Source: a virus
Taxonomy: Duplodnaviria; Caudoviricetes
Direction: 5' to 3' (one strand)
DNA length: 64,000 bases
Virus record (IMG/VR): IMGVR_UViG_3300037467_001267
Location: 8,096 to 72,095 of that record
The notes under the pieces were generated by a model that had not been told where the DNA came from, made no database searches, and saw only the letters and a list, made by a program, of their open reading frames with translations. The position numbers were made by a program, and so were the translations under genes. Positions 1 through 64,000 of this stretch are shown piece by piece. Numbering within the stretch: the first letter of the stretch is position 1; each line of letters opens with the position of its first letter.

Positions 1-1
1 T

Positions 2-871
2 TCGCTGGAACTGGGCTGCGTGGGCAGCGGGATCCATCCGCACCACGCACGGCGATACTTCAGAAGAATTACCGCCAACCCGCTGGAGCCGGTGGCGAAC
101 TACCTGAAGATGCTAAATCCGCATCTGTTCCAGGAGAAGCCGAACGGGGACTGGTGTATTACCTTCCCCGTCGCCGCACCCGACACGGCGACTAAGTTCG
201 TTAAAAATCAGTCCGCCAGCGAGTTTCTGGACAACGTGTTCCTGGTGTACGAGAACTGGGTCAAGCCGGGGACGGCACGGCCCGAGAGCAGCCCGGGTCT
301 GACCCATAACGTTAGTGCTACCGTCACGGCATGGGACCACGAGTTCCCGGAAGTCCGCTCCAGACTCTGGGAGGAGCGTCACCGCTACAACGCCATCTCG
401 TTCGCCCACGCCGGCTCGGACAAGGGCATCCCGTACATGCCGCGGGAGGAAGTCACGACGGACGCCGACTGGGCACTCTGGGAGGAGCTGATCACGAAGT
501 ACACGCCGGTAGACTACACGCAGTTCGTGGAAGAGGAGGACATGACGGCGGCGAACGCCGAAGCCGCGTGTGCCGGCGGGGCCTGTGACGTGATCGAGGG
601 CGCCATCCTGAAGCGTGCCCCGTACCCGGGTGCGGTCATGCTGTTCGAGGGGCCGTGGCAGGACTGGGACGAAGAATCCCACCCCCACTGGATCGTGGTG
701 GAGGCACCCGAGCCTGATAGCAACTACTTCTACGACGGTAAGTCATGGTGGTGGCTGCCGCCGAGCACGAACCACGACACGGTCAAAGAAACGGTGCTGG
801 GCCACGAGTACGTCTGGGCCAAGGCGGTGCGGGGCAAGACGTTACACGAGTTGAACATGGAGTGGCTCTAA
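2..871 (+). CDS. nrdJ: Class II (adenosylcobalamin-dependent) ribonucleotide reductase, C-terminal part (5' truncated by window), with C-terminal extension
   Basis: Frame open from base 2: SLELGCVGSGIHPHHARRYFRRI, HNVSATV and ACAGGACDV motifs typical of monomeric RTPR/NrdJ. Confidence 0.85.
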   Translation, partial: SLELGCVGSGIHPHHARRYFRRITANPLEPVANYLKMLNPHLFQEKPNGDWCITFPVAAPDTATKFVKNQSASEFLDNVFLVYENWVKPGTARPESSPGLTHNVSATVTAWDHEFPEVRSRLWEERHRYNAISFAHAGSDKGIPYMPREEVTTDADWALWEELITKYTPVDYTQFVEEEDMTAANAEAACAGGACDVIEGAILKRAPYPGAVMLFEGPWQDWDEESHPHWIVVEAPEPDSNYFYDGKSWWWLPPSTNHDTVKETVLGHEYVWAKAVRGKTLHELNMEWL

Positions 872-878
872 GTGTAGG

Positions 879-978
879 TTCGGCTGTACGTCTCGGAATG
901 GGCGGTGCAACTCCGCCCGATGGCCAGAGCGGCGGGCAGAGCGTCCCGTGGTTGTCGGTTCGAATCCGACCGGCCGAA
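879..978 (+). ncRNA. tRNA-like structured RNA with non-canonical anticodon loop and a T-loop hairpin inserted in the D-arm
   Basis: TTCGGCTG(879-886)/CGGCCGAA(971-978) closing stem; T-arm GTCGG-TTCGAAT-CCGAC (954-970); stem GCGGG/CCCGT with 8-nt loop; extra hairpin GGCGG-TGCAACT-CCGCC (901-917). Confidence 0.6.
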
Positions 979-980
979 TT

Positions 981-1232
981 ATGCTACTAAGTGAGTGGGT
1001 TGCGAGAGCGGAAGGCGTGGTGGCTCGCCTGAAAGAGCTGCCGGGAGACATCGAGGTCATGAAGGTGCCGGGACGCATCGTCCTGGATTACGACGGCACG
1101 ATCCTCGGGAAAATTAACTGCGGAGAAATGGAGCTGGTGATTTATGGCGATGAGACCGGTCAGGCTGGGGCTAGACGAGATGAATCTGTTCAACACCATC
1201 GCGGTGGAGACGGGGGCGAAGTGCAACCGTAA
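981..1232 (+). CDS. Hypothetical protein
   Basis: ORF from ATG 981, in operon order. Confidence 0.55.
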   Translation: MLLSEWVARAEGVVARLKELPGDIEVMKVPGRIVLDYDGTILGKINCGEMELVIYGDETGQAGARRDESVQHHRGGDGGEVQP

Positions 1233-2118
1233 GTGCGGGTTCTGCCCGGTGAGTCTGGGCGGGCGGGATGAAGATGAGTACATGGACCAGGGCACGTTCA
1301 ACAAGATCATAGCCGAACTGGTCTCGCTGAAGTACAAGGGGAGTTTCATCTTCCACCTCTACAACGAGCCCATGAAAGATAAGAGGCTCGTTGACCTGGT
1401 GCGTCAGGCCCGGGAGAACTTGCCCCGGGCGGGGTTGAGATTTAACACCAACGGCGACTACATCAAAGAGCCCTGGGACGTGGCGAAGTATTTTGACGCG
1501 GGCCTGAACCAGATGCTGATCAACGTCTACTCCAACGAGAAGCGGTACCAGCAGCTGGTGGAGATCGTGCGGCAGGTCAAGGTGGCCCACGAGGGTCTGC
1601 ACTACGACGCGGGAGACATGAAGCGTGCCGGGATGAGCGTAGAGGTGCTAAGAAAGTTCGGGTCGGAAGTGTACCAGCTGGGCGGCACCCAGAAGCTGCA
1701 GAACAGGAGCGGCCAGAACACGGATCCCAACCTGGCCGTGTTGGACGAGCCGCTGGAAAAGTACTGCGTGCGGCCGTTCAGGCATATTAACGTGAACTGG
1801 AAGGGCGACGTGGTCTTGTGTTGTAACGACTACTTCGGTCGTGTGACGATCGGGAACGTGCGTGAGCGGAGTTTGGTGGACTTGTGGAATGATCCGCTCC
1901 TGATGCTCTACCGCAAGAAGCTCCAGCGAGAGGATCGGAGAATGCCGCTGTGTGATAAGTGCGATTACGGCGGTGGGGTCATGCCGCACAGTACGCACCC
2001 CATTGCGTGGCCGGGTCGTGCGTGGGCGGAGGATTATCGTGACGTTGACGTCGAAAAGCTGCGGCACATAGCCAAAACGTGCGCGGAGTCGGCGTCCATG
2101 GGGCAGTTAGGGGAATAG
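1180..2118 (+). CDS. Radical SAM protein with SPASM/twitch domain
   Basis: CNRKCGFC (CxxxCxxC), YNEP, FNTNG; C-terminal CVRPF..GDVVLCCND..GNV..SLVDLWN..CDKC. Confidence 0.9.
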   Translation: MNLFNTIAVETGAKCNRKCGFCPVSLGGRDEDEYMDQGTFNKIIAELVSLKYKGSFIFHLYNEPMKDKRLVDLVRQARENLPRAGLRFNTNGDYIKEPWDVAKYFDAGLNQMLINVYSNEKRYQQLVEIVRQVKVAHEGLHYDAGDMKRAGMSVEVLRKFGSEVYQLGGTQKLQNRSGQNTDPNLAVLDEPLEKYCVRPFRHINVNWKGDVVLCCNDYFGRVTIGNVRERSLVDLWNDPLLMLYRKKLQREDRRMPLCDKCDYGGGVMPHSTHPIAWPGRAWAEDYRDVDVEKLRHIAKTCAESASMGQLGE

Positions 2119-2137
2119 TTGGGCTTATTAGAGGCTT

Positions 2138-2210
2138 GCCTGCTGGTTTTCGCAGGGCGGGGTATATCCGGAGTAGGGTAGACCCCCGAAAACCAGCAGG
2201 CGGGCGCAGG
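2138..2210. repeat. Inverted-repeat element, class 1, copy A
   Basis: GCCTGCTGGTTTTCG (2138-2152) and CGAAAACCAGCAGGC (2187-2201) form a perfect 15-bp IR; homologous to the reverse complement of 56151-56225. Confidence 0.8.
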
Positions 2211-2312
2211 ATTAAGCGGAATCGGGGTTGGGAGCGGTTTCGGAGGGGTCGAAAACGGGCGAAAGCCCGGGATGATCCTTACGAGACCCTAACTGCGGAA
2301 TGGGAGCCTGGT

Positions 2313-2543
2313 ATGACGTTACGGATCGGACGGGTTGATGACGCGTATCGACCGGCTGTCGTGGAAGACGCGATGAAACTGCATCCGAATCTGGACGTGG
2401 TGCTGGGCCCCGAGTGGGCACGCCCGCTATGCGTGGGTGTGGTGTTCGTGCCGAGGGGGGCGGAGAAGTTTCTGGAATGGATTAAGGAAGCCCACGTGCG
2501 TGAAACGTTGGGCACAGGCAAGGTAGACGAGATACGCATATGA
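2313..2543 (+). CDS. Hypothetical protein
   Basis: ATG 2313 with GGGAG RBS; stop overlaps next start. Confidence 0.55.
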   Translation: MTLRIGRVDDAYRPAVVEDAMKLHPNLDVVLGPEWARPLCVGVVFVPRGAEKFLEWIKEAHVRETLGTGKVDEIRI

Positions 2544-3199
2544 GCAAAGTATTCTACGTGGCGGCGTCGGCAGCGAGACAGGGCGAAGCGAAGGCGATCG
2601 CTGAACACTTGCGGGCTCGCGGTGCGAAGGTTAAAGCCCGCTGGCTAGAACAGGGTGATGTGTCGTACGGACGGCCGGGTGTGGAGGACGAACTGGGTAC
2701 GTGTGCCCAGATGGACATGCACGACGTGATAAACTCTGACGAGGTAGTCTGCCTGTCCGGAGACGTCTATACTAAGGGTGGGCGGCATAGCGAAGTCGGT
2801 GCCGCGATAGCACTAGGAAAGAACGTGTGGCTGTTTGGTCCGAGAGAGCAAGTCTTCCACTACCACCCGTTAGTTACACAGGTGGAACGGCTGGACCAGA
2901 TCGTCGTGAAGGATGTGGCCGAGAACTTTCGGACACGTAAACCCATGCGGGACGGGTTTATTGAGCAGCAAATTTACGAGCTGCGGAACAAGATCAAGTC
3001 TGTGATGCTGAAACACGGCCCTGGCAAGTTCGTGTCGAGCCATGAGGTGCTCGGTCAAGTTACGGAGGAATATCACGAACTGATCGACGTAATTCGCAGA
3101 GACAAAGATAAAATTGGCCCGATTGCGGACGAACTGTTCGACATCGCGTTGGTGGCCGTGTTGGGTGTGGTGTCGATGCGTATGGGAGGTAATGACTGA
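2540..3199 (+). CDS. Nucleoside 2-deoxyribosyltransferase-like domain fused to MazG-like NTP pyrophosphatase domain
   Basis: N-terminal FYVAAS..DMHDVINSDEVV..GGRHSEVGAAIALGK; C-terminal HEVLGQVTEEYHEL..DELFDIA. Confidence 0.75.
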   Translation: MSKVFYVAASAARQGEAKAIAEHLRARGAKVKARWLEQGDVSYGRPGVEDELGTCAQMDMHDVINSDEVVCLSGDVYTKGGRHSEVGAAIALGKNVWLFGPREQVFHYHPLVTQVERLDQIVVKDVAENFRTRKPMRDGFIEQQIYELRNKIKSVMLKHGPGKFVSSHEVLGQVTEEYHELIDVIRRDKDKIGPIADELFDIALVAVLGVVSMRMGGND

Positions 3200-3489
3200 T
3201 GAGTAACCCAATCGACGAAATCCTGAATGAGTTTCGTGAAGCACGAAAGCAGGGCCGCCAGAAGTATGGCGGTAGCGATCCTGTGGGACACGACCTCAAC
3301 CACCGTCTCAGCGATTGGTTGAGGTTCGTGCGTGACCACCTCGACCGTGCGGGAGGGCCGGATGCTTTCGTGGCCCTGGACCAGCGGGAGCATCTCGTCA
3401 AGGCGGGAGGATTGCTACTCTCTGCGATCTGGGCTCTGGATGTGAACGCAGGACGCATCCCATTACCGGGAGCCGACACCCATGAGTAA
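3199..3489 (+). CDS. MazG-like all-alpha protein (putative NTP pyrophosphatase fold)
   Basis: EARKQGRQKYG..DWLRFV..REHLVKAGGLLLSAI pattern. Confidence 0.5.
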   Translation: MSNPIDEILNEFREARKQGRQKYGGSDPVGHDLNHRLSDWLRFVRDHLDRAGGPDAFVALDQREHLVKAGGLLLSAIWALDVNAGRIPLPGADTHE

Positions 3490-4120
3490 GTTTAACATGA
3501 TGACTTTACCGGCGGCGTACGAGCTGTTGGGCTTGGACATGAAGATCAAGCTCACGCCCGAGGCCCTCAGCAAAGCATATAGAAAAGCCGCGTTGGCCAA
3601 CCACCCGGACACGAAGTTCGGCGAGCTGGCGAAGCGGGAGGCCGCGGAGAAGATGGCTTCGATTAACGACGCCAAAGAGCTACTGGAGAAGCTGGTCAAC
3701 CGGGCACCGAGTTTCTCCGCCAACCCGTTCGGCACGGCGGTGCCTGTGGACGACCATCAGCTGGAAAGCAAGTTCCAGGGCGAGGTGATCGCCGCATGGG
3801 AGGCGATCGGGGCACTAATTCTTAAAGTACACGGCAACGCGTTCCAGAAGGCCGGGTGGCCGGATTTGCAGGTCTACCACGTCAAGTGGACTGGGCACCT
3901 GGAGCTCAAAGTAAACGACAACAAACCGTCCGAGATCCAGCGAATCGTGATACGCGATCTGATGGCCCGCAAGACATGGGCGTTCGTCCTGCGGATGAAG
4001 GCGGGGATCGTGTACCTGGAGAACGACCGCGGGCAGGCGATCAGCCATATGGAGGGATGGAAGAAGATGACCGCCGTCCAGCGGGCTCATTCTATGCTAA
4101 GTCTACTGGGAGTAAAGTAG
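3482..4120 (+). CDS. J-domain (HPD) fused to VRR-NUC nuclease
   Basis: LLGL..LSKAYRKAALANHPD..MASINDAKELL; C-terminal KVHGNAFQKAGWPDL..LELKV..SEIQ. Confidence 0.8.
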   Translation: MSKFNMMTLPAAYELLGLDMKIKLTPEALSKAYRKAALANHPDTKFGELAKREAAEKMASINDAKELLEKLVNRAPSFSANPFGTAVPVDDHQLESKFQGEVIAAWEAIGALILKVHGNAFQKAGWPDLQVYHVKWTGHLELKVNDNKPSEIQRIVIRDLMARKTWAFVLRMKAGIVYLENDRGQAISHMEGWKKMTAVQRAHSMLSLLGVK

Positions 4121-4303
4121 CTTTATAGGGATCGAGGTACTTGCGGCACCGCCCAGCGGAGAGCCTACATCCTAACTCTAGTAGAGATAAGAGATAAGAT
4201 AACTTTCAAAATTGCTATAGGTGTGTATCTCACGTATAGGGGTATTAAGAGTAAGGGGGTTTGGGGAAAGTCGGTGCTGCGTGGCCCCACGATCCCCGTA
4301 AAG
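4121..4303. repeat. IR-flanked AT-rich element, class 2, copy A
   Basis: Arms CTTTATAGGGATCG..GCACCG and CGGTGC..CGATCCCCGTAAAG around a GATAAGA-repeat core; homolog at 37657-37827 has the core inverted. Confidence 0.8.
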
Positions 4304-4313
4304 GAGCTTTACT

Positions 4314-4961
4314 TTGGGCGAGTTATTCGACGATTGGGACGTGTCTCCGAAGAGGAAGACTGCCGCGGAGGAGCTTTTGGACGCGCAGAAACAACATGAC
4401 CGCGAGAAGCGATCGAGGAAGGCGAGGCGGAAGAGCAAACGGCATAAGCCGCGGCGGGTGGGTGTGAACCCGTTCGCTGAGCGGGGCCTGGTCGCGATGA
4501 CGACGCCGCCTCATCAGGAGAAGGGACGTGTGGATCGGAGAGACAAGAAACTCCCGGGCGGAGGAACGAGCATGACATGCCCGGAGTGCCATCAACCTAA
4601 GCTTAAGATGTCGCTGTGGGTGGAGGACGGAGGCAGGCTGATCTGTCGTAAGTGCCACTGGAAGAAGCATCGCGCCAAGGGGAGTATGGTGACTGTGGGT
4701 GCCCTGTTTGGCGGGATGGAGCGCACGTGGGAGTTCAACTGGGACAAACTCGAAGCGGAACGCGTGAAAGCGGGGATCGGGATCCAGCACCTTGCCGCGG
4801 CGATGGGCGTTTCTCATGTTACTTACATCAACCGCAGGGACAATCACGTCACCGATCGTGTGACTGAAACGGTGGCCCGGGCGATCCTCGACGAGTTCCT
4901 GATGATGAACGTACGGACGGCGGACGACCGCTCGCTGACGCCGGATGACCGGGAAAAGTAG
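4314..4961 (+). CDS. Zinc-ribbon plus HTH-like protein (possible transcription regulator)
   Basis: CPEC..CRKC; C-terminal IQHLAAAMGVSHVTY helix-turn-helix pattern; start uncertain. Confidence 0.5.
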   Translation: MGELFDDWDVSPKRKTAAEELLDAQKQHDREKRSRKARRKSKRHKPRRVGVNPFAERGLVAMTTPPHQEKGRVDRRDKKLPGGGTSMTCPECHQPKLKMSLWVEDGGRLICRKCHWKKHRAKGSMVTVGALFGGMERTWEFNWDKLEAERVKAGIGIQHLAAAMGVSHVTYINRRDNHVTDRVTETVARAILDEFLMMNVRTADDRSLTPDDREK

Positions 4962-5100
4962 TGGCGGAAGTGGTGGGCGAAATTTTCCTGTTTCGCCTAT
5001 TTTGGGACGTGTATATAGTTGAGCCTGGTAGCCGATCGATGGCGAGGACGTGCGTGGGAGCATATTCTCGCGGGCAACATTGATTGGCGAAACCGGGCAT

Positions 5101-5586
5101 ATGAGTGAAGGTGGCGGCAAACGGGCAGGCGCACCGAAAGGTGTCGCTGCGCCGAACTACGTACGTTGCGACGCGTTGATTGACCTCGTGGCGAACTGCT
5201 TAGCACGCAGGCTCCCGAAGTCTACTCTGAAGCGTGTCGTGCGCGAGGCCCTCACCACGCCCGAATCGCCCACGCCGTCCATCTCCCCACGCACCATCGA
5301 GACCCTCATCAAGATCGCCCGCGAGCGCATGGTCGCACGTGCCGCGGAGAAGCGGGGCATCCATAAGGGCGACGCCATCGCCTGGCTGGAAGGCGTCATC
5401 GCCGACGACCGGATCCACGTCCAACATAAGCTGACCGCGCAGCAACAGCTCACCGAACTCCTGGGCCTGGACGCACGGTTCGAACTGGAGGAGCGGAAGA
5501 AGGGCGACCAGCCCGCCCAGAATCTGGTCGAGCAGATGCGTCAGCAGCTCGCTGCGATGGACGAGAGCGTAGGGGGTGGGTCATGA
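5101..5586 (+). CDS. terS: Terminase small subunit (putative)
   Basis: Directly upstream of and overlapping TerL; helical, typical size. Confidence 0.6.
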   Translation: MSEGGGKRAGAPKGVAAPNYVRCDALIDLVANCLARRLPKSTLKRVVREALTTPESPTPSISPRTIETLIKIARERMVARAAEKRGIHKGDAIAWLEGVIADDRIHVQHKLTAQQQLTELLGLDARFELEERKKGDQPAQNLVEQMRQQLAAMDESVGGGS

Positions 5587-7124
5587 CCGAAGACGACCAG
5601 CTCGAAAGTCTAGAGGCCCTGGTCTCGCTGGAGCGGGGCGGCACGTACTCGCCCGTGGCCGGTTGGTTCAACCAGCTGGAGGCCTGGCGGATCTGTTCGC
5701 TGGACGCATTCCAGGAGGCCTGGTCGTTCGCAGAGGAGCGTCACTCCATCGACCGCTTCCTGCGGCGCATCTCCCATCGCGTGCATAAGGGCACGGAGCA
5801 GGGGCAGTCCGCCCATCAGACCCTGCCCAAGGCCTGGGCACCGTTCAACGGGTCGCACGCCCAGCAGCAGGCGTTCTGGAAGTGCGACAAGCGGTTCATT
5901 ATGCTGCCCTGCGGACGCCGCTCGGGCAAGACGGCCTTCTCCAAGCGGAAGTTCATCAAGAAGATCATGGCCGAGGGCCATAAGTGGGATCGGCCCTGGT
6001 ACATCGCCGCGGCCCCGACCCACGCCCAGGCCAAGCGCATCTACTGGCATGACCTGAAGAGCCTGGTGCCGCCCGAGTTCGTGCTCGACAAGTCCGAGGG
6101 CGAGCTGATGCTCCGGCTCAAGAACGGTGCCGACATCCAGGTCATGGGGATGGACGTGCCGGAACGGGCGGAGGGCCGCTCGCTGAACGGCGTGCTGCTG
6201 GACGAGTACGGCAACATGAAGCCGCACGTCTGGTCGGCCCACCTGCGGCCCGCACTCGCCGACCGCGGCGGGTTCGCCTGGCTGATCGGTGCCCCGGAAG
6301 GTCGCAACCACTACTACGACCTGTGGTGTGACGCCCGCGCAGACACGACGGGTCAATGGGCGGGCTTCACCTGGACCACGGAGGAGGTGCTCCCGCTCTA
6401 CCTGGGCAAAGAGCAGGCGGAGATCGAAATCATCTCCGCCCAGAACGACATGGACCCGCTGACGTACGACCAGGAGTACCGTGCGTCGTTCGTCGTGTTT
6501 ACGGGCCTGGCGTACTACCAGTGGAGCGACGCGAACATCTCCCAGTGCGAGTACTCGCCCAGCGAGCCGCTCATCCTGATGTTCGACTTCAACGTCGCAC
6601 CAGGCATCGCGATCGCTGGGCACGAGCGGCCCCGCGGTACGGAGATCGTGGGCGAGGTCTACATCCCGAACGGGTCCAACACCATCCGGGTCTGCAAGAA
6701 GATCATCGAGGTGTACGGCAAACACCGTGGCGACGTGTACTGCTACGGCGACGCCACGGGCGGGAGTGTCGGCACGGCCAAGGTCGCGGGGTCTGACTGG
6801 GATCTGATCCGGCAGTACCTCAAGCCCGTGTTCGGAGACCGGCTGAGAATCCGGGTGGACCGTTCGAATCCGGAGGAGCGGCAGCGGGTCAACGCGATGA
6901 ACTCGCGGCTGTGCTCGGTGTCGGGTGTCCGCAAGCTCTTCGTGGATCGGCGGTGCAAGTGGACCATCAAGGACTTCGAAGGCGTCAGGGTAATTGAGGG
7001 CAGTGCGGGCGAGATCGACAAGGACTACGACGCACGGCTGACTCACATAACCGACGCTATTGGGTACTATGTGTTCAAGAAGTTCCCGATGGCGGGCGGG
7101 CTGATCATGAATAGGAGTCTGTGA
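5583..7124 (+). CDS. terL: Terminase large subunit
   Basis: Walker A CGRRSGKT, Walker B VLLDEYG, nuclease motifs FDFN and HITDAIGY. Confidence 0.95.
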   Translation: MTEDDQLESLEALVSLERGGTYSPVAGWFNQLEAWRICSLDAFQEAWSFAEERHSIDRFLRRISHRVHKGTEQGQSAHQTLPKAWAPFNGSHAQQQAFWKCDKRFIMLPCGRRSGKTAFSKRKFIKKIMAEGHKWDRPWYIAAAPTHAQAKRIYWHDLKSLVPPEFVLDKSEGELMLRLKNGADIQVMGMDVPERAEGRSLNGVLLDEYGNMKPHVWSAHLRPALADRGGFAWLIGAPEGRNHYYDLWCDARADTTGQWAGFTWTTEEVLPLYLGKEQAEIEIISAQNDMDPLTYDQEYRASFVVFTGLAYYQWSDANISQCEYSPSEPLILMFDFNVAPGIAIAGHERPRGTEIVGEVYIPNGSNTIRVCKKIIEVYGKHRGDVYCYGDATGGSVGTAKVAGSDWDLIRQYLKPVFGDRLRIRVDRSNPEERQRVNAMNSRLCSVSGVRKLFVDRRCKWTIKDFEGVRVIEGSAGEIDKDYDARLTHITDAIGYYVFKKFPMAGGLIMNRSL

Positions 7125-7444
7125 TGACGCACACCCACGCCAACTTGGAAGTGTCGGACGCGACGTACAGCGAGGTTGAGCGGTTGCTGAAGGCCGCTGG
7201 CTACGATCATGCCTTCTTGGACGGTGGTACGATCAACATGCACGGCATTGCTCTGGTGCTTTCTCGGGGCAGCCGCGTCACCGAAGAAATGGTAACACGG
7301 TTCCTGAACTGGAAGCTTCCAGCGAGCGTGTTGCCCGATCCGTGCGTGATGGACACCGCGTATCCGCACCGCATTGGCACGAATCTCCTAACAGCAGACG
7401 AGGCACGTCAGATGCTCGAACATGTATTGGGAGGTGGGAAGTGA
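7121..7444 (+). CDS. Hypothetical protein
   Basis: ORF with overlapping start/stop junctions. Confidence 0.6.
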   Translation: MMTHTHANLEVSDATYSEVERLLKAAGYDHAFLDGGTINMHGIALVLSRGSRVTEEMVTRFLNWKLPASVLPDPCVMDTAYPHRIGTNLLTADEARQMLEHVLGGGK

Positions 7445-7833
7445 ACGGATGGATCGGCGTAGACCTGGACGGCACGCTCGCCCACTACGACAAGTGGGTG
7501 GGGCCGGAGCATATCGGCCCGCCGATCCCGGCGATGTGCAAGCGGGTGCGTGCTTGGCTCAGCGAGGGCAGGGAAGTGCGAATCTTCACCGCCCGCATCT
7601 TCCCGTACACGGGTGTGCTCCGGCCGAGCGAGCCGATGCCCGTCCAGGAGGGTGCTCGCTGGACGGCGGCGTTCCTGTCTGCGTGCGCCATCGCGGAGTT
7701 CTGCCGTAAACACTTCGACCAGGTGCTTCCGATCACCTGTGTGAAGGACATGCAGATGATCGAGCTGTGGGACGACAGGGCGGTACAAGTCCAGCCCAAC
7801 ACGGGCAGGCCCGTCCGGGATTTTGTGGAGTAA
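7441..7833 (+). CDS. HAD-superfamily phosphatase-like protein
   Basis: WIGVDLDGTLA, IFTAR, LWDDRA motifs. Confidence 0.8.
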   Translation: MNGWIGVDLDGTLAHYDKWVGPEHIGPPIPAMCKRVRAWLSEGREVRIFTARIFPYTGVLRPSEPMPVQEGARWTAAFLSACAIAEFCRKHFDQVLPITCVKDMQMIELWDDRAVQVQPNTGRPVRDFVE

Positions 7834-7838
7834 AGCAC

Positions 7839-8189
7839 ATGGCGTTCAAACTGGTGATTCCGAAGCAGCGGGCGGGCTCGCTCCAGCGGTACGAGGCGAG
7901 CATCAACGCCGCGGGCCTGCTGTCGTTCAACAAGATCGACCTGGTCGCCGTCAACTTCGTCGCCAACGCGTGCGACAAAGCGGCCCTGCTGGTCGACACG
8001 GAGCTGAAGCGCATCGCCATCCGAGTGGCGGTGGAGCGGGAGCCCTGGGTCAAGCTCCGTTACAACAAGGGCAACACGGCGGCCTGCCTGAGCGTCAAAG
8101 CCGCCCTGAGGGAGCTGGGAGTCAAGACCGTGAAGCCGCGGCGGCTTGAGGTGACAGTCAAGGACAACCTGCTTTGTGTTTCTCTCTGA
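7839..8189 (+). CDS. Hypothetical protein
   Basis: ATG 7839 with GGAG RBS. Confidence 0.65.
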   Translation: MAFKLVIPKQRAGSLQRYEASINAAGLLSFNKIDLVAVNFVANACDKAALLVDTELKRIAIRVAVEREPWVKLRYNKGNTAACLSVKAALRELGVKTVKPRRLEVTVKDNLLCVSL

Positions 8190-8388
8190 CGACATCGACG
8201 TGGTCATGTTGGACCCCGTCGTCTCGGGCGTGGCGGTGTTCTTCCAGGACAGCGAAGCGTATAGTTGGGTAACGAACATCAACGTGCCGCGACTGCTCCA
8301 GGAGCTACACGCGGCCTTCGAACAAGGGGTGTTCGAATACGTCGGCGTCACGGACGGCAGCCGGCACTGGTACAGGAGAAGGTCATGA
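8176..8388 (+). CDS. Hypothetical protein
   Basis: Small ORF in operon order. Confidence 0.5.
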   Translation: MFLSDDIDVVMLDPVVSGVAVFFQDSEAYSWVTNINVPRLLQELHAAFEQGVFEYVGVTDGSRHWYRRRS

Positions 8389-9440
8389 GATACGCCGGTG
8401 TGTTTGCCGTCCCCATCGAGGACGCCCAGGGCAACAAGCTCCTGAAGAAGTGGTACGACGCGGGTGCGCGACTATTCATCGGCTGGGCGAGCCGGATGAA
8501 CACGTCCGGCAAGTTTCCCGCCCAGGATCGCCAGGCCCAGCTGGAGTGGCGCAACGCGGTACGGGCACTAGGCCCCGACGCCAAGTACCTCGACTACCCG
8601 CTGCCCGACTGGCGGACCACGCCGACGGCCCAAGACCTGGACCTAATGGCGAACGACCCGGCGTGTCTGGGCGTGTACATGCCGGACGAGCCCAACCAGA
8701 AGGTGCTGAACCCCGCGACCCAGAAGTGGGATCTGTGGCGGTTCTCGATCGCCGTGCTCCAGCAGTACCTGGCCCCGATTCTCGCCCACCCCGTGCTCTT
8801 CAAGAAGCTGGTCGTCATGAACCTGGACGGCACCCAGCTCACCGCCGCGTGGGGGGCCTACCAGGCCAACGACGTGGCGGCAGTCCTCGACGCGTGCCCC
8901 AGGATCACCCACGTCCTCTCCGACTGGCATCCGCGCAACAACAACCCCGCACGGTACGGTGACGACCTGCCTGGGAAGGCGGTGCGGGTGGTTGGGCGGC
9001 TCACCCCGTCCCGCGGGATGAAGCGTGGCGCCATCCTGGAGTGCGCGTTCGAGCAGCTGCCGAACAGCGTCGGCGGTCGCGGGCCGACTGGTCCGGAGAT
9101 CTGGGCACAGTACCAGGGCGTAATCGCTGAGGGGGATGATGTCGAGATCGTGGCGTTCTTCCCCGAGGCACCCAAGCCCAACGCCGGGCACATCTTCGAC
9201 AACACGAACGCCGAGCAGTTCGCGATGTGTACGAAGGTGATGAACGACTTCGCTCCTGCGGCGACGCTCCCAAGCGAGCCGGTAACACCCACGCCGGCCA
9301 CTCCAACGCCGCAGGAGCTTTTAAACCTCATCGCCGCGGCCAACGCCGCGGTCACCACCCTCCAGGAGCAGAACAAAGAGCTCCACGAGCGGATCAACGT
9401 GCTGGAGAACCGCAAGTACACGATCACGGTGACGGAATGA
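8385..9440 (+). CDS. Putative clan GH-A-like TIM-barrel glycoside hydrolase with Pro/Thr linker and C-terminal coiled coil
   Basis: DPACLGVYMPDEPN, SDWHP, AILECAF, RGPTGPEI pattern; AGGAG RBS. Confidence 0.5.
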   Translation: MRYAGVFAVPIEDAQGNKLLKKWYDAGARLFIGWASRMNTSGKFPAQDRQAQLEWRNAVRALGPDAKYLDYPLPDWRTTPTAQDLDLMANDPACLGVYMPDEPNQKVLNPATQKWDLWRFSIAVLQQYLAPILAHPVLFKKLVVMNLDGTQLTAAWGAYQANDVAAVLDACPRITHVLSDWHPRNNNPARYGDDLPGKAVRVVGRLTPSRGMKRGAILECAFEQLPNSVGGRGPTGPEIWAQYQGVIAEGDDVEIVAFFPEAPKPNAGHIFDNTNAEQFAMCTKVMNDFAPAATLPSEPVTPTPATPTPQELLNLIAAANAAVTTLQEQNKELHERINVLENRKYTITVTE

Positions 9441-9727
9441 TTACCGTCAGACGAGCGGAGACGGACGGTATGTGGGCAGCCGTCTGCGAACTCCCCGACG
9501 TTGCCCTGGTGTCCCTCAGCGACGACGTGTACGACGCCCTGTGGCTCGTCACCGCCCTGGCGAAGAAATACCTGGAGCTTCAAGATGGGCCTTTTGTGCA
9601 ACTCATGCGGTCGCAGTTCCCACCCCGGATCGCCGTGCCCCCGGCCGTCCGACGTGACCAACAGCGACGACTACCGCCTGGATTTGCACCTGAGCTCCGG
9701 ACAAACCGTTTCAGTCTGGCTCAATGA
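9437..9727 (+). CDS. Small protein with HicB-like N-terminus
   Basis: GMWAAVCELPDVALVSLSDDVYDAL resembles the HicB beta-beta-alpha motif. Confidence 0.4.
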   Translation: MITVRRAETDGMWAAVCELPDVALVSLSDDVYDALWLVTALAKKYLELQDGPFVQLMRSQFPPRIAVPPAVRRDQQRRLPPGFAPELRTNRFSLAQ

Positions 9728-9917
9728 CCTCGACAGGGCCCTGGGCCTGGTCGAGCAGCTCAAGTGCGGCCAGCCCGTCCATATCCAGGGCAAAGGTCGC
9801 CCGATGCTGTCCGACAAATTCGTCTACGTGCCGGCGGGGATGTGCCCCACGGCCGTCGTGGAACATGACCCCGCGAGCGAGTACGCCCGCCAACTGGGAG
9901 CGCAACATGGACTCTAG
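9655..9917 (+). CDS. Hypothetical protein
   Basis: GTG-start portion of ORF 9501-9917. Confidence 0.45.
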
Positions 9918-10764
9918 CAACCTCTGGACGGTCGCGACCGTCATCACGCTGACGTGCGTCGTCGTGTCGCAGATCAAGCTCTGGCTCGGCACCAGCAAGT
10001 TCCTGCGGGCGGTGCCCCTGATCGTCGTTGCCGTGCTCGTCGCCATGGGCCTGTCGGTGCTCGCCCACCTCGCTGGGTACCTGCCGGGCTCGGTCGGCCA
10101 GCTCCTCGCCCAGACCGTCCTGGCGGCCCTGGGCTCGGGCGGGCTGTACAACGTGATCAACGGCAGCTCGCTCCAGCGACTCGACATCACCGCCGTGGCG
10201 CCCACGACCCGCGGCAACAACGCGGCCCTGGTGACGGAGATCCCTTCCCTGGACGCCGACAAGGTGGCGGTGAGCTACGAGGACGAAGACCATCACGGCA
10301 TGACGCCCCTCGCACCCCTCGTCCTCCTGGTCGCCTCGATGCTCCTGGCGGGGTGCGGGAACAAGGGCAACCCCGTGGTGGTGCTTGCCGACCCGTCCGC
10401 CACCCAGACCAGCAAGCTGTACGCGGCCAAGCAGGTGTACCTGTCCTCGCTGGAGTTCTTCATCTTCCTGCGGGACCAGAACGTGGTTACCCAGAAGTGG
10501 ATCAACGAGCAGAAGCATATCTTCGACGACGTGCAGCTCGCCTACAAGGTCTGGGAGCAGGCCGTCCAGAACGGTGGCGACGTCAAGACGGCGGAGGAGA
10601 AGTTCAAGGCAGCGGCGGCGGTACTCCAGAAGCTGCGGGAGCAGTACCAGACGCCATCCACCCAGCCCGCAGCGAAGGTGAGCGAGTATGACGACCGTGG
10701 CAATCCTCGGGCTGGCGCAGCTGGCCCTGGAAATTGGGGCGAAATGCGTGCGCGAGCAGCGTGA
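9907..10764 (+). CDS. Holin-like multi-TM domain in frame with an internal lipoprotein (lipobox LAGC)
   Basis: About 3 hydrophobic helices at the N-terminus; MTPLAPLVLLVASMLLAGC from ATG 10300. Confidence 0.6.
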   Translation: MDSSNLWTVATVITLTCVVVSQIKLWLGTSKFLRAVPLIVVAVLVAMGLSVLAHLAGYLPGSVGQLLAQTVLAALGSGGLYNVINGSSLQRLDITAVAPTTRGNNAALVTEIPSLDADKVAVSYEDEDHHGMTPLAPLVLLVASMLLAGCGNKGNPVVVLADPSATQTSKLYAAKQVYLSSLEFFIFLRDQNVVTQKWINEQKHIFDDVQLAYKVWEQAVQNGGDVKTAEEKFKAAAAVLQKLREQYQTPSTQPAAKVSEYDDRGNPRAGAAGPGNWGEMRARAA

Positions 10765-10840
10765 GCCGACGCCGGAAGAGCAGGCCCTGATCGACCAGGA
10801 GATCGAGAAGGCCAGGGCCAACTTGTTCCGCCCCGAATGA
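10688..10840 (+). CDS. Small 50-aa protein, not in ORF track (MTTVAILGLAQLALEIGAKCVREQREPTPEEQALIDQEIEKARANLFRPE)
   Basis: ATG 10688, TGA 10840; hydrophobic N-terminus; overlaps the lipoprotein gene end. Confidence 0.6.
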   Translation: MTTVAILGLAQLALEIGAKCVREQREPTPEEQALIDQEIEKARANLFRPE

Positions 10841-10850
10841 CCTCGACCGC

Positions 10851-10920
10851 CTGCCTGTGTCCGCGACCCGGTCTCTTCTCCTCCCGGGTCGGTGAGTGCC
10901 CCTCATCCTCAGGCAGTTTT
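10851..10920 (+). terminator. Branched hairpin followed by a T-tract (possible terminator)
   Basis: CTGCCTG/CAGGCAG outer stem, CGACCCGG/CCGGGTCG inner stem, then TTTT. Confidence 0.45.
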
Positions 10921-10925
10921 GAACT

Positions 10926-11279
10926 ATGAGCAACAAACACGACATCGTGATCCAGCAGGGCTCCGTGTTCCGCCGCGTCCTCCAGTGGCGGAACCCCGAC
11001 GACACGGTCGTGGACCTGACGGGGTACACGGCGGCGATGCAGGTGCGGCCGGACTACAAGAGCACCACGAAGCTCGTGGACCTGTCCGACCCCACGCATG
11101 GGTCCATTACGTTCGACATCCCGGCCGGGCTGATCTGGATCGAGATCAAGTCGAGCTTCACCGCCACGCTGGTCGCACCGGCCACCGCCGTGTACGACTT
11201 CGAACTGGTCGAGCCGAGCGGAGAGCGGCACCGCCTGCTGGAGGGCAAAGTCGCCATTACCCCGGAGGTGACCCGGTGA
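10926..11279 (+). CDS. BppU-N-like structural adaptor
   Basis: IQQGSVFRRVLQW..DLTGYTAAMQVR..YDFELV..LLEG pattern. Confidence 0.65.
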   Translation: MSNKHDIVIQQGSVFRRVLQWRNPDDTVVDLTGYTAAMQVRPDYKSTTKLVDLSDPTHGSITFDIPAGLIWIEIKSSFTATLVAPATAVYDFELVEPSGERHRLLEGKVAITPEVTR

Positions 11280-11767
11280 AGGTCGAAGTCATCAACGACA
11301 CCCAGGTGCTGGTCATCACCCAGCCCGACCCGACGATCAAGCTCTCCACCCCGGGGCCGCAGGGCCCGGTGGGTGCCGCGGGCTCGGCCGACCAGATCGC
11401 CAAGGGCGGGTCGAGCATCACCATCGACAACGTCGGCACGATGACGGCGACCGCCCCGCAGCTCGACGTGGACGCCCCGACGAACTTCAACCAGGACGTG
11501 GTCCTCCAGGGCAGCGACCTGTTCGTGAACGGCGGCACGATTTACGGCGACGGGTCGGGGCTGACGGGCGTCATGAAGCCGTACGTCCATACGCAGAACG
11601 CCGCGGCCTCTGTATGGGTCATCAACCATAACCTGGGGCGATGGCCGTCCGTCACAACGACGGACACGTTGGGAAGGCCCGTATTCGGCGACGTGCAGTA
11701 CGTCACCAACAACCAAGTGACCGTTACGTTCTCCGTGGCCCTGTCGGGCACGGCCTACTTGAACTGA
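11276..11767 (+). CDS. Virion fibre/decoration protein
   Basis: Short PGPQGP collagen-like stretch; C-terminal HTQ..WVINHNLGRWPSV domain. Confidence 0.65.
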   Translation: MKVEVINDTQVLVITQPDPTIKLSTPGPQGPVGAAGSADQIAKGGSSITIDNVGTMTATAPQLDVDAPTNFNQDVVLQGSDLFVNGGTIYGDGSGLTGVMKPYVHTQNAAASVWVINHNLGRWPSVTTTDTLGRPVFGDVQYVTNNQVTVTFSVALSGTAYLN

Positions 11768-11777
11768 GGAACTTCCC

Positions 11778-13259
11778 ATGCAGGTGTACTCCCCGCTCGA
11801 CCTGAACAAGAACGAGCTGCGCCAGGCGGTGCTGCAGGTGCTCGCCAGCGACCCTGGCTCGGCCGTCCAGGGCCAGATTTACTACAACTCCGCCAGCAAC
11901 ACCGTCCGCCGCTTCAACGGGTCGACATGGGCGGACGTGGGTGCGAGCGGTGCCGGCCTGTCCAACGCGTACGCGGCGGTGAGCGACGGCACGAACAGCA
12001 CCACGGCGTCCGGCTCGGACACGCTGCGCTTCATCGCTGGCGGGTCGAACCAGCTGACGATCACCGTGGCCGAGGGCACGCCCGACTCCGCCACGTTCAC
12101 CGTCAACGCGTCGGCCACGCCCGGTGCGAACAAGATCCCGCAGGCCGACGGCAGCAACAAGCTCGCGGCCGGATGGATCAGCGAGGTGCTCGCCACGTCC
12201 GACCTGTCGGACGTCACCGCCAAGACGGGCAGCGGCACCACCGTCGTGTTCGCCACCCTGCCGACGTTCGCGGCGAGTGGCGGGGTATCCCTGGACGCCG
12301 GGTCGGGCCGCATCCAGAACGTGGCCGATCCCTCGAACGCCCAGGACGCGGCCACCAAGGCGTACGTGGACGCGACGGCGTCCGGGCTGGACCTGAAGAA
12401 CTCCGTGCGGTACGCCACGACGGGCAACATCACCCTGTCGGGGCTCACGACCCAGGGCGGCGGCGACTGGCCGGGTGCCCTGACCGCGGGCGACCGGATT
12501 CTGGTCAAGAACCAGACCACCCAGACCCAGAACGGCATCTACACCGCCGCCAGCGGGGCCTGGGCCCGGGCCCCGGACGCCGACACCAACGCCGAGCTGA
12601 CGCCCGGTGCGTTCACGTTCGTCGAGGACGGCACGACGCTGGCCAAGTCGGGCTGGGCGATCAGCTCGACGACCGTCAACATCGGCACGACGAACATCGT
12701 CTGGACGCAGTTCTCCGGTGCCGGGGCCTACACCGCCAGCTCGCTGTCGGGCGGCATCGCCGTCTTCAAGCAGCTGACGGGAGTGAACTTCGAATTCAAA
12801 TCCGTCCTGGCCGCGTCCACGAAGGTGTCGGTGGTCGCCAACGGGTCGGGCAACACCGTAGACATCGACGTGGTCGAGGCCAACCTGACCCTCACGAACA
12901 TCGGCGGCACGCTCTCCGTCGGTAAGGGCGGCACCGGCCAGACGACGGCCAGCGGGGCTCGCGGCACGTCCGGCCTCGGGTCGGGCACGGCCCCTGCCAA
13001 CGCTTCGAACGTCGTCGCGACGGACGGCGGCATCCCGCTCAAGCGGACGTTCGCCATCACCGCCCCGGGCGGCACGACGAGCTTCGTGTGCACCCATAAC
13101 CTGGGCGTGGCGGTGCCTATGGTGATCGTCTCCGACAACAACTCGCCCAAGAACAAGGTCGAAACGGAGGTCGAGTTCACCGACACGAACACCGTTACGA
13201 TCAAAATTTTCCCGGCCCCGGCCAACACGACCGTCTTCAACGTCACGGTGATCGGATGA
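11778..13259 (+). CDS. Fibre protein (head or tail fibre)
   Basis: DAATKAYVD, GDRILVKNQT..QNGIY, GTLSVGKGGTG and C-terminal HNLG domain; Gly/Thr/Ser rich. Confidence 0.75.
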   Translation: MQVYSPLDLNKNELRQAVLQVLASDPGSAVQGQIYYNSASNTVRRFNGSTWADVGASGAGLSNAYAAVSDGTNSTTASGSDTLRFIAGGSNQLTITVAEGTPDSATFTVNASATPGANKIPQADGSNKLAAGWISEVLATSDLSDVTAKTGSGTTVVFATLPTFAASGGVSLDAGSGRIQNVADPSNAQDAATKAYVDATASGLDLKNSVRYATTGNITLSGLTTQGGGDWPGALTAGDRILVKNQTTQTQNGIYTAASGAWARAPDADTNAELTPGAFTFVEDGTTLAKSGWAISSTTVNIGTTNIVWTQFSGAGAYTASSLSGGIAVFKQLTGVNFEFKSVLAASTKVSVVANGSGNTVDIDVVEANLTLTNIGGTLSVGKGGTGQTTASGARGTSGLGSGTAPANASNVVATDGGIPLKRTFAITAPGGTTSFVCTHNLGVAVPMVIVSDNNSPKNKVETEVEFTDTNTVTIKIFPAPANTTVFNVTVIG

Positions 13260-13606
13260 AGTTTTACTGCGGAACCAACAAGGCCCCGGCCACCCTGACG
13301 GTGACGACGAACGCAGTCACCCCGGACGCGACCCAGGGCAACAACTTCAACGCGACCAACGGTGCGAACCTGACCGTCAACAACATGACGAACCTGACCG
13401 CCGACGACGACGGCAGGGAGTTCCGGGTCAGGGTCAAGAACTCGGGTGCGTCCGCCATCACCGTGTTGCTCGGCACCAGCTACCGATTCGGCTCCCAGTT
13501 GACCGCCCTGTCTTCCGTCGCCGCCGGCAAGACGAACTACATCGGTCTGGTCTACAACGCGGCGGACTCCAAACTCGACGTGGTGTCGGAACAGGTAGGA
13601 TTCTAA
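13256..13606 (+). CDS. Small beta-rich structural protein
   Basis: Thr/Asn-rich beta pattern within the fibre block. Confidence 0.6.
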   Translation: MKFYCGTNKAPATLTVTTNAVTPDATQGNNFNATNGANLTVNNMTNLTADDDGREFRVRVKNSGASAITVLLGTSYRFGSQLTALSSVAAGKTNYIGLVYNAADSKLDVVSEQVGF

Positions 13607-13896
13607 TGGCCGTACTCACCGTACAAGACCGGCAGCGAACCGCCGCGCAGTGGATCCGCGACAACACGACCCCATGCGGGTTCCTCAAGGCGGACGTGCT
13701 CGCGGCCGTCAACGCCATCGACGACTACCTCGACGGCATGCTCACGGCCCGTCCGACCACGAGCCTCGCTGTGGCCGTCCAGAACGCGGCACCGAACTTC
13801 TGGACCAGCTCCACCACCACCCAGAAGTACGCGGTGCTGTCGTACGTCATGCGTCGCCGGGCCAACCAACTCGTTGCACAGGAGGATAACGCCTAA
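13606..13896 (+). CDS. Hypothetical protein
   Basis: GTAGGA RBS; coupled stop/start. Confidence 0.65.
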   Translation: MAVLTVQDRQRTAAQWIRDNTTPCGFLKADVLAAVNAIDDYLDGMLTARPTTSLAVAVQNAAPNFWTSSTTTQKYAVLSYVMRRRANQLVAQEDNA

Positions 13897-14399
13897 TGGG
13901 CACCACCAAGCAAGCCATCGACCCGCTGTCGGCATTGTTCAAGACGAGTGCCTTCCCCGCCGTCGTCGTCAACCAGGGCACCAACTTCCCCGTGGGCGGG
14001 CTCGCCTTCGACGCCTCCACGAAAGAGACGGCGTACTTCAAGTTCAAGGCCAGCAACTACGGGTCGGGCAACGTCACCGTCACCATCCGCTGGTACGCCG
14101 ACACGGCCACCACCGGGGACGTGATCTACGGAGCGCAGCTGGCCGCCATCAGCCCGAACACCGACACGCAGGACGTGGAGACGAAGGCCCTCGCCACCGC
14201 CAACACGGTGACGGACTCGCACCTGGGCACCGTCGGCCAGCGGGTGCACGACTGCTCGATCACCATCAGCAACCTGGACTCGCTGGCTGTTGACGACGAG
14301 GTGTGGCTGGCCCTCTACCGCGACGCCGCGGCGGGCGGGGACACCATGACGGGCGACGCGATCGTGGTCGGCATCGAGGTCTCTTACTCGGACACCTGA
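13896..14399 (+). CDS. Beta-rich structural protein
   Basis: GGAGG RBS; jelly-roll-like alternating pattern. Confidence 0.6.
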   Translation: MGTTKQAIDPLSALFKTSAFPAVVVNQGTNFPVGGLAFDASTKETAYFKFKASNYGSGNVTVTIRWYADTATTGDVIYGAQLAAISPNTDTQDVETKALATANTVTDSHLGTVGQRVHDCSITISNLDSLAVDDEVWLALYRDAAAGGDTMTGDAIVVGIEVSYSDT

Positions 14400-14402
14400 T
14401 CC

Positions 14403-15143
14403 ATGGGTGCTACGTTCAACGGTTCCGGATGGTTTCGGAGGGATTCGTCCTTCGCGACCGGCGACAACGCCACGGTGATGGCGTGGTGCCGCCCCACGTC
14501 CCTGCCTGCGTCGGGCGGGTACGCCAACGTCATCTGTAACACCAACCCGAATTCCGGAGGCACGTTCGGCTGGGGCATCGACATCCATAACGCGACCGGG
14601 ACGGCCAAGTGGAGCCTCGGCACCAACAGCAACGACTACGACGCCACGGCAGGGGCGGCTCCCGCCGTCAACACCTGGTTCCACGTCGCCGCCATCCGCA
14701 ACGGGAACACCAAGACCCTCTACGTCAACGGCGTCCAGGCGGGTACGGGTTCCGACGTCACCACGACACAGACCAGTCTGTTCGTAGGCAGTGCGTTCAA
14801 CAACGTCGCTGCCGTCGGCTCCGACCTGTTCAGCGGCACGATCGCGTACGTGAAGATTTGGAAGGCCGTGCTAACGATCAACGAGATCGCGCAGGAGATG
14901 CGGCAAGGCAAGCCGTTCCGCACGGCCAACCTCTTCGGGCACTGGCCCCTCTTCAACACCGGAGATTTCACCGTTGACTACTCGGGCGGAGGCAACTCCC
15001 TCACCAGCGGAGGGTCGGGCACGGTGTACGGAGATGGCCCACCCGTCCCACTATACACCCGGTCGGCGATTTTCTTCCGAGCACCGGTCGTCGTAACGCC
15101 GCCGCCCACGGGCAACAACGCAACGATGTTCCTTACCTTTTGA
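14403..15143 (+). CDS. LamG/concanavalin A-like domain protein
   Basis: TVMAWCRP..NTWFHVAA..LYVNG..FSGTIAYVKIW..LTINEI. Confidence 0.85.
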   Translation: MGATFNGSGWFRRDSSFATGDNATVMAWCRPTSLPASGGYANVICNTNPNSGGTFGWGIDIHNATGTAKWSLGTNSNDYDATAGAAPAVNTWFHVAAIRNGNTKTLYVNGVQAGTGSDVTTTQTSLFVGSAFNNVAAVGSDLFSGTIAYVKIWKAVLTINEIAQEMRQGKPFRTANLFGHWPLFNTGDFTVDYSGGGNSLTSGGSGTVYGDGPPVPLYTRSAIFFRAPVVVTPPPTGNNATMFLTF

Positions 15144-15149
15144 GAGGCT

Positions 15150-16676
15150 ATGCCCACGAACAACCCATCATGGCTCGTCATCGGAGAGCCCGGCGTCCAG
15201 AGCGTGCGCTCGGTGGCCGGCAAGCAGGGCGACATCGTCCTCAGCATCGACGACGTGCAGACCCTCGCCACGTCCCTCAGCAACAAGATCAGCCTATCGG
15301 CGGTCGGTGCGGCGAACGGCGTGGCCGGGCTCGATAGCAACGGCGACCTGGTCGGCAGGATCATCCTGACGCCCCGCACCTCGACCAGCCTGGCCTCGAT
15401 CGTGTTGCTGTCGGGCGAGATGGCCTTCAACTCCGACACCGGACAGGTGCTACGGGGCGACGGGGTGACGCTGGGCGGCATTCCCGTCCGCCAGCCGACG
15501 GTCGTGACGCAAGATCTGTCGGCCAGCGGGACGGGCAGCTACCTGCTCGACCACCAGAACGCCGACGTGTTGGTGGTCAAGGGCTACACGACCGACGTAA
15601 TCCGCACGTGGACGTTTAACCTGATCGACGGGGCGACAGCGAACGCGGGCATCAAGGCCGGCACGTACGTCGGCCAGCGGCTCACAATCAAGCTCGACCT
15701 TCGGGCGACGACCACGGACGGTATCACCGGCGGCACAATCGTGGCCCTCTTCAGCGGTGTACGATTCGGATGGAACACGTCCGTGCTTGGATATCATGGC
15801 TCGGGATACCGGAGATATACGACCGAACCCGACCTCAACCTCGACCCAGGCACGTTCGTCTGCCAGCAAGCATTCGACCTGGTCTGGGACGGCACGTACT
15901 GGCAGCCCGACCAGCCCTGGCCGAGCATCGGCAACGTAGTAGACACGTTCGGCTTCGCGTCCGGGGCATGGGCCCGGTCGGGCACGTACTCGCTGGCCCA
16001 CGGCCGGAAGCTGAATCTGAACACCAACCCGCAGTTCGGTGCGACGTTCGGCGACACCAATGCCGCGTACGCCAACTACTGCCTGGTGGGCGGGGAATCC
16101 TCTTCCACCGGCACAAACGCCAGCCATAGCATCTTCTGGGGGCGTAATCTGACCGGCCCTACGACGATTTCCGGCAACGTGGGATTCCAGTTCGTCATGG
16201 GCGAAGGTGCCCGACCCCGCACGCCGTTGAGCCGAACGTTCGGCCACGCCCAGGGGACGACAGATTGGGGCTCGTGTCAGGCGGCGGACTACCTGTACAG
16301 TGCCGTTACGACCGACGCGACGGCCACAGTCATGGGCATTCGCCCCGCGGCGGCGGGCGGACATCTCGTGGTGGCTCCCAAGACACTTTACAACTGTATC
16401 TACCAGCTGGCCGCGTACAACGTCACCGACAACGCGGTCGCGACGGTAACGGGGCGGTTCACGATCTGGCGGGACGGCTCGAACAACACCGCCCTGCTCG
16501 AAAGTGTCGAGTTTTCCCGGGCAAACTCCGCCGCCATGGCCGGCTTCGGGTTCACCATCGCCGCCGACGACACCAACGAGCGGCCGTCATTCACCGTGAC
16601 CGGGTTCGCCGGCAAGACGGTTCGCTGGACCCTGCGTTTGACTGCGGCCGAGGCTGCGGGAGCTGCTGCGCTATGA
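15150..16676 (+). CDS. Fibre/adhesin protein with Mtd-N-like segment
   Basis: VRSVAGKQGDIVL; LLSGEMAFNSDTGQVLRGDGVT; beta-helix-like Gly/Ser-rich region. Confidence 0.65.
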   Translation: MPTNNPSWLVIGEPGVQSVRSVAGKQGDIVLSIDDVQTLATSLSNKISLSAVGAANGVAGLDSNGDLVGRIILTPRTSTSLASIVLLSGEMAFNSDTGQVLRGDGVTLGGIPVRQPTVVTQDLSASGTGSYLLDHQNADVLVVKGYTTDVIRTWTFNLIDGATANAGIKAGTYVGQRLTIKLDLRATTTDGITGGTIVALFSGVRFGWNTSVLGYHGSGYRRYTTEPDLNLDPGTFVCQQAFDLVWDGTYWQPDQPWPSIGNVVDTFGFASGAWARSGTYSLAHGRKLNLNTNPQFGATFGDTNAAYANYCLVGGESSSTGTNASHSIFWGRNLTGPTTISGNVGFQFVMGEGARPRTPLSRTFGHAQGTTDWGSCQAADYLYSAVTTDATATVMGIRPAAAGGHLVVAPKTLYNCIYQLAAYNVTDNAVATVTGRFTIWRDGSNNTALLESVEFSRANSAAMAGFGFTIAADDTNERPSFTVTGFAGKTVRWTLRLTAAEAAGAAAL

Positions 16677-17911
16677 AACTGATTGGATCTCCAACCGGCA
16701 CGCTAAAGATCCGCGGCCCTTTGCCGTCGGATCGCGACTTCCAGGCGACGGCGTTGGCCCGGGACACCACCATCTCGTCCGGGGGCACGTCCCTGCGCGT
16801 CAACAAGGACACGTCCTGGACGGACCACACCGCCGCTACGGTGGACAAAGAGTTCGACGTTCAGCTGACGGAGAGTGTCGCCGGCACAATGGACGATATG
16901 GTCGTCCAGAACGTCACCCCGGGCGTCGTGTCGTACGACGCGACCACGAACCGGGCGACGCGGGTGGCGGACGGCACGGCCCAGATCAACTTCCATACGG
17001 CCTGGGTGTCGCGGGGCGTGAAGTTCGCGGTGTCCCGCCAGGGCGGCACGACCAGCTCAGTCTTCAACGGGTTCCAGCCCGGCTCGCTGGCGAAGCACAT
17101 CTGCGACTCCATCGACGCCAAGCTGACGGGCACGCCGTCCGTACGCAAGCCGCAGTACCTGGGGGACCCGGCGGTGTTCGGCCACTTCACCCGCAACCCG
17201 GATCGCTGGACGCTCGGCTGGGATCTGTCGTGCCTGTCCGTCTGGAACAGCTACGCGGACGAGGGCAAGCCCGACGTGGCGACGGGGAACATGATGGGCG
17301 GGACACTCATCTCCCCCAAGCATGTCCTCTTCAACGCCCACTACGTGCCGGTTGTGCCCGGCAACCGCGACCTCTGGTTCGTGGCGGAGGACGGGGAGGT
17401 GATGAAGGCCACAGCCGTCGCGACGGCCCTATGGATCGACCCGACGGTTGCCGACATCGCCGTGCTGACCCTGCAGAATCCCTTGCCGAGCAAGTTCAAG
17501 CCGGCCAAGGTGCTCCCGCTGAACTTCCAGAACTACCTGCCGTTCAGCGTGGCGGATGCGAACGGCACGGACATCACGCCCCGCATCCCCGTCCTGACGG
17601 CCAACCAGGACAAGCAGATCGGCGTGTCCGAACTGTACGCCCATTACCCCGCGCAACGCACCGCCGTCTCCCTGATCGTGCCTGCGGGGACTCCGCGAAG
17701 CTCGTTCGTGACCTACCTCCGCAACCATGACTCCTCCCATCCCGGGTTCACCGTCGTCAACGGTGACGTAGTGGTCCTGGGTGGATGGCAGTACGGCGGG
17801 GCGGGCACGTTCTGTAACCTCAACAACTCGACGAACCGAAGTGCTATCAACACCGCCATTGCGCCGTACTCGCTGACCGAAGTGGATCTGTCCGCATTTC
17901 CGACGTACTAA
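16673..17911 (+). CDS. Protein with C-terminal trypsin-like serine protease domain
   Basis: GGTLISPKHVLFNAHY (His), ADIAVLTL (Asp), RNHDSSHP (Ser). Confidence 0.7.
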   Translation: MKLIGSPTGTLKIRGPLPSDRDFQATALARDTTISSGGTSLRVNKDTSWTDHTAATVDKEFDVQLTESVAGTMDDMVVQNVTPGVVSYDATTNRATRVADGTAQINFHTAWVSRGVKFAVSRQGGTTSSVFNGFQPGSLAKHICDSIDAKLTGTPSVRKPQYLGDPAVFGHFTRNPDRWTLGWDLSCLSVWNSYADEGKPDVATGNMMGGTLISPKHVLFNAHYVPVVPGNRDLWFVAEDGEVMKATAVATALWIDPTVADIAVLTLQNPLPSKFKPAKVLPLNFQNYLPFSVADANGTDITPRIPVLTANQDKQIGVSELYAHYPAQRTAVSLIVPAGTPRSSFVTYLRNHDSSHPGFTVVNGDVVVLGGWQYGGAGTFCNLNNSTNRSAINTAIAPYSLTEVDLSAFPTY

Positions 17912-17912
17912 C

Positions 17913-18377
17913 ATGCCACAGAACATAATCCTAGTATCGGGGGCGGTCGCGGTATCGACGACAATGCCCGTGTTGACCACCCAAACCCCGAACACGGGGC
18001 CGTGGTGGGTGGCACTACTCATCTCGGGCATGGGTGCCGCCGGCACCGCGTTCGGGGCGGTGCTACACTTCCTGTCGACCCGCCGCAAACATAAAATCGA
18101 CGCCCAGACGCAACTCGTACAGGACCACAGGACGCTGGCCGAGCAACTACACCGCGAGATCGGGCGGTTGGACGCGATCTGCGAGAGGCAGCAGAAAGAG
18201 ATCGACGGCAAAGAGGGCCGCATCTCGGTGGAGCGGCAGCTGAAGCACGAGTGCGCCAAGAAGCTTCAGGCCATGCAGCTCCAGAAGGACGAGCTGGAAC
18301 AGAAACTCATCGAGTGCGGAATCTACATCAACCAGCTAGAGTTTAACCTGGCCCAAGAGAGGACCAAGAATGCCTGA
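17913..18377 (+). CDS. Membrane-anchored coiled-coil protein (holin- or i-spanin-like)
   Basis: One TM segment (WWVALLISGMGAAGTAFGAVLHFL) then a long coiled coil. Confidence 0.5.
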   Translation: MPQNIILVSGAVAVSTTMPVLTTQTPNTGPWWVALLISGMGAAGTAFGAVLHFLSTRRKHKIDAQTQLVQDHRTLAEQLHREIGRLDAICERQQKEIDGKEGRISVERQLKHECAKKLQAMQLQKDELEQKLIECGIYINQLEFNLAQERTKNA

Positions 18378-19905
18378 AATGACGACCAGCATCAAGGGAA
18401 CTACGTCCCTGGCCGAGAACCAGGTGGACGTCAAGTCCATCGCGTACAACGAAATGCTCCCTCGCTGGGAGATGGTGGACGACCTGCTCGGCGGCACCCA
18501 GGCCATGCGGATGGCGGGCCAGAAGTGGTTGCCTCAGGAGGAGGACGAGACCGACGCCAAGTACAAGAACCGGCTCGCCCGCAGCTTCCTGTTCGAGGCG
18601 TTCAGCGATACGGTGGACAAACTCTCCGCCAAGCCGTTCGCCAAGCCCGTCGGCGTCAAGCACGAGCCCACCGGGGCCCTGGCGGACTTCCACAAGGACG
18701 TGACGCGGTGCGGGGACGACATCACGCAGTTCGCCAAGGCCGTGTTCGCGGACGGGCTGGCGTATGGGATGGCGGACATTCTCGTGGACTACCCGCAGAT
18801 CGACCCGGGTGCCACCCTGGCCGACGAACGGGCCAAGGGTGCCCGCCCCGTCTTCATCCATCTCCAAAGCAAGAACGTACTGGGCGTCCGCGAAACATAC
18901 CAGGAGAACGGCCAGAAGGTCGTGACGGAAATCCGCATCCGGGAATGCCGCGTCGAGCCCAAGGGCGAGTTCGGCGACCAAGAAGTCCATTACGTGCGGG
19001 TGTACCGCATCGACTCGTGGCAGCTCTGGCGCAAAGACCCCGAGAAGCATGTCTGGGCGGTCGAGGCGGAAGGACAGCATACGTTCGGCGGGGTGCCGCT
19101 CGTCACGTTCAAGCCGGGCAAGTCCACCGGGTTCCGGACGTGTAAGCTCCCGCTGGAAGCCCTGGCCTGGATGAACATCGCCCACTGGCAAAGCAGCTCC
19201 GACCAGCGGAACATCCTGCGGTTCGCCCGCATCGGCATCCTGTTCGGCTCCGGGTTCAGCGACGAGCAGATCGACGCGGGCATCACCGTCGGCCCCAACG
19301 CGTTCGTCGGCACGACCAGCGAGAACGCGGATCTGAAGTACGTGGGCTACCAGGGCACCAGCATCGAGGCGGGGCAGGCCGACCTGGACAAGCTGGAGGC
19401 CCTGATGGAGACACTCGGTGCCCAGCCCATGGTCGAGAAGGGTGGCGACCAGACCGCCACGGGCAAGCTGATCGACGACGCGGGGCGAGTCCAGACCACC
19501 ATCCAGGCATGGGTGCGTATGCTGGAGAACACCCTGACGGAGGCGTACGGGATGGCGGCGAAGTGGGTCGGGCAGGAGCTTCCGAAAGACTTCGCCGTTG
19601 ACGTGTTTAGCGACTTCACCCTGTCGCCCCGGGCGACGGACGACTTGAACTGGATTCTGGAAGCGAGGGCCCAGGGCGATCTCGACCACGAGACCGTCAT
19701 CAACGAGGCGAAGCGTCGCGGTGTGTTGAACGACGATGTGACGGCAGAAGCCGTCCAGGAGAAACTCCAAAATGAGGGCCCAGCCCTCGGAGAAGTGACC
19801 AATGGTATTCGAACGGGCACGAGTCAGCAGGGTGGAGGCGGAGGAGGGAAGCGAACACAAAGCGGGCTGGGTGGTGGAGTGCCCGGCGTGCGGGTTCGGC
19901 CATAA
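18370..19905 (+). CDS. Portal protein (DUF4055-like)
   Basis: GGTQAMRMAGQKWLPQ..ETDAKYKNRL..; PLEALAWMNIAHWQSSSDQ; size and position. Confidence 0.85.
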   Translation: MPEMTTSIKGTTSLAENQVDVKSIAYNEMLPRWEMVDDLLGGTQAMRMAGQKWLPQEEDETDAKYKNRLARSFLFEAFSDTVDKLSAKPFAKPVGVKHEPTGALADFHKDVTRCGDDITQFAKAVFADGLAYGMADILVDYPQIDPGATLADERAKGARPVFIHLQSKNVLGVRETYQENGQKVVTEIRIRECRVEPKGEFGDQEVHYVRVYRIDSWQLWRKDPEKHVWAVEAEGQHTFGGVPLVTFKPGKSTGFRTCKLPLEALAWMNIAHWQSSSDQRNILRFARIGILFGSGFSDEQIDAGITVGPNAFVGTTSENADLKYVGYQGTSIEAGQADLDKLEALMETLGAQPMVEKGGDQTATGKLIDDAGRVQTTIQAWVRMLENTLTEAYGMAAKWVGQELPKDFAVDVFSDFTLSPRATDDLNWILEARAQGDLDHETVINEAKRRGVLNDDVTAEAVQEKLQNEGPALGEVTNGIRTGTSQQGGGGGGKRTQSGLGGGVPGVRVRP

Positions 19906-20140
19906 CTTCCAGGACTCGGGCTGGAAGTTTGACGGCGACCAGGAGTACCCGACCTTCCAGCCCTCAATGAAGGTGGTGATTCGTCTCGACGACAAACCCA
20001 CCTACATCTGTCACTCCTCAGTGAAGAACGGCAAGATCCACTACCATAACGACTCGACCCACGATTACGCGGGCAAAGTCGTCAAACTGGAGATCGTAGA
20101 GTGCCCACGGTCAACCAAACCATCCTTGACAAAATCGTAG
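19802..20140 (+). CDS. DUF6527-like protein
   Basis: ECPACGFGH..WKFDGD..PTFQPS..CHSSVKNGKI..DSTH. Confidence 0.7.
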   Translation: MVFERARVSRVEAEEGSEHKAGWVVECPACGFGHNFQDSGWKFDGDQEYPTFQPSMKVVIRLDDKPTYICHSSVKNGKIHYHNDSTHDYAGKVVKLEIVECPRSTKPSLTKS

Positions 20141-21150
20141 CCCACGCCCATAACATCGAAGAGATGAAGATGGGTGAGGTGCTGCAGTCCGTCAAGGCGT
20201 TCAACGACGTCACGGTGGCCGACCTGATCGGAGACATGGGGCGGAGGTTAGAGAATCTGTCGGGCCCCAGCGGAGCCCGATACATGTACCTCAAGCAAGC
20301 CGTCTCCGACCAGGTCGGCCAGGGCCTGGCAGCAGCGAAGAAAGAACTGCTCGCTGGTGTCCGCGACTCGCTGAAGCAGGAGATCGCGTGGCAGACCAAA
20401 GCCTTCCAGGGCATCGCACCCGACGGCACTAAGATCCGACGGGTGTCGGCGAAGACTCTAAACAAAGTCTTGGACCGGCTCCGCGTCCAGGAGTCCAAGA
20501 TCGACACCCTCTTCCGGAGGATCCAGCGGGACACCACGTCCCGCATCATGAACACGGTTCGCCGGGGCATGTGGGACAAGAACGCGACCAGCGACATCCT
20601 CACCTCCATCAAAGGCACCAGGACCAACCGCTTCGTGGACGGGCTGTTGAATAAGACCCGGGCACAAATCGAGGCGGTGGTCCGGAGTGCCCATGGTGAA
20701 GTCATCGAGTCGGCCAAGGAAGCATTCTTCGCGGAGAACGACCACCTCGTCAAAGCGGTGCAGCTCTGTGCCGTCCTCGACGAGCGCACCACGGCGTACT
20801 GCCGGTCGATCGACGGTGACGTGTACCCGGTGGGCGAGGGGCCGCGACCGCCCTTCCACTACAACTGCCGGACCACGACGACGCCCGTACTCCGCTCGTG
20901 GAAGGAACTGGGCATCGAACCCGACAAGCGATTCACAGGCACCCCCGCCGACAAGGTCACCTACAACGACTGGCTCAAGAGGCAGCGGGCCGACATCCAA
21001 GACCAGGTGCTCGGCAAAACCCGGGCACAGCTGTATCGTGATGGAAAGGTCGCGATCGAAAAGTTCACGAACAACCGGGGCCGATTCCTTTCCATCCCCG
21101 AGCTTATGCGAAGGGAGGGGCTGGCCGAGAAGGACATCCCGAAATTCTAG
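20101..21150 (+). CDS. Minor head protein (Mu gpF / SPP1 gp7 family)
   Basis: AVLDERTTAYCRSIDG..PPFHYNCRTT. Confidence 0.9.
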   Translation: MPTVNQTILDKIVAHAHNIEEMKMGEVLQSVKAFNDVTVADLIGDMGRRLENLSGPSGARYMYLKQAVSDQVGQGLAAAKKELLAGVRDSLKQEIAWQTKAFQGIAPDGTKIRRVSAKTLNKVLDRLRVQESKIDTLFRRIQRDTTSRIMNTVRRGMWDKNATSDILTSIKGTRTNRFVDGLLNKTRAQIEAVVRSAHGEVIESAKEAFFAENDHLVKAVQLCAVLDERTTAYCRSIDGDVYPVGEGPRPPFHYNCRTTTTPVLRSWKELGIEPDKRFTGTPADKVTYNDWLKRQRADIQDQVLGKTRAQLYRDGKVAIEKFTNNRGRFLSIPELMRREGLAEKDIPKF

Positions 21151-21295
21151 TTGACTTCATGGTTTCCACCAGGGATTCTGGTGGAAAGATTTCTGTTGGC
21201 TTAAATCGGACTCGACCGTAGATTCCGGGAGTTCGCTGTCGTCCACGGGCAAAATGGTCGGCGGCGTAGACCCCGGTGAATGGAGCTGGAACGTT

Positions 21296-22093
21296 ATGGC
21301 TTTGAAAGCACTCTTGGAATCCCTTGACGGCCTGCCGGAAGCGGTGGCCGCGGAGTACACGAAGCGGGAGGACGGCAAGTTCGTCCTGAACGTGGAGAAG
21401 GTTGCCGACGGCGACAACGGCGAACTGGAGCTGGCTCCGGTGAGCAAGTTGAAGTCGGCCCTGGAAGCGGAACGCACGAACGTGCGCAACGCGAACGCCA
21501 AGCTGGCCGCGTTCAAGGATCTGGACCCCGTCAAGGCCAAGGAAGCTCTGGGCAAGGTCGCCGAGATGCAGACCTGGAAGCCCGAGACCGAGGTGGAGAA
21601 CCGGATCAAGCTGCTAAAGGAAGAGTTGGCCACGGCCAACAAGACGGAGAAAGAGGCTCTCCAGAAGCGGATCAGCCGTGCCGAGGCGCAGCTCAAGAAG
21701 ACGCTCGTGACGAACGTCGCTGTCGCCGCGATCCAGAAGGCCAAGGGCAGCGTGACGCTGCTTCTGCCCCACGTGGAGCGGTCGATCCGCATGCGCGAGC
21801 AAGACAGCGAGGACCAGCCCTACCTCGTTGAAGTGGTGAATGAGAAGGGTGATGTCGCGGTCGGCGATGGGGCGGGCAACCCCATGACGATCGACCAGCT
21901 GGTCGCGAAGTTCCAGGCCAGCGACGAGTTCGCTCCCGCTTTCGCCCCGTCCGGGGCGTCTGGCTCTGGTGCGTCGAATGGACGCCAGCAGCAAAAGGGT
22001 TCGGTCAACACGACCGTCAAAGTCGGTCGTGTCATCACCGGGGTGGACCCTGCCGACGTGACCTCGGGCAAGGTCACGCTCCAGGGCGAATAG
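21296..22093 (+). CDS. Capsid scaffolding protein
   Basis: MALKALLESLDGLPEAVAAEY..DGKFVL; coiled coil; precedes MCP. Confidence 0.8.
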   Translation: MALKALLESLDGLPEAVAAEYTKREDGKFVLNVEKVADGDNGELELAPVSKLKSALEAERTNVRNANAKLAAFKDLDPVKAKEALGKVAEMQTWKPETEVENRIKLLKEELATANKTEKEALQKRISRAEAQLKKTLVTNVAVAAIQKAKGSVTLLLPHVERSIRMREQDSEDQPYLVEVVNEKGDVAVGDGAGNPMTIDQLVAKFQASDEFAPAFAPSGASGSGASNGRQQQKGSVNTTVKVGRVITGVDPADVTSGKVTLQGE

Positions 22094-22330
22094 ACTCGCT
22101 GGGTGGCTCCGCGAGTTGTGCTAAGTGCCTCGTGTCCGTGGGCTCTCGATCGAGACTCTCCTGAGAGCATCTGGCCCGGCTGCCGTGGAGTCGCCCCTGC
22201 CGGGGAATAACTGGCGACCAGGAGTCTCGGACACGAGGCACTTAGAAATTGGGCGGCGTCCTGAGCACGACGTAAAACTGCTCGACATAGGCGTGAAGCC
22301 GGCAAGTGGCGTGATGCCCTGCTGAAACCG
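22094..22330 (+). ncRNA. Structured intergenic RNA/leader upstream of MCP
   Basis: Perfect 18-bp stem 22121-22138/22228-22245 enclosing nested stems; additional flanking hairpins. Confidence 0.55.
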
Positions 22331-22370
22331 TTTGTAACTCCCCTTGGTTTCTACACAGGACACAGCCACC

Positions 22371-23486
22371 ATGGCTAACACTAACAGCAACATCATGCCG
22401 CGGATCTTGGCCCGCGGCCTTCAGGTGCTTCGCGAGGCGGCGTCTATGCCGCGGCTCGTCAACGGCGATTACTCGGCGGAGGCGGCTCGCAAGGGCACTA
22501 CCATCGACATCCCCGTCCCCACCTCCACCACGACGCAGGACGTCACCCCGTCGAACACGCCGCCCGCCGGCGTGGACAAGAACTACGACCTGGTCCAGAT
22601 CTCCCTGAACCAGTGGAAGAAGAACGCCCCGTTCTACCTGACGGACAAGGAGCTGGCGGAGATCGACGCCAACCAGCACTTCATCCCGATGGCCGTGGAC
22701 GAGTCGATGCGGGCCCTGGCGCAGGTCGTCAACCAGTACATCTTCTCGATGTACAAGGGCGTGTTCGGCTTCTACGGCACTCCGGGCACCACCCCGTTCG
22801 CGACCGACGTCAAGGGTGCCACGCAGACCCGGGCGATCCTCAACACCCAGAAGTGCCCGAAGGCGAACCGCCGCGGCATGCTGGACTACACGGCGGAGGC
22901 GAACTTCCTGGAGCTCGCGCAGTTCGCCAACTTCGAGCAGACCGGCGACCAGGGCGTGAAGATCGAGGGCCAGATGGGCCGGAAGTACGGCAACGACTGG
23001 TACTCGGACGACGACGTGCCGTTCCACACGGCCGGCACCGGGTCGGGCTACCTCGTCAACAACGTCGCCGGGTACGCCGTCGGCACCAAGACGATCGCGG
23101 TGGACACCGGCACCGGCACCATCGTACAGGGCGACATCATCACGTTCGCTGGCTCCACCCAGACGTACGCTGTGACCTCCGCCCTGGCCGGCAACAACAT
23201 CAGTTTCTACCCGGGCCTGGTCGCGACCCTGGCCGACAACACGGCGATCACCCTCAAGGCCAGCCACCGCGTCAACCTGATCTTCCACCGTGACGCGTTC
23301 GCGTTCGCCACCCGTGCCCTCCAGGACGACGGCGACGCCAACACCGTCACGATGCAGGATCCCAAGACCGGCCTGGTGCTGCGGCTCGAAAAGATCCGCG
23401 AGTACAAGCAGACCCTGTACGAGTTCGACATCCTCTACGGTGCGCAGCTCGTGCGCCCCGAGCTGGCCTGCCGCCTGGCCGGCTGA
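22371..23486 (+). CDS. Major capsid protein, P22 coat-like, with inserted beta domain
   Basis: ARGLQVLRE..NGDY..KGTTIDIP; FHRDAFAFATR; FDILYG. Confidence 0.9.
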   Translation: MANTNSNIMPRILARGLQVLREAASMPRLVNGDYSAEAARKGTTIDIPVPTSTTTQDVTPSNTPPAGVDKNYDLVQISLNQWKKNAPFYLTDKELAEIDANQHFIPMAVDESMRALAQVVNQYIFSMYKGVFGFYGTPGTTPFATDVKGATQTRAILNTQKCPKANRRGMLDYTAEANFLELAQFANFEQTGDQGVKIEGQMGRKYGNDWYSDDDVPFHTAGTGSGYLVNNVAGYAVGTKTIAVDTGTGTIVQGDIITFAGSTQTYAVTSALAGNNISFYPGLVATLADNTAITLKASHRVNLIFHRDAFAFATRALQDDGDANTVTMQDPKTGLVLRLEKIREYKQTLYEFDILYGAQLVRPELACRLAG

Positions 23487-23503
23487 TTCGTCCTCCTTCC
23501 CGG

Positions 23504-23538
23504 GTGGCCCCGCGTCCGTGCGAGCGGGGCCGCTTTAT
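23504..23538 (+). terminator. Intrinsic terminator after MCP
   Basis: GTGGCCCCGC/GCGGGGCCGC stem followed by TTTAT. Confidence 0.6.
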
Positions 23539-23591
23539 CCGCCCACTCCGCCGTGGCGTGGTCGGATTAAGTGTCCCATCCGGAGAAAAGC

Positions 23592-23849
23592 ATGGCCGAG
23601 CATATCTTGGACGAGAAGATCCGCGAACGCGACGTGCACAACGTCATCGAGGGCCATCGCCCGCTGGCGACGGTGACGATGAAGGGCCCCATGGGCGATG
23701 TGATCTGCAACGACAACCCGCAAGACATCGCGTTCTGGAAGAACAAGGGGTGCAAGGTCGTCAAGAACAACCCACCCGCGGGCGGCGGCACCGACATCGT
23801 CTCGGGCGACGGGGAGACCGAAGGGGAGGCCGAGGAGGCCGGGGAATAG
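23592..23849 (+). CDS. Hypothetical protein
   Basis: GGAG RBS; acidic tail. Confidence 0.6.
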   Translation: MAEHILDEKIRERDVHNVIEGHRPLATVTMKGPMGDVICNDNPQDIAFWKNKGCKVVKNNPPAGGGTDIVSGDGETEGEAEEAGE

Positions 23850-23970
23850 GCGGGCCTACCCCCGCCCGTCCCGACGCCGTATAACCAGCAGGAGCGGCCC
23901 TAGCAGCGACCCGGCGGGGCGGAGCGGTACCAACCTCCCGCCCGCCCCGCCCTCTTAGGAGCGGACGACG

Positions 23971-24492
23971 ATGTTTGTTGTCGAAGATGGATCTGGGTTG
24001 CCTGACGCCACGTCGTTCTGCGACTTGGCGTTCGCGGACAGCTACATCGCCATGTACGGCAACGACACCGACCGCACCGCCTGGGCGGCTCAGGACGACG
24101 CCACCAAGCAAGGCCGTCTCGTGCGGGCCGCGCAGTACCTGACGGTGAAGTACGAGTCTCGCTGGATCAACTACCGCGTCCACGAGACGCAAGCCCTGCC
24201 CTGGCCCCGGGCCTGGGTCCAGGACTCGGACGGGTTCGCGATCCCCAGCACGGCCGTCCCGTTGCAAGTCAAGCAGGCCCAGTGCGAAGCGGCCCTGCTG
24301 GACATGAACGGCACCGACCTGATCCCGAACAGCGACCCCGCCCAGAACATCAAGGCGGAGTCCGTCACCGTGGGGCCCATCACCGAGTCGATCAGCTACG
24401 CCGGCATTAAGGGCACCCAGCCGACGTTCAAGAAGATCGACCTGCTCCTGCGGATGTACCTGACCGCCCGGGGCGAAGTGAGGCGGGCATGA
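23971..24492 (+). CDS. Head-tail adaptor (DnaT-like domain family)
   Basis: MFVVEDGSGLPDATSF..QALPWPR..VPLQVKQAQCEAA. Confidence 0.8.
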   Translation: MFVVEDGSGLPDATSFCDLAFADSYIAMYGNDTDRTAWAAQDDATKQGRLVRAAQYLTVKYESRWINYRVHETQALPWPRAWVQDSDGFAIPSTAVPLQVKQAQCEAALLDMNGTDLIPNSDPAQNIKAESVTVGPITESISYAGIKGTQPTFKKIDLLLRMYLTARGEVRRA

Positions 24493-24857
24493 CGAGTCTC
24501 GACCGGCGGCTGGTGCCTAAAGTCCAGACCCTCATCGCCAAGTACGGCAAGACCGTCACCGTCACAGTGCCGGGGCTGAGGAGCTATTCGGTCGCTGACG
24601 GAACGGTATGTGCCGCGGGCGACACGGATTACTCCGTCAAGATCACCCCACCCACGCCCTGGACCATGGCCCCACTCCCGGGCTCGTCCGTCCAGTCGGG
24701 CGACATGTCGGCGTACGTGGCCGCGTCCGGGCTGGAGTTCACGCCGGACGCTGGGATGGTGCTGACGGACGGCGGACAGGCCTGGACGGTGATGGCGGTC
24801 GGCAGGATATACACGGGCGACCTGGTGGCGATGTACTTGCTACAACTACGGGCATGA
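24489..24857 (+). CDS. Head-tail joining/closure protein
   Basis: Position; C-terminal YLLQLR pattern. Confidence 0.65.
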   Translation: MTSLDRRLVPKVQTLIAKYGKTVTVTVPGLRSYSVADGTVCAAGDTDYSVKITPPTPWTMAPLPGSSVQSGDMSAYVAASGLEFTPDAGMVLTDGGQAWTVMAVGRIYTGDLVAMYLLQLRA

Positions 24858-25276
24858 GCCAGATCCAAACCAACTTCCTAGAGTTCCAGCGGGCCGTCAA
24901 CGGGTATGTGAACGAGGAAGTGCCTAGGGCTGCCCTGAAGTTCCAGAAGCAAGTCTATTACGAGGCCCTGCAGAAGATCGTGGAGCGGACGCCCGTCAAG
25001 ACCGGCAGGGCGAGGGCGAACTGGGTGGTGACGCGATCGGCGTTCTACGCCGGGCACTGGTTCAAGAAGACAGACCCCGACGGGTCGGACACGATCGCCA
25101 AGGGATGGCGTGTGATCAACCGGATGTCGGCGTACGAGAACTGCTACATCCAGAACAACTTGCCGTACATCGAGAGGCTGGAGAACGGCTGGTCGAAGCA
25201 AGCCCCGCACGGCATGGTCAAGATCACGATCCGTGATTTGGCCGAGAAGTACGGGCTGGAGGTTGATGAGACATGA
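24854..25276 (+). CDS. HK97 gp10-like tail completion protein
   Basis: TPVKTGRARANW..NNLPYIERLENGWSKQAPHGMV. Confidence 0.85.
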   Translation: MSQIQTNFLEFQRAVNGYVNEEVPRAALKFQKQVYYEALQKIVERTPVKTGRARANWVVTRSAFYAGHWFKKTDPDGSDTIAKGWRVINRMSAYENCYIQNNLPYIERLENGWSKQAPHGMVKITIRDLAEKYGLEVDET

Positions 25277-25683
25277 CGTTCGCCGACGCCGCAAAAGAAA
25301 TCCGCGAACGTTTCGACATCAACTTCGCCCAGGCGAAGGAAGTGCCGGTCGAGTACCCGAACGTGCCGTTCACCCCGCCGCCCAGCGGAGTATGGGCCCG
25401 CTTCCGAATTCTGTGGGGTGATTCGTTCCAGGCCACGCTGGGCTCCGCCAAACGGTTCCGCACGCCGGGGATCTTAGAGGTGCAGATTTTCGAGTCCGTC
25501 CAAAAGGGCGACGGATGCTCGCTGGAGTTGGGCGACGTAATCAAAACGCTGTTCCGAAGCACCACGGTCAACGGCATCACTTGGAGAACACCATCGCTCG
25601 CAACAGTCGGACGCGACGAGCAATGGTGGCAGACCAACGTCTCGTGTCCGTTCTATTTCGACGAGGTAGCCAATGCCGAGTGA
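25273..25683 (+). CDS. Tail terminator protein
   Basis: VEYPNVPF..WARF..GILEVQIF; position before tube. Confidence 0.75.
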   Translation: MTFADAAKEIRERFDINFAQAKEVPVEYPNVPFTPPPSGVWARFRILWGDSFQATLGSAKRFRTPGILEVQIFESVQKGDGCSLELGDVIKTLFRSTTVNGITWRTPSLATVGRDEQWWQTNVSCPFYFDEVANAE

Positions 25684-26848
25684 TGCAGATCGTATGCGTA
25701 TTTCCGCCATCGAGGAGACCGGCTTTGCCGGGGCCTTGACGAGCACCACCCTCCAGGACTGGCGGTTCACGTCCGAGTCCCTCCACCAGGAGCAGACGAC
25801 GGAGGACTCCAAGGAGATCAAGGACGACCGCCAGGTCAGCGACGTGGTCCGCACCAAGGTGTCGGGCATGGGCGGGCTCGGCCTGGAGCTGAGCTACGGG
25901 GCCCACGACCCCATCCTGAAGGCCCTGCTCCTGTCCACTGCCTGGAGCTCGCCCGTCACCATCGGCCCCATCAGCACGCTCTCCGCCGCTGCCACCGACA
26001 ACAGCTTCAACGACTCCGCGAACGGACTGGCCTCACTGGTCGCCGGCCAGTGGATCAAGGTGTCGGGCTTCGCGACCGCCGCCAACAACGGCTACTTCAA
26101 GATCAAGACCGTCGCCGCGGGCAAGGTCACCGTCACCGGAGGCACGCTCGTCAACGAGACCGCGTCGGCCGGGCGGAAGATCAACATGGGCGGGCAGATC
26201 GTCAACGGCATCACCAAGACGAGCTTCTACATCGAGAAGCAGTTCAGCGACCTGACGAACGTGTTCGCCGGGTACAAGGGCATGATGCCGAACACCGGCG
26301 GGTTCTCGGTCAAGGCCGACCAGATCATCACCGGCAACGTGGACTTCCTCGGCAGCCGCGAAATCTCCCTCGCCAGCTCGCTGGGCTCGGGCTACACGCC
26401 CGCCCCGACCAACGGCGTCATGGCCGGCGTGTCGGACGTCACCGCGGTCTGCATCGCCCCGGCCGCGAGCCTGGTCCAGGCAGTGGACGTCAGCGAGTTC
26501 TCGTTCAACATCAACAACAACCTGCGCGAGCGGCTGCGGGTCGGCACGCTCGGTGCGTTCTCCATCGCGGCCGGCAAATTCAACGCCGACGGCAACGCCA
26601 TCATGTACTTCGCCGACGCGACGCTGATCGACTACTTCCTGAACTTCACCGAGGTGTCGGTGGCGTACGGGATCAACGACGCGGCCAACAACGGCTACCT
26701 GATCGAGTTCCCCGCCGTGAAGTTCTCGCAGGGCCAGCGGGTGGCCGGCGGCGAGAACACCGACGTCATGGCCGACATGAAGTGGCGGGCCAAGAAGTCC
26801 GCGGCGGAGGGGATCACCTGCCGCATCGCCCGCTTCCCGGCGTTCTGA
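25673..26848 (+). CDS. Major tail tube protein with inserted beta domain
   Basis: RFTSESL..SKEIKDDRQV..; GQWIKVSGF..NNGYFKI insertion. Confidence 0.85.
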   Translation: MPSDADRMRISAIEETGFAGALTSTTLQDWRFTSESLHQEQTTEDSKEIKDDRQVSDVVRTKVSGMGGLGLELSYGAHDPILKALLLSTAWSSPVTIGPISTLSAAATDNSFNDSANGLASLVAGQWIKVSGFATAANNGYFKIKTVAAGKVTVTGGTLVNETASAGRKINMGGQIVNGITKTSFYIEKQFSDLTNVFAGYKGMMPNTGGFSVKADQIITGNVDFLGSREISLASSLGSGYTPAPTNGVMAGVSDVTAVCIAPAASLVQAVDVSEFSFNINNNLRERLRVGTLGAFSIAAGKFNADGNAIMYFADATLIDYFLNFTEVSVAYGINDAANNGYLIEFPAVKFSQGQRVAGGENTDVMADMKWRAKKSAAEGITCRIARFPAF

Positions 26849-26862
26849 TACACCTTAGGATC

Positions 26863-26912
26863 GGCGGTGGGTGAGGGTTTTGGTGCTTTTACCTCGCCCA
26901 CCGCCACCTTTT
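26863..26912 (+). terminator. Intrinsic terminator after tube gene
   Basis: GGCGGTGGGTGAGG/CCTCGCCCACCGCC stem then T-tract. Confidence 0.7.
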
Positions 26913-26940
26913 AATTCATAAAGCACCGGGAGATTCTAAG

Positions 26941-27336
26941 GTGAAGATTTCACGCCTCAAGATCGACAAGGACAAGACGGAGAACGGCACCTGGTGCAAG
27001 ACCGGCCTGGACGGGCTGGAGCTACTCATCGCCCGCCAGGGCAACATCAAGTACCGCGACTACATCGCCAAGAACTCGAAAGAGCTCCAGATCCAGGCCC
27101 GCCACAACGCGATCGACGTCAAGGCCGTGGACCAGATCAACAAGGACGCCGCCGCCCGCTACATCCTGCTCGGCTGGCGCAACCTGGAGGACGACAACGG
27201 CCCGATCGCCTACTCGCCCGAGAAGGCACGCGAGCTGTTCGACCTCGCACCCGACCTGTACGAGATCACGATGTCCTTCGCGCAGGACATGAACCAGTTC
27301 CTCGCCGACGCGGCGGAGGACTCCAAGGGAAACTGA
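26941..27336 (+). CDS. Tail assembly chaperone (gpG-like)
   Basis: Between tube and TMP; ends in slippery site. Confidence 0.8.
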   Translation: MKISRLKIDKDKTENGTWCKTGLDGLELLIARQGNIKYRDYIAKNSKELQIQARHNAIDVKAVDQINKDAAARYILLGWRNLEDDNGPIAYSPEKARELFDLAPDLYEITMSFAQDMNQFLADAAEDSKGN

Positions 27337-27683
27337 CTCGCTGCCTGAGGTGGCAGCTGGAATGGGCCCCGCACCTGAAGGTGTTGGAGCATCGCCGCAA
27401 GCGAGGCCACTTCGTACAGGCCCTGGCCGAACGGCCGGTGGTGTACGATGATTTGGCCTTCGTGTGGAAGGCGTTCTTCGACCTGAGTCGCACGCGTCCC
27501 GTAGGGTTCGGCCCGTCGCCCCTGTCCACGTCCGACATCCTGGCCTGGATGCAGATCTACCAGCTCCCGCCCGCCCAGCGGGCGGAGTTCTACGAGCTGC
27601 TGACGGCCATGGACGAGGAGTGGATGAAGTGGGCCGACGCGGAGAGCAAGAGGAAACATGGCAACTCTAAAGCTGCTGATTGA
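27327..27683 (+). CDS. Tail assembly chaperone gpGT extension via programmed -1 frameshift
   Basis: G GGA AAC heptamer at 27327-27333 just before TGA; -1 frame continues KLTRCLRWQLEW..WKAFFDLSRTR. Confidence 0.8.
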   Translation, partial: GKLTRCLRWQLEWAPHLKVLEHRRKRGHFVQALAERPVVYDDLAFVWKAFFDLSRTRPVGFGPSPLSTSDILAWMQIYQLPPAQRAEFYELLTAMDEEWMKWADAESKRKHGNSKAAD

Positions 27684-30438
27684 CGCGAGCGGTGCTCAGC
27701 GAGGGGCGGTGGACTTCCGCAACGCGACGATCACCATCAACAACGCGGCTGCGGGCGTGTCAAAGAACCTCCACGGCGTGGCGGATGCCGGCAGTCACTT
27801 CGGGCAGACCCTGAGTCATGTCCTGGCGGCTGCCGGCATCACGCTCGGCGTGCACAAGGTCGTCCACGACCTGCTGGAGTTCGAAACCGGCCTGGTCCGC
27901 GTCGGCAAGGCGACTGGCATCCACGGCCAGGAGCTGGACGCGTTCGGGGACGACATCGTCAAGATGTCCACCCATGTCCCGATCGCCACCCACGAGCTGC
28001 TGGAGCTCGGGTTCGCGGCCGGACAGCTCGGCGTCCACGGCAAAGAGAACATCATGGCCTTCACCGAGGCGGTCGCATTCCTCGGCACGACAGGCAACCT
28101 CGCTGGTGAGGAGGCGGCGCAGTCCCTCGCCCGCATTCTGAACGTCACCCGGGAGTCCTTTGGGCAAGTCAAGAACCTCGCGAGCACGATCGTCCAAGTC
28201 GCCCATGGCGATGCTACGACCAAGGGAACGGCGGCAACAGAGGCTCAAATCGCCCGCACGTCAGTCAAGGTGGCCCAAGCCGCCGCCCCGTTCAACGTGA
28301 AGTCCGCCGACGTGGTCGCCCTGGCCGCGAGCTACGCGAGCGTGGGCGTGGAGGCCCAGGTCGCCGCGACGACGACGGGCAAGCTCCTGCGGGCCTTCGA
28401 CGAGGCGACCCGCGTGGGCGACACGTTCGGCTCCCATCTGGGCGAAATCGCCCGGGTGTCGGGGATGACGTCGAAAGAGTTCCAGAACCTCTACAAGAAC
28501 GACCCGTCCACCGCGTTCGCCAAGTTCGTCCAGGGCCTCGGCAAGATCCAGGCGGCGGGCGGCAGTGCGACGGAGGTCATGCAGGATCTGAACCTGGCCG
28601 ACGAGCGGCTGCTCAAGGCGATCCTGCCTCTGGCGAAGGGCAGCGAGGATCTGGTCAACCGGCTCGCCCTCGCCCGCAAAGAGTTCAGCGACCCGAAGCG
28701 GCTCGACATCGAGGCCGGGAAGCAGTTCGTCACCCTCGCCTCGCAGCTCAAGATGCTGGGCAACACGTTCGAAGCATTCTTCCTGGTACAGCGAGGGAAG
28801 GCGGACGGGCTGCGGCAGTTCGTCCAGACCCTCAACGAGGCCCTCCAAGTCATGCTGGGCTTCCGCCAGGTCACCGACCAGACCAGCCCGGCGGTGAAGA
28901 TTCTCGTCTCGCTGGTGAAGGACTTCGTGGCCGTGCTGGGCGTCTGGGCCGCGATCAAGGTCGTGGGGATGCTCAACGACATGCGGCTGCAGGTGCTCGG
29001 GTTCGCGGAGGGCATCGGCAAGGCGACCATCCTGACCAACCCACTCCTCTCCGCCGTGCTGGCGGTGGGCGTGGCCCTGTCCGCCTGGACGGTCGGCACG
29101 ACCCTCATCGAGCAATTCCAGTCCGTCGCCGAGCTGGTCGAGAACCTCAGCTACAGCATCGCCAAGCTCCAACTGAGCGGCGGGAAGAGCATCACCGGAA
29201 CCCTGGCGAACTTCCTGCCCGCCGGCACCACCGCCGTCGCCGGACTCGCGGAGCGGTACTCGACGCAGACCCCGCAGGAGATTTCCAACCTCAAGCAGCT
29301 CGACGAAATGCACGACAAGAGCATGAAGTCGATCCGCGACACGTTCGCCCAGAACGGCGGCAGCTCCACCGGCAACTCCTTCGGCAAGGACTTCGTCAAG
29401 AACTTCCTGGGTGCGACCGACCAGATGCGGGACGCCCTGAAGGGTGTGTTCGGCACCGAGGCGGTCGCCGCCGAAATGGCTAAGATCCGCAAGGGTCTGG
29501 AGGACGCCGGCCATGCCGCCAAGGAGGGCGGGGAGCAGGGCACCGAAGCCTACGACGCCATGCACGAGGCCCTGCGTAAGAACATCGAGCAGCTGGAGTT
29601 CGAAGGTAAGTACCTGAAGCTCAACAACCTGGACCGTCAGGTCGCCTCGACGCTCGACAAGCTCCGTGCGGAGATCGGGGACGAGATCAACGACAAGGAC
29701 GAAGAGGCACTCCATATCCTGGCCGAGCGCATCAAGCTCAACGCCCGGCTGAATGCCGAGCACGAGATCGACCAGGAGATCGACCGGATGCGGGAGGAGC
29801 TGGAGCTGGGCCAACTCGGCAACGACCAGCGACAGGAGGAGATCCTGTACCGCCAGGTCGTCAACAAGTACATCGAGCAGGGCATCGACCTGACGGAGGA
29901 CTACAAGAACAAGACCCGCGACTTCATCCACGAGTACGTTAAGGTCAAAGACGCCCAGGATCGCTTCCAGAACTTCGCCAACAACGTCGGCGACGCTTTC
30001 GGACGTGCCTTCGAGAACGCTGCCATCCAGGGCAAGAGCTTCAAAGAGACGATGCTCGGCCTCATCCAGGACGTGGAGCAGGCCCTCATCCACGAGCTGG
30101 TCACCACGCAGATCGTCAAGGCGGTCAGCGGGGCGGTGTCGGGCAGCGGGCTCCTCGCTGGTCTGTTCGGGGCCCAGCCGACGGCCCACGCCACGGGCGG
30201 CTGGGTCACCTCCCCGACGTTCTTCAACGCGGGCGGCACCACTCACGTCGCTGGCGAGGCGGGGCCTGAGAAAATCTCCACCGCCCGGGAGTACTGGGGT
30301 CTGGTCTCCGCCGCCCAACGCGGCGGGGAGTCGCCGAAGATCACGAACGTCAACATGACGGTCGTGACGCAAAACGCCGACAGCTTCATGAAGAGCAAGC
30401 GGCAGATCACTGCCGAGATGAAGAGAGGAATCAAGTAA
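27658..30438 (+). CDS. Tape measure protein (TP901-like core)
   Basis: 926 aa helical; FETGLVRVGK..; C-terminal HATGG..AGEAGPE. Confidence 0.9.
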   Translation: MATLKLLIDASGAQRGAVDFRNATITINNAAAGVSKNLHGVADAGSHFGQTLSHVLAAAGITLGVHKVVHDLLEFETGLVRVGKATGIHGQELDAFGDDIVKMSTHVPIATHELLELGFAAGQLGVHGKENIMAFTEAVAFLGTTGNLAGEEAAQSLARILNVTRESFGQVKNLASTIVQVAHGDATTKGTAATEAQIARTSVKVAQAAAPFNVKSADVVALAASYASVGVEAQVAATTTGKLLRAFDEATRVGDTFGSHLGEIARVSGMTSKEFQNLYKNDPSTAFAKFVQGLGKIQAAGGSATEVMQDLNLADERLLKAILPLAKGSEDLVNRLALARKEFSDPKRLDIEAGKQFVTLASQLKMLGNTFEAFFLVQRGKADGLRQFVQTLNEALQVMLGFRQVTDQTSPAVKILVSLVKDFVAVLGVWAAIKVVGMLNDMRLQVLGFAEGIGKATILTNPLLSAVLAVGVALSAWTVGTTLIEQFQSVAELVENLSYSIAKLQLSGGKSITGTLANFLPAGTTAVAGLAERYSTQTPQEISNLKQLDEMHDKSMKSIRDTFAQNGGSSTGNSFGKDFVKNFLGATDQMRDALKGVFGTEAVAAEMAKIRKGLEDAGHAAKEGGEQGTEAYDAMHEALRKNIEQLEFEGKYLKLNNLDRQVASTLDKLRAEIGDEINDKDEEALHILAERIKLNARLNAEHEIDQEIDRMREELELGQLGNDQRQEEILYRQVVNKYIEQGIDLTEDYKNKTRDFIHEYVKVKDAQDRFQNFANNVGDAFGRAFENAAIQGKSFKETMLGLIQDVEQALIHELVTTQIVKAVSGAVSGSGLLAGLFGAQPTAHATGGWVTSPTFFNAGGTTHVAGEAGPEKISTAREYWGLVSAAQRGGESPKITNVNMTVVTQNADSFMKSKRQITAEMKRGIK

Positions 30439-30439
30439 C

Positions 30440-31417
30440 ATGGGCTTCCATGAAGTGGTCTTTCCCGAAGACATCAGCTACGGCTCCAGCGGCGGGCCGG
30501 GCTTCAAGACCTCCATCATCACGGTCAACTCCGGTGCCGAGGAGCGGGTGGCGCACTGGTCGCAGGCCCGCCGCAAATTCGACGTGGCCGAAGCTATCAA
30601 GAGCTACGTGGAGCTGTCCCAGCTCATCCAGTTCTACAAGGCACGACTCGGCTGTGCGAACGGGTTCCTGTTCAAGGACTGGAGCGACTACGCCACCACG
30701 AGCGACGGGATTCTACACGCGGAGTTCCCGACCGTCATCTCCCATACCGACCAGGTCATCGGGGTGGGCGACGGGACCAGAACGCAATTCCAGCTCACCA
30801 AGACGTACGCCGACATCGGCGGCTCCCATACCCGCACGATCACCCGCCCCAAGAGCGGCACCGTCCTGGTCGGCGTGGACGGGGCGAACCTGGCGACGGG
30901 CTGGACGCTGAACTACTCGACGGGCGTGCTCAACCTCGCCACCGCCCCCGCGGCGGGGAAGGTCGTGACCTGGGGCGGACAGTTCTACGTGCCGGTGCGG
31001 TTCGGGGACGAGCTGGACGGGCAGCTCCCCATTTCGCTCGACGACTACAACAACGGCAGCGTCCGCATCCCGCTAATCGAGCTCCAGGACGAGGTGGAGT
31101 CCAGCGACGACTTCTTCATGGGCGGTGCCGTAGAGGTCGAGCTCCAGGCCAACTACAACCTCGACTCCCTCCACCGCGTGTTCGTCTTCAAGGCGACGAG
31201 CGCAGGCCACTCGGTGTTCCTGCCGAACCATGCCGCGTCGGCCGGTCTCCAGCCCGGTGGCCCGTTCTGCTACGTCATCAACGACGCCACGTCGCCCAAC
31301 AACTTCTCGCTGAAGGACTACGACGGCAACCTCATCACCACGGTCAACGCGGGTGCCGGCGTGACGATGCTTCTCTCGATCGACGCCGTGGGGACGAGGG
31401 TGTGGTATGCTAAGTAG
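30440..31417 (+). CDS. Distal tail protein, DUF2460 (GTA-type), with C-terminal extra domain
   Basis: MGFHEVVFPEDISYGSSGGP..GDG..FQL..VPVRF. Confidence 0.85.
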   Translation: MGFHEVVFPEDISYGSSGGPGFKTSIITVNSGAEERVAHWSQARRKFDVAEAIKSYVELSQLIQFYKARLGCANGFLFKDWSDYATTSDGILHAEFPTVISHTDQVIGVGDGTRTQFQLTKTYADIGGSHTRTITRPKSGTVLVGVDGANLATGWTLNYSTGVLNLATAPAAGKVVTWGGQFYVPVRFGDELDGQLPISLDDYNNGSVRIPLIELQDEVESSDDFFMGGAVEVELQANYNLDSLHRVFVFKATSAGHSVFLPNHAASAGLQPGGPFCYVINDATSPNNFSLKDYDGNLITTVNAGAGVTMLLSIDAVGTRVWYAK

Positions 31418-32528
31418 AGACAAGTTCTACGGCGGAGCCTACGGAATCCCCAGCGGGTCACCCACACTCCGCAAGGGGGCACCCCGCGTCATCGACATTT
31501 CCGCGGTCGAGAACGGCACCAACGCCGCGAGCGTGACCCTGCCCAACAAGTCCCTCTACCAGCCGGGCGGGCCAGCATTCTTCTTCGTCAACAACGGCCC
31601 GCGGACGATCGGGCTGAAGGACGGCAGCAGTACGTTCTGGAACGTGCCCCCGGGGAACACCGCGACGGTCGTGCTCGGCACGACCCGCTGGTGGGCGTTC
31701 ATGGACGTCACCGGCACGGCCAAGCCCGTCGCGACCAACGGCAACGTCGTCCGGACGGTGCCCGTGGGGTACGTGGTGCCGCCGACGACGGTGACTCAGC
31801 CCACCGCTTACGACCCGATCCTGTGTGACGGCGGATACCGCCGTGCGAGGCTCTGCGGGCCGGACGGCGGGGCGTACGTCAACATCTGGATGCTCGACGC
31901 CGACGTGGACCCGCATTTCGTGGACGGCGTGGCCATCTTCAAGTACCAGGACGTTTGCTACTACTTCAAGCAGAGCGACCGCCTCCAGGTCAACCACGGC
32001 TTCACGCTCGCCGGGAGCGACGTGACCTGGTTCGCGACCTGCGATCTGTGTACCACGGACGGCGGTGGACCGCCGCCAGACCCGCCCGTGCCCTGTACGC
32101 TGCCGACGGGCCTGTCTACCGCATACACGGTGGACTTCCATCACAAGCTGTACCTGAGCGGAGTGTGCCCGCCGGATTGCGAATCCGACCTGTCCGAGAC
32201 ACTGACCCAGGTCTCGCCGGGCGTCTGGCGATGCACCAGCTACTCGACATGTCTCGGGCAAACCATGCCGTACTCCGGCAGCGTCGCCATCGAGATGACC
32301 TGGGTCAACCCGGGCGACGGCTCGCCATGTTACTGGGAGTTGTTCTTCACCGACGGGGTGGCGGCATGCCGGTCGGTGTTCCGGAAGTTCACCGGGCTGA
32401 CCCCGATCGGGGGCGACTGGTCCCAAGTCGATCCGTTCCCCCTATGGGTGTGCCCGGGCGACGGCCTTACCCATAACGTTTGTATCGGGGCAGACAACGA
32501 CTCGATTACTTCACCGGTGGTGGGATGA
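31407..32528 (+). CDS. Cys-rich tail-associated protein
   Basis: N-terminal domain paralogous to the DUF2460 C-terminal extension; Cys- and Pro-rich remainder. Confidence 0.6.
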   Translation: MLSRDKFYGGAYGIPSGSPTLRKGAPRVIDISAVENGTNAASVTLPNKSLYQPGGPAFFFVNNGPRTIGLKDGSSTFWNVPPGNTATVVLGTTRWWAFMDVTGTAKPVATNGNVVRTVPVGYVVPPTTVTQPTAYDPILCDGGYRRARLCGPDGGAYVNIWMLDADVDPHFVDGVAIFKYQDVCYYFKQSDRLQVNHGFTLAGSDVTWFATCDLCTTDGGGPPPDPPVPCTLPTGLSTAYTVDFHHKLYLSGVCPPDCESDLSETLTQVSPGVWRCTSYSTCLGQTMPYSGSVAIEMTWVNPGDGSPCYWELFFTDGVAACRSVFRKFTGLTPIGGDWSQVDPFPLWVCPGDGLTHNVCIGADNDSITSPVVG

Positions 32529-32917
32529 GGAAGAAACCGCTATTTACTCTGCCCCAGGTGGGGTGCGAGCACTGGTCGGCGGACGGGCTGAGCGGCGTGT
32601 GCGCCATTGGCAAGTTCGGCGGCAGGCCGTCCCCCTCGATCTGCGAGCGATGCCCGGACTACTCTGGTCCGGAGGAGCGAGTCACCGGCAGGCCCGTCGC
32701 CCAGGGGCCACAGCCCGTCGATGCCTTGCTCTCGCCGCAGCGGCTCGCCCAGATCGACTCCTACAAAGAGGCATGCCGGGCATGCGAAAACTGGCTCGGC
32801 AGCTTCGACACGGTTAAGGGCACCACACTGGAGGGCTACACGAAGTGCGGCCGGTGTAACTGCGTGTCCAAACGCGTGAGTCTCTTCTCGGGTTACTGCC
32901 CGGTGGACAACTGGTAA
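32525..32917 (+). CDS. Small Cys-rich protein (possible metal-binding fibre chaperone)
   Basis: CEHW..VC..CERC..CRAC..CGRCNC..CP. Confidence 0.6.
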   Translation: MRKKPLFTLPQVGCEHWSADGLSGVCAIGKFGGRPSPSICERCPDYSGPEERVTGRPVAQGPQPVDALLSPQRLAQIDSYKEACRACENWLGSFDTVKGTTLEGYTKCGRCNCVSKRVSLFSGYCPVDNW

Positions 32918-33771
32918 TGCTGATACTCTCACCAGCTCTCGAATCGCTGAGGCTCCAGCGGACTCACCGCTTCGCGATCCTCTGGCGCATCACCCGGGTG
33001 GACGGGCAGGTCTTGCGGTTCACCTCGCACGACCGGCCGATCACATACGCAGGCTCGCTGTGGACGCCTGCCGGCGGGTTCTCGTCCTCCGCCCAGCAAC
33101 GCCAGGACGGCTTCAAGGATCGCAACTGGGAGGCGACCGGCATCATCTCCAGCGACGCCATCAAATTCGACGACCTGCGTGCCGGCAAGTACCGCCAGGC
33201 CAAGGTCGAGTGCATCAAGATCGACTGGCGGTATCCCTGGGCAGACCCGTTCGAAATCTCGACGTTTTGGATCGTCAACACCCAGTACACCGGCGTGCTT
33301 TGGGAGGCCCAGATCGAGGGCCTGACCCATAAGCTCAAAATGTCGATCGGGCGGGTGTTCGGAAGGACGTGTGACGTCCATGCGTTCGGGGACTCCCGCT
33401 GCGGGATGAATGAGGCGGACTTCACGTTCTCGGGGAGCGTGACCGCGGTCAACGTAGCACGGCGGGATTTCCAAACGACCGTCAGCCAAACCACGAACTA
33501 CTTCAAGCGTGGCTACGTGAAGTGGACGAGCGGCGACAACACCGGCCTGACGATGGAGGTCAACAAGAGCTTCGGCACCGCGGGCCGCATCGTCCTATGG
33601 CTGCCGATGCCGTACAACGTGGCCGTCGGCGACACCTTCAACATCGTCGCCGGATGCGACCGGCTGTACTCGACGTGCATCAACAAGTTCGACAACGTCG
33701 TCAACTTTCGGGGGTTCCCATGGATTCCAGGGACGGACGCGGTTCTGCGCACGCCGGACGCGAAGACGTAA
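32917..33771 (+). CDS. Baseplate hub protein, DUF2163/BR0599 (GTA-type)
   Basis: WRITRVDG..FTSHDRP; GDTFNIVAGCD..CINKFDNVVNFRGFPWIP. Confidence 0.9.
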   Translation: MLILSPALESLRLQRTHRFAILWRITRVDGQVLRFTSHDRPITYAGSLWTPAGGFSSSAQQRQDGFKDRNWEATGIISSDAIKFDDLRAGKYRQAKVECIKIDWRYPWADPFEISTFWIVNTQYTGVLWEAQIEGLTHKLKMSIGRVFGRTCDVHAFGDSRCGMNEADFTFSGSVTAVNVARRDFQTTVSQTTNYFKRGYVKWTSGDNTGLTMEVNKSFGTAGRIVLWLPMPYNVAVGDTFNIVAGCDRLYSTCINKFDNVVNFRGFPWIPGTDAVLRTPDAKT

Positions 33772-33781
33772 GGAGCATGGT

Positions 33782-34186
33782 ATGCCTTGGAAATGTTTCG
33801 CCATCAAAGCGATACGCATGACCGACTGGGAGTCCACACCCCATGGCGGGCAGTGTCGGCGGATGATGTTCACCCTGCCTGACGGGCGGGAAGTAGGATT
33901 TGACGAGTTGCCTCCCGGGGCTATGTGGCACTCCAACGACCAACCACGAGGCAGTTACCTCGCTGGGGCGGATAGCATCCAGGTCAAGTTGCCCGGCCCA
34001 ACGATCTGGTCGATGAACCGCCCGGGGACGAACGGGTGTAAGTGGGACGTGTCGGGAGAGATCCCGAACGTCACCGCCTCTCCCAGCATCAACTTCGTGG
34101 GCCTCTACCACGGTTGGGTTCAAAATGGTGTCGTATCGGACGACGTGGAAGGCCGCAAATTCGATGAGATGGGACGCCGTGCCTAA
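33782..34186 (+). CDS. Second DUF6527-like protein
   Basis: KWDVSGEIPNVTASPSI..YHGWVQNG. Confidence 0.65.
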   Translation: MPWKCFAIKAIRMTDWESTPHGGQCRRMMFTLPDGREVGFDELPPGAMWHSNDQPRGSYLAGADSIQVKLPGPTIWSMNRPGTNGCKWDVSGEIPNVTASPSINFVGLYHGWVQNGVVSDDVEGRKFDEMGRRA

Positions 34187-34619
34187 GCGACAAGACATTA
34201 TCGACTTCGCCCGCTCGCTGGTAGGCACCAGGTTCAAGCATCAGGGCCGGTTGCCCGGGGCCGGGTTGGACTGCATCGGCGTCGTGGCCGTCACCGCCCA
34301 GCACTTCGGGCTGACGTACCACGACATGACGGGCTACTCCAACCGGCCGGACGGGGTGACGCTATTGCGGGAGTTCGACAAGGCCCTGGTCCGCATCGGC
34401 CCGGCGGACGTACAATGCGGCGACGTGCTGACGTTCTGGTGTGAGGCCCCGGGCAAAGTCCAACATGCCGCGATCGCGACCGACCGCGGCATGATCCACT
34501 CGACCGTCGAGTACCGGCGGGTGGTCGAGCATCGCCTGGACGACTACTGGCGCAAACGGCTCGCTGTGTGCTATCGGTTCCCGGGCGACCTAGACACGAT
34601 GAGGTTCTCATGGCGGTAG
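34179..34619 (+). CDS. NlpC/P60 tail-associated peptidase
   Basis: GTRFKHQGR..GLDCIG..QHAAI..MIH. Confidence 0.9.
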   Translation: MPKRQDIIDFARSLVGTRFKHQGRLPGAGLDCIGVVAVTAQHFGLTYHDMTGYSNRPDGVTLLREFDKALVRIGPADVQCGDVLTFWCEAPGKVQHAAIATDRGMIHSTVEYRRVVEHRLDDYWRKRLAVCYRFPGDLDTMRFSWR

Positions 34620-37189
34620 TTGCCCTCGTTCCCCTGTTCTCCTGGCTCGGCTCGTCCGTGGGCGGGGCGTTGTTCGGCGGCACGGCCGCTACGGCTACCG
34701 CCGCGGCAACGGGCGGGTTCGCCATCGGTTCCGCCGTCGGCACGGCCGTGGGCGTGGCGGCGGGTGCGTACATCGACAGCACGTACCTCTACCCGATGCT
34801 GATGCCGTCCCAGGACCAGAAGGGCCCACGCCTGGACGACCTGCCGATGCAGACGGCCAGCGAGGGCTCGGGCATGCACTACTGCCTGGGGGCGGAGAGC
34901 CGCGTGGCCGGCACGCTGATCTGGCTGTCGCCCCTGATCGAAGTCAAGCGGGAAGATCCAGTCGAGGGCGGCAAGGGCGGCGGCGGTGGTGCGAAGCAGA
35001 CCACGTACGACTACTACCTGGACATCGCCATCGGCGTGTGCGAAGGGCCTGTCGACGGCATCACCAAGATCTGGGCGGACAGCAAACTCATCTACGACGA
35101 GGACGGCTCGCTGCACGTCGGCGGCACGGCGACGGGCTACTCCCTGACGAGCTTCCAGCCGTTCGGCGACACTGCCCTCAACATCGGCGGAGGCACCGGC
35201 ACGTTCCTCAAGGGCGACTACGTCAAGATCCCCGGCCATGACTTGTACAAGGTCGCGGAAGACTACCCGGGCGGCGACGGGACGCTCATGATCGAGAATC
35301 CGGGGTTGGAGGACGAGGCCCACACCGGCGACTCGGTCACCCGCATCTCGCCCACGGGCGGGAACGGCATCTGGGACAACCGCATCAAGTTGGTCCGCAT
35401 CTACAACGGTGCCGACAACACACCCGACAGCATCATCGAATCGTACATGGGTGCCGGGAACGTGCCGGCGTTCAAGGACACCGTGGTGGTCGTCATTAAG
35501 GCCATGTTGCTCCGTGACTGGGGCAACCGATGCCCGCAGTTCAGCTTCCTGGTCCGGGCACAAACCCACGAGTCCGCGGCGGCGGGAATCTCGAACCTCC
35601 TGGAGCGTGCCGGCGTGGCGTTCTCGCGGGGAGAGTATAACGTCGATGCCGTGCCCAAGTCCGTCCGCGGCTACTCACTGACGGGCCCCACGGAGACCGT
35701 CAAGGCCATCGAGCCCATCCTCCAGGCGTACGACATTCTGGTCCAGGAGAGCAACAGCTCCCTCCGATTCTTCGCCCGTGGTGCCGAGACCAAGATCGAA
35801 GTGTTCGCTGATGATCTGGCCGCTGCCGAAGGCGACGGCACCGCGTCCCGCCCGTTCCGGCTGAGCGATCCGTCCGGCTTCGACCTGCCGCGGGAAGTGA
35901 ACGTCAGCTACAACGACCCCACCATCGACTGGCAGCGGGGCTCCCAGCGAATCGTCCGCAACGACGCCAACACGACGCAAGTCCTCACCATCGACGTGCC
36001 CATGACCCTCCATCCCAGCGACGCCGCCAACCTGGCCGCGTCGCGGTTGTGGCGGGGGTACGCCGAGCGGATGCAGATGGAGCTCACGCTCCCGCCCCGC
36101 TACTTCCATGCGCAAGAGAACGACATCCTCACCATCCCGTACGATGGTAACGTCTACTCCATGCGGATCCAGGAGATCAACGAGGGCGTCAACCACCTGC
36201 TCGAAGTCAAGGGCCTGCTGGTCGGCGTGGAGGACATCGACGAGTCGGTGGAGTGCGGTGCCCGCCTCAACGAGTCACCCCCGCCCGCGTTCAGTGCCCC
36301 GGTCGAGGTCATGATCCAGGACGCACCCGCCCTGGCGGCGGAACATGCCGACGAGACGGGGGTGTACATCACCGCCGCGAGCAACTCGGCCATCTCCAAC
36401 TTCGCCGGGGCGGCGGTGTACGCCAGCACCGACGGCACGAACTTCTCCCAGGTCACCGACATCCAGGCCCCGGCATCGACCGGGTACGCGGCCACCATCC
36501 TGCCTACGTCACAGCCCGGCGTCTGGGACACCGAATCGTCGCTGGAGATCGAGATGATCGAGGGCGACCTGCAGAGCGTGACGGACGAGCGGGTGTATAA
36601 TGGCGCCAACCGGATGTGGGTGGGCAAGGAACTGGTGGCCTACCGAGACGCCACGCTGATCGGCCCGCGTCGGTACAAGTTGACGAACTTCCTGCGGGGA
36701 CTCCGGAGCACGCCCACCGACGGCCACGACATGGCCGAGCTTTGCGTCGTGGTGTCGCCGAACACGCACCAGTTCCTCCCACTCAACCGGAGCGGCACGC
36801 ACCACTTCAAGGTCGTCCAGCTCGGGGAGACCCTGGAGGACGTCAGCACCCAAACTGTCGAAGTCGCTGGTGGGCCGGCACGGCAACTCGCCCCGATCGT
36901 CCATACCGCCTACCGCGACACCGACGGTGCCCTGACCGTCGAATGGTTCCGCCGCACCCGCTATCCGGTGCCGGTATGGTCCGCGTACAAACCCCTCGGC
37001 AGCGAGGTGGAGGTGTACGAGGTGGACTTCGGTGGGCTGCGCACCAAACAAGTTTCTTCCCCGTCCGTCACGTACAGTGCGGCGGAGCAAACCGAAGATG
37101 GACTCACGCCGGGCGACCCCGTCGTGGTGACCATTTACCAACTCAGTGAGCGGGTGGGCCGTGGCTACCCCGCACAGGAGACGTTATGA
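34610..37189 (+). CDS. Central tail/baseplate protein (GTA Phage-tail_3 family)
   Basis: GPRLDDL..CEGPVDGITKIWAD..LPREVNVSY..LRG..T; C-terminal WFRRTR. Confidence 0.85.
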   Translation: MAVVALVPLFSWLGSSVGGALFGGTAATATAAATGGFAIGSAVGTAVGVAAGAYIDSTYLYPMLMPSQDQKGPRLDDLPMQTASEGSGMHYCLGAESRVAGTLIWLSPLIEVKREDPVEGGKGGGGGAKQTTYDYYLDIAIGVCEGPVDGITKIWADSKLIYDEDGSLHVGGTATGYSLTSFQPFGDTALNIGGGTGTFLKGDYVKIPGHDLYKVAEDYPGGDGTLMIENPGLEDEAHTGDSVTRISPTGGNGIWDNRIKLVRIYNGADNTPDSIIESYMGAGNVPAFKDTVVVVIKAMLLRDWGNRCPQFSFLVRAQTHESAAAGISNLLERAGVAFSRGEYNVDAVPKSVRGYSLTGPTETVKAIEPILQAYDILVQESNSSLRFFARGAETKIEVFADDLAAAEGDGTASRPFRLSDPSGFDLPREVNVSYNDPTIDWQRGSQRIVRNDANTTQVLTIDVPMTLHPSDAANLAASRLWRGYAERMQMELTLPPRYFHAQENDILTIPYDGNVYSMRIQEINEGVNHLLEVKGLLVGVEDIDESVECGARLNESPPPAFSAPVEVMIQDAPALAAEHADETGVYITAASNSAISNFAGAAVYASTDGTNFSQVTDIQAPASTGYAATILPTSQPGVWDTESSLEIEMIEGDLQSVTDERVYNGANRMWVGKELVAYRDATLIGPRRYKLTNFLRGLRSTPTDGHDMAELCVVVSPNTHQFLPLNRSGTHHFKVVQLGETLEDVSTQTVEVAGGPARQLAPIVHTAYRDTDGALTVEWFRRTRYPVPVWSAYKPLGSEVEVYEVDFGGLRTKQVSSPSVTYSAAEQTEDGLTPGDPVVVTIYQLSERVGRGYPAQETL

Positions 37190-37647
37190 TTCAGACCACT
37201 CCCCGACATGCCTTGCCTCTCGTTGACGGCAACCAGGCGTCCCAGGAAGTCCCGCACAACACGTCCATCGTGGGCCTGGACCAGCTGACGAACCTCGCCG
37301 TGTCCTCGGTCAAGACGCTGTCGAACACGCCGCCCGGTGCTCCGGCGAACGGCGATGCGCACATCGTCGGAGGCACGCCCACTGGCGCATGGGCCGGCAA
37401 CGCCGACAACGTGGCGTACTATTACTCTGGCTGGAAGTTCTTCACGCCCGTCGAGGGCATGAAGGTCTGGGCCAAGGACGAAGACGTGATCTACATCTAC
37501 GACGGCACGGCATGGAACGCAGCGAGCGTCGTGCCGAAGTACACCACCGCCGGTCTGCCTGCGCACAAGCAAGGCCTGATCGTCTTCGACACGACCAGCG
37601 GGCAGTTCAAAGGATCAACCGGCACGGCGTGGGTGGTCCTGGGGTAA
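37186..37647 (+). CDS. DUF2793 tail-associated protein
   Basis: QASQEVPHN..PPGAPANGDAHIV..GAWAG..WKFFTP.EG. Confidence 0.85.
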   Translation: MIQTTPRHALPLVDGNQASQEVPHNTSIVGLDQLTNLAVSSVKTLSNTPPGAPANGDAHIVGGTPTGAWAGNADNVAYYYSGWKFFTPVEGMKVWAKDEDVIYIYDGTAWNAASVVPKYTTAGLPAHKQGLIVFDTTSGQFKGSTGTAWVVLG

Positions 37648-37656
37648 GTAAAGGGG

Positions 37657-37827
37657 CTTTATGGGAATCCGTCCTCCTCGGGCACCGCTTCTACCTTCGT
37701 ATACTATCTCACTACTCTATACACATATATAGCAAAACCATATATCTTATCTTATCTCTTATAGGGTAGGGAGTTAGATGAGGGCGGGCGGAGGGTCGGT
37801 GCTGCATGGGCCTCGATTCCCGTAAAG
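37657..37827. repeat. IR-flanked AT-rich element, class 2, copy B (core inverted relative to copy A)
   Basis: Arms CTTTATGGGAATC..GGCACCG and CGGTGC..GATTCCCGTAAAG; core TATCTTATCTTATCTCTTAT. Confidence 0.8.
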
Positions 37828-37898
37828 GGTCTTTAGTCGCCACGATTCCTGCTCGCTGGTGGGTTTCCCACGGGCAGGCGTGGTGGAAAATTTTCTGG

Positions 37899-37927
37899 TT
37901 TACTTTTGGTGGAGGGTCGCTTAGGAT
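37899..37927 (+). promoter_or_regulatory. Sigma70-type promoter
   Basis: TTTACT-17-TAGGAT, AATTTTCTGG upstream, GATAGGAGATAG downstream. Confidence 0.7.
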
Positions 37928-37967
37928 TCGGTCAGTCAGATTTGGACGCCGATAGGAGATAGTAATC

Positions 37968-39131
37968 ATGTCTACCGTGAACCAGTACCTCGCTAAGCTG
38001 TTCCTGAAGAACGAAGCCATCGAGAAGCACTTCACCGACGCCCAGATCTGCGAGATGATGGCTCAGCGGTTCCCGGGCACGGCCGCGAGCCGCCCCGAGA
38101 AGATTCGCTATCGCCGCCAGCAGTTCAACGAGAACATGGGCCAGTTCGAAGGGATGAACCCGGACAAGGTCGTGTCCTACGAGTACGATGCCGACGGCAA
38201 CCAGGTCCAGCCGGTCAAGACCGTCACGAAGCGGGTGGTGGTCGAGGGCGGAGTTACCGCCGACCAGGTCAAGGAAATTGTGGACGAAGCCATCGCCCAG
38301 CAGGCCGCGAAGGAGAAGCCTGCGATCACGATCACCGTGCCGAGCCGCAACCACTCGATCACGATGCCGAGCGACGACGTTCACGAGAAGTTCCAGAAGG
38401 CACTGATCAAGCTCAAGGCGGGCGTGCCGGTGCTCCTGGTTGGACCTGCTGGCTCGGGCAAGACGACTCTCGCTAAGCAACTCGCTGCCGCCCTGGGGCT
38501 CCAGTTCACGTTTAACTCGATGTCGCTGGGCACCAAAGAGACGGACATCCTGGGCCGCACGCTCCCTGACGAGAAGGGCAACTGGATCTATCGCCCCAGC
38601 CCGTTCGTTAACACGTACCAGAACGGTGGGCTCCACCTGTTTGACGAAATCGACGCCAGCGACCCGAACCTGCTGGTGAGCATTAACGCCGCCATCGCGA
38701 ATAAGCTCCTGAGCATTCCCTTCCGTGACGACCCCACGCCCATCGCGATGCACGAGGATACTCTGATCATCGCTGCGGCGAATACGTACGGGAATGGGGC
38801 CAACCGGATGTACGTCGGTCGCAACCAACTCGATGCGGCGACCCTGAATCGGTTCACCATGGGGACGATCACGATCGACTACGATCGCAAGTTGGAAGCT
38901 CGTCTGACTCCCTCCCGCCTCGGTGGGAACACCGCGATGGCGGAGGTTCTGCTGAACTGGGCCTGGACGACGAGGGAGCGTATCGACCGCAACGCCCTCA
39001 AGCGGATCATGAGCACCCGGAACATCCTCGATGCCGCCGACTGCCTCCATGCGGGCGAGACGATGGACGAGATCAAGACGACGTATTTTGAGGGCTGGTC
39101 GCAGGACGAACTGCGGGCGGTCGCTGCCTAA
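37968..39131 (+). CDS. MoxR/CbbQ/CobS-like AAA+ ATPase
   Basis: GPAGSGKT, LFDEID, AAANTYG..YVGRNQLDAATLNRF. Confidence 0.9.
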   Translation: MSTVNQYLAKLFLKNEAIEKHFTDAQICEMMAQRFPGTAASRPEKIRYRRQQFNENMGQFEGMNPDKVVSYEYDADGNQVQPVKTVTKRVVVEGGVTADQVKEIVDEAIAQQAAKEKPAITITVPSRNHSITMPSDDVHEKFQKALIKLKAGVPVLLVGPAGSGKTTLAKQLAAALGLQFTFNSMSLGTKETDILGRTLPDEKGNWIYRPSPFVNTYQNGGLHLFDEIDASDPNLLVSINAAIANKLLSIPFRDDPTPIAMHEDTLIIAAANTYGNGANRMYVGRNQLDAATLNRFTMGTITIDYDRKLEARLTPSRLGGNTAMAEVLLNWAWTTRERIDRNALKRIMSTRNILDAADCLHAGETMDEIKTTYFEGWSQDELRAVAA

Positions 39132-39142
39132 GAATTTTCTGG

Positions 39143-39171
39143 TAGACTCCCGGGAGTGGTTCGGCTATACT
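39143..39171 (+). promoter_or_regulatory. Sigma70-type promoter overlapped by two CTCCCGGGAG palindromes
   Basis: TAGACT-17-TATACT. Confidence 0.65.
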
Positions 39172-39192
39172 CCCGGGAGATAGGAGATAGGA

Positions 39193-40020
39193 ATGAAACT
39201 GCCCCCGATCAAAACCGATGGACGCATCCGCCGACACGAGTATACGGGCGTGGGCCATGCCGTAGACATCGCGGTGTCCGGCGACAGCCGTACGGAAGCA
39301 GGTCGAAAGATCGGCGACAAGCTCTCCACGATGAGCACGAGCTGGACTGGTTACAAGTCGGCTCGCGATAACCGCGAAGCGGACATCGAAACGCTTGCGA
39401 CGATCCGGCAGATCCGCGACCGCATCGAGCGGCAGCTGGACCTGCCCCAGCAGACCGTTCGCCGTCGCCGGCATGGTCTCGACTCGGGTGCGGAGCTTGA
39501 TCCGATCGCCTGGGTCCAACGTGACCCGTACGGCTGGACGGATACGCTCCGCGAACCGCAGACCAAGCGTGTGATCCGCATCGGAGTGAATCTGGTCCTC
39601 TCCTCGTTCATGGGGCAAAGCTACGTGCTCTATCGCGGGGCGTGCGCCGTGGCTCTGGCGGATATTCTTTCCTCGCAGGGTATCGACGTGGAGTTGGTCG
39701 CCTTTAAAGCATCGAGCGATGCGGACGGCGCAGGTCAGACCGATGTGCAGAGCGTCGTGGTTAAGGCGAGCGATCAGCCGTTAAACCTCGCTGCCTGTGC
39801 GACGTGTTTCTGCTCGCTGAGTTTCGTCCGAACCGTGCTTCTGGCCGGCCAAGCTCGTATGTGCCCGCTGCCTCCCCATTCCTCGATGGGCTCGCCCACG
39901 AATTTGCCGGAGGAGGATCGTAAAGGTTTCGACGTTATCATCGACCAAGACGTACAAACGTACGATGGGGCCGTCACCCGCGTCTTAGAAGAGGTTAGGA
40001 AGGCTTCCGGGCGGGCGTAG
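39193..40020 (+). CDS. vWA/CobT-like partner of the AAA+ ATPase
   Basis: RRRRHGLDSGAELDP..; degenerate MIDAS region; VELVAF; adjacent to MoxR. Confidence 0.65.
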   Translation: MKLPPIKTDGRIRRHEYTGVGHAVDIAVSGDSRTEAGRKIGDKLSTMSTSWTGYKSARDNREADIETLATIRQIRDRIERQLDLPQQTVRRRRHGLDSGAELDPIAWVQRDPYGWTDTLREPQTKRVIRIGVNLVLSSFMGQSYVLYRGACAVALADILSSQGIDVELVAFKASSDADGAGQTDVQSVVVKASDQPLNLAACATCFCSLSFVRTVLLAGQARMCPLPPHSSMGSPTNLPEEDRKGFDVIIDQDVQTYDGAVTRVLEEVRKASGRA

Positions 40021-40095
40021 GCTACCCGGATATACCCTAGACCCCGATCGGGTCTAGAACCAAGCAGGAACCACCCTAGCATAGAGGATAGTCCG

Positions 40096-40761
40096 ATGGT
40101 TATTACCCTCCCCGATACCCCGAACGAACTTATTAAGGCTATCGCCGCGATGTCCGCCAGCGAGCTACAGGAGCAGTACGGCATCTGGGAGCAGCACGCG
40201 GCGGAGTACGAAGTGTTTGAAGAGCAGGCGAAGCTGATCTGGGCCAAAGAGGTTCTGCGGGTACTCGACCAACGCATCGCGGAGCTTTCCGGTGAACATG
40301 ACGCGCAGCCCGTCCGGGTGCGCCACTTCTCGATCACGACCAAGGGCGGCAGCGAGACGTTCGCCAGCTCGCTGACCGACGACGAAGCACGAAAGATTTG
40401 CCAGAACCACGTCAGCGAGTTCGCCCGCAAGCTCGGGTTTACCCGCAAGCCGACCGACGCCCAGTGGGCGTGGATCCATAAGCTCGCGAACGAGAAACCC
40501 AGCCAGAGCGAATGGGAGGGCACCGTGGGTGGGAAATGGCAGGGCAACGCCCGAGTCGTCGCCATGCTGCCTCGTGACGGGGCTCGCGGGCCGCAGACTA
40601 TCGTGAGGCTCCTCGTGGGCCATAACGAGTTCACGTGGTTCGCGACCGGGACGCCCGACATGGCGGTGGGTGACGTGGTGCGAATCGACGCCACGGTGAA
40701 GGCCCACGAGACGTTCCGCGGCATTAAGCAGACCATCCTGACGCGGGTGAAGAAAATTTAG
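40096..40761 (+). CDS. Hypothetical protein with C-terminal OB-fold-like domain
   Basis: TWFATG..GDVVRIDATVKAHETFRGIKQTILTRVK. Confidence 0.6.
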   Translation: MVITLPDTPNELIKAIAAMSASELQEQYGIWEQHAAEYEVFEEQAKLIWAKEVLRVLDQRIAELSGEHDAQPVRVRHFSITTKGGSETFASSLTDDEARKICQNHVSEFARKLGFTRKPTDAQWAWIHKLANEKPSQSEWEGTVGGKWQGNARVVAMLPRDGARGPQTIVRLLVGHNEFTWFATGTPDMAVGDVVRIDATVKAHETFRGIKQTILTRVKKI

Positions 40762-40791
40762 TTGGGTCTAGCTTTAATTACCCCGATAGAG

Positions 40792-40797
40792 TATAAT
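40792..40797 (+). promoter_or_regulatory. -10 box TATAAT upstream of SNF2 gene
   Basis: TATAAT in an AT-rich intergenic gap; no clear -35. Confidence 0.4.
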
Positions 40798-40817
40798 ATA
40801 CACCGGAGCATATAGGA

Positions 40818-42944
40818 ATGATCACGGCCATCGAAAACGTCGTTCAGCCGCTCTGCGAAGCAACGGCGGGCATGTTCGAACCCCTCCACCCGTACGAATG
40901 GGACTGGTTGGAGATCGGCGTGACCGACGACGTGGACAAGTTCCTCGTCAGGGGCCGCACGTACACGAAGGTCAAGGCGGAGGGGTGTAAGTGGTGCGAC
41001 CTGCCCCAGTCCGAGCACTGGTCGGGCGGGCACAAGTTCCAGCCCGTCGAGGTAGCTTTCGTCCAGGACGGGGAGAGCTACGGGGAGTCGGGCATGGCCC
41101 CCAGCGGGGCCTTCAACAAGCTCCTGGAGCGCATCCCCGAGAAGCGGCTCCACTCCAAGCACGACAACGAGTGGTCGTGCGCCACGACCGACTTCACCGC
41201 CCTCCTGATCAAGTCGCTGTGGCCCGCCGACCGCATCCGCTGGCGCAGCGAGAACGCCCACCTGATGTTCTCCTACCTGACGGCACGGTTCTCGTCCCAG
41301 GCGGCGGCGGCTAAGATCGCCGCGGAGTACAAGGTCAACAAGACCGTGCCGGCCCTGCCGGCGGACTTCATCGAGCACCCGGACTACCCCCTGTTGGGCT
41401 TCCAGCGAGTCCCCACGGCGATGTTCGCGTTCCGCGAGTCGGCAGCACTGTTCATGGAGCAGGGGTGCGGCAAGACCCCGACCACGATCGCCCGCATCAT
41501 GCTCGAAGCCCAGCGGAAGTTCCGGGGCCAGACCAAGGGTGTGTCGGCCGGGATGTACCGCGTCCTGATCGTCTGCCCCAACCAGGTTCGCTACAACTGG
41601 CAGATGGAGTTCGAAAAGTTCGCGACCCTCCCCGGGAAGGTGACGGTGCTCCGCGGCGGGCAGCTAGCACGCGGCAAAAAGCTCATCGACGCAGTCAGGG
41701 CGGAGCCGGACTGCTGCTGGTCGGCCGTCGTCATCGGGTACGACACCGTCAACTCGATGCTCGAGCATCTCAAGCTCGTCAAGTTCGACCTGGCCGTGTG
41801 CGACGAATCGCACATGATCAAGAGTGCCCGGGCTCTCCGGTCGCAGGTCATGCGGAGACTCCGCGACGAGGGGCAGATCCGCCAGCGGATGATCCTGACC
41901 GGCACGCCGATCGCGAACACGCTCATGGACCTCTGGAACCAGTTGGAGTTCCTGGGCCCGGGGCTGTCGGGGTTCCAGGCGTTCTCCGCCTTCAAGTCGT
42001 TCCACGGCAAGTGGGTGCGGGGCATTGGCGGCACGGTCATTGAGAAGCTGGTCGGGCTGAGGAACGTCCCGCTCATCCAGGAGCGGCTGGCCCGGCTCGC
42101 CTTCATGATCACGAAAGAGGAGGCGGGGCTGGAGCTGCCCGACCTTCAGGAGATCCCGCTGGAGGTGGAGATGTCTCCGCAGCAGGCGGAGTATTACGTC
42201 AAGGTTCGCGACCAGCTCGCCATCGAGATCCAGAACGACAAGGACGAGGCCGAGCGGGCGGGCAAGAAGCTCCAGGTCAGCCACGTCCTCACGAAGCTGC
42301 TCCGCCTGTCGCAGATCACGAGCGGGTTCATCCGCTGGGACGACGTGATCGACGAAGAGGGCAACGTCGTCAAAGAGGGTTTCGTGGAACCCATCCCGGG
42401 CGAGAATCCGAAGCTGGAAGCCCTCATCGAGAAGCTCAAGGAAGAGGATCGCGACCCGCGGGCCAAGTCGATCATCTGGTCGTGCTGGAAGAGCTCCATC
42501 GTCATGATCGCGGAGCGGCTGGAGGAGGAGGGCATCCCGTTCGTCGAGTACTGGGGCGAAGTCTCCCAGGCCCAGCGGGAGAAGGCGGTCTGGGACTTCA
42601 ACAACAACCCGGAAGTGAAGGTGTTTCTGGGCAACCCGTCGTGTGCGGGTGCGGGGCTGAACCTGCTCGGCTACAACCCCAACGACCCGGACGCCGACGA
42701 CACGTATTGCGATTGGGAGCTGGTCTACGACCAGGGCTGGTCGGCCGTCTTGCGATCCCAGGCCCTCGCCCGAGCCCACCGCAAGGGCACCCGCTTCCCC
42801 GTCACCGCGTACGACTTCATCGTGCCGGGTACGATCGACGAAGAGATCCGCAACCGCGTCACGAAGAAAATCGAGATGGCGAACAACATCCAGGATCTGT
42901 CGAACCTCCTCGACACGATCCTGGGGTATAAGGTGGAGGACTGA
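40818..42944 (+). CDS. SNF2-family SF2 helicase
   Basis: EQGCGKT, CDESH, LTGTP, GAGLNL, QALARAHRKG. Confidence 0.9.
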   Translation: MITAIENVVQPLCEATAGMFEPLHPYEWDWLEIGVTDDVDKFLVRGRTYTKVKAEGCKWCDLPQSEHWSGGHKFQPVEVAFVQDGESYGESGMAPSGAFNKLLERIPEKRLHSKHDNEWSCATTDFTALLIKSLWPADRIRWRSENAHLMFSYLTARFSSQAAAAKIAAEYKVNKTVPALPADFIEHPDYPLLGFQRVPTAMFAFRESAALFMEQGCGKTPTTIARIMLEAQRKFRGQTKGVSAGMYRVLIVCPNQVRYNWQMEFEKFATLPGKVTVLRGGQLARGKKLIDAVRAEPDCCWSAVVIGYDTVNSMLEHLKLVKFDLAVCDESHMIKSARALRSQVMRRLRDEGQIRQRMILTGTPIANTLMDLWNQLEFLGPGLSGFQAFSAFKSFHGKWVRGIGGTVIEKLVGLRNVPLIQERLARLAFMITKEEAGLELPDLQEIPLEVEMSPQQAEYYVKVRDQLAIEIQNDKDEAERAGKKLQVSHVLTKLLRLSQITSGFIRWDDVIDEEGNVVKEGFVEPIPGENPKLEALIEKLKEEDRDPRAKSIIWSCWKSSIVMIAERLEEEGIPFVEYWGEVSQAQREKAVWDFNNNPEVKVFLGNPSCAGAGLNLLGYNPNDPDADDTYCDWELVYDQGWSAVLRSQALARAHRKGTRFPVTAYDFIVPGTIDEEIRNRVTKKIEMANNIQDLSNLLDTILGYKVED

Positions 42945-42947
42945 GCC

Positions 42948-43217
42948 ATGTGGTGGATGCTAACGGACAACGCATGGCTGATGTTCTCTCCTCCGCCGTA
43001 TCTCGTCCAGCAGCGGAGACTGGAGCGTGACCGAGACTCCTACGGATATCCCAAGGGCGAGGCTCGCTGGGGCCCGTGGCGAACTGTGGTCGAGTTCTAC
43101 GACAAGACGCAAGCGGAGAACGTGACGCGGGTGCTGGACGCCCGCGTGATGCTAACGAACACCCCGCCGTATCATACGGTGCGGACGGATCGGGAATATA
43201 GGATGGTGACGCGATGA
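42948..43217 (+). CDS. Hypothetical protein
   Basis: GGAGG RBS. Confidence 0.6.
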   Translation: MWWMLTDNAWLMFSPPPYLVQQRRLERDRDSYGYPKGEARWGPWRTVVEFYDKTQAENVTRVLDARVMLTNTPPYHTVRTDREYRMVTR

Positions 43218-43501
43218 ATCTACCTCATCTCCATAGGGCCACGAATATGATCGCCTACGATGTGGGAGCGACGCACCGCCAATCGGGCTGGGGTGAAGCT
43301 CGCGTGGACCAAATCCTCCTCTGCGTCGAGGGTGAGGGTTATGATCTGCTTCCGATCGAGAAGTGGCTATCCACGTTGACGGATGAGCAGCTGGAGACGG
43401 TGTGTATCGACGAGCAGACGGAAGCAGAAGATATTCTTGCAGGGCCGAATGTTCCTGAGCTCGCTGGGGAGGTCTTGAATAGGATCTGGGAGTTAATTTA
43501 G
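43214..43501 (+). CDS. Small acidic protein
   Basis: About 18 D/E versus 5 K/R in 95 aa. Confidence 0.6.
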   Translation: MNLPHLHRATNMIAYDVGATHRQSGWGEARVDQILLCVEGEGYDLLPIEKWLSTLTDEQLETVCIDEQTEAEDILAGPNVPELAGEVLNRIWELI

Positions 43502-43509
43502 GAGCAACC

Positions 43510-43839
43510 ATGAATAGGAAAGTAGTAATGATCCAGGCAGACCCCCGCTACAGCACGCGGGGTCTGGAACAGTTCGGGGAGGTCACGTACCTCCTTCAAT
43601 ACAAGCCGTACGTGCTCGACACGCTCAACGTCCTCGACTCGATCAACCGGGCTCTCGACCTAATCAAGTTCGACCCCGAGGTGGACGTGATCGTCACCAC
43701 CGGGCCGTTCGTGCTCGTGTCGATGCTTTTCTGGGTGCTGGGTCGTCGCTACACGACGATGAACGTGCTCGTGTTCGACGCCCCGCACGACTGCTACACG
43801 GAGAAGAAGTATCTGCTGACCGAGTCGGATTACAAGTAG
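43510..43839 (+). CDS. Small alpha/beta (Rossmann/CARF-like) protein
   Basis: FDPEVDVIVTTGP..VLVFD..Y pattern. Confidence 0.5.
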   Translation: MNRKVVMIQADPRYSTRGLEQFGEVTYLLQYKPYVLDTLNVLDSINRALDLIKFDPEVDVIVTTGPFVLVSMLFWVLGRRYTTMNVLVFDAPHDCYTEKKYLLTESDYK

Positions 43840-43863
43840 GCCCTCTGGGCCAGATAGGAGATA

Positions 43864-44229
43864 GTGATGACTGCGGCTCGCAAGAAGAATACCCTGAACC
43901 GGCTCCAGACCCGACAGCTGGAGGATTGGCTCGTCGCCCATCGGGAAGATCTGGAGTCCGGCAAGATGGGTGCCCGTCATGAGATCGCTGCCGCCGCCCA
44001 GCGGGAGTTGAAGTTCATGATCACCGACGGCAACGTTACGGGCTCTGGTGACGTCATGGGAATCAAGTGGCCGCCACGGGCGAAGATGTCGAGTCCGATT
44101 CGCACGGGGCGACGGTGGAAGATCATCACCCAGGAACTAAACGCCCTCATGAAGACCTTGGGTCATGTCCCGAGTCCGGCGTTCCAAGCCTTGGTCGAAG
44201 AGGCGGAGACGATCGAGGAGGTGGCGTGA
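43864..44229 (+). CDS. Hypothetical protein (possible HTH)
   Basis: AGATAGGAGATAG leader. Confidence 0.6.
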   Translation: MMTAARKKNTLNRLQTRQLEDWLVAHREDLESGKMGARHEIAAAAQRELKFMITDGNVTGSGDVMGIKWPPRAKMSSPIRTGRRWKIITQELNALMKTLGHVPSPAFQALVEEAETIEEVA

Positions 44230-44465
44230 TGTGGACCAAAGCCCAGGACGTGCCTAAAGAGTCCGCCGACGCTGTGCTGGATCGGTTCGACAAGTCGGAG
44301 CCCGCGATTCAGCGGATGATCACCCTACAGTACGTGCTCGACGCGACCAACCGGCTGGAGTACATCGAGTACCTCCACGAATTCATCAAGAGGTTCGTGA
44401 ATACCGATGTGGTCAAACCCGAGCCGTACGCGGCTTGGAGGGAAAGGACGAACCGCGATGGCTAA
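44229..44465 (+). CDS. Hypothetical protein
   Basis: GGAGG RBS, coupled. Confidence 0.55.
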   Translation: MWTKAQDVPKESADAVLDRFDKSEPAIQRMITLQYVLDATNRLEYIEYLHEFIKRFVNTDVVKPEPYAAWRERTNRDG

Positions 44466-45042
44466 GACAACCCTACATCCACCCCACGACGCCGTCAAGC
44501 GGTTCCAAGCAGCGTACGACGCCATCGTGTCCCTCCACCGCCGCTTCTACGACTACATGGCGGAGATGGACCGAGTTCTCAAGTCGGGAGTCCTCGACAA
44601 ACAGGACTTGTGCGACGTGGGCTTCCTGTTCCGACAGTGTCGGGATCAACTCGACGATTGGAGGAAAGACGCTCAGGCACGGATGGAGTTCGTCAACAAC
44701 GTCCTGGGCGAGAAGATGACCCAGGAGGTCGCCGCCAACCCCGACAAGGCCAGCGACAAGGTCGAGGGGTCGATGGCGAACGGCTCGCTGGAGGTCGTTT
44801 ACCGCGGTGCCCCGCCCGCCGTCGGCACTCCGGAGTTCGAAGCGTTCGCGAAGTGGGCGGGCATCCAGGACACGAAGCAGTTCACGGCGGGGCTGATGAA
44901 GGTCTCCTGGACGGAAATGGAGAAGCTGCTGACGGAGTGCATGGAGGCCGGTCTGCCCCTCCCGCCGCATATGAAAACTTGGCCGGTCTTCAACGTGAAG
45001 TACCGCAAGAAAACGTCGCGTGCTACCGACGACGTAAAATAG
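44458..45042 (+). CDS. Hypothetical replication-module protein
   Basis: VSWTEMEKLL..GLPLPP pattern seen in phage replication modules. Confidence 0.6.
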   Translation: MAKTTLHPPHDAVKRFQAAYDAIVSLHRRFYDYMAEMDRVLKSGVLDKQDLCDVGFLFRQCRDQLDDWRKDAQARMEFVNNVLGEKMTQEVAANPDKASDKVEGSMANGSLEVVYRGAPPAVGTPEFEAFAKWAGIQDTKQFTAGLMKVSWTEMEKLLTECMEAGLPLPPHMKTWPVFNVKYRKKTSRATDDVK

Positions 45043-45077
45043 TTCGGTGGCCTGAACCTTTTTGAAGGAGCCATATC

Positions 45078-45935
45078 ATGGCTAAGAATCGTATGGATAA
45101 GCCCACGGGCATGATCAAGGTCGAGGGCGTGAGCGGGGGCTTCCTCGCCACGATCGCGGGCCAAGACACCTCGCTGGCGTCCATGCAGGCGCACGTGATC
45201 GTGCCGCGGCTGAAGGTCATCCAGTCGATGACCGACAAGGACTTGAAGGCGAAGGTGGGCGGGGAGGGTACGGTGTGCATCCGCCCCGGCGACGAGGTGG
45301 TCGCGGCCCTGGAGGAGCCCTTCCTGTTCCAGCCCCGTTTCTTCTACAGCGAATACGCCACCTGGGCGGATCGGAAGGACAACGAGTCCTCCCGCATCAT
45401 CGGGCGGAGCTTCGACCCCCAGAGCGAGATCGCCAAGAAGGCGGCGGACGCCAAGCGGCGTAAAGAGATGTACCCCGACCAGGAGAAGAAGCCCGAGGAC
45501 AAGCGGCTGTACTACAGCCACGTCCATCACTTCTGCTGGTTCGGCGTCATCTACGGCGAGCACCCGCTGGCCGGCAACGAAGTCGTGCTGTCGATGGAGC
45601 GGGGCGAGTTCGGCCAGGGCCGGCAGTTCATCACCGCGATCTCCATGCGGAAGTTCCAGCCCGAAGGTGCCGACAAGAAGGTGCCCGTGCCGCTCTGGGC
45701 GCAGGTCTGGCAGCTCACGTCCAACTCCCGCACCCGCAACGGCAACACCTGGTACGGGTTTGACTTCAAGGCCCCGGAGGGCCACCCCGGGATCATTCGG
45801 GACGACGAGGTGGAGCACGCCCAGTCCGAATACGCCCGGCTGGCGCAGCTCCATGAGGAGCGTCGGCTCCAGGTCGATCACGCCGAGGGCGACGAGACGG
45901 ACGCTGGCGAGGCGTCCACGACCAAGTTCGCCTGA
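45078..45935 (+). CDS. Putative ssDNA-binding protein
   Basis: PRLKVIQSM; aromatic beta core; acidic C-tail ending in F. Confidence 0.55.
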   Translation: MAKNRMDKPTGMIKVEGVSGGFLATIAGQDTSLASMQAHVIVPRLKVIQSMTDKDLKAKVGGEGTVCIRPGDEVVAALEEPFLFQPRFFYSEYATWADRKDNESSRIIGRSFDPQSEIAKKAADAKRRKEMYPDQEKKPEDKRLYYSHVHHFCWFGVIYGEHPLAGNEVVLSMERGEFGQGRQFITAISMRKFQPEGADKKVPVPLWAQVWQLTSNSRTRNGNTWYGFDFKAPEGHPGIIRDDEVEHAQSEYARLAQLHEERRLQVDHAEGDETDAGEASTTKFA

Positions 45936-46045
45936 TAGAAGCTAGTAACATCGTAGTGTCCCTGTCGTGACGGCGGCAAACCGTCACGGCGGTTTGTTAC
46001 GCCAACACGGGCAACGTTGGCGGCTAACTATCTAGGAGTTGTGGC

Positions 46046-48943
46046 GTGACCAAAGGTAAGACGAGTCTGCCGATCGAACGGATTAACGCTCTGGCGGAGC
46101 TGGAGCGTTGGGATTGGAAGTATGAGCCGCTCGGCAACAACGAAGTCAAGATCTGCTGTCCCGTCCATGAGGACAAGTCCCCGTCGGTCAACCTCGACGT
46201 GGAGCAGAACCTTTGGAAGTGCCACGTATGCCCGGCCCGGGGCGACATCGTCTCGCTGATCGCGGCCATCGCCACCCGAACGTCGGGCAAGCAGATCGAC
46301 CGCTCCACGGTCATCAACGATCTGGGGTCTCGGTACGACCTGGAATCGATCAAGGTGCTCTCCCAGGACGTGGTCGAGAAGCATCACCAGGCCGTCTGGG
46401 AGGCGGGGCCGCTCCTCCAGGCCCTGTACGACCGCGGCGTAACCGACGCCGACATCCGCGAGGCACGGCTGGGGTACTGGGAGGGCCGCATCTCCATCCC
46501 CGTCTACGACGAGCATTGGAACGTCGTGAACATCCGGCGGTATCTCCCCGGGGCTCCCGGCCCCGAGAAGATGCGGAACATGAAGGGGTACGGGCGACCC
46601 GCCCGGATGTACCAGATCGCCGATCTGAAGTACGAGAAGGTCTGGCTATGCGGCGGGGAGTTGAAGGCCCGCGTCGTCAAGCGACTCCTCAACCCGCATG
46701 GGGTCGGGGCCGTGGCCCTGACGGAGGGCGAGGGTAACTGGGAGCATAAATACTCCCAGAAGTTCAAGGACAAAGTCGTCTACATCTGCTACGACATTGA
46801 CGCTGTGGGCTTCCATAACAGCCGCAAGGTCGCGGGGTACATCGCCCGGTTCGCCAAGGCGGTCTTGCTTATCCGGCTGCCGCTCGACCCCGGGAAGTAC
46901 CCCAAGGGCGACGTCAACGACTACGTGGGCCAGGAGCACGCGACGGACGCCGACCTGCTCCGCCTGATGGCGGAGGCGACGGAGTTCATCCCCGACGACC
47001 CGACTACTCCGGAGGACACGTCGAGCGTCCGCAAGGTCAAGCTCGTGGACGCGACCCGTCCGGAGAACGTCGGCCATCGGCTGGAGATGGACGGCACGGT
47101 GAACGCGATGGAGGAGACCCCGTACCTCATCCCGCGAACGATCGGCTGCGCTTGCGACCGCAACCAGCCCGAGTGTACGCGGTGCCCGGTGCTCCCGCAA
47201 GACCCGCACCCCGACACCGGCAAGGTCGTGCTGAAGATCCGCGGCACGTCGATGGGGATGCTGAACATGGTCGGCTCGCCCGAGAAGCTCCAGCGGGAGA
47301 GCATCCGCGAGTCGCTGGGAATCCCGACATGTAAGAGCGTGACGTTCACCGTCCAGGACCACTTCAACGTCTGGGACGTTCGGCTCTCACCGCAGCTGAC
47401 GATCAGCGGGAGCAACGCCGACAACGTCAACATGCCGGCCCTGGTCGTGTCCGAAGAGATCGACCTGAACGTGCCGTACGTCCTCCAGGGCAGGATCTAC
47501 CCGCACCCCAAGAACCAGCAGGCCGTCCTGGTCATCGACGAAGTCAAGCAGGCGGAGGACTCGCTGAATTCCTTCACGCCGACGGCCAGCGAGCTGGAGA
47601 CGCTCAAAGTCTTCCAGCCCGCCGAGTGGACGACCAAGGGGATCAAAGAGAAGCTGGACGACTTCTATGCGGACATCGAGTTCAACGTCACGCGCATCTA
47701 CCACCGGCGGAATCTACACGTCCTCATGGATCTCGTCTACCACTCCGCCCTGTACTTCTACTTTGACGGGCGGCTCCAGAACGGGTGGGTTAACGCTCTC
47801 GTGGCGGGAGACACTTCGCAAGGCAAGAGCGAGGCGACGACGCGCATTATGGGGCACTACGGTCTCGGTGAGCGAGTCGAGTGTAAGAACGCGACTGTCC
47901 CGGGCCTGCTCGGGGGTTTCGAGAACCTTGGTAACAAGATGTTCGTTAAGTGGGGTGCCGTCCCGACCCATGACCGCCGGTTTGTCGTGCTCGAAGAGGT
48001 CAACGGAGCCGCCGTCGAGGTCATCGGCAAGCTCACCGACATGCGAAGCTCCGGCATCGCGGAGCTACAGAAGGTCGGCGGTGTGCGACGGGCTCATGCT
48101 CGTACAAGACAGCTATGGACGGGCAACTCCCGATCGAACCGCCGGGTAAGCCAGTTTAATTTCGGGGTGGAGCTGCTACAGGAGCTCATCGGCTCCGCCC
48201 AGGACGTGCGGCGGTTCGACGTGGCGATGGTCGTGTCTAAGTCGGACGTAGACCCGAAAGAGATCAACAAAGCCCAGGAGGAGCGGCCCCGTGTGGAACA
48301 TAAGTACACTCCTGAGTTGTGTCGCCGCCGCGTGCTTTGGGCTTGGACTCGCAGCCCAGCTCAGGTTGTCTTCGACAAAGAGGCGGAGAGGGCGTGCCTG
48401 GCGGGAGCGGCAGACATGTGTGCGAAATACTCTGAGGAAATCCCCCTGGTGGACAAGGGTACGATGCGGTTTAAGATTGCTCGCCTGGCTGTTGCGTGCG
48501 CGGCCTGTACGTTCTCGACGGGCGACACGACGGAGAGCGTGAGGGTGCGGGAGTGCCACGTCGAGTTCGTGTCGAAATGGCTCGACAGAATCTACTCCGG
48601 TTCGACCCTAGGCTACCACGACTTCTCTCGGGCCGTACAGTTCGCCCAACAGCTCAAAGATCCGGAGATCGTGGAGTCCCACATCCGTACGCAGAAGTTC
48701 CCGCGGGACTTCGTGGACAACCTCCTCCACTCGAAAGAGATCACCCTCAACGACATTATGGACTGGTGCGAGGTCGACAAGGACGCCGCCCAGAAGGTCT
48801 TGTCGGTTCTGGTGCGTAAGAATGCGATTTACCGCGATGGTCGCTTCTACGCCAAGACGCCGACATTCATCTCCCTACTCAAACACCTCCAGGCCAAGGG
48901 CGACCTGCCGGAGAACAACATCGCCAAGGACAAGTTCGCATGA
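46046..48943 (+). CDS. Primase (CHC2 Zn finger plus TOPRIM) fused to MCM-like AAA+ helicase
   Basis: CCPVHED..CHVC; YICYDIDAVG; CACD..CTRC; AGDTSQGKS; VVLEEVN; RRFDV. Confidence 0.8.
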   Translation: MTKGKTSLPIERINALAELERWDWKYEPLGNNEVKICCPVHEDKSPSVNLDVEQNLWKCHVCPARGDIVSLIAAIATRTSGKQIDRSTVINDLGSRYDLESIKVLSQDVVEKHHQAVWEAGPLLQALYDRGVTDADIREARLGYWEGRISIPVYDEHWNVVNIRRYLPGAPGPEKMRNMKGYGRPARMYQIADLKYEKVWLCGGELKARVVKRLLNPHGVGAVALTEGEGNWEHKYSQKFKDKVVYICYDIDAVGFHNSRKVAGYIARFAKAVLLIRLPLDPGKYPKGDVNDYVGQEHATDADLLRLMAEATEFIPDDPTTPEDTSSVRKVKLVDATRPENVGHRLEMDGTVNAMEETPYLIPRTIGCACDRNQPECTRCPVLPQDPHPDTGKVVLKIRGTSMGMLNMVGSPEKLQRESIRESLGIPTCKSVTFTVQDHFNVWDVRLSPQLTISGSNADNVNMPALVVSEEIDLNVPYVLQGRIYPHPKNQQAVLVIDEVKQAEDSLNSFTPTASELETLKVFQPAEWTTKGIKEKLDDFYADIEFNVTRIYHRRNLHVLMDLVYHSALYFYFDGRLQNGWVNALVAGDTSQGKSEATTRIMGHYGLGERVECKNATVPGLLGGFENLGNKMFVKWGAVPTHDRRFVVLEEVNGAAVEVIGKLTDMRSSGIAELQKVGGVRRAHARTRQLWTGNSRSNRRVSQFNFGVELLQELIGSAQDVRRFDVAMVVSKSDVDPKEINKAQEERPRVEHKYTPELCRRRVLWAWTRSPAQVVFDKEAERACLAGAADMCAKYSEEIPLVDKGTMRFKIARLAVACAACTFSTGDTTESVRVRECHVEFVSKWLDRIYSGSTLGYHDFSRAVQFAQQLKDPEIVESHIRTQKFPRDFVDNLLHSKEITLNDIMDWCEVDKDAAQKVLSVLVRKNAIYRDGRFYAKTPTFISLLKHLQAKGDLPENNIAKDKFA

Positions 48944-49575
48944 TACACGATCTGGGATTGATGGTGCGGGCGTTCCATGAGAAATATGGATTCCCGCTGG
49001 ACCGCAAGCTCTCCGACGAGCGTACGCAGAGCGACATGGCGCAAGGAACCTTCCAGACCTCGCAGGCTCTACGCGAGTTCGGTAAGCTCCTCGTGGAGCA
49101 GGCGGAAGCCTGGCGGGTGCCGGCCACCGCGATGCAGCATGACGGAGACGGGCGGCTGTACTCGATTATGATGATGGCGGAAGAGTTCGGAGAGTACGCC
49201 ATCGCCATGGCGGAAAAGAACGAACTCAAGGCTGCGCACGAGCTGGCGGACTTAGCCTACACGGTCTACGGTCGTGGCGAGCAGTACAACGTACCGCTTA
49301 CTGCCGTGTTCGTGGAGCTCCATAAGTCAAACATGACGAAAGAGAAGGTGGGTGAGCGGATGCGGACTCGCGACCAGCCGAACACGTACCTGCCGCCGGA
49401 CATCCGTGCCGCGGTCGTGGCGGGGCGGATCGCCCGGCGGCGTAATGGTATGACCGTCGCGGGATACACCGACGTCCAGCCCCGCGAGAAGGACACGCTG
49501 CGGTTGGAGTGTACGTGTGGTGCATTGAAAGACCCTGGTCATGCCCCGAACTGCCCGCGTAATGGGCTCGATTAA
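48940..49575 (+). CDS. MazG/PRA-PH-like nucleotide pyrophosphohydrolase
   Basis: EEFGE..HELADLAY..VELHKSNMTK. Confidence 0.85.
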   Translation: MIHDLGLMVRAFHEKYGFPLDRKLSDERTQSDMAQGTFQTSQALREFGKLLVEQAEAWRVPATAMQHDGDGRLYSIMMMAEEFGEYAIAMAEKNELKAAHELADLAYTVYGRGEQYNVPLTAVFVELHKSNMTKEKVGERMRTRDQPNTYLPPDIRAAVVAGRIARRRNGMTVAGYTDVQPREKDTLRLECTCGALKDPGHAPNCPRNGLD

Positions 49576-49586
49576 TAGGAGATAGC

Positions 49587-50582
49587 ATGAACACCTTCGA
49601 CACGTTAGACGAACTCTGGCTCGACGCCGCCCACAAGCTCTTGGGCGAGGGCGAGGGCATCGCCAGCCGCGACGGCGGGGTGGCCCGCGAAGTCCTGGGC
49701 TACTCAGCGAGGCTCGCTGATCCGCGTGCGTGCTTTCTGTTCAACCCCGTACGGGCCATCAGCCCCAGCTACGCCGCGGCGGAGCTGCTCTGGTACCTGT
49801 CGGGCACGAGCAATACGACCGGCCTCCAGGAGTACGCCCCGCAGTACAAGCGGTTCACGGAGGACGGCGTCCACGCGTACGGTGCCTACGGGCATCGGAT
49901 CTGGGCCACCCACGAAGTGCTCGCGACCGGCATCGACTTTCAGGGCGACCATTTGCGGCCGCTCTTCACCGACCCCTGGCGACCGGCCGGCCAGCTGGAG
50001 ATGTTGATGGCCCTCCTGTCGAAGCTCCCCGAGACCCGGCAGGCGGTCGTCTCGCTGTGGAGGCCGCACGACATCACTTGCGCCCTCCAGCAGAACAAGA
50101 AGGATCTGCCCTGTACGCTCTCCCTGCAGTTCCTACTCCGCAACGGGAAGCTCAACCTGATCGTCACGATGCGGAGCAACGACATCTGGCTGGGCCTGCC
50201 GTATGACGCCTGGTCGTGGTGCTCGATCCAGCAGCTCGTCGCCACGGCCCTGGGCGTGGAACTCGGCTGGTACCAGCACCAGGCCGGGTCGATGCACGTC
50301 TACGAGCGGAACTACGAGAAGTTCCAGCAGGCGGCGTGGGTGGACAACTTCTCGACGGGGTCGATCGAGTACACCCCATTCTACCGCTGGAACAGCGAGA
50401 TCCGCACCGCGTTGAACGTCGAGCAGGTCATCCGTGAGCGGAAGTCCCTATGTATGCTGGACCGTCCGTTCAAACAGACCCTGCTCGGCCAGACGTGTGT
50501 GATGGCGGCAACGAAATGGGACAAGCTGGCTTGGGAGCATATCGAGAACAAGACCCTTTCGAGGTACTGCGAATGTTTATAA
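49587..50582 (+). CDS. Thymidylate-synthase-family enzyme, predicted dCMP-specific (hydroxy)methylase
   Basis: LPCT catalytic Cys; RSNDIWLGLPYD (Asp at the ThyA Asn177 position); GSMHVY. Confidence 0.8.
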   Translation: MNTFDTLDELWLDAAHKLLGEGEGIASRDGGVAREVLGYSARLADPRACFLFNPVRAISPSYAAAELLWYLSGTSNTTGLQEYAPQYKRFTEDGVHAYGAYGHRIWATHEVLATGIDFQGDHLRPLFTDPWRPAGQLEMLMALLSKLPETRQAVVSLWRPHDITCALQQNKKDLPCTLSLQFLLRNGKLNLIVTMRSNDIWLGLPYDAWSWCSIQQLVATALGVELGWYQHQAGSMHVYERNYEKFQQAAWVDNFSTGSIEYTPFYRWNSEIRTALNVEQVIRERKSLCMLDRPFKQTLLGQTCVMAATKWDKLAWEHIENKTLSRYCECL

Positions 50583-51109
50583 TCGAAGGTGCCGACCATC
50601 TCGGCAAGACGCACGCGGCGAAGCGTATGGTGGAGCTGGCCGAACCCCGGTATCCCGTGCGGTACCAGCATATGTCGAGGCAGAACGCCGCGTTCAACTA
50701 CGGCAGCGACTACCTCGACCTGCTGTCGAAGTACGCCGTCCAGGATCGCTTCCATCTGGGTGCCCTCGTCTACCACGAGCCCGGCACGCTCACGACGGAC
50801 AACCTGTTGACCGTCAAGCGGTGGCTCAAGGATGTGGGCTCGATGGTCGTGATCTTCTACGCCAGCGACGAGCGGGCTTACGAGAAGTCGCTGCGGGAGG
50901 AAGGCAAGGCTGAGATGTTCTCGGTCGAGAAGATCCTGGAGGCCAACGAGAAGTTCCGCAAGCTTACCTATGAGGGAGTCTGCGACTTCTCCTACGACGT
51001 GACTATGTCGGGCTGGGTGTCGGACGGGCAGCTCAAGACGTGGCTCGGCTGGTGGTACTCGCGGATGGACGGATGTGCGAACACGCGGCGGAACTACATG
51101 GCGAGGTAA
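50573..51109 (+). CDS. dNMP kinase (thymidylate-kinase-like)
   Basis: IIEGADHLGKT; QDRFHLGALVY. Confidence 0.85.
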   Translation: MFIIEGADHLGKTHAAKRMVELAEPRYPVRYQHMSRQNAAFNYGSDYLDLLSKYAVQDRFHLGALVYHEPGTLTTDNLLTVKRWLKDVGSMVVIFYASDERAYEKSLREEGKAEMFSVEKILEANEKFRKLTYEGVCDFSYDVTMSGWVSDGQLKTWLGWWYSRMDGCANTRRNYMAR

Positions 51110-51110
51110 C

Positions 51111-51605
51111 ATGCACTTCGGAACAGCACAAGCTATGGAACGGCGATTCCGCGACCTGATGGGTAACCTCCATCGCTGGGCGGAGTCGATGGCGTGCGGT
51201 TGTAAGCGGAAGCAAGTCGGGTTCGCCCTCGTGGCGATCGGCCCCGACGGACATTTCCGCGAGATCTGCCGGGCCCATAACGGCCCGTCGGCTGCGGGGC
51301 ACGAGTGCTCCAACGTCGTGGGCGGCTGCGGATGCGGACACAGCGAGCCCCGCCTCATGATGGCGGCGATGCGTGCGGGGTACACCGCCCCGCAATGGAT
51401 CGACAAGCTCGTCGTCGTCGGCACGTACTCGCCCTGCTCGTTCTGTGCGAACGCGATCGTGGACGCGAAGATCGCACACGTCTGCGTGTACGACATCCTG
51501 ACCGAGCACGACACGCGGGGCGTTGAGATTCTCAATCGGGGATTGCCTAAGGGTGCGGTCAGCATCGCTGACCTGAAGTATGAGGAGATCGAGTCATGGG
51601 CGTAG
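51111..51605 (+). CDS. dCMP deaminase-like protein
   Basis: CKRKQVG..HNG..HSE..SPCSFCANAI. Confidence 0.85.
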   Translation: MHFGTAQAMERRFRDLMGNLHRWAESMACGCKRKQVGFALVAIGPDGHFREICRAHNGPSAAGHECSNVVGGCGCGHSEPRLMMAAMRAGYTAPQWIDKLVVVGTYSPCSFCANAIVDAKIAHVCVYDILTEHDTRGVEILNRGLPKGAVSIADLKYEEIESWA

Positions 51606-52015
51606 AGAGACCGCAAGTCAACCTGGAGATGGACCGCGTCGTGTGCGGGATCCACGGCGAGCCGTTCCGTGCGAAGTGGCCGGAAGGATACCCGACCTTC
51701 GCCGTCGAAGTCTTCCACGCCGTCGCTCAGACGGGCGTGTTCTCGGATGTGGGTGAGTTCAAAATCAACCGCATGCTGAAGACCAAGCCGCTCTGCTGCC
51801 GGCTGAAGGAAATCGACCCGGCCAAGCTCGTGGAGCTGTACGCCCGAACGCCGATGGCGGTGACGGCGGTGTGCTCGCGGTGCGCCCTCCTCAAGCCGGG
51901 TGCCCCGTACAAGTACAACGACCCGCGATCGAACTACGGGCACCTCACCCTGACGCACCTGTGCTTCGAGTGCGTCGTGTACCGGCTGGTCGCGGCCCCG
52001 GGGCGGAGTAACTGA
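51596..52015 (+). CDS. Cys-rich hypothetical protein
   Basis: CGIH, CCR, CSRC, CFEC. Confidence 0.6.
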   Translation: MGVERPQVNLEMDRVVCGIHGEPFRAKWPEGYPTFAVEVFHAVAQTGVFSDVGEFKINRMLKTKPLCCRLKEIDPAKLVELYARTPMAVTAVCSRCALLKPGAPYKYNDPRSNYGHLTLTHLCFECVVYRLVAAPGRSN

Positions 52016-52278
52016 TGTGGATCACCAAGTCGCCCCTCGACTGTCCGTACTGCGGCCACGTCCATGCCGGGCTCAAGCAGGCGTCGTCGGCGTCCGGCTC
52101 GCTGGTCGAGGGTGCGACGGTGATCTGTCCGAGCTGTGCAGGCATCGTCCGATGGGACGGGCAGAAGCTCGCCCTACTCACCAAAGAGCAGAAGGCGGCG
52201 ATGGACTTCCATCCCCAGCGAGCGGAGATGGAAGCGTACGTCGCGGCGATCGTGAAGAAGAGAGGTTTGTACGGATGA
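52015..52278 (+). CDS. Zinc-ribbon protein
   Basis: CPYC..CPSC. Confidence 0.6.
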   Translation: MWITKSPLDCPYCGHVHAGLKQASSASGSLVEGATVICPSCAGIVRWDGQKLALLTKEQKAAMDFHPQRAEMEAYVAAIVKKRGLYG

Positions 52279-54332
52279 TTAAGCTACCCAACGGGGCGAT
52301 GCTGCTCGAGCACGCCCACGAACTGCCCGACTGGAGGGACTGCCGTGACCTGTTCCTGGACATCGAGTCCAAGCGCATCTACAAGGCCCACATCATCGAG
52401 GACGACGACGGGGAGGAGACGGACCACAGCGGTCTCTACCCGTTTGGCGGCGATCGTATCGCGGGCATTGCGGCAGTACCAGACGACCACCCCACGCCCG
52501 TCTACATCGCCGTCCGCCACACGCCGATGTTCTCCCCGAACATCCCCGAGGAGAATGTGCGGCGGTGGCTCGACGACCACGTAGGCATGCGGGCTAAGCC
52601 CAAGCGGTGGAGCAACCATAACATCCTCATCGACGTTGCGTTCGTGGAGCACGAGGGCGTCACGGTCAACGTGGACCTGGACGACACGCTCACCCGGGCC
52701 AAGATGTACGACTCGGACAGGATAGGGCACGGCCTGAAGTCCGTCGTGCCTGCCTGGGGTGGGCCACCGATGAGTGAAGAGCATCGCATCAAGGCTTACT
52801 TAAAGTCGATCAAGTCCAAGTCGTACGCGGACGTGCCCTGCGACCTCATGGGTCACTACGCGACGGACGACGTTCTGGGCAACCGCTGGCTCACCCGGTT
52901 TCTCGACGCTAAGATGCCCGACATGCGGAACATCCCCCGCAACGAGCAACTCCTCACCCCCGTCCTGTACGACATGGAGCGGGAAGGTCTGCTGATCAAC
53001 CGCAAGGAATGTAAGCGGGCTCTCGCCGAAGGCTACCGCGACCTGTTGTTGCTGGGCACCGAGATCGGCATGATCGCCGGGCGGGAGTTCACCAACTCCG
53101 CCGCGTGCCTGTACGACATCCTGACGAACCGCTTCGGCCTGCCCGTCCTAGTCACCAAATGGGAGAAGGACGAAGAGACCAAGAAGTACGTCGACACCGG
53201 GCGGGCCACGTACTCGAAAGACGCCCTCGGCATCTACGCACGCCATCCGCTGGTCCTGGCGGACGAGAACCTGGTCGAGCTGGTGGACCTGATCCTGAAG
53301 TACCGCAAGGTACAGCAGATGGTGAGTTTGTTTTACGAGCCGTTCCTGAAGCTCGCTGACGAACGGGAGTACATCCATCCGACGTACAACCAGCTGGTCC
53401 GGACGGGCCGCATGAGTTGTAAGCGACCCAACGCCCAACAGCAGACCAAGAAGTCCAAGCGGCTGATCAAGCCAGGCCCGGGGAGATGCTTTATCTCCTG
53501 CGACTATTCGCAGATCGAGTTTAGACTTATAGTCCACTACATCGAGGACGTGAACGCCATTAGAGCTTATCAGGAAGATCCCTGGACGGACTTCCACCAG
53601 TGGGTCGCCGACATGATCGGCATCGGCCGCAAGCCAGCGAAGACGCTCAACTTCGGCATGGGCTACGGGGCGGGCCAAAAGAAGGTCACCAGCGAGCTGT
53701 CGAAGAACGAAGACATCATCGCTGACGTCGGTGAAGAGATCAACGCGATGGTGTTGGAAGGTAAGCTCGACCCGTCGAAGCGCAGCGAAATGTTTAACAT
53801 CTTGTGCGAGGAGCGGGCGAGGGCGGCGTACAACACGTACCACGAGACCCTGCCCGGCATCAAGAAGACTTCTCGCGAGGCCGGAGCCTTCGCCAAGAGC
53901 CACGGCTACGTGCGGAACCTGCTGGGCCGCATCCGGCATCTCCCGCCCGAGCGGGCCCATATCGCCTTCAACACCGTCGTCCAGGGCTCCGCGATGGACT
54001 TCATCAAAGAGGCTATGATTAGGTTGGCCCCCCGCTACAACAAGCGGATGCGCGACTGGGACATCAAGATCGTAGCCAACGTCCATGACGAGGTGCTCTT
54101 CAACGCCCCGGTCGAGCTGATGCTGAACGAAGAGGTTCACAGCTACATCCTGGAGAACCTGGAGATGACGAGCGTGCCCCTCCTGGTGCCGTTGAAGTCG
54201 GGGCTCGGCGTGAGCGATCGCGATTGGGCGGAGGCCAGCGGCGACGAAGCCCGCTGGGCGGACGGCACGGTGTGCAAACCAAAGGACTACCGTGGAGACG
54301 ACAGACCTATCGCCGGGCGACTCGTTGGCTAA
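52275..54332 (+). CDS. polA: Family A DNA polymerase with 3'-5' exonuclease domain
   Basis: LDIES exonuclease motif; motif A CDYSQIEFR; motif B KTLNFGMGYG (Phe at the 762-equivalent position); motif C VHDEV. Confidence 0.95.
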   Translation: MIKLPNGAMLLEHAHELPDWRDCRDLFLDIESKRIYKAHIIEDDDGEETDHSGLYPFGGDRIAGIAAVPDDHPTPVYIAVRHTPMFSPNIPEENVRRWLDDHVGMRAKPKRWSNHNILIDVAFVEHEGVTVNVDLDDTLTRAKMYDSDRIGHGLKSVVPAWGGPPMSEEHRIKAYLKSIKSKSYADVPCDLMGHYATDDVLGNRWLTRFLDAKMPDMRNIPRNEQLLTPVLYDMEREGLLINRKECKRALAEGYRDLLLLGTEIGMIAGREFTNSAACLYDILTNRFGLPVLVTKWEKDEETKKYVDTGRATYSKDALGIYARHPLVLADENLVELVDLILKYRKVQQMVSLFYEPFLKLADEREYIHPTYNQLVRTGRMSCKRPNAQQQTKKSKRLIKPGPGRCFISCDYSQIEFRLIVHYIEDVNAIRAYQEDPWTDFHQWVADMIGIGRKPAKTLNFGMGYGAGQKKVTSELSKNEDIIADVGEEINAMVLEGKLDPSKRSEMFNILCEERARAAYNTYHETLPGIKKTSREAGAFAKSHGYVRNLLGRIRHLPPERAHIAFNTVVQGSAMDFIKEAMIRLAPRYNKRMRDWDIKIVANVHDEVLFNAPVELMLNEEVHSYILENLEMTSVPLLVPLKSGLGVSDRDWAEASGDEARWADGTVCKPKDYRGDDRPIAGRLVG

Positions 54333-54510
54333 GTTCGAAGGCATAATCAAAATCGAGGTAGACCTGGCCCAAGTTTCCGGCCAGAAGCAGTTAGAGCGTA
54401 TTCGACAGCTCGTGCTCTCCCTCCAGGAGAAGTACCCATACGGCTGGTCCGCGACTCGCTGGAGGGAGCGGGCCATTTACTCAAGGAACGACGCATATGG
54501 CAACGATTGA
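54292..54510 (+). CDS. Hypothetical protein
   Basis: Small ORF overlapping the polA end. Confidence 0.45.
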   Translation: METTDLSPGDSLAKFEGIIKIEVDLAQVSGQKQLERIRQLVLSLQEKYPYGWSATRWRERAIYSRNDAYGND

Positions 54511-55048
54511 AGCATACGTGAAGCGGTGGTATGAGCGTATCGGTCATGATGGCGGATTGGTCATCAGGCCGATGCGGGGTGACGTCTATCAACTCTCGTG
54601 GAGGCCCAACTCGCTGGGTTGTACCAAAGAGATCCCGATTGGGGTGCCGAAGGTGTGCTTAGGGACTCCCCAGGGCATCGAGCGACATCTGGATTTGGTC
54701 TTGCCCGAGGTCCATCGGGCGATCAGCGAGGTGGGCGAGATTCTCCCCGGCGAGTCCGGCCACCTCGGGCCGTTCGGCAAGCTCGCCTACTCCCGCATCG
54801 ACAAGCAGTGGGTGCCCTGCCACCTCCACGACGGTAAGTGGTCGGCCATCCCGCGTCCGCTGTTGCCGGGCGAGACCCGCTTCATCGAGCTGATGTCGAA
54901 GCTGGAGGGCATGACCAAGAACCAGCTCATGCGGCGGGCGGTTATGCTCGAAGCGGACTATGAGGGGATGTGCGGCAGAGAGGACGACTCCGACGACTTC
55001 AACCGGTTCGTGACCGACATCGTCATGAAGCTCTGGGAGGAGAAATGA
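54497..55048 (+). CDS. Hypothetical protein
   Basis: AAGGA RBS; coupled. Confidence 0.6.
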   Translation: MATIEAYVKRWYERIGHDGGLVIRPMRGDVYQLSWRPNSLGCTKEIPIGVPKVCLGTPQGIERHLDLVLPEVHRAISEVGEILPGESGHLGPFGKLAYSRIDKQWVPCHLHDGKWSAIPRPLLPGETRFIELMSKLEGMTKNQLMRRAVMLEADYEGMCGREDDSDDFNRFVTDIVMKLWEEK

Positions 55049-55200
55049 AGATCAAGTTCGAACCCCGCGACTTGTGGATTAGGTTGTACTGGGATGCGAC
55101 CTACGTCCAACCCGACTACACCAAGACGCGGACGATCAAGTGGTATCTGTGCCTGGTGCCTTGCTTCCCGATCTGCTGGGAGACGAAGAGGACGTTGTGA
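55045..55200 (+). CDS. Hypothetical protein
   Basis: GGAGG RBS; MKIKFEPRDLWIRLYWD. Confidence 0.55.
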   Translation: MKIKFEPRDLWIRLYWDATYVQPDYTKTRTIKWYLCLVPCFPICWETKRTL

Positions 55201-55631
55201 TGTCCGAACGCTACAAGACCTTCATGCGGCAGCTCCTGGAGCTCTACCTCATCCTGGAGACCGAGGGTGAATGCGCCAAGGCGGACAACGTCCGCGAGGC
55301 CAGCGAGCCGCATTGGTATGCGATGACGGAGCAGGAACAAGCCCGTGCGAGGGCCTGGTCCTCGTTGTTCCAGAAGTTCGACGACTACCGTGCCGGCAAG
55401 GCGATCCGCCGCCCGGCCAAATTCGTACGGGAGGATAAATGGTCACAGGCCACAAGCTCGACATGTTGCGCAAGCTCTCCGGAAACTTGCCCCAATACCT
55501 CTACATCACCGAATACTCCTACTGGGATGACCTTGGACTGCTCGCCCCAAACTACGAGCGATGGGAGTACGATGGATGCCTCACAGCCAAGTACGGCATC
55601 GAACGACGAGTCAGACCGCGAGGCAAAGTAG
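55200..55631 (+). CDS. Hypothetical protein
   Basis: Coupled ATG; C-terminus overlaps next ORF. Confidence 0.5.
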   Translation: MSERYKTFMRQLLELYLILETEGECAKADNVREASEPHWYAMTEQEQARARAWSSLFQKFDDYRAGKAIRRPAKFVREDKWSQATSSTCCASSPETCPNTSTSPNTPTGMTLDCSPQTTSDGSTMDASQPSTASNDESDREAK

Positions 55632-55699
55632 TCGAGCGGCAGCAGGTCTCGCTGCTTCGCGATCCACACGCCATTACTCTTTGGGGATGCCCGTCATGA
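55439..55699 (+). CDS. Hypothetical protein
   Basis: GGAGG RBS before ATG 55439. Confidence 0.55.
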   Translation: MVTGHKLDMLRKLSGNLPQYLYITEYSYWDDLGLLAPNYERWEYDGCLTAKYGIERRVRPRGKVVERQQVSLLRDPHAITLWGCPS

Positions 55700-56073
55700 T
55701 GAAATGCGATAACTGCGGCCTGGACTGTTCCAACCCGATCGCGAACACCTTGGGTGTGGCGTGCTCCTACGGATGTTCTGCGGCCCTGGTCGGCAAGCAT
55801 CCGGAGTTTGTAGCTTGCTGTCTCCGCTGCCACAAACCAGTTGGCGAGCATCCGATACGACACGGCCAGCGAGGTTGGTGTTGCTCTCCCGCGTGTGACT
55901 TCGAACTGCTCTGCTCGGAGACGTTCTACGACGACCAGTGGAAACACCAATACGAGTACACGTGGCCGGCTGCGACTCCGCCGCGTAAGCACGTCCACTC
56001 GCGAGTCGTCGCCACGCGACCACCGGCAGCGGAGTCGTCCGGCACGTCGATCGGCCGGCAGCTTCCCCGTTAG
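55696..56073 (+). CDS. Cys-rich (MYM/zinc-finger-like) protein
   Basis: CDNC..CSYGC..CLRC..CCSPAC. Confidence 0.6.
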   Translation: MMKCDNCGLDCSNPIANTLGVACSYGCSAALVGKHPEFVACCLRCHKPVGEHPIRHGQRGWCCSPACDFELLCSETFYDDQWKHQYEYTWPAATPPRKHVHSRVVATRPPAAESSGTSIGRQLPR

Positions 56074-56150
56074 GCTCGCGTTGGGGATATTCCGGGAATC
56101 CGCCCCGATCGGAGGGCGTGAAAACCGCCCTCCTCGACGCTAGCCTATCT

Positions 56151-56225
56151 CCTGCGCCCGCCTGCTGGTGCTAGGGGCTCCGGAGTCTTCCGATATAGCC
56201 CGACCTGCGAAAACCAGCAGGCGGG
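56151..56225. repeat. Inverted-repeat element, class 1, copy B (inverted relative to copy A)
   Basis: CCCGCCTGCTGGT/ACCAGCAGGCGGG 13-bp IR; contains CCTGCGAAAACCAGCAGGC, the exact reverse complement of 2138-2156. Confidence 0.8.
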
Positions 56226-56376
56226 ATGCTAGGAGGCCATACTCTCACCTAACTGCTCATGGGCACGGAAATCGGAGCCTCGAAACCACCCATGATTTCA
56301 GAATTCGTGAAAATTTATTTGCCCGTGATTTCTCGACCAAAAGTGGTGCTCGTTCTGGATTCTAGAAATTTTCTGG

Positions 56377-56405
56377 TTGACTCCGGATTTGGTTCGCCCT
56401 AGGAT
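56377..56405 (+). promoter_or_regulatory. Early sigma70-type promoter
   Basis: TTGACT-17-TAGGAT. Confidence 0.8.
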
Positions 56406-56443
56406 CGGGGCAGATAGGAAATAGGAACAAACTGGAGACCGCT

Positions 56444-56689
56444 ATGACGATCGCTGAACTTAACCTGAGCCCGGAAGCCTTGAAGCTTATGGAACAGATC
56501 GTTGCCGACGCCGGCAATTGGGGCGGAACTCCGCCGACGTTCAACTTTATCTCGGGCAAGACTGATCCGGCCAAGGGCTATCTGACCGCCCTGAAGCGCA
56601 AGGGACTCCTGAGCACGTTCAAGAGTGACGGAGACGAGTGGATTCAATTTTCCGACCTCGCGAAGCAGCTTTGGCCCGTCCTCGCCTAA
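56444..56689 (+). CDS. Small winged-helix-like protein
   Basis: KGYLTALKRKGLL..WIQFSDLA. Confidence 0.55.
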   Translation: MTIAELNLSPEALKLMEQIVADAGNWGGTPPTFNFISGKTDPAKGYLTALKRKGLLSTFKSDGDEWIQFSDLAKQLWPVLA

Positions 56690-56695
56690 ATCCAG

Positions 56696-56730
56696 AATTC
56701 ACCGCCTCTTGCGAGAGGCGGAAGAATTTT
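56696..56730 (+). terminator. Terminator-like hairpin directly before the next promoter
   Basis: CCGCCTCT-TGCG-AGAGGCGG flanked by GAATTC/GAATTT and T-rich sequence. Confidence 0.55.
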
Positions 56731-56741
56731 GATTTTCGTGG

Positions 56742-56770
56742 TTTACTTCTCCGGTGCCCCGGTTTAGTAT
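56742..56770 (+). promoter_or_regulatory. Early sigma70-type promoter
   Basis: TTTACT-17-TAGTAT. Confidence 0.75.
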
Positions 56771-56795
56771 CGGGGCAGATAGGAGATAGGAACAA

Positions 56796-57206
56796 ATGAG
56801 CGAGCGAAAGGAAAACTGGTGCGGGATGAACTGGATCAGCCAGCACAAGCGTCTGGCGATCTACCTCCGCGACGGTCTCGCCTGCTGCTACTGCGGCGAG
56901 ACCATCGAGAACGGAGCCCAGCTTACGCTCGATCACGTGAAGCCCCATTCGAAGGGCGGCACGAACCACGAGTCGAATCTGGTGACCGCCTGCCATACCT
57001 GCAACTCCGCCCGAGGCAACCGCTCGCTGGCGAAGTTTGCGGCGTCGGTCGCTGAGTACGTCGAGGTTCCCGCGGAGTCGATCGTGGCGCACGTCCGTAC
57101 CTGCACCCGCCGTCCGCTCGACACCAAGACGGCGAAGGTGATCGTGGACCGTCGAGGCTCCTGCTCCAAGGCTCTGGCGGCGAAGGCAGCCGGCAAGAAA
57201 ATGTAA
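56796..57206 (+). CDS. HNH endonuclease
   Basis: CCYCG..LDHVKP..GG..NLVTACHTCN. Confidence 0.9.
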   Translation: MSERKENWCGMNWISQHKRLAIYLRDGLACCYCGETIENGAQLTLDHVKPHSKGGTNHESNLVTACHTCNSARGNRSLAKFAASVAEYVEVPAESIVAHVRTCTRRPLDTKTAKVIVDRRGSCSKALAAKAAGKKM

Positions 57207-57214
57207 TTTTCTGG

Positions 57215-57243
57215 TAGACTCCTCCCGCTGGCCCGGGTAGGAT
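57215..57243 (+). promoter_or_regulatory. Early sigma70-type promoter
   Basis: TAGACT-17-TAGGAT. Confidence 0.7.
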
Positions 57244-57265
57244 TGTAAGCAGATAGGAGATAGTC

Positions 57266-57454
57266 ATGAACCAAATCGTCGATATCGAGATTCGCCAAAC
57301 GTCGGCTGCTTCGCCTTGGTACTGGTTCCATCCGGTCACGGATAAAGGCCGTGAGGTGATGGGCACCGAGCCGCAGCGGTGCCGGGAAGACTACTACGAT
57401 ATGACCGCCCAGGATTATCGAGATCGGGGTGCGGTGGTGACGTTCCGCAGGTAG
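57266..57454 (+). CDS. Hypothetical early protein
   Basis: AGATAGGAGATAG leader. Confidence 0.65.
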   Translation: MNQIVDIEIRQTSAASPWYWFHPVTDKGREVMGTEPQRCREDYYDMTAQDYRDRGAVVTFRR

Positions 57455-57503
57455 GCGAACTCCCCGCCCGTTGCGACGGGCTGGGTGTTCTCTTACCACG
57501 GAG
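57449..57503 (+). repeat. Intercistronic hairpin element, copy 1
   Basis: Near-identical to 60989-61043 with compensatory base changes. Confidence 0.8.
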
Positions 57504-57508
57504 GTTCG

Positions 57509-57664
57509 ATGACCCGTCAGGAGCGTGCTTACCGCCAGGGAGCGATCACGGAGCAGGAGCGGGATGCCGCCCTGCTGGTCGCGGAGAATCGTGACCAGCA
57601 GGCCAAGCTCGATGCCGAGCTGTCCGACCACCCGCTAGCCGGCGAAGCGGAAAGCGATCGGTGA
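57509..57664 (+). CDS. Small 51-aa protein (not in ORF track)
   Basis: GGAGG RBS, ATG 57509, TGA 57664. Confidence 0.55.
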   Translation: MTRQERAYRQGAITEQERDAALLVAENRDQQAKLDAELSDHPLAGEAESDR

Positions 57665-57760
57665 ACGAACTCCCCGCCAGCGGGCCAGGACGACTGCGAA
57701 AGCAGCGAGCACGTTTACTGCGATCCGCTGGCTGGGTGTCCTTTCACCGGAGGCTCTCGC

Positions 57761-58297
57761 GTGAGCAACTACCCCGACTGGCTACCCTGGAACGCGTTCC
57801 CGCCCCGCGTCGTGGCGTTCCTCCAGAATTGCTACGTCCGCGAGACCGACGTGCGATCCTGGGCCCGCATGATGTCCGGACCACGACGGTGGCCGATCAT
57901 CGCCCGGGGCCTCTTCGCCGGATGTAAGACGGGGCAGGTACTAAAGCGGTGCGGGCTGCCCTCGATGCCGTGGGTCATCTGGGAGAACGCGAGTACGGGA
58001 ATCGGGACGCGAGCCCACCACCGCTTCGCCGCAGACCCCGACCATATGGCGGACGTGATTAATCGGGCCCAGCCCGACCTTGTGGTTGTGCTCGGGGAGG
58101 TAGCCCAGCGAGGGATCGAGCAGCTGGACGTGACTGACTGCGAAGTGCTTTACGGGCCGCACCCCGCCGCCCGCATGAACGTGCGGGACTCGCTGGAGCG
58201 CATCGCCCAGAGAATCGAGGAGCTTTATGAAGACGTTATTGGCCCGGCCCGGCCCGGGAGCCGCGGCGACCCCCGCCCAACTCGTCGAGGAGCTTAG
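57761..58297 (+). CDS. Uracil-DNA glycosylase superfamily protein
   Basis: AFLQN..QPDLVVVLGEVA..GPHPAAR. Confidence 0.65.
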   Translation: MSNYPDWLPWNAFPPRVVAFLQNCYVRETDVRSWARMMSGPRRWPIIARGLFAGCKTGQVLKRCGLPSMPWVIWENASTGIGTRAHHRFAADPDHMADVINRAQPDLVVVLGEVAQRGIEQLDVTDCEVLYGPHPAARMNVRDSLERIAQRIEELYEDVIGPARPGSRGDPRPTRRGA

Positions 58298-58457
58298 CTA
58301 TGATACGCTGGCCGTCGTGACGTGGAAGGGCCAGCCGTTTTCCTGGGAGAATCCGCCCAGCGAGCCCGTCACCGAACTGGTGTTCCACAACCTGGCCGAC
58401 GATGAATTGGAGATCGTAAAATCGACGTGCGCGGCGTTCGGATGGTTGACTTTATAG
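58227..58457 (+). CDS. Hypothetical protein
   Basis: GAGGAG RBS. Confidence 0.55.
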   Translation: MKTLLARPGPGAAATPAQLVEELSYDTLAVVTWKGQPFSWENPPSEPVTELVFHNLADDELEIVKSTCAAFGWLTL

Positions 58458-58474
58458 GGTGAATCGAGTAGACT
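58446..58474 (+). promoter_or_regulatory. Early sigma70-type promoter
   Basis: TTGACT-17-TAGACT. Confidence 0.65.
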
Positions 58475-58499
58475 CGGAGCCTAGCATATAGGAGACATC

Positions 58500-58802
58500 A
58501 TGTACGATGAAGCAGCGATTAAAGCGGCGTACGAGCGTGCTCGAAAGAACATCGAGGCCATGGGGGCGAAGAAGCCTGGCGATGTCCGAATCGTCCACGA
58601 CCTCGCCCTGCTGGTCGTCCAGGCGATGCCGACGCTCTGCGAGCACGCCATCCAGCAGTCGGCGATGCGAGTCATCGCTGAGGCGGTACTGACCGGCAAG
58701 AACCCCGACCTGGAGTGCATGTCTGCCGACCTGTCGAAGATTTGGGTCATGAAGCAGGCACTCTATATGGCCCTGGAGATCGTTCAGAATGTTAAGGATT
58801 AA
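58500..58802 (+). CDS. Hypothetical protein
   Basis: AGGAG RBS. Confidence 0.65.
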   Translation: MYDEAAIKAAYERARKNIEAMGAKKPGDVRIVHDLALLVVQAMPTLCEHAIQQSAMRVIAEAVLTGKNPDLECMSADLSKIWVMKQALYMALEIVQNVKD

Positions 58803-58998
58803 GTTACCCGTCCGTGAGTGGCCGTTCGGTGGAGTGCGGTGCGGCATGTCGATCATGCGCATCGTGGACGCCGACGGCAAGGAAGTCTGTCAGGTTCGCC
58901 GGTTGCCCACCGACACGGCGGACTCTTTCGAGACCCGCGTGGGTGAAGTCAGAGACGCCATCAACGGCGTCGGAAGGTTGGTTGACGTCCATGCCTAA
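58789..58998 (+). CDS. Hypothetical protein
   Basis: Coupled small ORF. Confidence 0.5.
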   Translation: MLRIKLPVREWPFGGVRCGMSIMRIVDADGKEVCQVRRLPTDTADSFETRVGEVRDAINGVGRLVDVHA

Positions 58999-59305
58999 GT
59001 TTCTCCCGAAGCAAGACGTGATCGCGGCGTTCGACTCGGCCAAGCAGACGGCACGCCCGTTCGTCTGTAAGTTCGAGAAGCAGGACGGCGAAATCCGCTC
59101 GATGACCTGCCTGGCGCAGATCCCCAGCGAGTTCGTCAAGGGCACCGGGGACGCGGAGAAGCCCGACGCCGACGACGTGCGACGTGTCCTCTCGCTGGAT
59201 CGGTTCGCGGAGGGCATCGAGGACGGGCTCCAGCGGGAGCGTGCGGGCCGTGCGGCCATCCGCTCCGTGCGGATGGACTCGGTGATCCGCATCGAAGCAC
59301 TCTAG
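58991..59305 (+). CDS. WYL_2/DUF2693-like SH3 beta-barrel protein
   Basis: FVCKFEKQDGEIRSMTC..RSVRMDSV. Confidence 0.6.
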   Translation: MPKFLPKQDVIAAFDSAKQTARPFVCKFEKQDGEIRSMTCLAQIPSEFVKGTGDAEKPDADDVRRVLSLDRFAEGIEDGLQRERAGRAAIRSVRMDSVIRIEAL

Positions 59306-59384
59306 TCGGGTGTTCCGACTCCCGGGCGGATAACTCCGGGGTAGGGGCACCGCCCGGATGTCGCAACACCTAATAGGAGATAGC

Positions 59385-59597
59385 ATGAAAGTGACGCGGT
59401 TCTACGTCGTGGTGATTTGGTTGCCGGGCGGGACGTACCTGGAGACAAACTGGACTAACCCGCCCACCAAGCAGGAGATCGCCCAGCGGGTCGAGGAGGA
59501 TAACCCCGACAACCCTGACGCGGTCATGCGGGTCAAGGCTCTGGTGTTCGCAGATAATTACACGACGCTCGTGAAGGAACTTATCCATAATGTCTAA
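59385..59597 (+). CDS. Hypothetical protein
   Basis: TAGGAGATAG leader. Confidence 0.6.
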   Translation: MKVTRFYVVVIWLPGGTYLETNWTNPPTKQEIAQRVEEDNPDNPDAVMRVKALVFADNYTTLVKELIHNV

Positions 59598-59751
59598 GCA
59601 CTACCCGGGCAAGAGTCGTGCCCGCAAAGCGTATCAGCGAGGGCTGAAGACCGGCAAGACGCGGTTGGGGCGGTGTCCCTATCGTAACGTGAGGCTCGCT
59701 GCCCTCTGGGAGCGGGGCTTCAAGAAGGGTTCAACGTTACGGCGGATTTGA
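59590..59751 (+). CDS. Rmf-like small basic protein (53 aa, not in ORF track)
   Basis: ARKAYQRGLKTG..GRCPY..ALWERGFKKG. Confidence 0.65.
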   Translation: MSKHYPGKSRARKAYQRGLKTGKTRLGRCPYRNVRLAALWERGFKKGSTLRRI

Positions 59752-59769
59752 AGCTGCCCGGAGTCTCTT

Positions 59770-60387
59770 ATGCCTTACCTATTTCCCAGGTACTCGTCGG
59801 AACGAATTGTGCTCCAAGGCATCACCGCCGACGGGCGGGAAGTCGGGCACGCCCAGGAGTACCTCGTCTACCGGGCAGAGCCTCTCGTTGTGTACGAGAT
59901 CGCCCCAGGTCGCTTCCGCTGCTCTCGCGGCCTGGAGTACGTCGTCAAGCAGAGCACCCATCAGGAAGACTATGACGCTAATAGCCACGACCAAGATCCG
60001 CGGTCACGAGCCTCTGCGACGCAGGGTGGAGGCACAATACCCGCAGCTCAAGCGATCGTTAGAATGGCGCAAGACCCGGCACGGCCTGGAGCTCCACTGG
60101 GTGGAGGGCAAGTACCGACCGGAGGGGGCGGTGGACGGCATCAAGCGGATGATTCGCCAGCACGAGTCGGGCACGGAGATCATGCGTGCCTGACCCTCGG
60201 CACCGGCGTCCGGTTCGCCGGGCTGGAGGGAACCGTCGTCGCCTACGGCATGGCCCGCGGCTGGTACTGGGTTAACATCCCCGCAGACCATCGGGAGGAT
60301 ACCTGGCCGCACAACGGCCTGCCGAAACGGTGGTGGAAGGTCCATCAACGATTTCTGACGGTGCTCGTTAGGGATGCGAAAATTTAG
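59770..60387 (+). CDS. Hypothetical protein (contains a nested ORF)
   Basis: GGAG RBS; open through 60387. Confidence 0.45.
   Translation: MPYLFPRYSSERIVLQGITADGREVGHAQEYLVYRAEPLVVYEIAPGRFRCSRGLEYVVKQSTHQEDYDANSHDQDPRSRASATQGGGTIPAAQAIVRMAQDPARPGAPLGGGQVPTGGGGGRHQADDSPARVGHGDHACLTLGTGVRFAGLEGTVVAYGMARGWYWVNIPADHREDTWPHNGLPKRWWKVHQRFLTVLVRDAKI
59972..60193 (+). CDS. Hypothetical protein nested in another frame of 59770-60387
   Basis: AGGA RBS before ATG 59972. Confidence 0.45.
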   Translation: MTLIATTKIRGHEPLRRRVEAQYPQLKRSLEWRKTRHGLELHWVEGKYRPEGAVDGIKRMIRQHESGTEIMRA

Positions 60388-60390
60388 TGG

Positions 60391-60419
60391 TTGACTTCTC
60401 CGATCTGGTCGAGTAGGAT
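60391..60419 (+). promoter_or_regulatory. Early sigma70-type promoter
   Basis: TTGACT-17-TAGGAT. Confidence 0.8.
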
Positions 60420-60440
60420 TAGGGCAGATAGGAGATAGTT

Positions 60441-60740
60441 ATGCAACTCAATCGGTTCAACCCGCGTCTCTCCGCTTCGTACTGCGAAGCCAAAAGTCTG
60501 GCCGACGGCAACCAGCCGCTCATCGGGAACGTTTCGGTGCTTTCCCGCGGCAAAACGGTTCGCGGCGAAGTAGTGATTCACGGCGACGGGTGCTCGATCG
60601 ACTGCGAGGACCAGTCCTGGTTCATGGATCGTTCCGCCCCGCTGTTCGCGGAATTCTGCCTCTGGCTGACCTGCGAATACGTCTCCGATTCCCCGATCGG
60701 GGCGTACATCCTCAATAAATTCGGGTTCCAGGAAATTTAG
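60441..60740 (+). CDS. Hypothetical early protein
   Basis: Shared leader. Confidence 0.65.
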   Translation: MQLNRFNPRLSASYCEAKSLADGNQPLIGNVSVLSRGKTVRGEVVIHGDGCSIDCEDQSWFMDRSAPLFAEFCLWLTCEYVSDSPIGAYILNKFGFQEI

Positions 60741-60743
60741 TGG

Positions 60744-60772
60744 TTGACTTCCCTCGCTGGCCGGCGTAGGAT
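60744..60772 (+). promoter_or_regulatory. Early sigma70-type promoter
   Basis: TTGACT-17-TAGGAT. Confidence 0.8.
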
Positions 60773-60793
60773 TTAGGCAGATAGGAGATAGCT

Positions 60794-60994
60794 ATGAAAT
60801 CTGGAACGACGAGCACGACGGTGTACCAGGGCGGCAACGAGTTCGATGTGAGCTTCCGCTTCCGCGTGGACGGCGACATGGTCGATTTCTTCGACATCGA
60901 GGTGGACGGGCAGGAGGCCACCGTGGAGGACGAGACCTGGCTGGAGGCGATGCGCACCGCCGCCTACGATCGGGCTGCCCAGATCCGCTGGTAG
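60794..60994 (+). CDS. Small acidic early protein
   Basis: 14 D/E versus 6 K/R in 66 aa. Confidence 0.65.
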   Translation: MKSGTTSTTVYQGGNEFDVSFRFRVDGDMVDFFDIEVDGQEATVEDETWLEAMRTAAYDRAAQIRW

Positions 60995-61043
60995 GCGGAC
61001 TCCCCGCCCTCTGCGGAGGGCTGGGTGTCCTCTTACCACGGAG
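60989..61043 (+). repeat. Intercistronic hairpin element, copy 2
   Basis: See copy 1. Confidence 0.8.
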
Positions 61044-61049
61044 TCTCGG

Positions 61050-61262
61050 ATGAAGTACGCAATCATTACGCCAGAGGGTCGGGTGCGTCGCGAAGGATGG
61101 GTGCCCGAGGGCGACACGCTCCAACTTAACATCGGCGGGCGAATCGTTTCGCTCGACGTGGATGAGGATGGAAACCTCGTGCTCACTAACGCCCATGGCA
61201 CCCTCTCCGCCCGCAGCCCCGTAGGCCGTTCGGACGTTCTGGAGATCCACGTCGGCAGTTAG
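61050..61262 (+). CDS. Hypothetical early protein
   Basis: GGAG RBS. Confidence 0.6.
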   Translation: MKYAIITPEGRVRREGWVPEGDTLQLNIGGRIVSLDVDEDGNLVLTNAHGTLSARSPVGRSDVLEIHVGS

Positions 61263-61267
61263 TCCTG

Positions 61268-61323
61268 CTGGTCGGCGGGCGCACGGAGCCTCGCGAGGCT
61301 CCCTGCCTCCTCTTACCACGGAG
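61268..61323 (+). repeat. Intercistronic hairpin element, diverged copy 3
   Basis: GGAGCCTC-GC-GAGGCTCC hairpin plus CCTCTTACCACGGAG. Confidence 0.6.
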
Positions 61324-61328
61324 AACCA

Positions 61329-61712
61329 ATGCCTAAGGCACCGCCCGTATCCCGCCTAGTCCGCGCAGCCCTCGACAACGCCGTCGCGAACGGCCACGAA
61401 GTCTGGACGCTATCCGCCACCGCCCTCGCAGCCGACCTCCAACGGCACGACGCCGACCTGGAGGACGAGTCGCTCAGCGAGCTGGCGACGCACGCCCGCG
61501 ACTGGCTCAAGGACTTCCCGACTCGCTGGCTCCGCCGCATGCCCGCGGACGTGCCGCCGGAAGTTCTGGCCGTGTACGCCGCCCGCAAACGCCGCATCGT
61601 CTCCGCCGTCTCCCGGGGGTTGACCGAGTGGAAGATCACCAGCGACTCCAGCAAGACCGTCGTGTGGAAGCGGACGAACAACCCCGCCAAGCCGTGGAGG
61701 ATCGGACTTTAA
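61329..61712 (+). CDS. Hypothetical early protein
   Basis: GGAG RBS. Confidence 0.6.
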   Translation: MPKAPPVSRLVRAALDNAVANGHEVWTLSATALAADLQRHDADLEDESLSELATHARDWLKDFPTRWLRRMPADVPPEVLAVYAARKRRIVSAVSRGLTEWKITSDSSKTVVWKRTNNPAKPWRIGL

Positions 61713-61727
61713 CGAAAGGAGCGTAGC

Positions 61728-61928
61728 ATGCCGAGGTACAAGGTCGAGAACGAAGCGACGGCACGAGCCCTCGCCAAGCAGTGGTACGACACCTACCAGG
61801 TCCACTGCGACATCTGGAACCGGGAGCAGTATTGGGAGGTGGGCCCGGTCGATCCGAAGTTTGAGCACCCGTTCTGGCGGGAGCTGAACGACTGGTTCGT
61901 GGCGGGCCGGATGTCGGTCGTGCGGTAG
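61728..61928 (+). CDS. Hypothetical early protein
   Basis: AAGGAG RBS. Confidence 0.6.
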   Translation: MPRYKVENEATARALAKQWYDTYQVHCDIWNREQYWEVGPVDPKFEHPFWRELNDWFVAGRMSVVR

Positions 61929-61977
61929 GCGAAGTGGCGGAGCCTCGCTGGAGACTCCGCCTCTACTCTTACCGGAG
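61923..61977 (+). repeat. Intercistronic hairpin element, copy 4
   Basis: CGGTAGG/CTTACCG closing stem, GGCGGAG/CTCCGCC inner stem. Confidence 0.65.
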
Positions 61978-61982
61978 CGGCT

Positions 61983-62186
61983 ATGAAGGCATGGGTCTAC
62001 GCAGGTACGAAGTTCACGGCAGGGTATCTGGTGCTGGTCGTCAAAGCACCGACCGTCGAGCGGGCGATGCGACTCGTCCAGGATAAGATCCAGGCGATGG
62101 GGTGGTACGGCGGGGATCGACTCGACGCGGAGGACTTACAGGAGATGGACCTGGACGAGGGCGTGGAAATTCTTTTCGAGGAGTGA
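61983..62186 (+). CDS. Hypothetical early protein
   Basis: GGAG RBS. Confidence 0.6.
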   Translation: MKAWVYAGTKFTAGYLVLVVKAPTVERAMRLVQDKIQAMGWYGGDRLDAEDLQEMDLDEGVEILFEE

Positions 62187-62244
62187 TCATGCTTGTGCGT
62201 CTCCACTCCAAGAACGGGGAGATCATCCACAACGAGTTGACGGT

Positions 62245-62445
62245 ATGAAGCAATCTGAATTATTCGTGACGTGGCTGCTCAGCCAGTTCTCATCCAACGC
62301 CGCCAGCGAGGTGGAGGACCAGGACGGTAACGTTATCGGGGAATTCCGCCCCGCCGCTCCTGCGCAGGTCCATCCTGGTGGGCGGATCGTGCTCAATTTC
62401 GAGGACGGCTCCCAAGTTCGGATGCGCATCGAGGCGACACTATGA
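62245..62445 (+). CDS. Hypothetical early protein
   Basis: ORF in array. Confidence 0.5.
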   Translation: MKQSELFVTWLLSQFSSNAASEVEDQDGNVIGEFRPAAPAQVHPGGRIVLNFEDGSQVRMRIEATL

Positions 62446-62605
62446 AGCCTAGCACACTCGTGACGTACACGACCATGGACGGCCGGTTCCATATCGTCTG
62501 TACGACGGCATGGTTCTGGTCGCTCGACCTACTCACAGGGGCGTGCGTCTCGCTGCCTTTGGCGCACGCCCCCGAGGCGATCAAAAGGGCGAAGGAACTA
62601 CAACA

Positions 62606-62809
62606 ATGACTACCCTGGAGCGACTACAACAGCTTAACCGGCGGGACACGTTCGCCCTAGATCATCTGTGCGTGATCTGGAACTCGCGGCGGAAACGCGA
62701 GCGTGTGCGCAGGGTCATGGCCAAGGTCGAGAAGTTGCGAACGCGAACCTGGAACCACTACATGGAGCGGCAGCCGCGACAGAACGCGAACGCCGACGAA
62801 GCACGATGA
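62606..62809 (+). CDS. Basic hypothetical protein
   Basis: AAGGA RBS. Confidence 0.5.
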   Translation: MTTLERLQQLNRRDTFALDHLCVIWNSRRKRERVRRVMAKVEKLRTRTWNHYMERQPRQNANADEAR

Positions 62810-63132
62810 TTAAGTACACATGGCGGGTGATCGTCATCCAGGAGCGCACGGTCATCTTCGATCGACTCGACCCGTCCCGGAACGGCACATGTTACTTGAA
62901 ACGTGAAGTACGTACCTGGCCGCGGCAGTACAACTCCGTCCAGGCAGCAGAGCAAGCCCAGCGAGACCACTTCGCTGGGAAGAGCCGGTACAGCAGATTC
63001 ACTTACCCTCCCGAGGCGAAATGGGAGTTAGAGGAGATCCAAACATGTCCCAACCAATTCGACCCTCTGCTGCTTACACCATTACGTTCCCGAATGGAAA
63101 GGTTGCGACAGGCACGCTCGTCGCAGTCCTAG
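62806..63132 (+). CDS. Hypothetical protein
   Basis: Coupled start. Confidence 0.45.
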   Translation: MIKYTWRVIVIQERTVIFDRLDPSRNGTCYLKREVRTWPRQYNSVQAAEQAQRDHFAGKSRYSRFTYPPEAKWELEEIQTCPNQFDPLLLTPLRSRMERLRQARSSQS

Positions 63133-63320
63133 TCGGCGGTGTCCAGTACGGTCGCGATGTAATCACTGACGTCTACGATCTGGAGTTTGACGACCCGCTG
63201 GTGACCCAGTTCGCCCGCCCGTTCCGCGAGACCCGATTCGTGTTCGAACGTGCGAACGGTTCACGGTACGTCGTGCCCGACTCCTACCTCCGCCGGCAGA
63301 CCATGAATAAGTTCGGGTGA
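63045..63320 (+). CDS. Hypothetical protein
   Basis: GAGGAG RBS. Confidence 0.55.
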   Translation: MSQPIRPSAAYTITFPNGKVATGTLVAVLVGGVQYGRDVITDVYDLEFDDPLVTQFARPFRETRFVFERANGSRYVVPDSYLRRQTMNKFG

Positions 63321-63352
63321 GGTTTGGGGCATGAAAATTTTGAGAATTTTGG

Positions 63353-63381
63353 TTGATCTCCTGTGCCGTGGAGTTTAGTAT
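63353..63381 (+). promoter_or_regulatory. Early sigma70-type promoter
   Basis: TTGATC-17-TAGTAT. Confidence 0.7.
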
Positions 63382-63401
63382 TAGGGCAGATAGGAGATAG
63401 G

Positions 63402-63605
63402 ATGATGAAGCTGACGAACGGACAGACGGTTGTGATGGCGGACGGTTCGGAATTTTCGAACATTGAACGTCGCGGCAGCTATTACTACGGGCGACTGGAG
63501 AAGTCCGCCCGCCCGATCCAGGGCTTCCACCTTCAGGTTCTCGATTCGCGAATCGTCGGCGGACGCTACCAGTTCGCGAAGTCGATGGTTGTCGAGGCGA
63601 AATAA
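63402..63605 (+). CDS. Hypothetical early protein
   Basis: Shared leader. Confidence 0.65.
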   Translation: MMKLTNGQTVVMADGSEFSNIERRGSYYYGRLEKSARPIQGFHLQVLDSRIVGGRYQFAKSMVVEAK

Positions 63606-63620
63606 TTTTCCGAAAGTTGG

Positions 63621-63648
63621 TTGACTCTTTTCCCGACCTAGGTAGTAT
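63621..63648 (+). promoter_or_regulatory. Early sigma70-type promoter
   Basis: TTGACT-16-TAGTAT. Confidence 0.75.
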
Positions 63649-63671
63649 AGGGGCAGATAGGAGATAGGAAA

Positions 63672-63875
63672 ATGAAATTCGAAATCGGACATCGGGTGTC
63701 GGTCGCGGGTCGCGGGATGGCGACGGTGGTTGCGAACGAAGTTGGGTTTGGGACGTTGCCCGACGATGTCGCGGTTCGGCAGTACGATGTGCGGCTCGAT
63801 GCTCCGCGCATCTCCTCGATGACCGGGCAGCCGACCATGTCTCCGATTCGCGTCACCGAAGACATGCTCAAGTAG
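63672..63875 (+). CDS. Small SH3/KOW-like early protein
   Basis: FEIGHRVSV..ATVV..YDVRLD pattern; shared leader. Confidence 0.6.
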   Translation: MKFEIGHRVSVAGRGMATVVANEVGFGTLPDDVAVRQYDVRLDAPRISSMTGQPTMSPIRVTEDMLK

Positions 63876-63936
63876 CCGAAACGGCCGCATGGTCGTCTGC
63901 CGGAGATTAACCCCCCGGCACTGACGAGGCAGGTTA
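63875..63936 (+). ncRNA. Type II hammerhead ribozyme
   Basis: GCC-GAAA-stem III-GUC-stem I-CUGACGA-GGC with all core nucleotides, plus TAACC/GGTTA pseudoknot. Confidence 0.9.
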
Positions 63937-63958
63937 CCTCAAGATAGGAGAAAGCGTC

Positions 63959-64000
63959 ATGGCGAAGAAGAGCACCAAAAAGGCGAGCAAGCCCGCGTTC
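63959..64000 (+). CDS. Start of a Lys-rich protein (3' truncated by window)
   Basis: AGATAGGAG RBS, ATG 63959, MAKKSTKKASKPAF. Confidence 0.55.
   Translation, partial: MAKKSTKKASKPAF

Follow-up and report, generated by a model that had tools for sequence, protein, structure and literature searches.

Two mirrored intergenic cassettes flank the virion gene block of an uncultivated soil phage and may mark the boundaries of its late transcript

We analyzed a stretch of 64,000 nucleotides (hereafter, the window), which comprises bases 8096–72095 of a 72,095-bp IMG/VR virus record from an uncultivated soil phage. The GC content of the 72-kb genome is 62%, and the + strand carries essentially all plausible genes. 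Both ends of the record are located inside ORFs and share no terminal repeat (1–120 compared with 71976–72095). Thus, the record is probably cut or circularly permuted, though it is rated 100% complete. A search for tRNA and tmRNA genes found none. Two non-coding cassettes of ~190 bases, element A (4113–4311) and element B (37649–37835), flank a 33-kb virion block. A preliminary description of this DNA had recognized both elements, and its coordinates for them were confirmed in the sequence. It had correctly described symmetric arms, a directional AT-rich core, and one copy at either end of the packaging and virion block. The inverted repeat, however, reaches further outward than first described, and every end is a 13-bp palindrome, TAAAG-NNN-CTTTA. 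The features around the two elements are as follows.

3482–4120, + strand: J-domain plus nuclease-like gene, upstream of A (ORF, Pfam and PHROG scans)
4113–4125, no strand: left boundary palindrome of A, TAAAG-TAG-CTTTA (pattern scan)
4121–4151, + strand: left arm of A, which pairs with 4272–4303 (alignment, folding, covariation)
4152–4271, + strand: core of A, 42% GC (motif, profile, composition), with 2.5 tandem GATAAG units at 4186–4203 and TGCTATAGG at 4212–4220
4272–4303, + strand: right arm of A (alignment, folding, covariation)
4299–4311, no strand: right boundary palindrome of A, TAAAG-GAG-CTTTA (pattern scan)
4314–4961, + strand: late block gene 1, 215 aa, TTG start
37186–37647, + strand: final virion-block gene, DUF2793 tail-fibre-like (Pfam and PHROG scans)
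37649–37661, no strand: left boundary palindrome of B, TAAAG-GGG-CTTTA (pattern scan)
37657–37687, + strand: left arm of B (alignment, folding, covariation)
37688–37796, − strand: core of B, reverse complement of the A core (blastn, profile, composition), with tandem GATAAG units at ~37744–37761 and TGCTATATAT at 37725–37734, both on the minus strand
37797–37827, + strand: right arm of B (alignment, folding, covariation)
37823–37835, no strand: right boundary palindrome of B, TAAAG-GGT-CTTTA (pattern scan)
37899–37967, + strand: early-type promoter TTTACT, 17 nt, TAGGAT, with conserved leader GATAGGAGATAG, ~65 nt after B

As listed, the block from 4314 to 37647 begins with the gene of a 215-aa protein and additionally encodes a 178-aa protein, TerL, head and tail proteins, and a Phage-tail_3/Rcc01698-type tail protein. 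The 215-aa protein has a basic N-terminus, a CxxC...CxxC zinc ribbon, and a C-terminal helix-turn-helix (HTH)-like segment. It gave no match in Pfam or PHROG and was not recognisable as a small terminase; the Atlas leads were weak and of the Cro/C1 type, with scores below 0.9. Among 5.8 billion protein clusters, a single distant homologue was found (P0002, 53% identity, on a 3-kb contig), whose N-terminus, MGDVFDDWD, confirms the TTG start at 4314. Downstream of B lie the genes of an AAA ATPase, an SNF2 helicase, a primase-helicase, and PolA, followed by the rest of the replication module.

Both elements are fitted closely to the gene borders. Across the complete 72-kb sequence, the only TAAAG-NNN-CTTTA palindromes are these four, which start at 4113, 4299, 37649, and 37823, and shuffled sequences are expected to contain 0.00 copies. 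The stop codon TAG of the upstream gene (4118–4120) is the spacer of the left palindrome of A. Similarly, the Shine-Dalgarno sequence AAGGAG (4301–4306) is located inside the right palindrome of A, 7 nt before the TTG codon at 4314, and B begins 2 nt past the stop codon of the last tail gene. A leftward promoter-like site (4116–4089, − strand: TTTACT, 16 nt, TAGAAT; 9 of 12 matches) starts within the left palindrome of A and is directed antisense into the J-domain/nuclease gene. No counterpart of this site is kept at B, and it is probably due to chance. A half-arm had also been reported at 58450. The exact 10-mer is indeed present there (0.03 expected), but its local alignment score of 30 compared with a random-window maximum of 32, and the half-arm was treated as a chance match. 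As a separate observation, a second, unrelated intergenic pair is located at 2117–2211 and 56150–56243. These copies are 54 kb apart and opposite in orientation, and their 57-nt and 31-nt arms are 75% and 87% complementary, respectively. Since these copies, too, are located at borders between modules, the genome contains two mirrored pairs, one nested in the other.

Next to B, the early-type promoter and its leader are followed by the gene start at 37968, where the AAA ATPase and the replication module begin. We observed about ten near-identical early promoters on the + strand (37899, ~39140, 56377, 56742, ~57215, 58446, 60391, 60744, ~63353, and 63621). The family consists of an A/T-rich upstream tract, TTGACT, 17 nt, TAGGAT or TAGTAT, and a very short leader, GCAGATAGGAGATAG, which ends 2–6 nt ahead of the start codon. 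This leader is presumably similar to GGGATAGGAGCCC, the 'start-associated sequence' described in Cluster K mycobacteriophages. No early-type promoter was found on the + strand between 4.3 and 37.6 kb. In addition, a complete type II hammerhead ribozyme (63874–63938, + strand; Rfam RF02276, 40.1 bits against a gathering threshold of 37) is located between small early genes.

Conservation in related phages, a check suggested in the preliminary description, was then analyzed, and the B site was found to be occupied in three related IMG/VR contigs. Pattern scans of IMG/VR detected the element in only these three other contigs, namely L016 (~98% identical), L017 (~80% identical in the flanking genes), and L079 (the same as L103; ~83% identical). 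In all three, the element follows the last tail gene and precedes the ATPase promoter, the core is in the B orientation, and the early-type promoter ~65 nt after B is kept. No orthologue of A was found in IMG/VR scans with the 215-aa protein and TerL or in two metagenome scans, and a scan with the early-promoter pattern yielded no further relatives. No copy of the element was found in IMG/VR outside this clade. A blastn search of 50,697 phage records with both elements returned 0 matches. Among 185,579 bacterial and archaeal genomes, the combined boundary-plus-core pattern was matched only by three AT-rich Acholeplasmataceae contigs, which were chance matches. Rfam gave 0 matches both at the gathering threshold and at E-values up to 10, consistent with the earlier remark that no named element is known to have this layout. 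The element is so far confined to a small clade of uncultivated phages.

Two further observations were made in the relatives. The last tail gene of L079 (L079:1161–2156) also encodes a DUF2793 protein, of which the C-terminal part is different and ~130 aa longer; it shares 62% identity with the 37186–37647 protein across the shared 113 aa. Nucleotide homology of L079 to this genome restarts only past the element, indicating that a host-range module swap abuts the conserved cassette. In MW202621 (MW202621.1), whose TerL marks it as a distant relative (47% identity), AT content peaks in an island directly upstream of terS. This island (~39190–39330; L081:4290–4430) has a minimum GC of 0.17 and is the most AT-rich part of the 46 kb examined. 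TATAAT-like boxes occur in it, as do AGAAATAAGAAACAG-type repeats in tandem, and it was found only once within these 46 kb.

We then compared the two copies with each other. With an nhmmer profile of the core, one copy was found on each strand of the genome and no others. Similarly, blastn of A against the genome returned a minus-strand match (E-value 6e-4) and a plus-strand match of the arms (E-value 4e-6). This arrangement had been described as identical arms around a flipped core. The inversion of the core was borne out, but it is indistinguishable from inversion of the whole element (score 90 for A against B and 89 for A against the reverse complement of B), because the arms are near-palindromic. 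Two asymmetric arm positions favor direct arms, whereas the arm interiors favor whole-element inversion. The arms are imperfect in this genome, with 22/27 and 17/21 positions matching, and a small sub-segment, TATCTCAC, looks locally flipped between A and B. The A core aligned with the reverse complements of the B-type cores with z-scores of 4.7–6.9, and the B-type cores aligned among themselves with z-scores of 5.9–8.5. The A core was not nearer to the B core of its own genome than to those of other phages. This equidistance indicates that the two copies arose by an old duplication and that one and the same sequence constraint applies to both. The constraint on the core must therefore operate either on duplex DNA or on a process with opposite directions at the two sites. 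The equidistance also led us to reject both RNA pairing between the A and B loops and gene conversion between A and B. A role of the B RNA as an antisense 'sponge' of the conserved early leader AGATAGGAGATAG was also considered and rejected; the 11-bp match seen here is not kept in L017.

The pairing of the arms was analyzed across the copies. Of the 22 pairs in the outer stem, eight have changed on both strands of the stem, and 93% of the cells are paired. In 500 shuffles, no equally good result was obtained, and slid controls paired at 31–52%. The flanking genes are ~20% divergent at the nucleotide level, so unconstrained sites should be near saturation. The fold z-scores were −8.9 and −10.2 for L017 and L079, in which the stems are 40–55 bp long, and −2.9 and −2.5 for A and B. 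The stem is composed of two A/U-rich helices (GUAAAG with CUUUAY), a 3 × 3 internal loop, and at least 14 more pairs. It thereby shows the features looked for in an RNase III site, that is, ~20 bp or more of double-stranded RNA, an internal loop, and conserved pairing. In L079, the local end palindromes are partly lost, yet the ends form a perfect 39-nt inverted repeat, indicating that the ends belong to the repeat and not to a target duplication. The end-to-end distances of 186, 174, 193, and ~179 bp are not helically phased, which argues against protein-bridged operators and for a hairpin; on this ground, DNA looping between the end palindromes was rejected. Since the pairing is kept while the arm sequence drifts, and since the spacing is unphased, these comparisons indicate that the stem is under selection for intramolecular pairing, and not as two protein sites. 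The same drift of arm sequence under persistent pairing, together with the unphased 174–193-bp spacing, argues against the earlier proposal that the arms are initiator-binding sites. Cruciform extrusion in duplex DNA would be costly with a 110-nt loop, so a single-stranded molecule is the likelier carrier of the stem. The rightward transcript would be the obvious such molecule. A DNA-level (ssDNA) hairpin is also possible, because the stem mismatches show no clear sense-strand G·U bias; L079 has two sense-strand A·C mismatches.

The core was different in character. RNAalifold found no conserved structure in it on either strand, but it carries ordered motifs, which in the A orientation read CCTAYMTCTAA, ~10 nt, 2.5 tandem GATAA(A)G units, ~12 nt, and TGCTAWAW. 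The last motif is common to all four cores, and the distance from CTAA to the second GATAA repeat is 17 nt in 4/4 independent sequences. The AT content of the genome peaks at A and B, with minimum GC of 0.30 and 0.27 per 60 nt, respectively; all other sites are at 0.35 or above. The strand composition of the elements is highly asymmetric. The sense strand of B at 37683–37762 contains 3 G and 23 C per 80 nt and is the most G-depleted 80-nt segment of the genome (mean 25.6 G per 80 nt, sd 4.0; next-lowest segment, 11 G). The minimum-G segment of L017 and L079 (5 G) is likewise located on the element. On the sense strand of A, the 80 nt from 4191 contain 6 C and 25 G, a C count that ties for the minimum of the genome, and five of the seven other lowest-C segments are early promoter regions. 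A Rho-loading (rut) site is an unstructured tract of ~80 nt with C and without G. The B sense-strand tract thus matches the composition expected of a rut site: a C-rich, G-poor, unstructured tract of ~70–80 nt was present in the sense RNA of B and not in that of A. No intrinsic terminator (a G+C-rich hairpin plus a U-tract) was found on the + strand of A or in B; 3′ of the stem there is only CUUUA(C)UUU, with no direct U-tract. A consensus sigma-70 scan found no promoter inside either core. The sequence TTGCTA, 17 nt, TATAGG in A is a weak match and is absent from the B-type cores. Consensus sites for IHF, DnaA (DnaA-box), and CtrA were compared by eye and rejected, with at most 6/9 matches or 2–3 mismatches.

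Several explanations were weighed against these results. The functions put forward in the preliminary description, namely paired replication origins, an invertible switch, and packaging sites, received no support. Paired or bipartite replication origins, a somewhat unlikely explanation, would make the core an unwinding element and the GATAA(A)G repeats initiator sites, with the arms stabilizing the opened state. Replication would be primed by a purine-rich RNA (R-loop) made from the promoter-like segment and would start in opposite directions at the two copies. The extreme AT content of both sites, the 2.5 tandem repeats of 7–8 nt with conserved spacing, and the position of B directly upstream of the replication module are consistent with origins, and the mirrored orientation would be natural for a directional replication signal. 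The cumulative GC skew also reaches a local minimum at ~37.9 kb, at B. We gave this minimum little weight because it coincides with the border of a high-GC3 block and is confounded by codon usage; the skew change tracks this highly expressed gene block, and the other turning point is at ~8 kb, not at A. Furthermore, the arms keep their pairing and not their sequence, unlike initiator-binding sites, and the overlap with a stop codon and a Shine-Dalgarno sequence fits expression signals better. Recognition of the elements by a phage DNA-binding protein, which would act at both borders of the virion block as a late activator, a late repressor, or a roadblock, is in our view distinctly unlikely. 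The protein might be the 215-aa HTH/zinc-ribbon protein encoded beside A, or a ribbon-helix-helix regulator reading the tandem heptads. Conserved primary-sequence motifs in cores of both orientations, palindromes unique to the four ends, and, weakly, the HTH-like segment of the neighboring gene product speak for it. It is opposed by the unphased palindrome spacing, by L079, in which the local palindromes are degraded while the long-range complementarity is perfect, and by the 215-aa protein itself, which lacks Pfam and PHROG matches and has Atlas scores below 0.9.

Movement or inversion of the elements was given still lower probability. A non-autonomous mobile element (MITE/REPIN-like or a small site-specific cassette) that landed twice in opposite orientations would account for the terminal inverted repeats and for two opposite copies that are both intergenic. 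Moreover, the end palindromes of L017 are perfect 16-bp direct repeats, like a duplicated target. Nevertheless, this origin appears very unlikely. There are only two copies, and the B site is occupied in every relative; the flanks are GAG/GAG in L017, TAG/GAG in A, GGG/GGT in B, and inverted AGG/CCT in L079, a pattern other than target-site duplication. No copies were found in the phage records, in IMG/VR outside the clade, or in the prokaryote genomes, and no transposase among the proteins scanned. The equal distance of A from all B-type cores points instead to an old duplication with both copies constrained. An invertible phase-variable switch, in which the arms recombine and thereby turn the core around at either locus, had been proposed in the preliminary description. 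Inverted repeats do flank the core, the core occurs in both orientations when A is compared with B, and the local flip of TATCTCAC suggests a past template switch or inversion. However, B had one and the same orientation in 4/4 assemblies (the window, L016, L017, and L079), and the arms are imperfect (22/27 and 17/21). Serine and tyrosine recombinases were absent from the 40 proteins scanned with Pfam and PHROGs, a set that excludes the first 8 kb of the genome and some small ORFs. The switch is therefore highly improbable.

The explanation that we tentatively prefer, although we hold it to be possible rather than probable, is that A and B are paired transcript-boundary cassettes, each combining a processing or termination hairpin with a directional core that is promoter-like in A and terminator-like in B. 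From the anatomy, copy number, conservation, covariation, composition, and placement of the elements, we infer its functional steps, namely RNA cleavage, Rho loading, and promoter activity. A and B would be old paralogous cis-acting intergenic cassettes that punctuate the 33-kb late transcription unit in two layers. In the first layer, the inverted repeat would fold in the rightward polycistronic RNA, and the hairpin would serve RNase III-type processing or termination, parting the late message from the neighboring messages. At A, the hairpin would in addition keep the Shine-Dalgarno sequence of the first late gene hidden until cleavage or melting of the stem. In the second layer, the AT-rich asymmetric core of ~110 nt would be read as primary sequence and thus be directional, with the cores at A and B facing inward, toward the virion block. 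A is a candidate late promoter region within the hairpin loop, since its sense strand is C-poor like the early promoter regions. A transcript begun in the A loop would carry the 3′ arm only and escape the hairpin; incoming read-through RNA would fold and be cut or stopped, while the new RNA would be spared. B is a candidate late terminator, since its G-poor, C-containing sense strand has rut-site composition. The late transcript may end through this rut-like core, and the early-type promoter ~65 nt downstream would restart transcription.

The exact placement at gene borders, the early-type promoter after B that is kept in the relatives, and the absence of such promoters from the + strand of the late block agree with transcript-boundary cassettes. 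So do the selected stem pairing (8 double changes among 22 pairs, matched by 0/500 shuffles), a core without a conserved fold but with ordered motifs at fixed spacing in both orientations, and the extreme strand asymmetry. The AT-rich island of MW202621 likewise lies just 5′ of terS, and the hammerhead ribozyme confirmed in this genome is another RNA punctuation signal, which suits a phage that depends strongly on such signals but is not independent evidence. However, several observations fit this explanation poorly. A promoter in the B copy would be antisense to the tail genes, and the promoter reading leaves this copy unexplained; the rut reading accounts for B only, unless leftward transcripts exist. 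Neither element contains a consensus sigma-70 promoter or an intrinsic terminator, and the stem mismatches lack a clear sense-strand G·U bias. In addition, the tandem repeats of 7–8 nt are more like protein sites or iterons than what RNase or Rho needs. A more specific and unlikely proposal is that A and B are mirror-image polar boundary modules, in which an inward start signal sits in the loop of a transcript-destroying hairpin and is combined with an outward Rho-loading tract, so that the virion block would be insulated on both strands. Either a late promoter or an R-loop that starts replication could supply the inward signal; in the latter case, A and B would be convergent origins for the primase-MCM helicase. 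To our knowledge, this design has not been described for phages.

Phages transcribed from one strand must still part early, middle, and late expression, and the signals for this are known for few model phages. The A/B pair is a concrete candidate, and one that can be cloned, for the signals that begin and finish the late transcript of a high-GC soil phage whose DNA is probably hypermodified. Should the hairpin-enclosed promoter or the polar terminator prove true, it would be a compact insulator design, reusable in synthetic biology. Should the elements instead prove to be origins, a DnaG-MCM fusion helicase would have its first assigned cis sites.

Finally, the elements were compared with known systems; for every compared family, the elements either lack one or more of the defining features that were checked, or their membership would depend on functional properties that are putative here. 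Invertons (fimS, hin, and gin) similarly have inverted repeats around an AT-rich, promoter-like segment of ~100–300 bp. They differ in that a recombinase gene was not found here among the proteins scanned and the B orientation is fixed in all assemblies. T4 oriF/oriG, the T7 primary origin, and P4 ori/crr share an AT-rich melting region by a promoter-like segment and short repeats. P4 ori and crr are both bound by the P4 primase-helicase, and P4-type origins resemble the present case further in that two related cis elements and a primase-helicase fusion gene occur in one genome. In contrast to A and B, these origins have no long flanking inverted repeats and no mirrored pair around virion genes. 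The Correia/NEMIS MITEs of Neisseria are alike in their length of 100–200 bp, terminal inverted repeats, a core resembling a protein site or promoter, and location at gene borders, and their transcripts form hairpins that are cut by RNase III. Unlike these MITEs, A and B are two syntenic copies, with no TA duplication, no copies in the bacterial genomes searched, and no sequence similarity to them. Rho terminators (rut, the 'C>G bubble', for example lambda tR1) are similar to B in its ~80 nt with 23 C and 3 G, its place at an operon end, and the promoter that comes next. By contrast, the B tract is enclosed by a long stem and its termination is predicted, and its upstream paralogue A is opposite and could load Rho on antisense RNA only. 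RNase III sites (T7 R0.3–R18.5; lambda N-leader and sib) are different in that the loop of the present elements is ~110 nt long, with conserved sequence, extreme asymmetry, and opposite orientation in the two copies, that the end palindromes are conserved in sequence, and that cleavage is putative. Nevertheless, the elements and these sites are alike in their intercistronic location, in the conservation of pairing over sequence, in a ribosome-binding site that can be masked, and in the build of two ~10-bp helices with an internal loop, which in L079 becomes a continuous duplex of ~40 bp.

Follow-up and report, generated by a model that had tools for sequence, protein, structure and literature searches.

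We found that an uncultivated tailed phage carries a four-gene cassette that probably serves a T4-like pre-replicative replacement of dCTP by 5-hydroxymethyl-dCTP, with proteins that are non-orthologous to those of T4 or very distant from them. The genome comprises 72,095 bp and was 100% complete according to CheckV. The window is the stretch of 64,000 nt analyzed here (positions 8,096 to 72,095 of the virus record), and positions refer to it unless stated otherwise. The cassette is located at 48940-51605 on the + strand in the order MazG/PRA-PH pyrophosphatase, thymidylate synthase (TS) homologue, P-loop nucleotide kinase and dCMP deaminase (Table 1). All four open reading frames (ORFs) claimed for this region by the earlier note were present on this strand at these positions. 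Its placement of the cassette just upstream of PolA was nearly right, with two small Cys-rich ORFs intervening.

Table 1. Features of the cassette region and of the radical SAM gene within the window.
Feature	Position	Strand	Evidence or remark
Radical SAM/SPASM enzyme no. 2	1144..2118	+	PF13186 SPASM, E 1.8e-14; PF04055, E 9e-9
Primase-helicase, 965 aa	46046..48943	+	CHC2 zinc finger PF01807, E 1.4e-7
MazG/PRA-PH all-alpha NTP pyrophosphatase, candidate dCTPase (and dUTPase)	48940..49575	+	PF01503, E 6.8e-12; phrog_671
TS-fold enzyme with dCMP hydroxymethylase (5hm-dCMP synthase) active-site signature	49587..50582	+	PF00303, E 5.3e-26
P-loop nucleotide (dNMP) kinase, putative	50573..51109	+	Walker A motif GADHLGKT
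dCMP deaminase, zinc-dependent, mononucleotide type	51111..51605	+	PF00383, E 6.9e-6; phrog_174
Cys-rich ORF, 139 aa	51596..52015	+	between deaminase and PolA
Cys-rich ORF, 87 aa, possible zinc ribbon	52015..52278	+	weak sub-threshold Zn_ribbon_3 match
PolA, Family A DNA polymerase	52275..54332	+	ORF; probable start at MIKLPNG, nt 52275

The primase-helicase gene lies directly 5' of the cassette, its stop overlapping the MazG start, and was syntenic in 37 loci; PolA homologues were present 3' of the cassette in 55 loci. The 139-aa ORF has a high third-position GC like the neighboring genes and showed no Pfam or PHROG match, and the related loci contained no homologue of either small ORF. Among the structural genes identified were those for terminase, portal, major head protein and tape measure; no tail-sheath family was detected among the 10 structural ORFs scanned, consistent with the designation as a siphophage. 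The genome harbors no ThyX, TET/JBP, C5-methyltransferase or trimeric dUTPase. The TS homologue is the only TS gene, so that the absence of another ThyA or ThyX, previously noticed for the window, extends to the whole 72,095-bp genome.

The active site of the TS homologue, which contains the motif RSNDIWLGLPYD, was compared with those of characterized enzymes. The residues are (E. coli ThyA numbering in parentheses) Cys176 (C146), Asp173 (L143), Thr177 (H147), Met195 (Q165), Ser197 (S167), Asn198 (C168), Asp199 (D169), Asp207 (N177) and Arg151 (R126'); Glu66, Tyr101, His237 and Tyr239 are further active-site residues. The Asp at the Asn177 position, read earlier from the sequence, was recovered when the protein was aligned by HMMER with TS and MilA of solved structure and by MAFFT with E. 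coli ThyA, T4 gp42, SPO1 gp29 and an M6-like enzyme. It was invariant in 37 family members, as were Asp173, Cys176, Thr177 and Asp199. T4 gp42 has the same residues at positions 143, 146, 147, 165, 167, 168, 169 and 177, including all six variable ones (Asp143, Thr147, Met165, Asn168, Asp169 and Asp177). In published diagnostic rules, N177D marks the use of dCMP, L143D/E hydroxymethylation and D169N a 5-hydroxy-dCMP synthase (PMC13326640). Methylating TS-fold enzymes carry a bulky hydrophobic residue at position 143, where Asp is the mark of a hydroxymethylase (PMC13326640, PMC8670742). Asp143 thus points to a hydroxymethylase rather than a methylating enzyme. The 5-hydroxy-dCMP synthases of RB69, DLP3 and RL38JI likewise have a TS fold with Asp177 and an acidic side chain at 143, and their pathway ends, as is proposed here, in a glycosylated cytosine (PMC13326640), but they carry D169N; this activity was ruled out for the TS homologue, which has retained Asp169 as Asp199.

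Despite this agreement, sequence identity between the TS family and gp42 amounts to only about 25%, and a weakly supported tree placed the family nearer to the dUMP hydroxymethylases, which counts against the T4-like reading. The dCMP-hydroxymethylase signature is therefore convergent or ancient rather than orthologous to that of gp42. The folate-closing C-terminal tail of ThyA is missing, and a long helical C-terminal extension of 80 residues, which gp42 does not share, takes its place as in the SPO1/M6-type hydroxymethylases. SPO1 and the M6/PaMx11/ViI-type phages (PMC8989533) also have the same gene layout (NTPase/nucleotidase, TS-fold hydroxymethylase, dNMP kinase, dCMP deaminase). Their enzymes share Asp143, Asn168 and Asp169 with the TS homologue, and in those phages, as here, an HMUDK_hel/Pplase1 gene is close to the TS gene. 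However, SPO1 gp29 and the M6-like enzyme aligned with Asn at 147, 165 and 177, where Thr, Met and Asp are found here, and Asn at 147 and 177 was also read from the PCN and ...GAN motifs of RHph_I65, Ab18, CN2, RaNi and phage Simon. Asn at these positions (165 where aligned) indicates that the SPO1/M6-type enzymes use dUMP. These phages further differ in having an HD-domain nucleotidase instead of MazG and in encoding a 5-HMUDK P-loop kinase and an ADDT (amino-acid:DNA transferase), both of which are absent from this genome.

The arrangement of the cassette is not due to chance, since the same gene order recurs in related contigs. The full order MazG-TS-P-loop-deaminase-PolA was present in at least 10 distinct contigs of related viruses, and about 15 more have it without the deaminase. 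In 39 of the fetched loci a pyrophosphatase homologue was no more than 10 kb away from the TS gene, and the adjoining position of the kinase gene was conserved in 38. Of the 50 genomes whose TS is of the Asp type, 40 had a deaminase gene. There is also a second arrangement, in which the TS gene is outside the cassette and directly adjoins HMUDK_hel and TAGT genes; TAGT was found in 15 of the 50 genomes, 14 of which also had HMUDK_hel.

The pyrophosphatase carries the metal-binding EExxE...ExxD motif (AEEFGE...HELAD) and belongs to a group of nucleotide pyrophosphohydrolases (phrog_671). We propose that it yields dCMP as a dCTPase (and dUTPase). Among proteins of solved structure it is closest to the MazG-like NTP pyrophosphohydrolase DR2231 (E 1e-7), a dUTP-specific enzyme, and no similarity to T4 gp56 was detected; both count against the proposed pathway. 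The kinase probably starts at 50573 (MFIIEGADHLGKT), which overlaps the TS stop and is also where its orthologues begin. Neither a significant Pfam or PDB sequence match nor a match to the 5-HMUDK family PF18748 or to gp1 was obtained. Its AF2 model (pLDDT 95.8) was most similar to the YorR/BSU20280 kinase of prophage SPbeta (TM 0.70, E 1e-6), followed by thymidylate kinases and deoxynucleoside kinases, and the look-alikes in the ESM Atlas were viral Thymidylate_kin/dNK clusters. The predicted fold is thus of the thymidylate-kinase/dNK type. The deaminase ORF opens with GTG at 51075, the probable start being the ATG at 51111. It has the zinc/catalytic motif HSE...PCSFC, preceded by an invariant C-x6-CGC, and a profile of 17 orthologues matched the dCMP deaminases of cyanophage S-TIM5, S. 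mutans and T4 (E 2.7e-17 to 5.3e-15). As judged by its sequence, it is a member of the true dCMP-deaminase family, to which T4 Cd also belongs.

The route from dCTP via dCMP to a C5-modified dCMP and its triphosphate, suggested in the earlier note, was supported by these results and narrowed to hydroxymethylation by Asp143, Asp169, Asp177 and Thr147; the kinase fold and the deaminase family back it further. The MazG-type pyrophosphatase would cleave dCTP, and probably also dUTP, to their monophosphates, removing the canonical competitor and supplying substrate. Cys176 of the TS-fold enzyme would attack C6 of dCMP, with the methylene coming from CH2-THF, and the exocyclic methylene would be hydrated to 5hm-dCMP because Asp173 stands in for the water-excluding Leu143 of ThyA. 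The P-loop kinase is proposed to form 5hm-dCDP, and host NDP kinase would provide the triphosphate for incorporation into DNA by the adjacent PolA. The deaminase may turn excess dCMP into dUMP that host ThyA can use, as T4 Cd does, which would balance dTTP and lower dC; that the phage lacks its own thymidylate synthase for the deaminase product counts against the pathway. The T4 hmC pathway (gp56 dCTPase/dUTPase, gp42, gp1 dNMP kinase and Cd) has the same four activities and the same logic. In T4, however, the genes are scattered, whereas they are contiguous here, and this phage differs from T4 in lacking a phage Td, alpha-GT and beta-GT. It further differs in that its genome measures 72 kb and encodes PolA, and in that no sheath gene was detected.

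Candidate tailoring genes are located in the first 8 kb of the genome, outside the window. Genome positions 949-5977 encode a first radical-SAM/SPASM enzyme, an HMUDK_hel/Pplase1 protein, a methyltransferase-like ORF and a TAGT-type glycosyltransferase, assigned by PF20691. The radical SAM/SPASM enzyme of Table 1, the one noticed earlier, is a paralogue of the first and possibly a tailoring enzyme for DNA modification. The HMUDK_hel/Pplase1 protein is not a kinase. The statement that no glucosyltransferase is visible holds for the window, but with the TAGT homologue just outside it the argument drawn from this for an unusual base falls. TAGT-family glycosyltransferases are also present in T2 and T6. 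All 40 sampled entries with cultured hosts among the TAGT relatives pointed to T-even-type hmC phages, as did the organism tally of 414 TAGT-matching records (mostly Escherichia, Klebsiella, Shigella and Yersinia), and the relatives in T-even-type phages are annotated as beta-glucosyl-HMC-alpha-glucosyltransferase. After replication, the TAGT-type enzyme would probably glycosylate 5hmC, and the HMUDK_hel/Pplase1 and radical-SAM/SPASM enzymes may tailor it further.

Some of these observations also fit a cytosine-first route to hydroxymethyluracil, in which, as in the alternative offered by the earlier note, the deaminase converts 5hm-dCMP to 5hm-dUMP before the kinase acts, thymine with or without cytosine is replaced, and the HMUDK_hel-type protein acts on hmU as in M6-like phages. 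In cultured phages HMUDK_hel/Pplase1 occurs only in hmU/thymidine-hypermodifying ones with an Asn-type TS, and its conserved core residues are identical with either TS type. A canonical 5-hmdU DNA kinase was found together with an amino-acid:DNA transferase in five relatives whose TS is of the Asp type. All these findings count against the T4-like reading. The deaminase accompanies the TS gene in all four relatives with clear 5-HMUDK and ADDT (in genome G049 its match was marginal, E 0.007), dCMP deaminases accept 5-substituted dCMPs, and the phage encodes no dTMP synthase to consume dUMP instead. Nevertheless, we consider this route unlikely. The present genome has neither the 5-hmdU DNA kinase nor ADDT, and the sampled cultured TAGT homologues are all from hmC phages. 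T4 also pairs a dCMP deaminase with gp42, so that no special role of the deaminase is needed, and dCTPase activity would be detrimental to a phage that must keep dC in its DNA. Moreover, MetaGPA enriches only cytosine-protected DNA, which is exactly where Asp177 TS, PRA-PH and deaminase occur (PMC8670742).

Since Asp177 alone sets dCMP specificity and leaves methyl versus hydroxymethyl transfer undecided (PMC8670742), the TS homologue might also methylate dCMP, an activity reported for Xanthomonas phage XP12 and listed as an option in the earlier note, with 5-methylcytosine replacing cytosine. This is very unlikely given Asp143, which is present in all hydroxymethylases aligned (T4 gp42, SPO1 gp29, the M6-like enzyme and MilA), the SPO1/M6-type extension in place of the ThyA tail, and the co-occurring glycosyltransferase, which needs a hydroxyl acceptor. 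The best solved relative by sequence, the CMP hydroxymethylase MilA (E 1.3e-26; best TS 5.6e-18), would suggest a ribonucleotide or small-molecule enzyme like MilA and BcmA that is not involved in DNA modification. The ribose determinants of MilA, Ala176 and Lys133', are however replaced by Ser197 and Arg151, corresponding to Ser167 and Arg126', the pair that marks deoxyribose use in TS and T4 dCH (PMC5175136). The gene also lies inside a phage replication module, surrounded by genes for a dNTP pyrophosphatase, a protein with a dNMP-kinase fold, a dCMP deaminase and PolA, and we regard such a function as extremely improbable.

For this type of cassette, an experimental precedent comes from metaviromes. 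Yang et al. (2021, PMC8670742) found Asp177 TS with PRA-PH and dCMP deaminase specifically on contigs with all cytosines modified. The same Pfam trio (PF00303 with Asp177, PF01503 and PF00383) is present together on phage contigs there and here, and both the modified set and the TS homologue have a residue other than His at position 147. The partner in the validated MetaGPA case was a 5hmC carbamoyltransferase (PMC8670742), which was not seen in this phage, whereas TAGT, HMUDK_hel and radical-SAM/SPASM genes are present here. As the genome-start genes recur beside Asp-type TS genes in relatives, an undescribed tailored hmC, formed through HMUDK_hel/Pplase1, the two radical-SAM/SPASM enzymes and the methyltransferase-like ORF, is plausible. 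The type of pathway is thus already known from MetaGPA, while the additions to the modified base may be new.

The 72,095-bp IMG/VR record, of which the window covers bases 8096-72095, was 100% complete according to CheckV, and its + strand held nearly all ORFs that passed the codon-position GC filter. The four cassette ORFs described in the earlier note exist where it had placed them, as seen from ORF calls, matches to PF01503, PF00303 and PF00383, and a Walker A motif. The 3' end of the gene for the primase-helicase (965 aa) coincides with the MazG start codon. The two small Cys-rich ORFs had no family match, and the 80 related loci contained no homologue of either. A near-identity search with the cassette DNA gave no match among GenBank phages. 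Structural genes for terminase, portal, major head protein and tape measure were found, and no tail-sheath family was present among the 10 structural ORFs scanned. This gene set is compatible with a siphovirus morphology, as had been proposed.

Features of the cassette, of the region upstream of the window and of further ORFs (window positions unless marked as genome positions)
Feature	Position	Strand	Evidence or remark
MazG/PRA-PH-type pyrophosphatase	48940-49575	+	PF01503, E 6.8e-12; phrog_671
Thymidylate-synthase (TS) homologue	49587-50582	+	PF00303, E 5.3e-26, above gathering score
P-loop kinase ORF	likeliest start 50573	+	overlaps the TS stop; Walker A motif
dCMP-deaminase-family protein	51075/51111-51605	+	PF00383, E 6.9e-6
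Small Cys-rich ORF, 139 aa	51596-52015	+	coding-like GC3
Small Cys-rich ORF, 87 aa	52015-52278	+	coding-like GC3
PolA	probable start 52275	+	separated from deaminase by the two small Cys-rich ORFs
Upstream region, outside window	genome 949-5977		radical-SAM/SPASM enzyme, DUF7352, HMUDK_hel, weakly methyltransferase-like ORF, unassigned ORF, TAGT
HMUDK_hel	genome 2240-3196		about 5 kb upstream of window start; PF18723, E 3.6e-42
TAGT-family glycosyltransferase	within genome 949-5977		PF20691, E 2.9e-8
DnaJ (J-domain) protein	3482-4120		between second radical-SAM gene and terminase region
AAA_5 (MoxR/dynein-type) ATPase, then DUF7192 protein	37968-40020		upstream of SNF2 helicase
178-aa ORF	57761-58297		weak, sub-threshold uracil-DNA-glycosylase superfamily match (PF03167, E 9.5e-4)

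The TS homologue matched 127 solved sequences of the TS family, and its best solved relative by sequence was MilA. We aligned the protein with E. coli ThyA, T4 gp42, SPO1 gp29, the M6-like MP1412 enzyme and family members. The alignment was considered valid because it recovered the published T4 numbering (C148, D179, E60, S169, R123, H216, Y218). The residues of the window protein, with the ThyA counterparts in parentheses, were R28 (R21), E66 (E58), Y101 (Y94), R151 (R126'), D173 (L143), C176 (C146), T177 (H147), M195 (Q165), S197 (S167), N198 (C168), D199 (D169) and D207 (N177). The catalytic and sugar-binding set C176, E66, Y101, H237 (His207) and Y239 (Tyr209) aligned with its counterparts in E. 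coli and T4 and was invariant in 37 relatives, as were D173, T177, D199 and D207. The active-site motifs were present in nearly all of the 80 related viral loci. The Asp that had been claimed at the position of ThyA Asn177 is D207, which aligned with T4 D179 and MilA Asp186; D173 aligned with T4 D145. Six positions differ from one characterised enzyme to another (143, 147, 165, 168, 169 and 177); at all of them the window protein was identical to the T4 dCMP hydroxymethylase.

The exchange N177D turns a TS-fold enzyme to dCMP, and an acidic residue at position 143 admits water, which leads to a hydroxymethyl and not a methyl product (PMC13326640). Since its residues fit the published diagnostic rules, the TS homologue is predicted to be a 5hm-dCMP synthase. 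The earlier proposal of a route from dCTP over dCMP to a C5-modified dCMP agreed with this dCMP hydroxymethylase signature and can be narrowed to 5hm-dCMP. A product 5-methyl-dC, which would require the methyl outcome despite D173 at position 143, is very unlikely. Ser167 together with Arg126' is found in users of deoxyribose, while the CMP enzyme MilA has an Ala/Lys pair at these positions (PMC5175136). S197 and R151 speak against an enzyme of the MilA type, and a ribonucleotide role of the TS homologue is the least probable of the readings considered here.

Further enzyme classes were excluded by the same alignment. Canonical ThyA was ruled out by D173, T177 and D207 (vs Leu143, His147 and Asn177) and by the replaced C-terminus, an extension of about 80 residues unrelated to the ThyA tail that closes over the folate. 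A dUMP hydroxymethylase of the SPO1 gp29/M6 type has Asn at positions 177 and 147, as aligned for SPO1 and MP1412 (with Asn also at 165) and as read from motifs for RHph_I65, Ab18, CN2, RaNi and phage Simon; D207 and T177 ruled out this type. The flavin-dependent 5-hydroxy-dCMP synthases, a recent discovery, are recognised by the exchange D169N (PMC13326640). This type, represented by RB69 gp48, was ruled out by Asp199 at position 169, where Asp was present in all relatives examined. The complete genome contained no second TS-fold gene and no ThyX, so that the earlier statement on the lack of another ThyA or ThyX is true for the whole genome. TET/JBP, C5-methyltransferase and trimeric dUTPase genes were also absent from the complete genome; lack of the first two ruled out a TET-based origin of 5hmC.

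A quick ML tree with long branches was calculated from the window protein, uncultivated relatives, the SPO1, M6 and RHph_I65 enzymes and T4 gp42. The window TS grouped with uncultivated sequences. The dUMP enzymes of SPO1, M6 and RHph_I65 formed a well-supported clade, which was nested weakly among the uncultivated sequences. T4 gp42, with about 25% identity to the window TS, was a very long branch outside of this family. Because of this position of gp42 in the quick tree, the window TS is tentatively placed in a lineage distinct from that of T4; it has a C-terminal extension common to hmU synthases. Of the enzymes that the earlier note had suggested for a phylogeny, the tree covered T4 gp42 and SPO1 gp29.

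For the P-loop protein, which carries the Walker A motif GADHLGKT, no significant sequence match was obtained (Pfam above threshold; phmmer against PDB), and there was likewise no match to PF18748, the family of 5-hmdU DNA kinases. A model built with 29 orthologues reached a pLDDT of 95.8. Its best fold match was the SPbeta prophage kinase YorR (TM 0.70), followed by thymidylate kinases and deoxynucleoside kinases; no gp1 structure was among the listed fold matches. Language-model look-alikes were viral Thymidylate_kin/dNK clusters. Since both the NMP-kinase fold matches and the look-alikes are of these types, the proposed name "dNMP kinase" is reasonable for the predicted activity.

An HSE...PCSFC zinc site is present in the deaminase, as is a further cluster of invariant Cys residues. 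A phmmer search of the protein against PDB gave nothing significant. The profile of its orthologues matched the dCMP deaminases of cyanophage S-TIM5, S. mutans and T4 (4p9c, 2hvv and 1vq2) with E values of 2.7e-17 to 5.3e-15, and together with the zinc site this supported the assignment as dCMP deaminase. The uracil-DNA-glycosylase-like ORF listed in the table could matter if the phage deaminase raises dUMP pools. The MazG protein has an EExxE...ExxD metal-binding motif (AEEFGE and HELAD in the translated ORF), and its closest solved relative was DR2231. BLASTP found no similarity to T4 gp56, so that the proposed role as a putative dCTPase, similar to that of gp56, rests on context.

The genes upstream of the window add a glycosyltransferase: the earlier statement that no glucosyltransferase is visible is correct for the window, but not for the genome, which encodes a TAGT-family protein in this region. 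After the TAGT gene come a class II-like ribonucleotide reductase gene and then, already within the window, the second radical-SAM/SPASM gene. Homologues of the DnaJ protein encoded downstream were found in several related contigs, and the AAA_5 ATPase recurred in a few relatives. From the set for thymidine hypermodification, the genome has PF18723 but neither the 5-hmdU DNA kinase PF18748, for which the complete genome was searched up to E = 1, nor the amino-acid:DNA transferase PF18724.

The name of PF18723 in Pfam, "5-hmdU DNA kinase, helical domain", is misleading. The model of the HMUDK_hel protein was all-helical without a P-loop (pLDDT 87). In phage M6 the counterpart, gp55, is a protein of its own next to the kinase gp54, and the reaction could be run in vitro without it (PMC8989533). 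In structure (VIA-align) the model best matched the 5-PmdU glycinyltransferase gp46 of PaMx11 (Z 9.7, 214 residues) and next the HhH DNA glycosylases, the Z values being modest for a helical protein; Foldseek gave no significant match. An invariant C-E-x2-K-Y-x-R near the C-terminus resembles the surroundings of a catalytic residue, the Cys that Pplase2 uses. Because a P-loop is absent and the best folds were the glycinyltransferase and the HhH glycosylases, we regard HMUDK_hel as a putative base-flipping enzyme of the Pplase1 type or a partner of such an enzyme, and not as a kinase.

A pattern-plus-tblastn scan of IMG/VR identified at least 573 viral stretches that encode an Asp-type enzyme, i.e., a TS homologue with Asp at position 177. 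Gene order was compared for the 80 related loci that were fetched. Two recurrent arrangements were seen. One is that of the window, SNF2 helicase ... primase-helicase-MazG-TS-P-loop-deaminase-PolA. In the other, MazG-P-loop-deaminase-PolA stay together, and the TS gene is a few kb away, directly beside HMUDK_hel and TAGT genes. Seven loci (L016, L017, L019, L021, L023, L026 and L027) had the row TS-HMUDK_hel-TAGT-(RNR) with TS outside the MazG-kinase-deaminase-PolA block. The tight three-gene row in this subgroup argues for a functional link of TS, HMUDK_hel and TAGT.

Co-occurrence was counted on 50 Asp-type contigs, which were picked by similarity and do not represent independent lineages. 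A single TS gene was present in 49 of the 50 genomes, HMUDK_hel in 18 and TAGT in 15, 14 of which also had HMUDK_hel. Homologues of the first radical-SAM/SPASM enzyme, rSAM1, occurred in 13/50, often beside TAGT and TS. The deaminase was found in 40/50; its co-occurrence with HMUDK-type genes was non-discriminating, since 80% of all Asp-type TS genes come with a deaminase. In the contig of locus L009 (G002:C1:17820-19247) an rSAM1 orthologue (E 1.4e-64) with one in-frame TAA lies directly next to an ORF that matches the 5-HMUDK family. Among GenBank entries, locus L002 (MW202657.1, Manatee Spring virus) came closest to the cassette, with shared synteny and a TS 42% identical. L002 additionally encodes a C5 methylase of the HaeIII type and another methyltransferase, which would sit oddly with replacement of all its cytosines.

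Five related genomes (G001, G038, G044, G045 and G049) encode one TS homologue each together with a PF18748 gene (E down to 2e-25) and PF18724. Asp177 and Thr147 were confirmed by both motifs in G001, G038, G044 and G045 (in locus L103 for the last); G049 has a confirmed Asp177, and the reading of its position 147 was not clean. Either thymidine hypermodification chemistry acts on 5hmC in these phages, or hm-dCMP is deaminated to hm-dUMP.

For the substrates and products of the pathway as a whole we infer that hmC replaces cytosine and is then glycosylated, which we consider likely. Besides the active-site signature of the TS, the selection data of MetaGPA favor cytosine: the contigs that survived selection for fully modified cytosines are specifically those on which Asp177 TS, PRA-PH and dCMP deaminases occur together (PMC8670742). 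PF18723, PF20691 and radical-SAM accessions did not occur in the MetaGPA supplements searched, so these do not independently tie cytosine-modified contigs to either HMUDK_hel or TAGT. The TAGT homologues also pointed to cytosine. The organism tally of 414 matching records led to T-even-type hmC phages, as did every sampled TAGT record with a cultured host, and the homologue in these phages is the beta-glucosyl-HMC-alpha-glucosyltransferase.

Part of the evidence lies on the thymine side. The cultured HMUDK_hel homologues were all from phages with hmU-based thymidine hypermodification. The conserved HMUDK_hel residues were the same whichever TS type was the partner, and a differential-conservation scan between Asp-type and Asn-type TS partners revealed no base-specificity switch at these positions. 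Moreover, the five relatives pair an Asp-type TS with the canonical 5-HMUDK kinase and the ADDT transferase. Both kinds of evidence would be reconciled if the deaminase turned 5hm-dCMP into 5hm-dUMP, a cytosine-first route to hmU, but we consider this unlikely. The 5hmC supplied by the cassette may be converted to a new derivative of cytosine by an undescribed kinase-free route, using the Pplase1 base-flipper, TAGT and radical-SAM/SPASM enzymes. Phosphorylation followed by amino-acid transfer, known only for thymidine, would then take place on cytosine in the sister phages with 5-HMUDK and ADDT. We put this forward tentatively, as a possibility that falls short of being probable.

The predicted functional scheme is that of T4 (gp56, gp42, gp1 and Cd), encoded here by a compact operon whose parts are non-orthologous or very distant. 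Known hmC producers are mostly T-even-type myophages. Fully substituted hmC genomes are resistant to many restriction and CRISPR systems and are targeted by type IV defences. Since the trio of Asp177 TS, PRA-PH and dCMP deaminase was already described as a signature of cytosine-modified phages by MetaGPA (PMC8670742), the cassette is of a known kind, and the fate of hmC is the more interesting question. In this genome a glycosyltransferase from the hmC world is joined by radical-SAM/SPASM enzymes and by a Pplase1 protein otherwise at home among hmU phages, and a DNA kinase is absent. The sister phages have the full thymidine toolkit beside a cytosine-type synthase.

The cassette points to pool engineering as in T4 among PolA phages, in a group that is large and uncultivated. 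Because the Asp-type enzyme pairs with supposed markers of thymidine modification, these genes should not be read as "T-modified" unless the TS residue is checked. The enzyme lineage, which seems to lie closer to the synthases of hmU than to T4 gp42, offers a natural series for a switch of pyrimidine specificity by one or two residues. The final base could extend the known DNA modifications and the enzymes for epigenetic sequencing tools.
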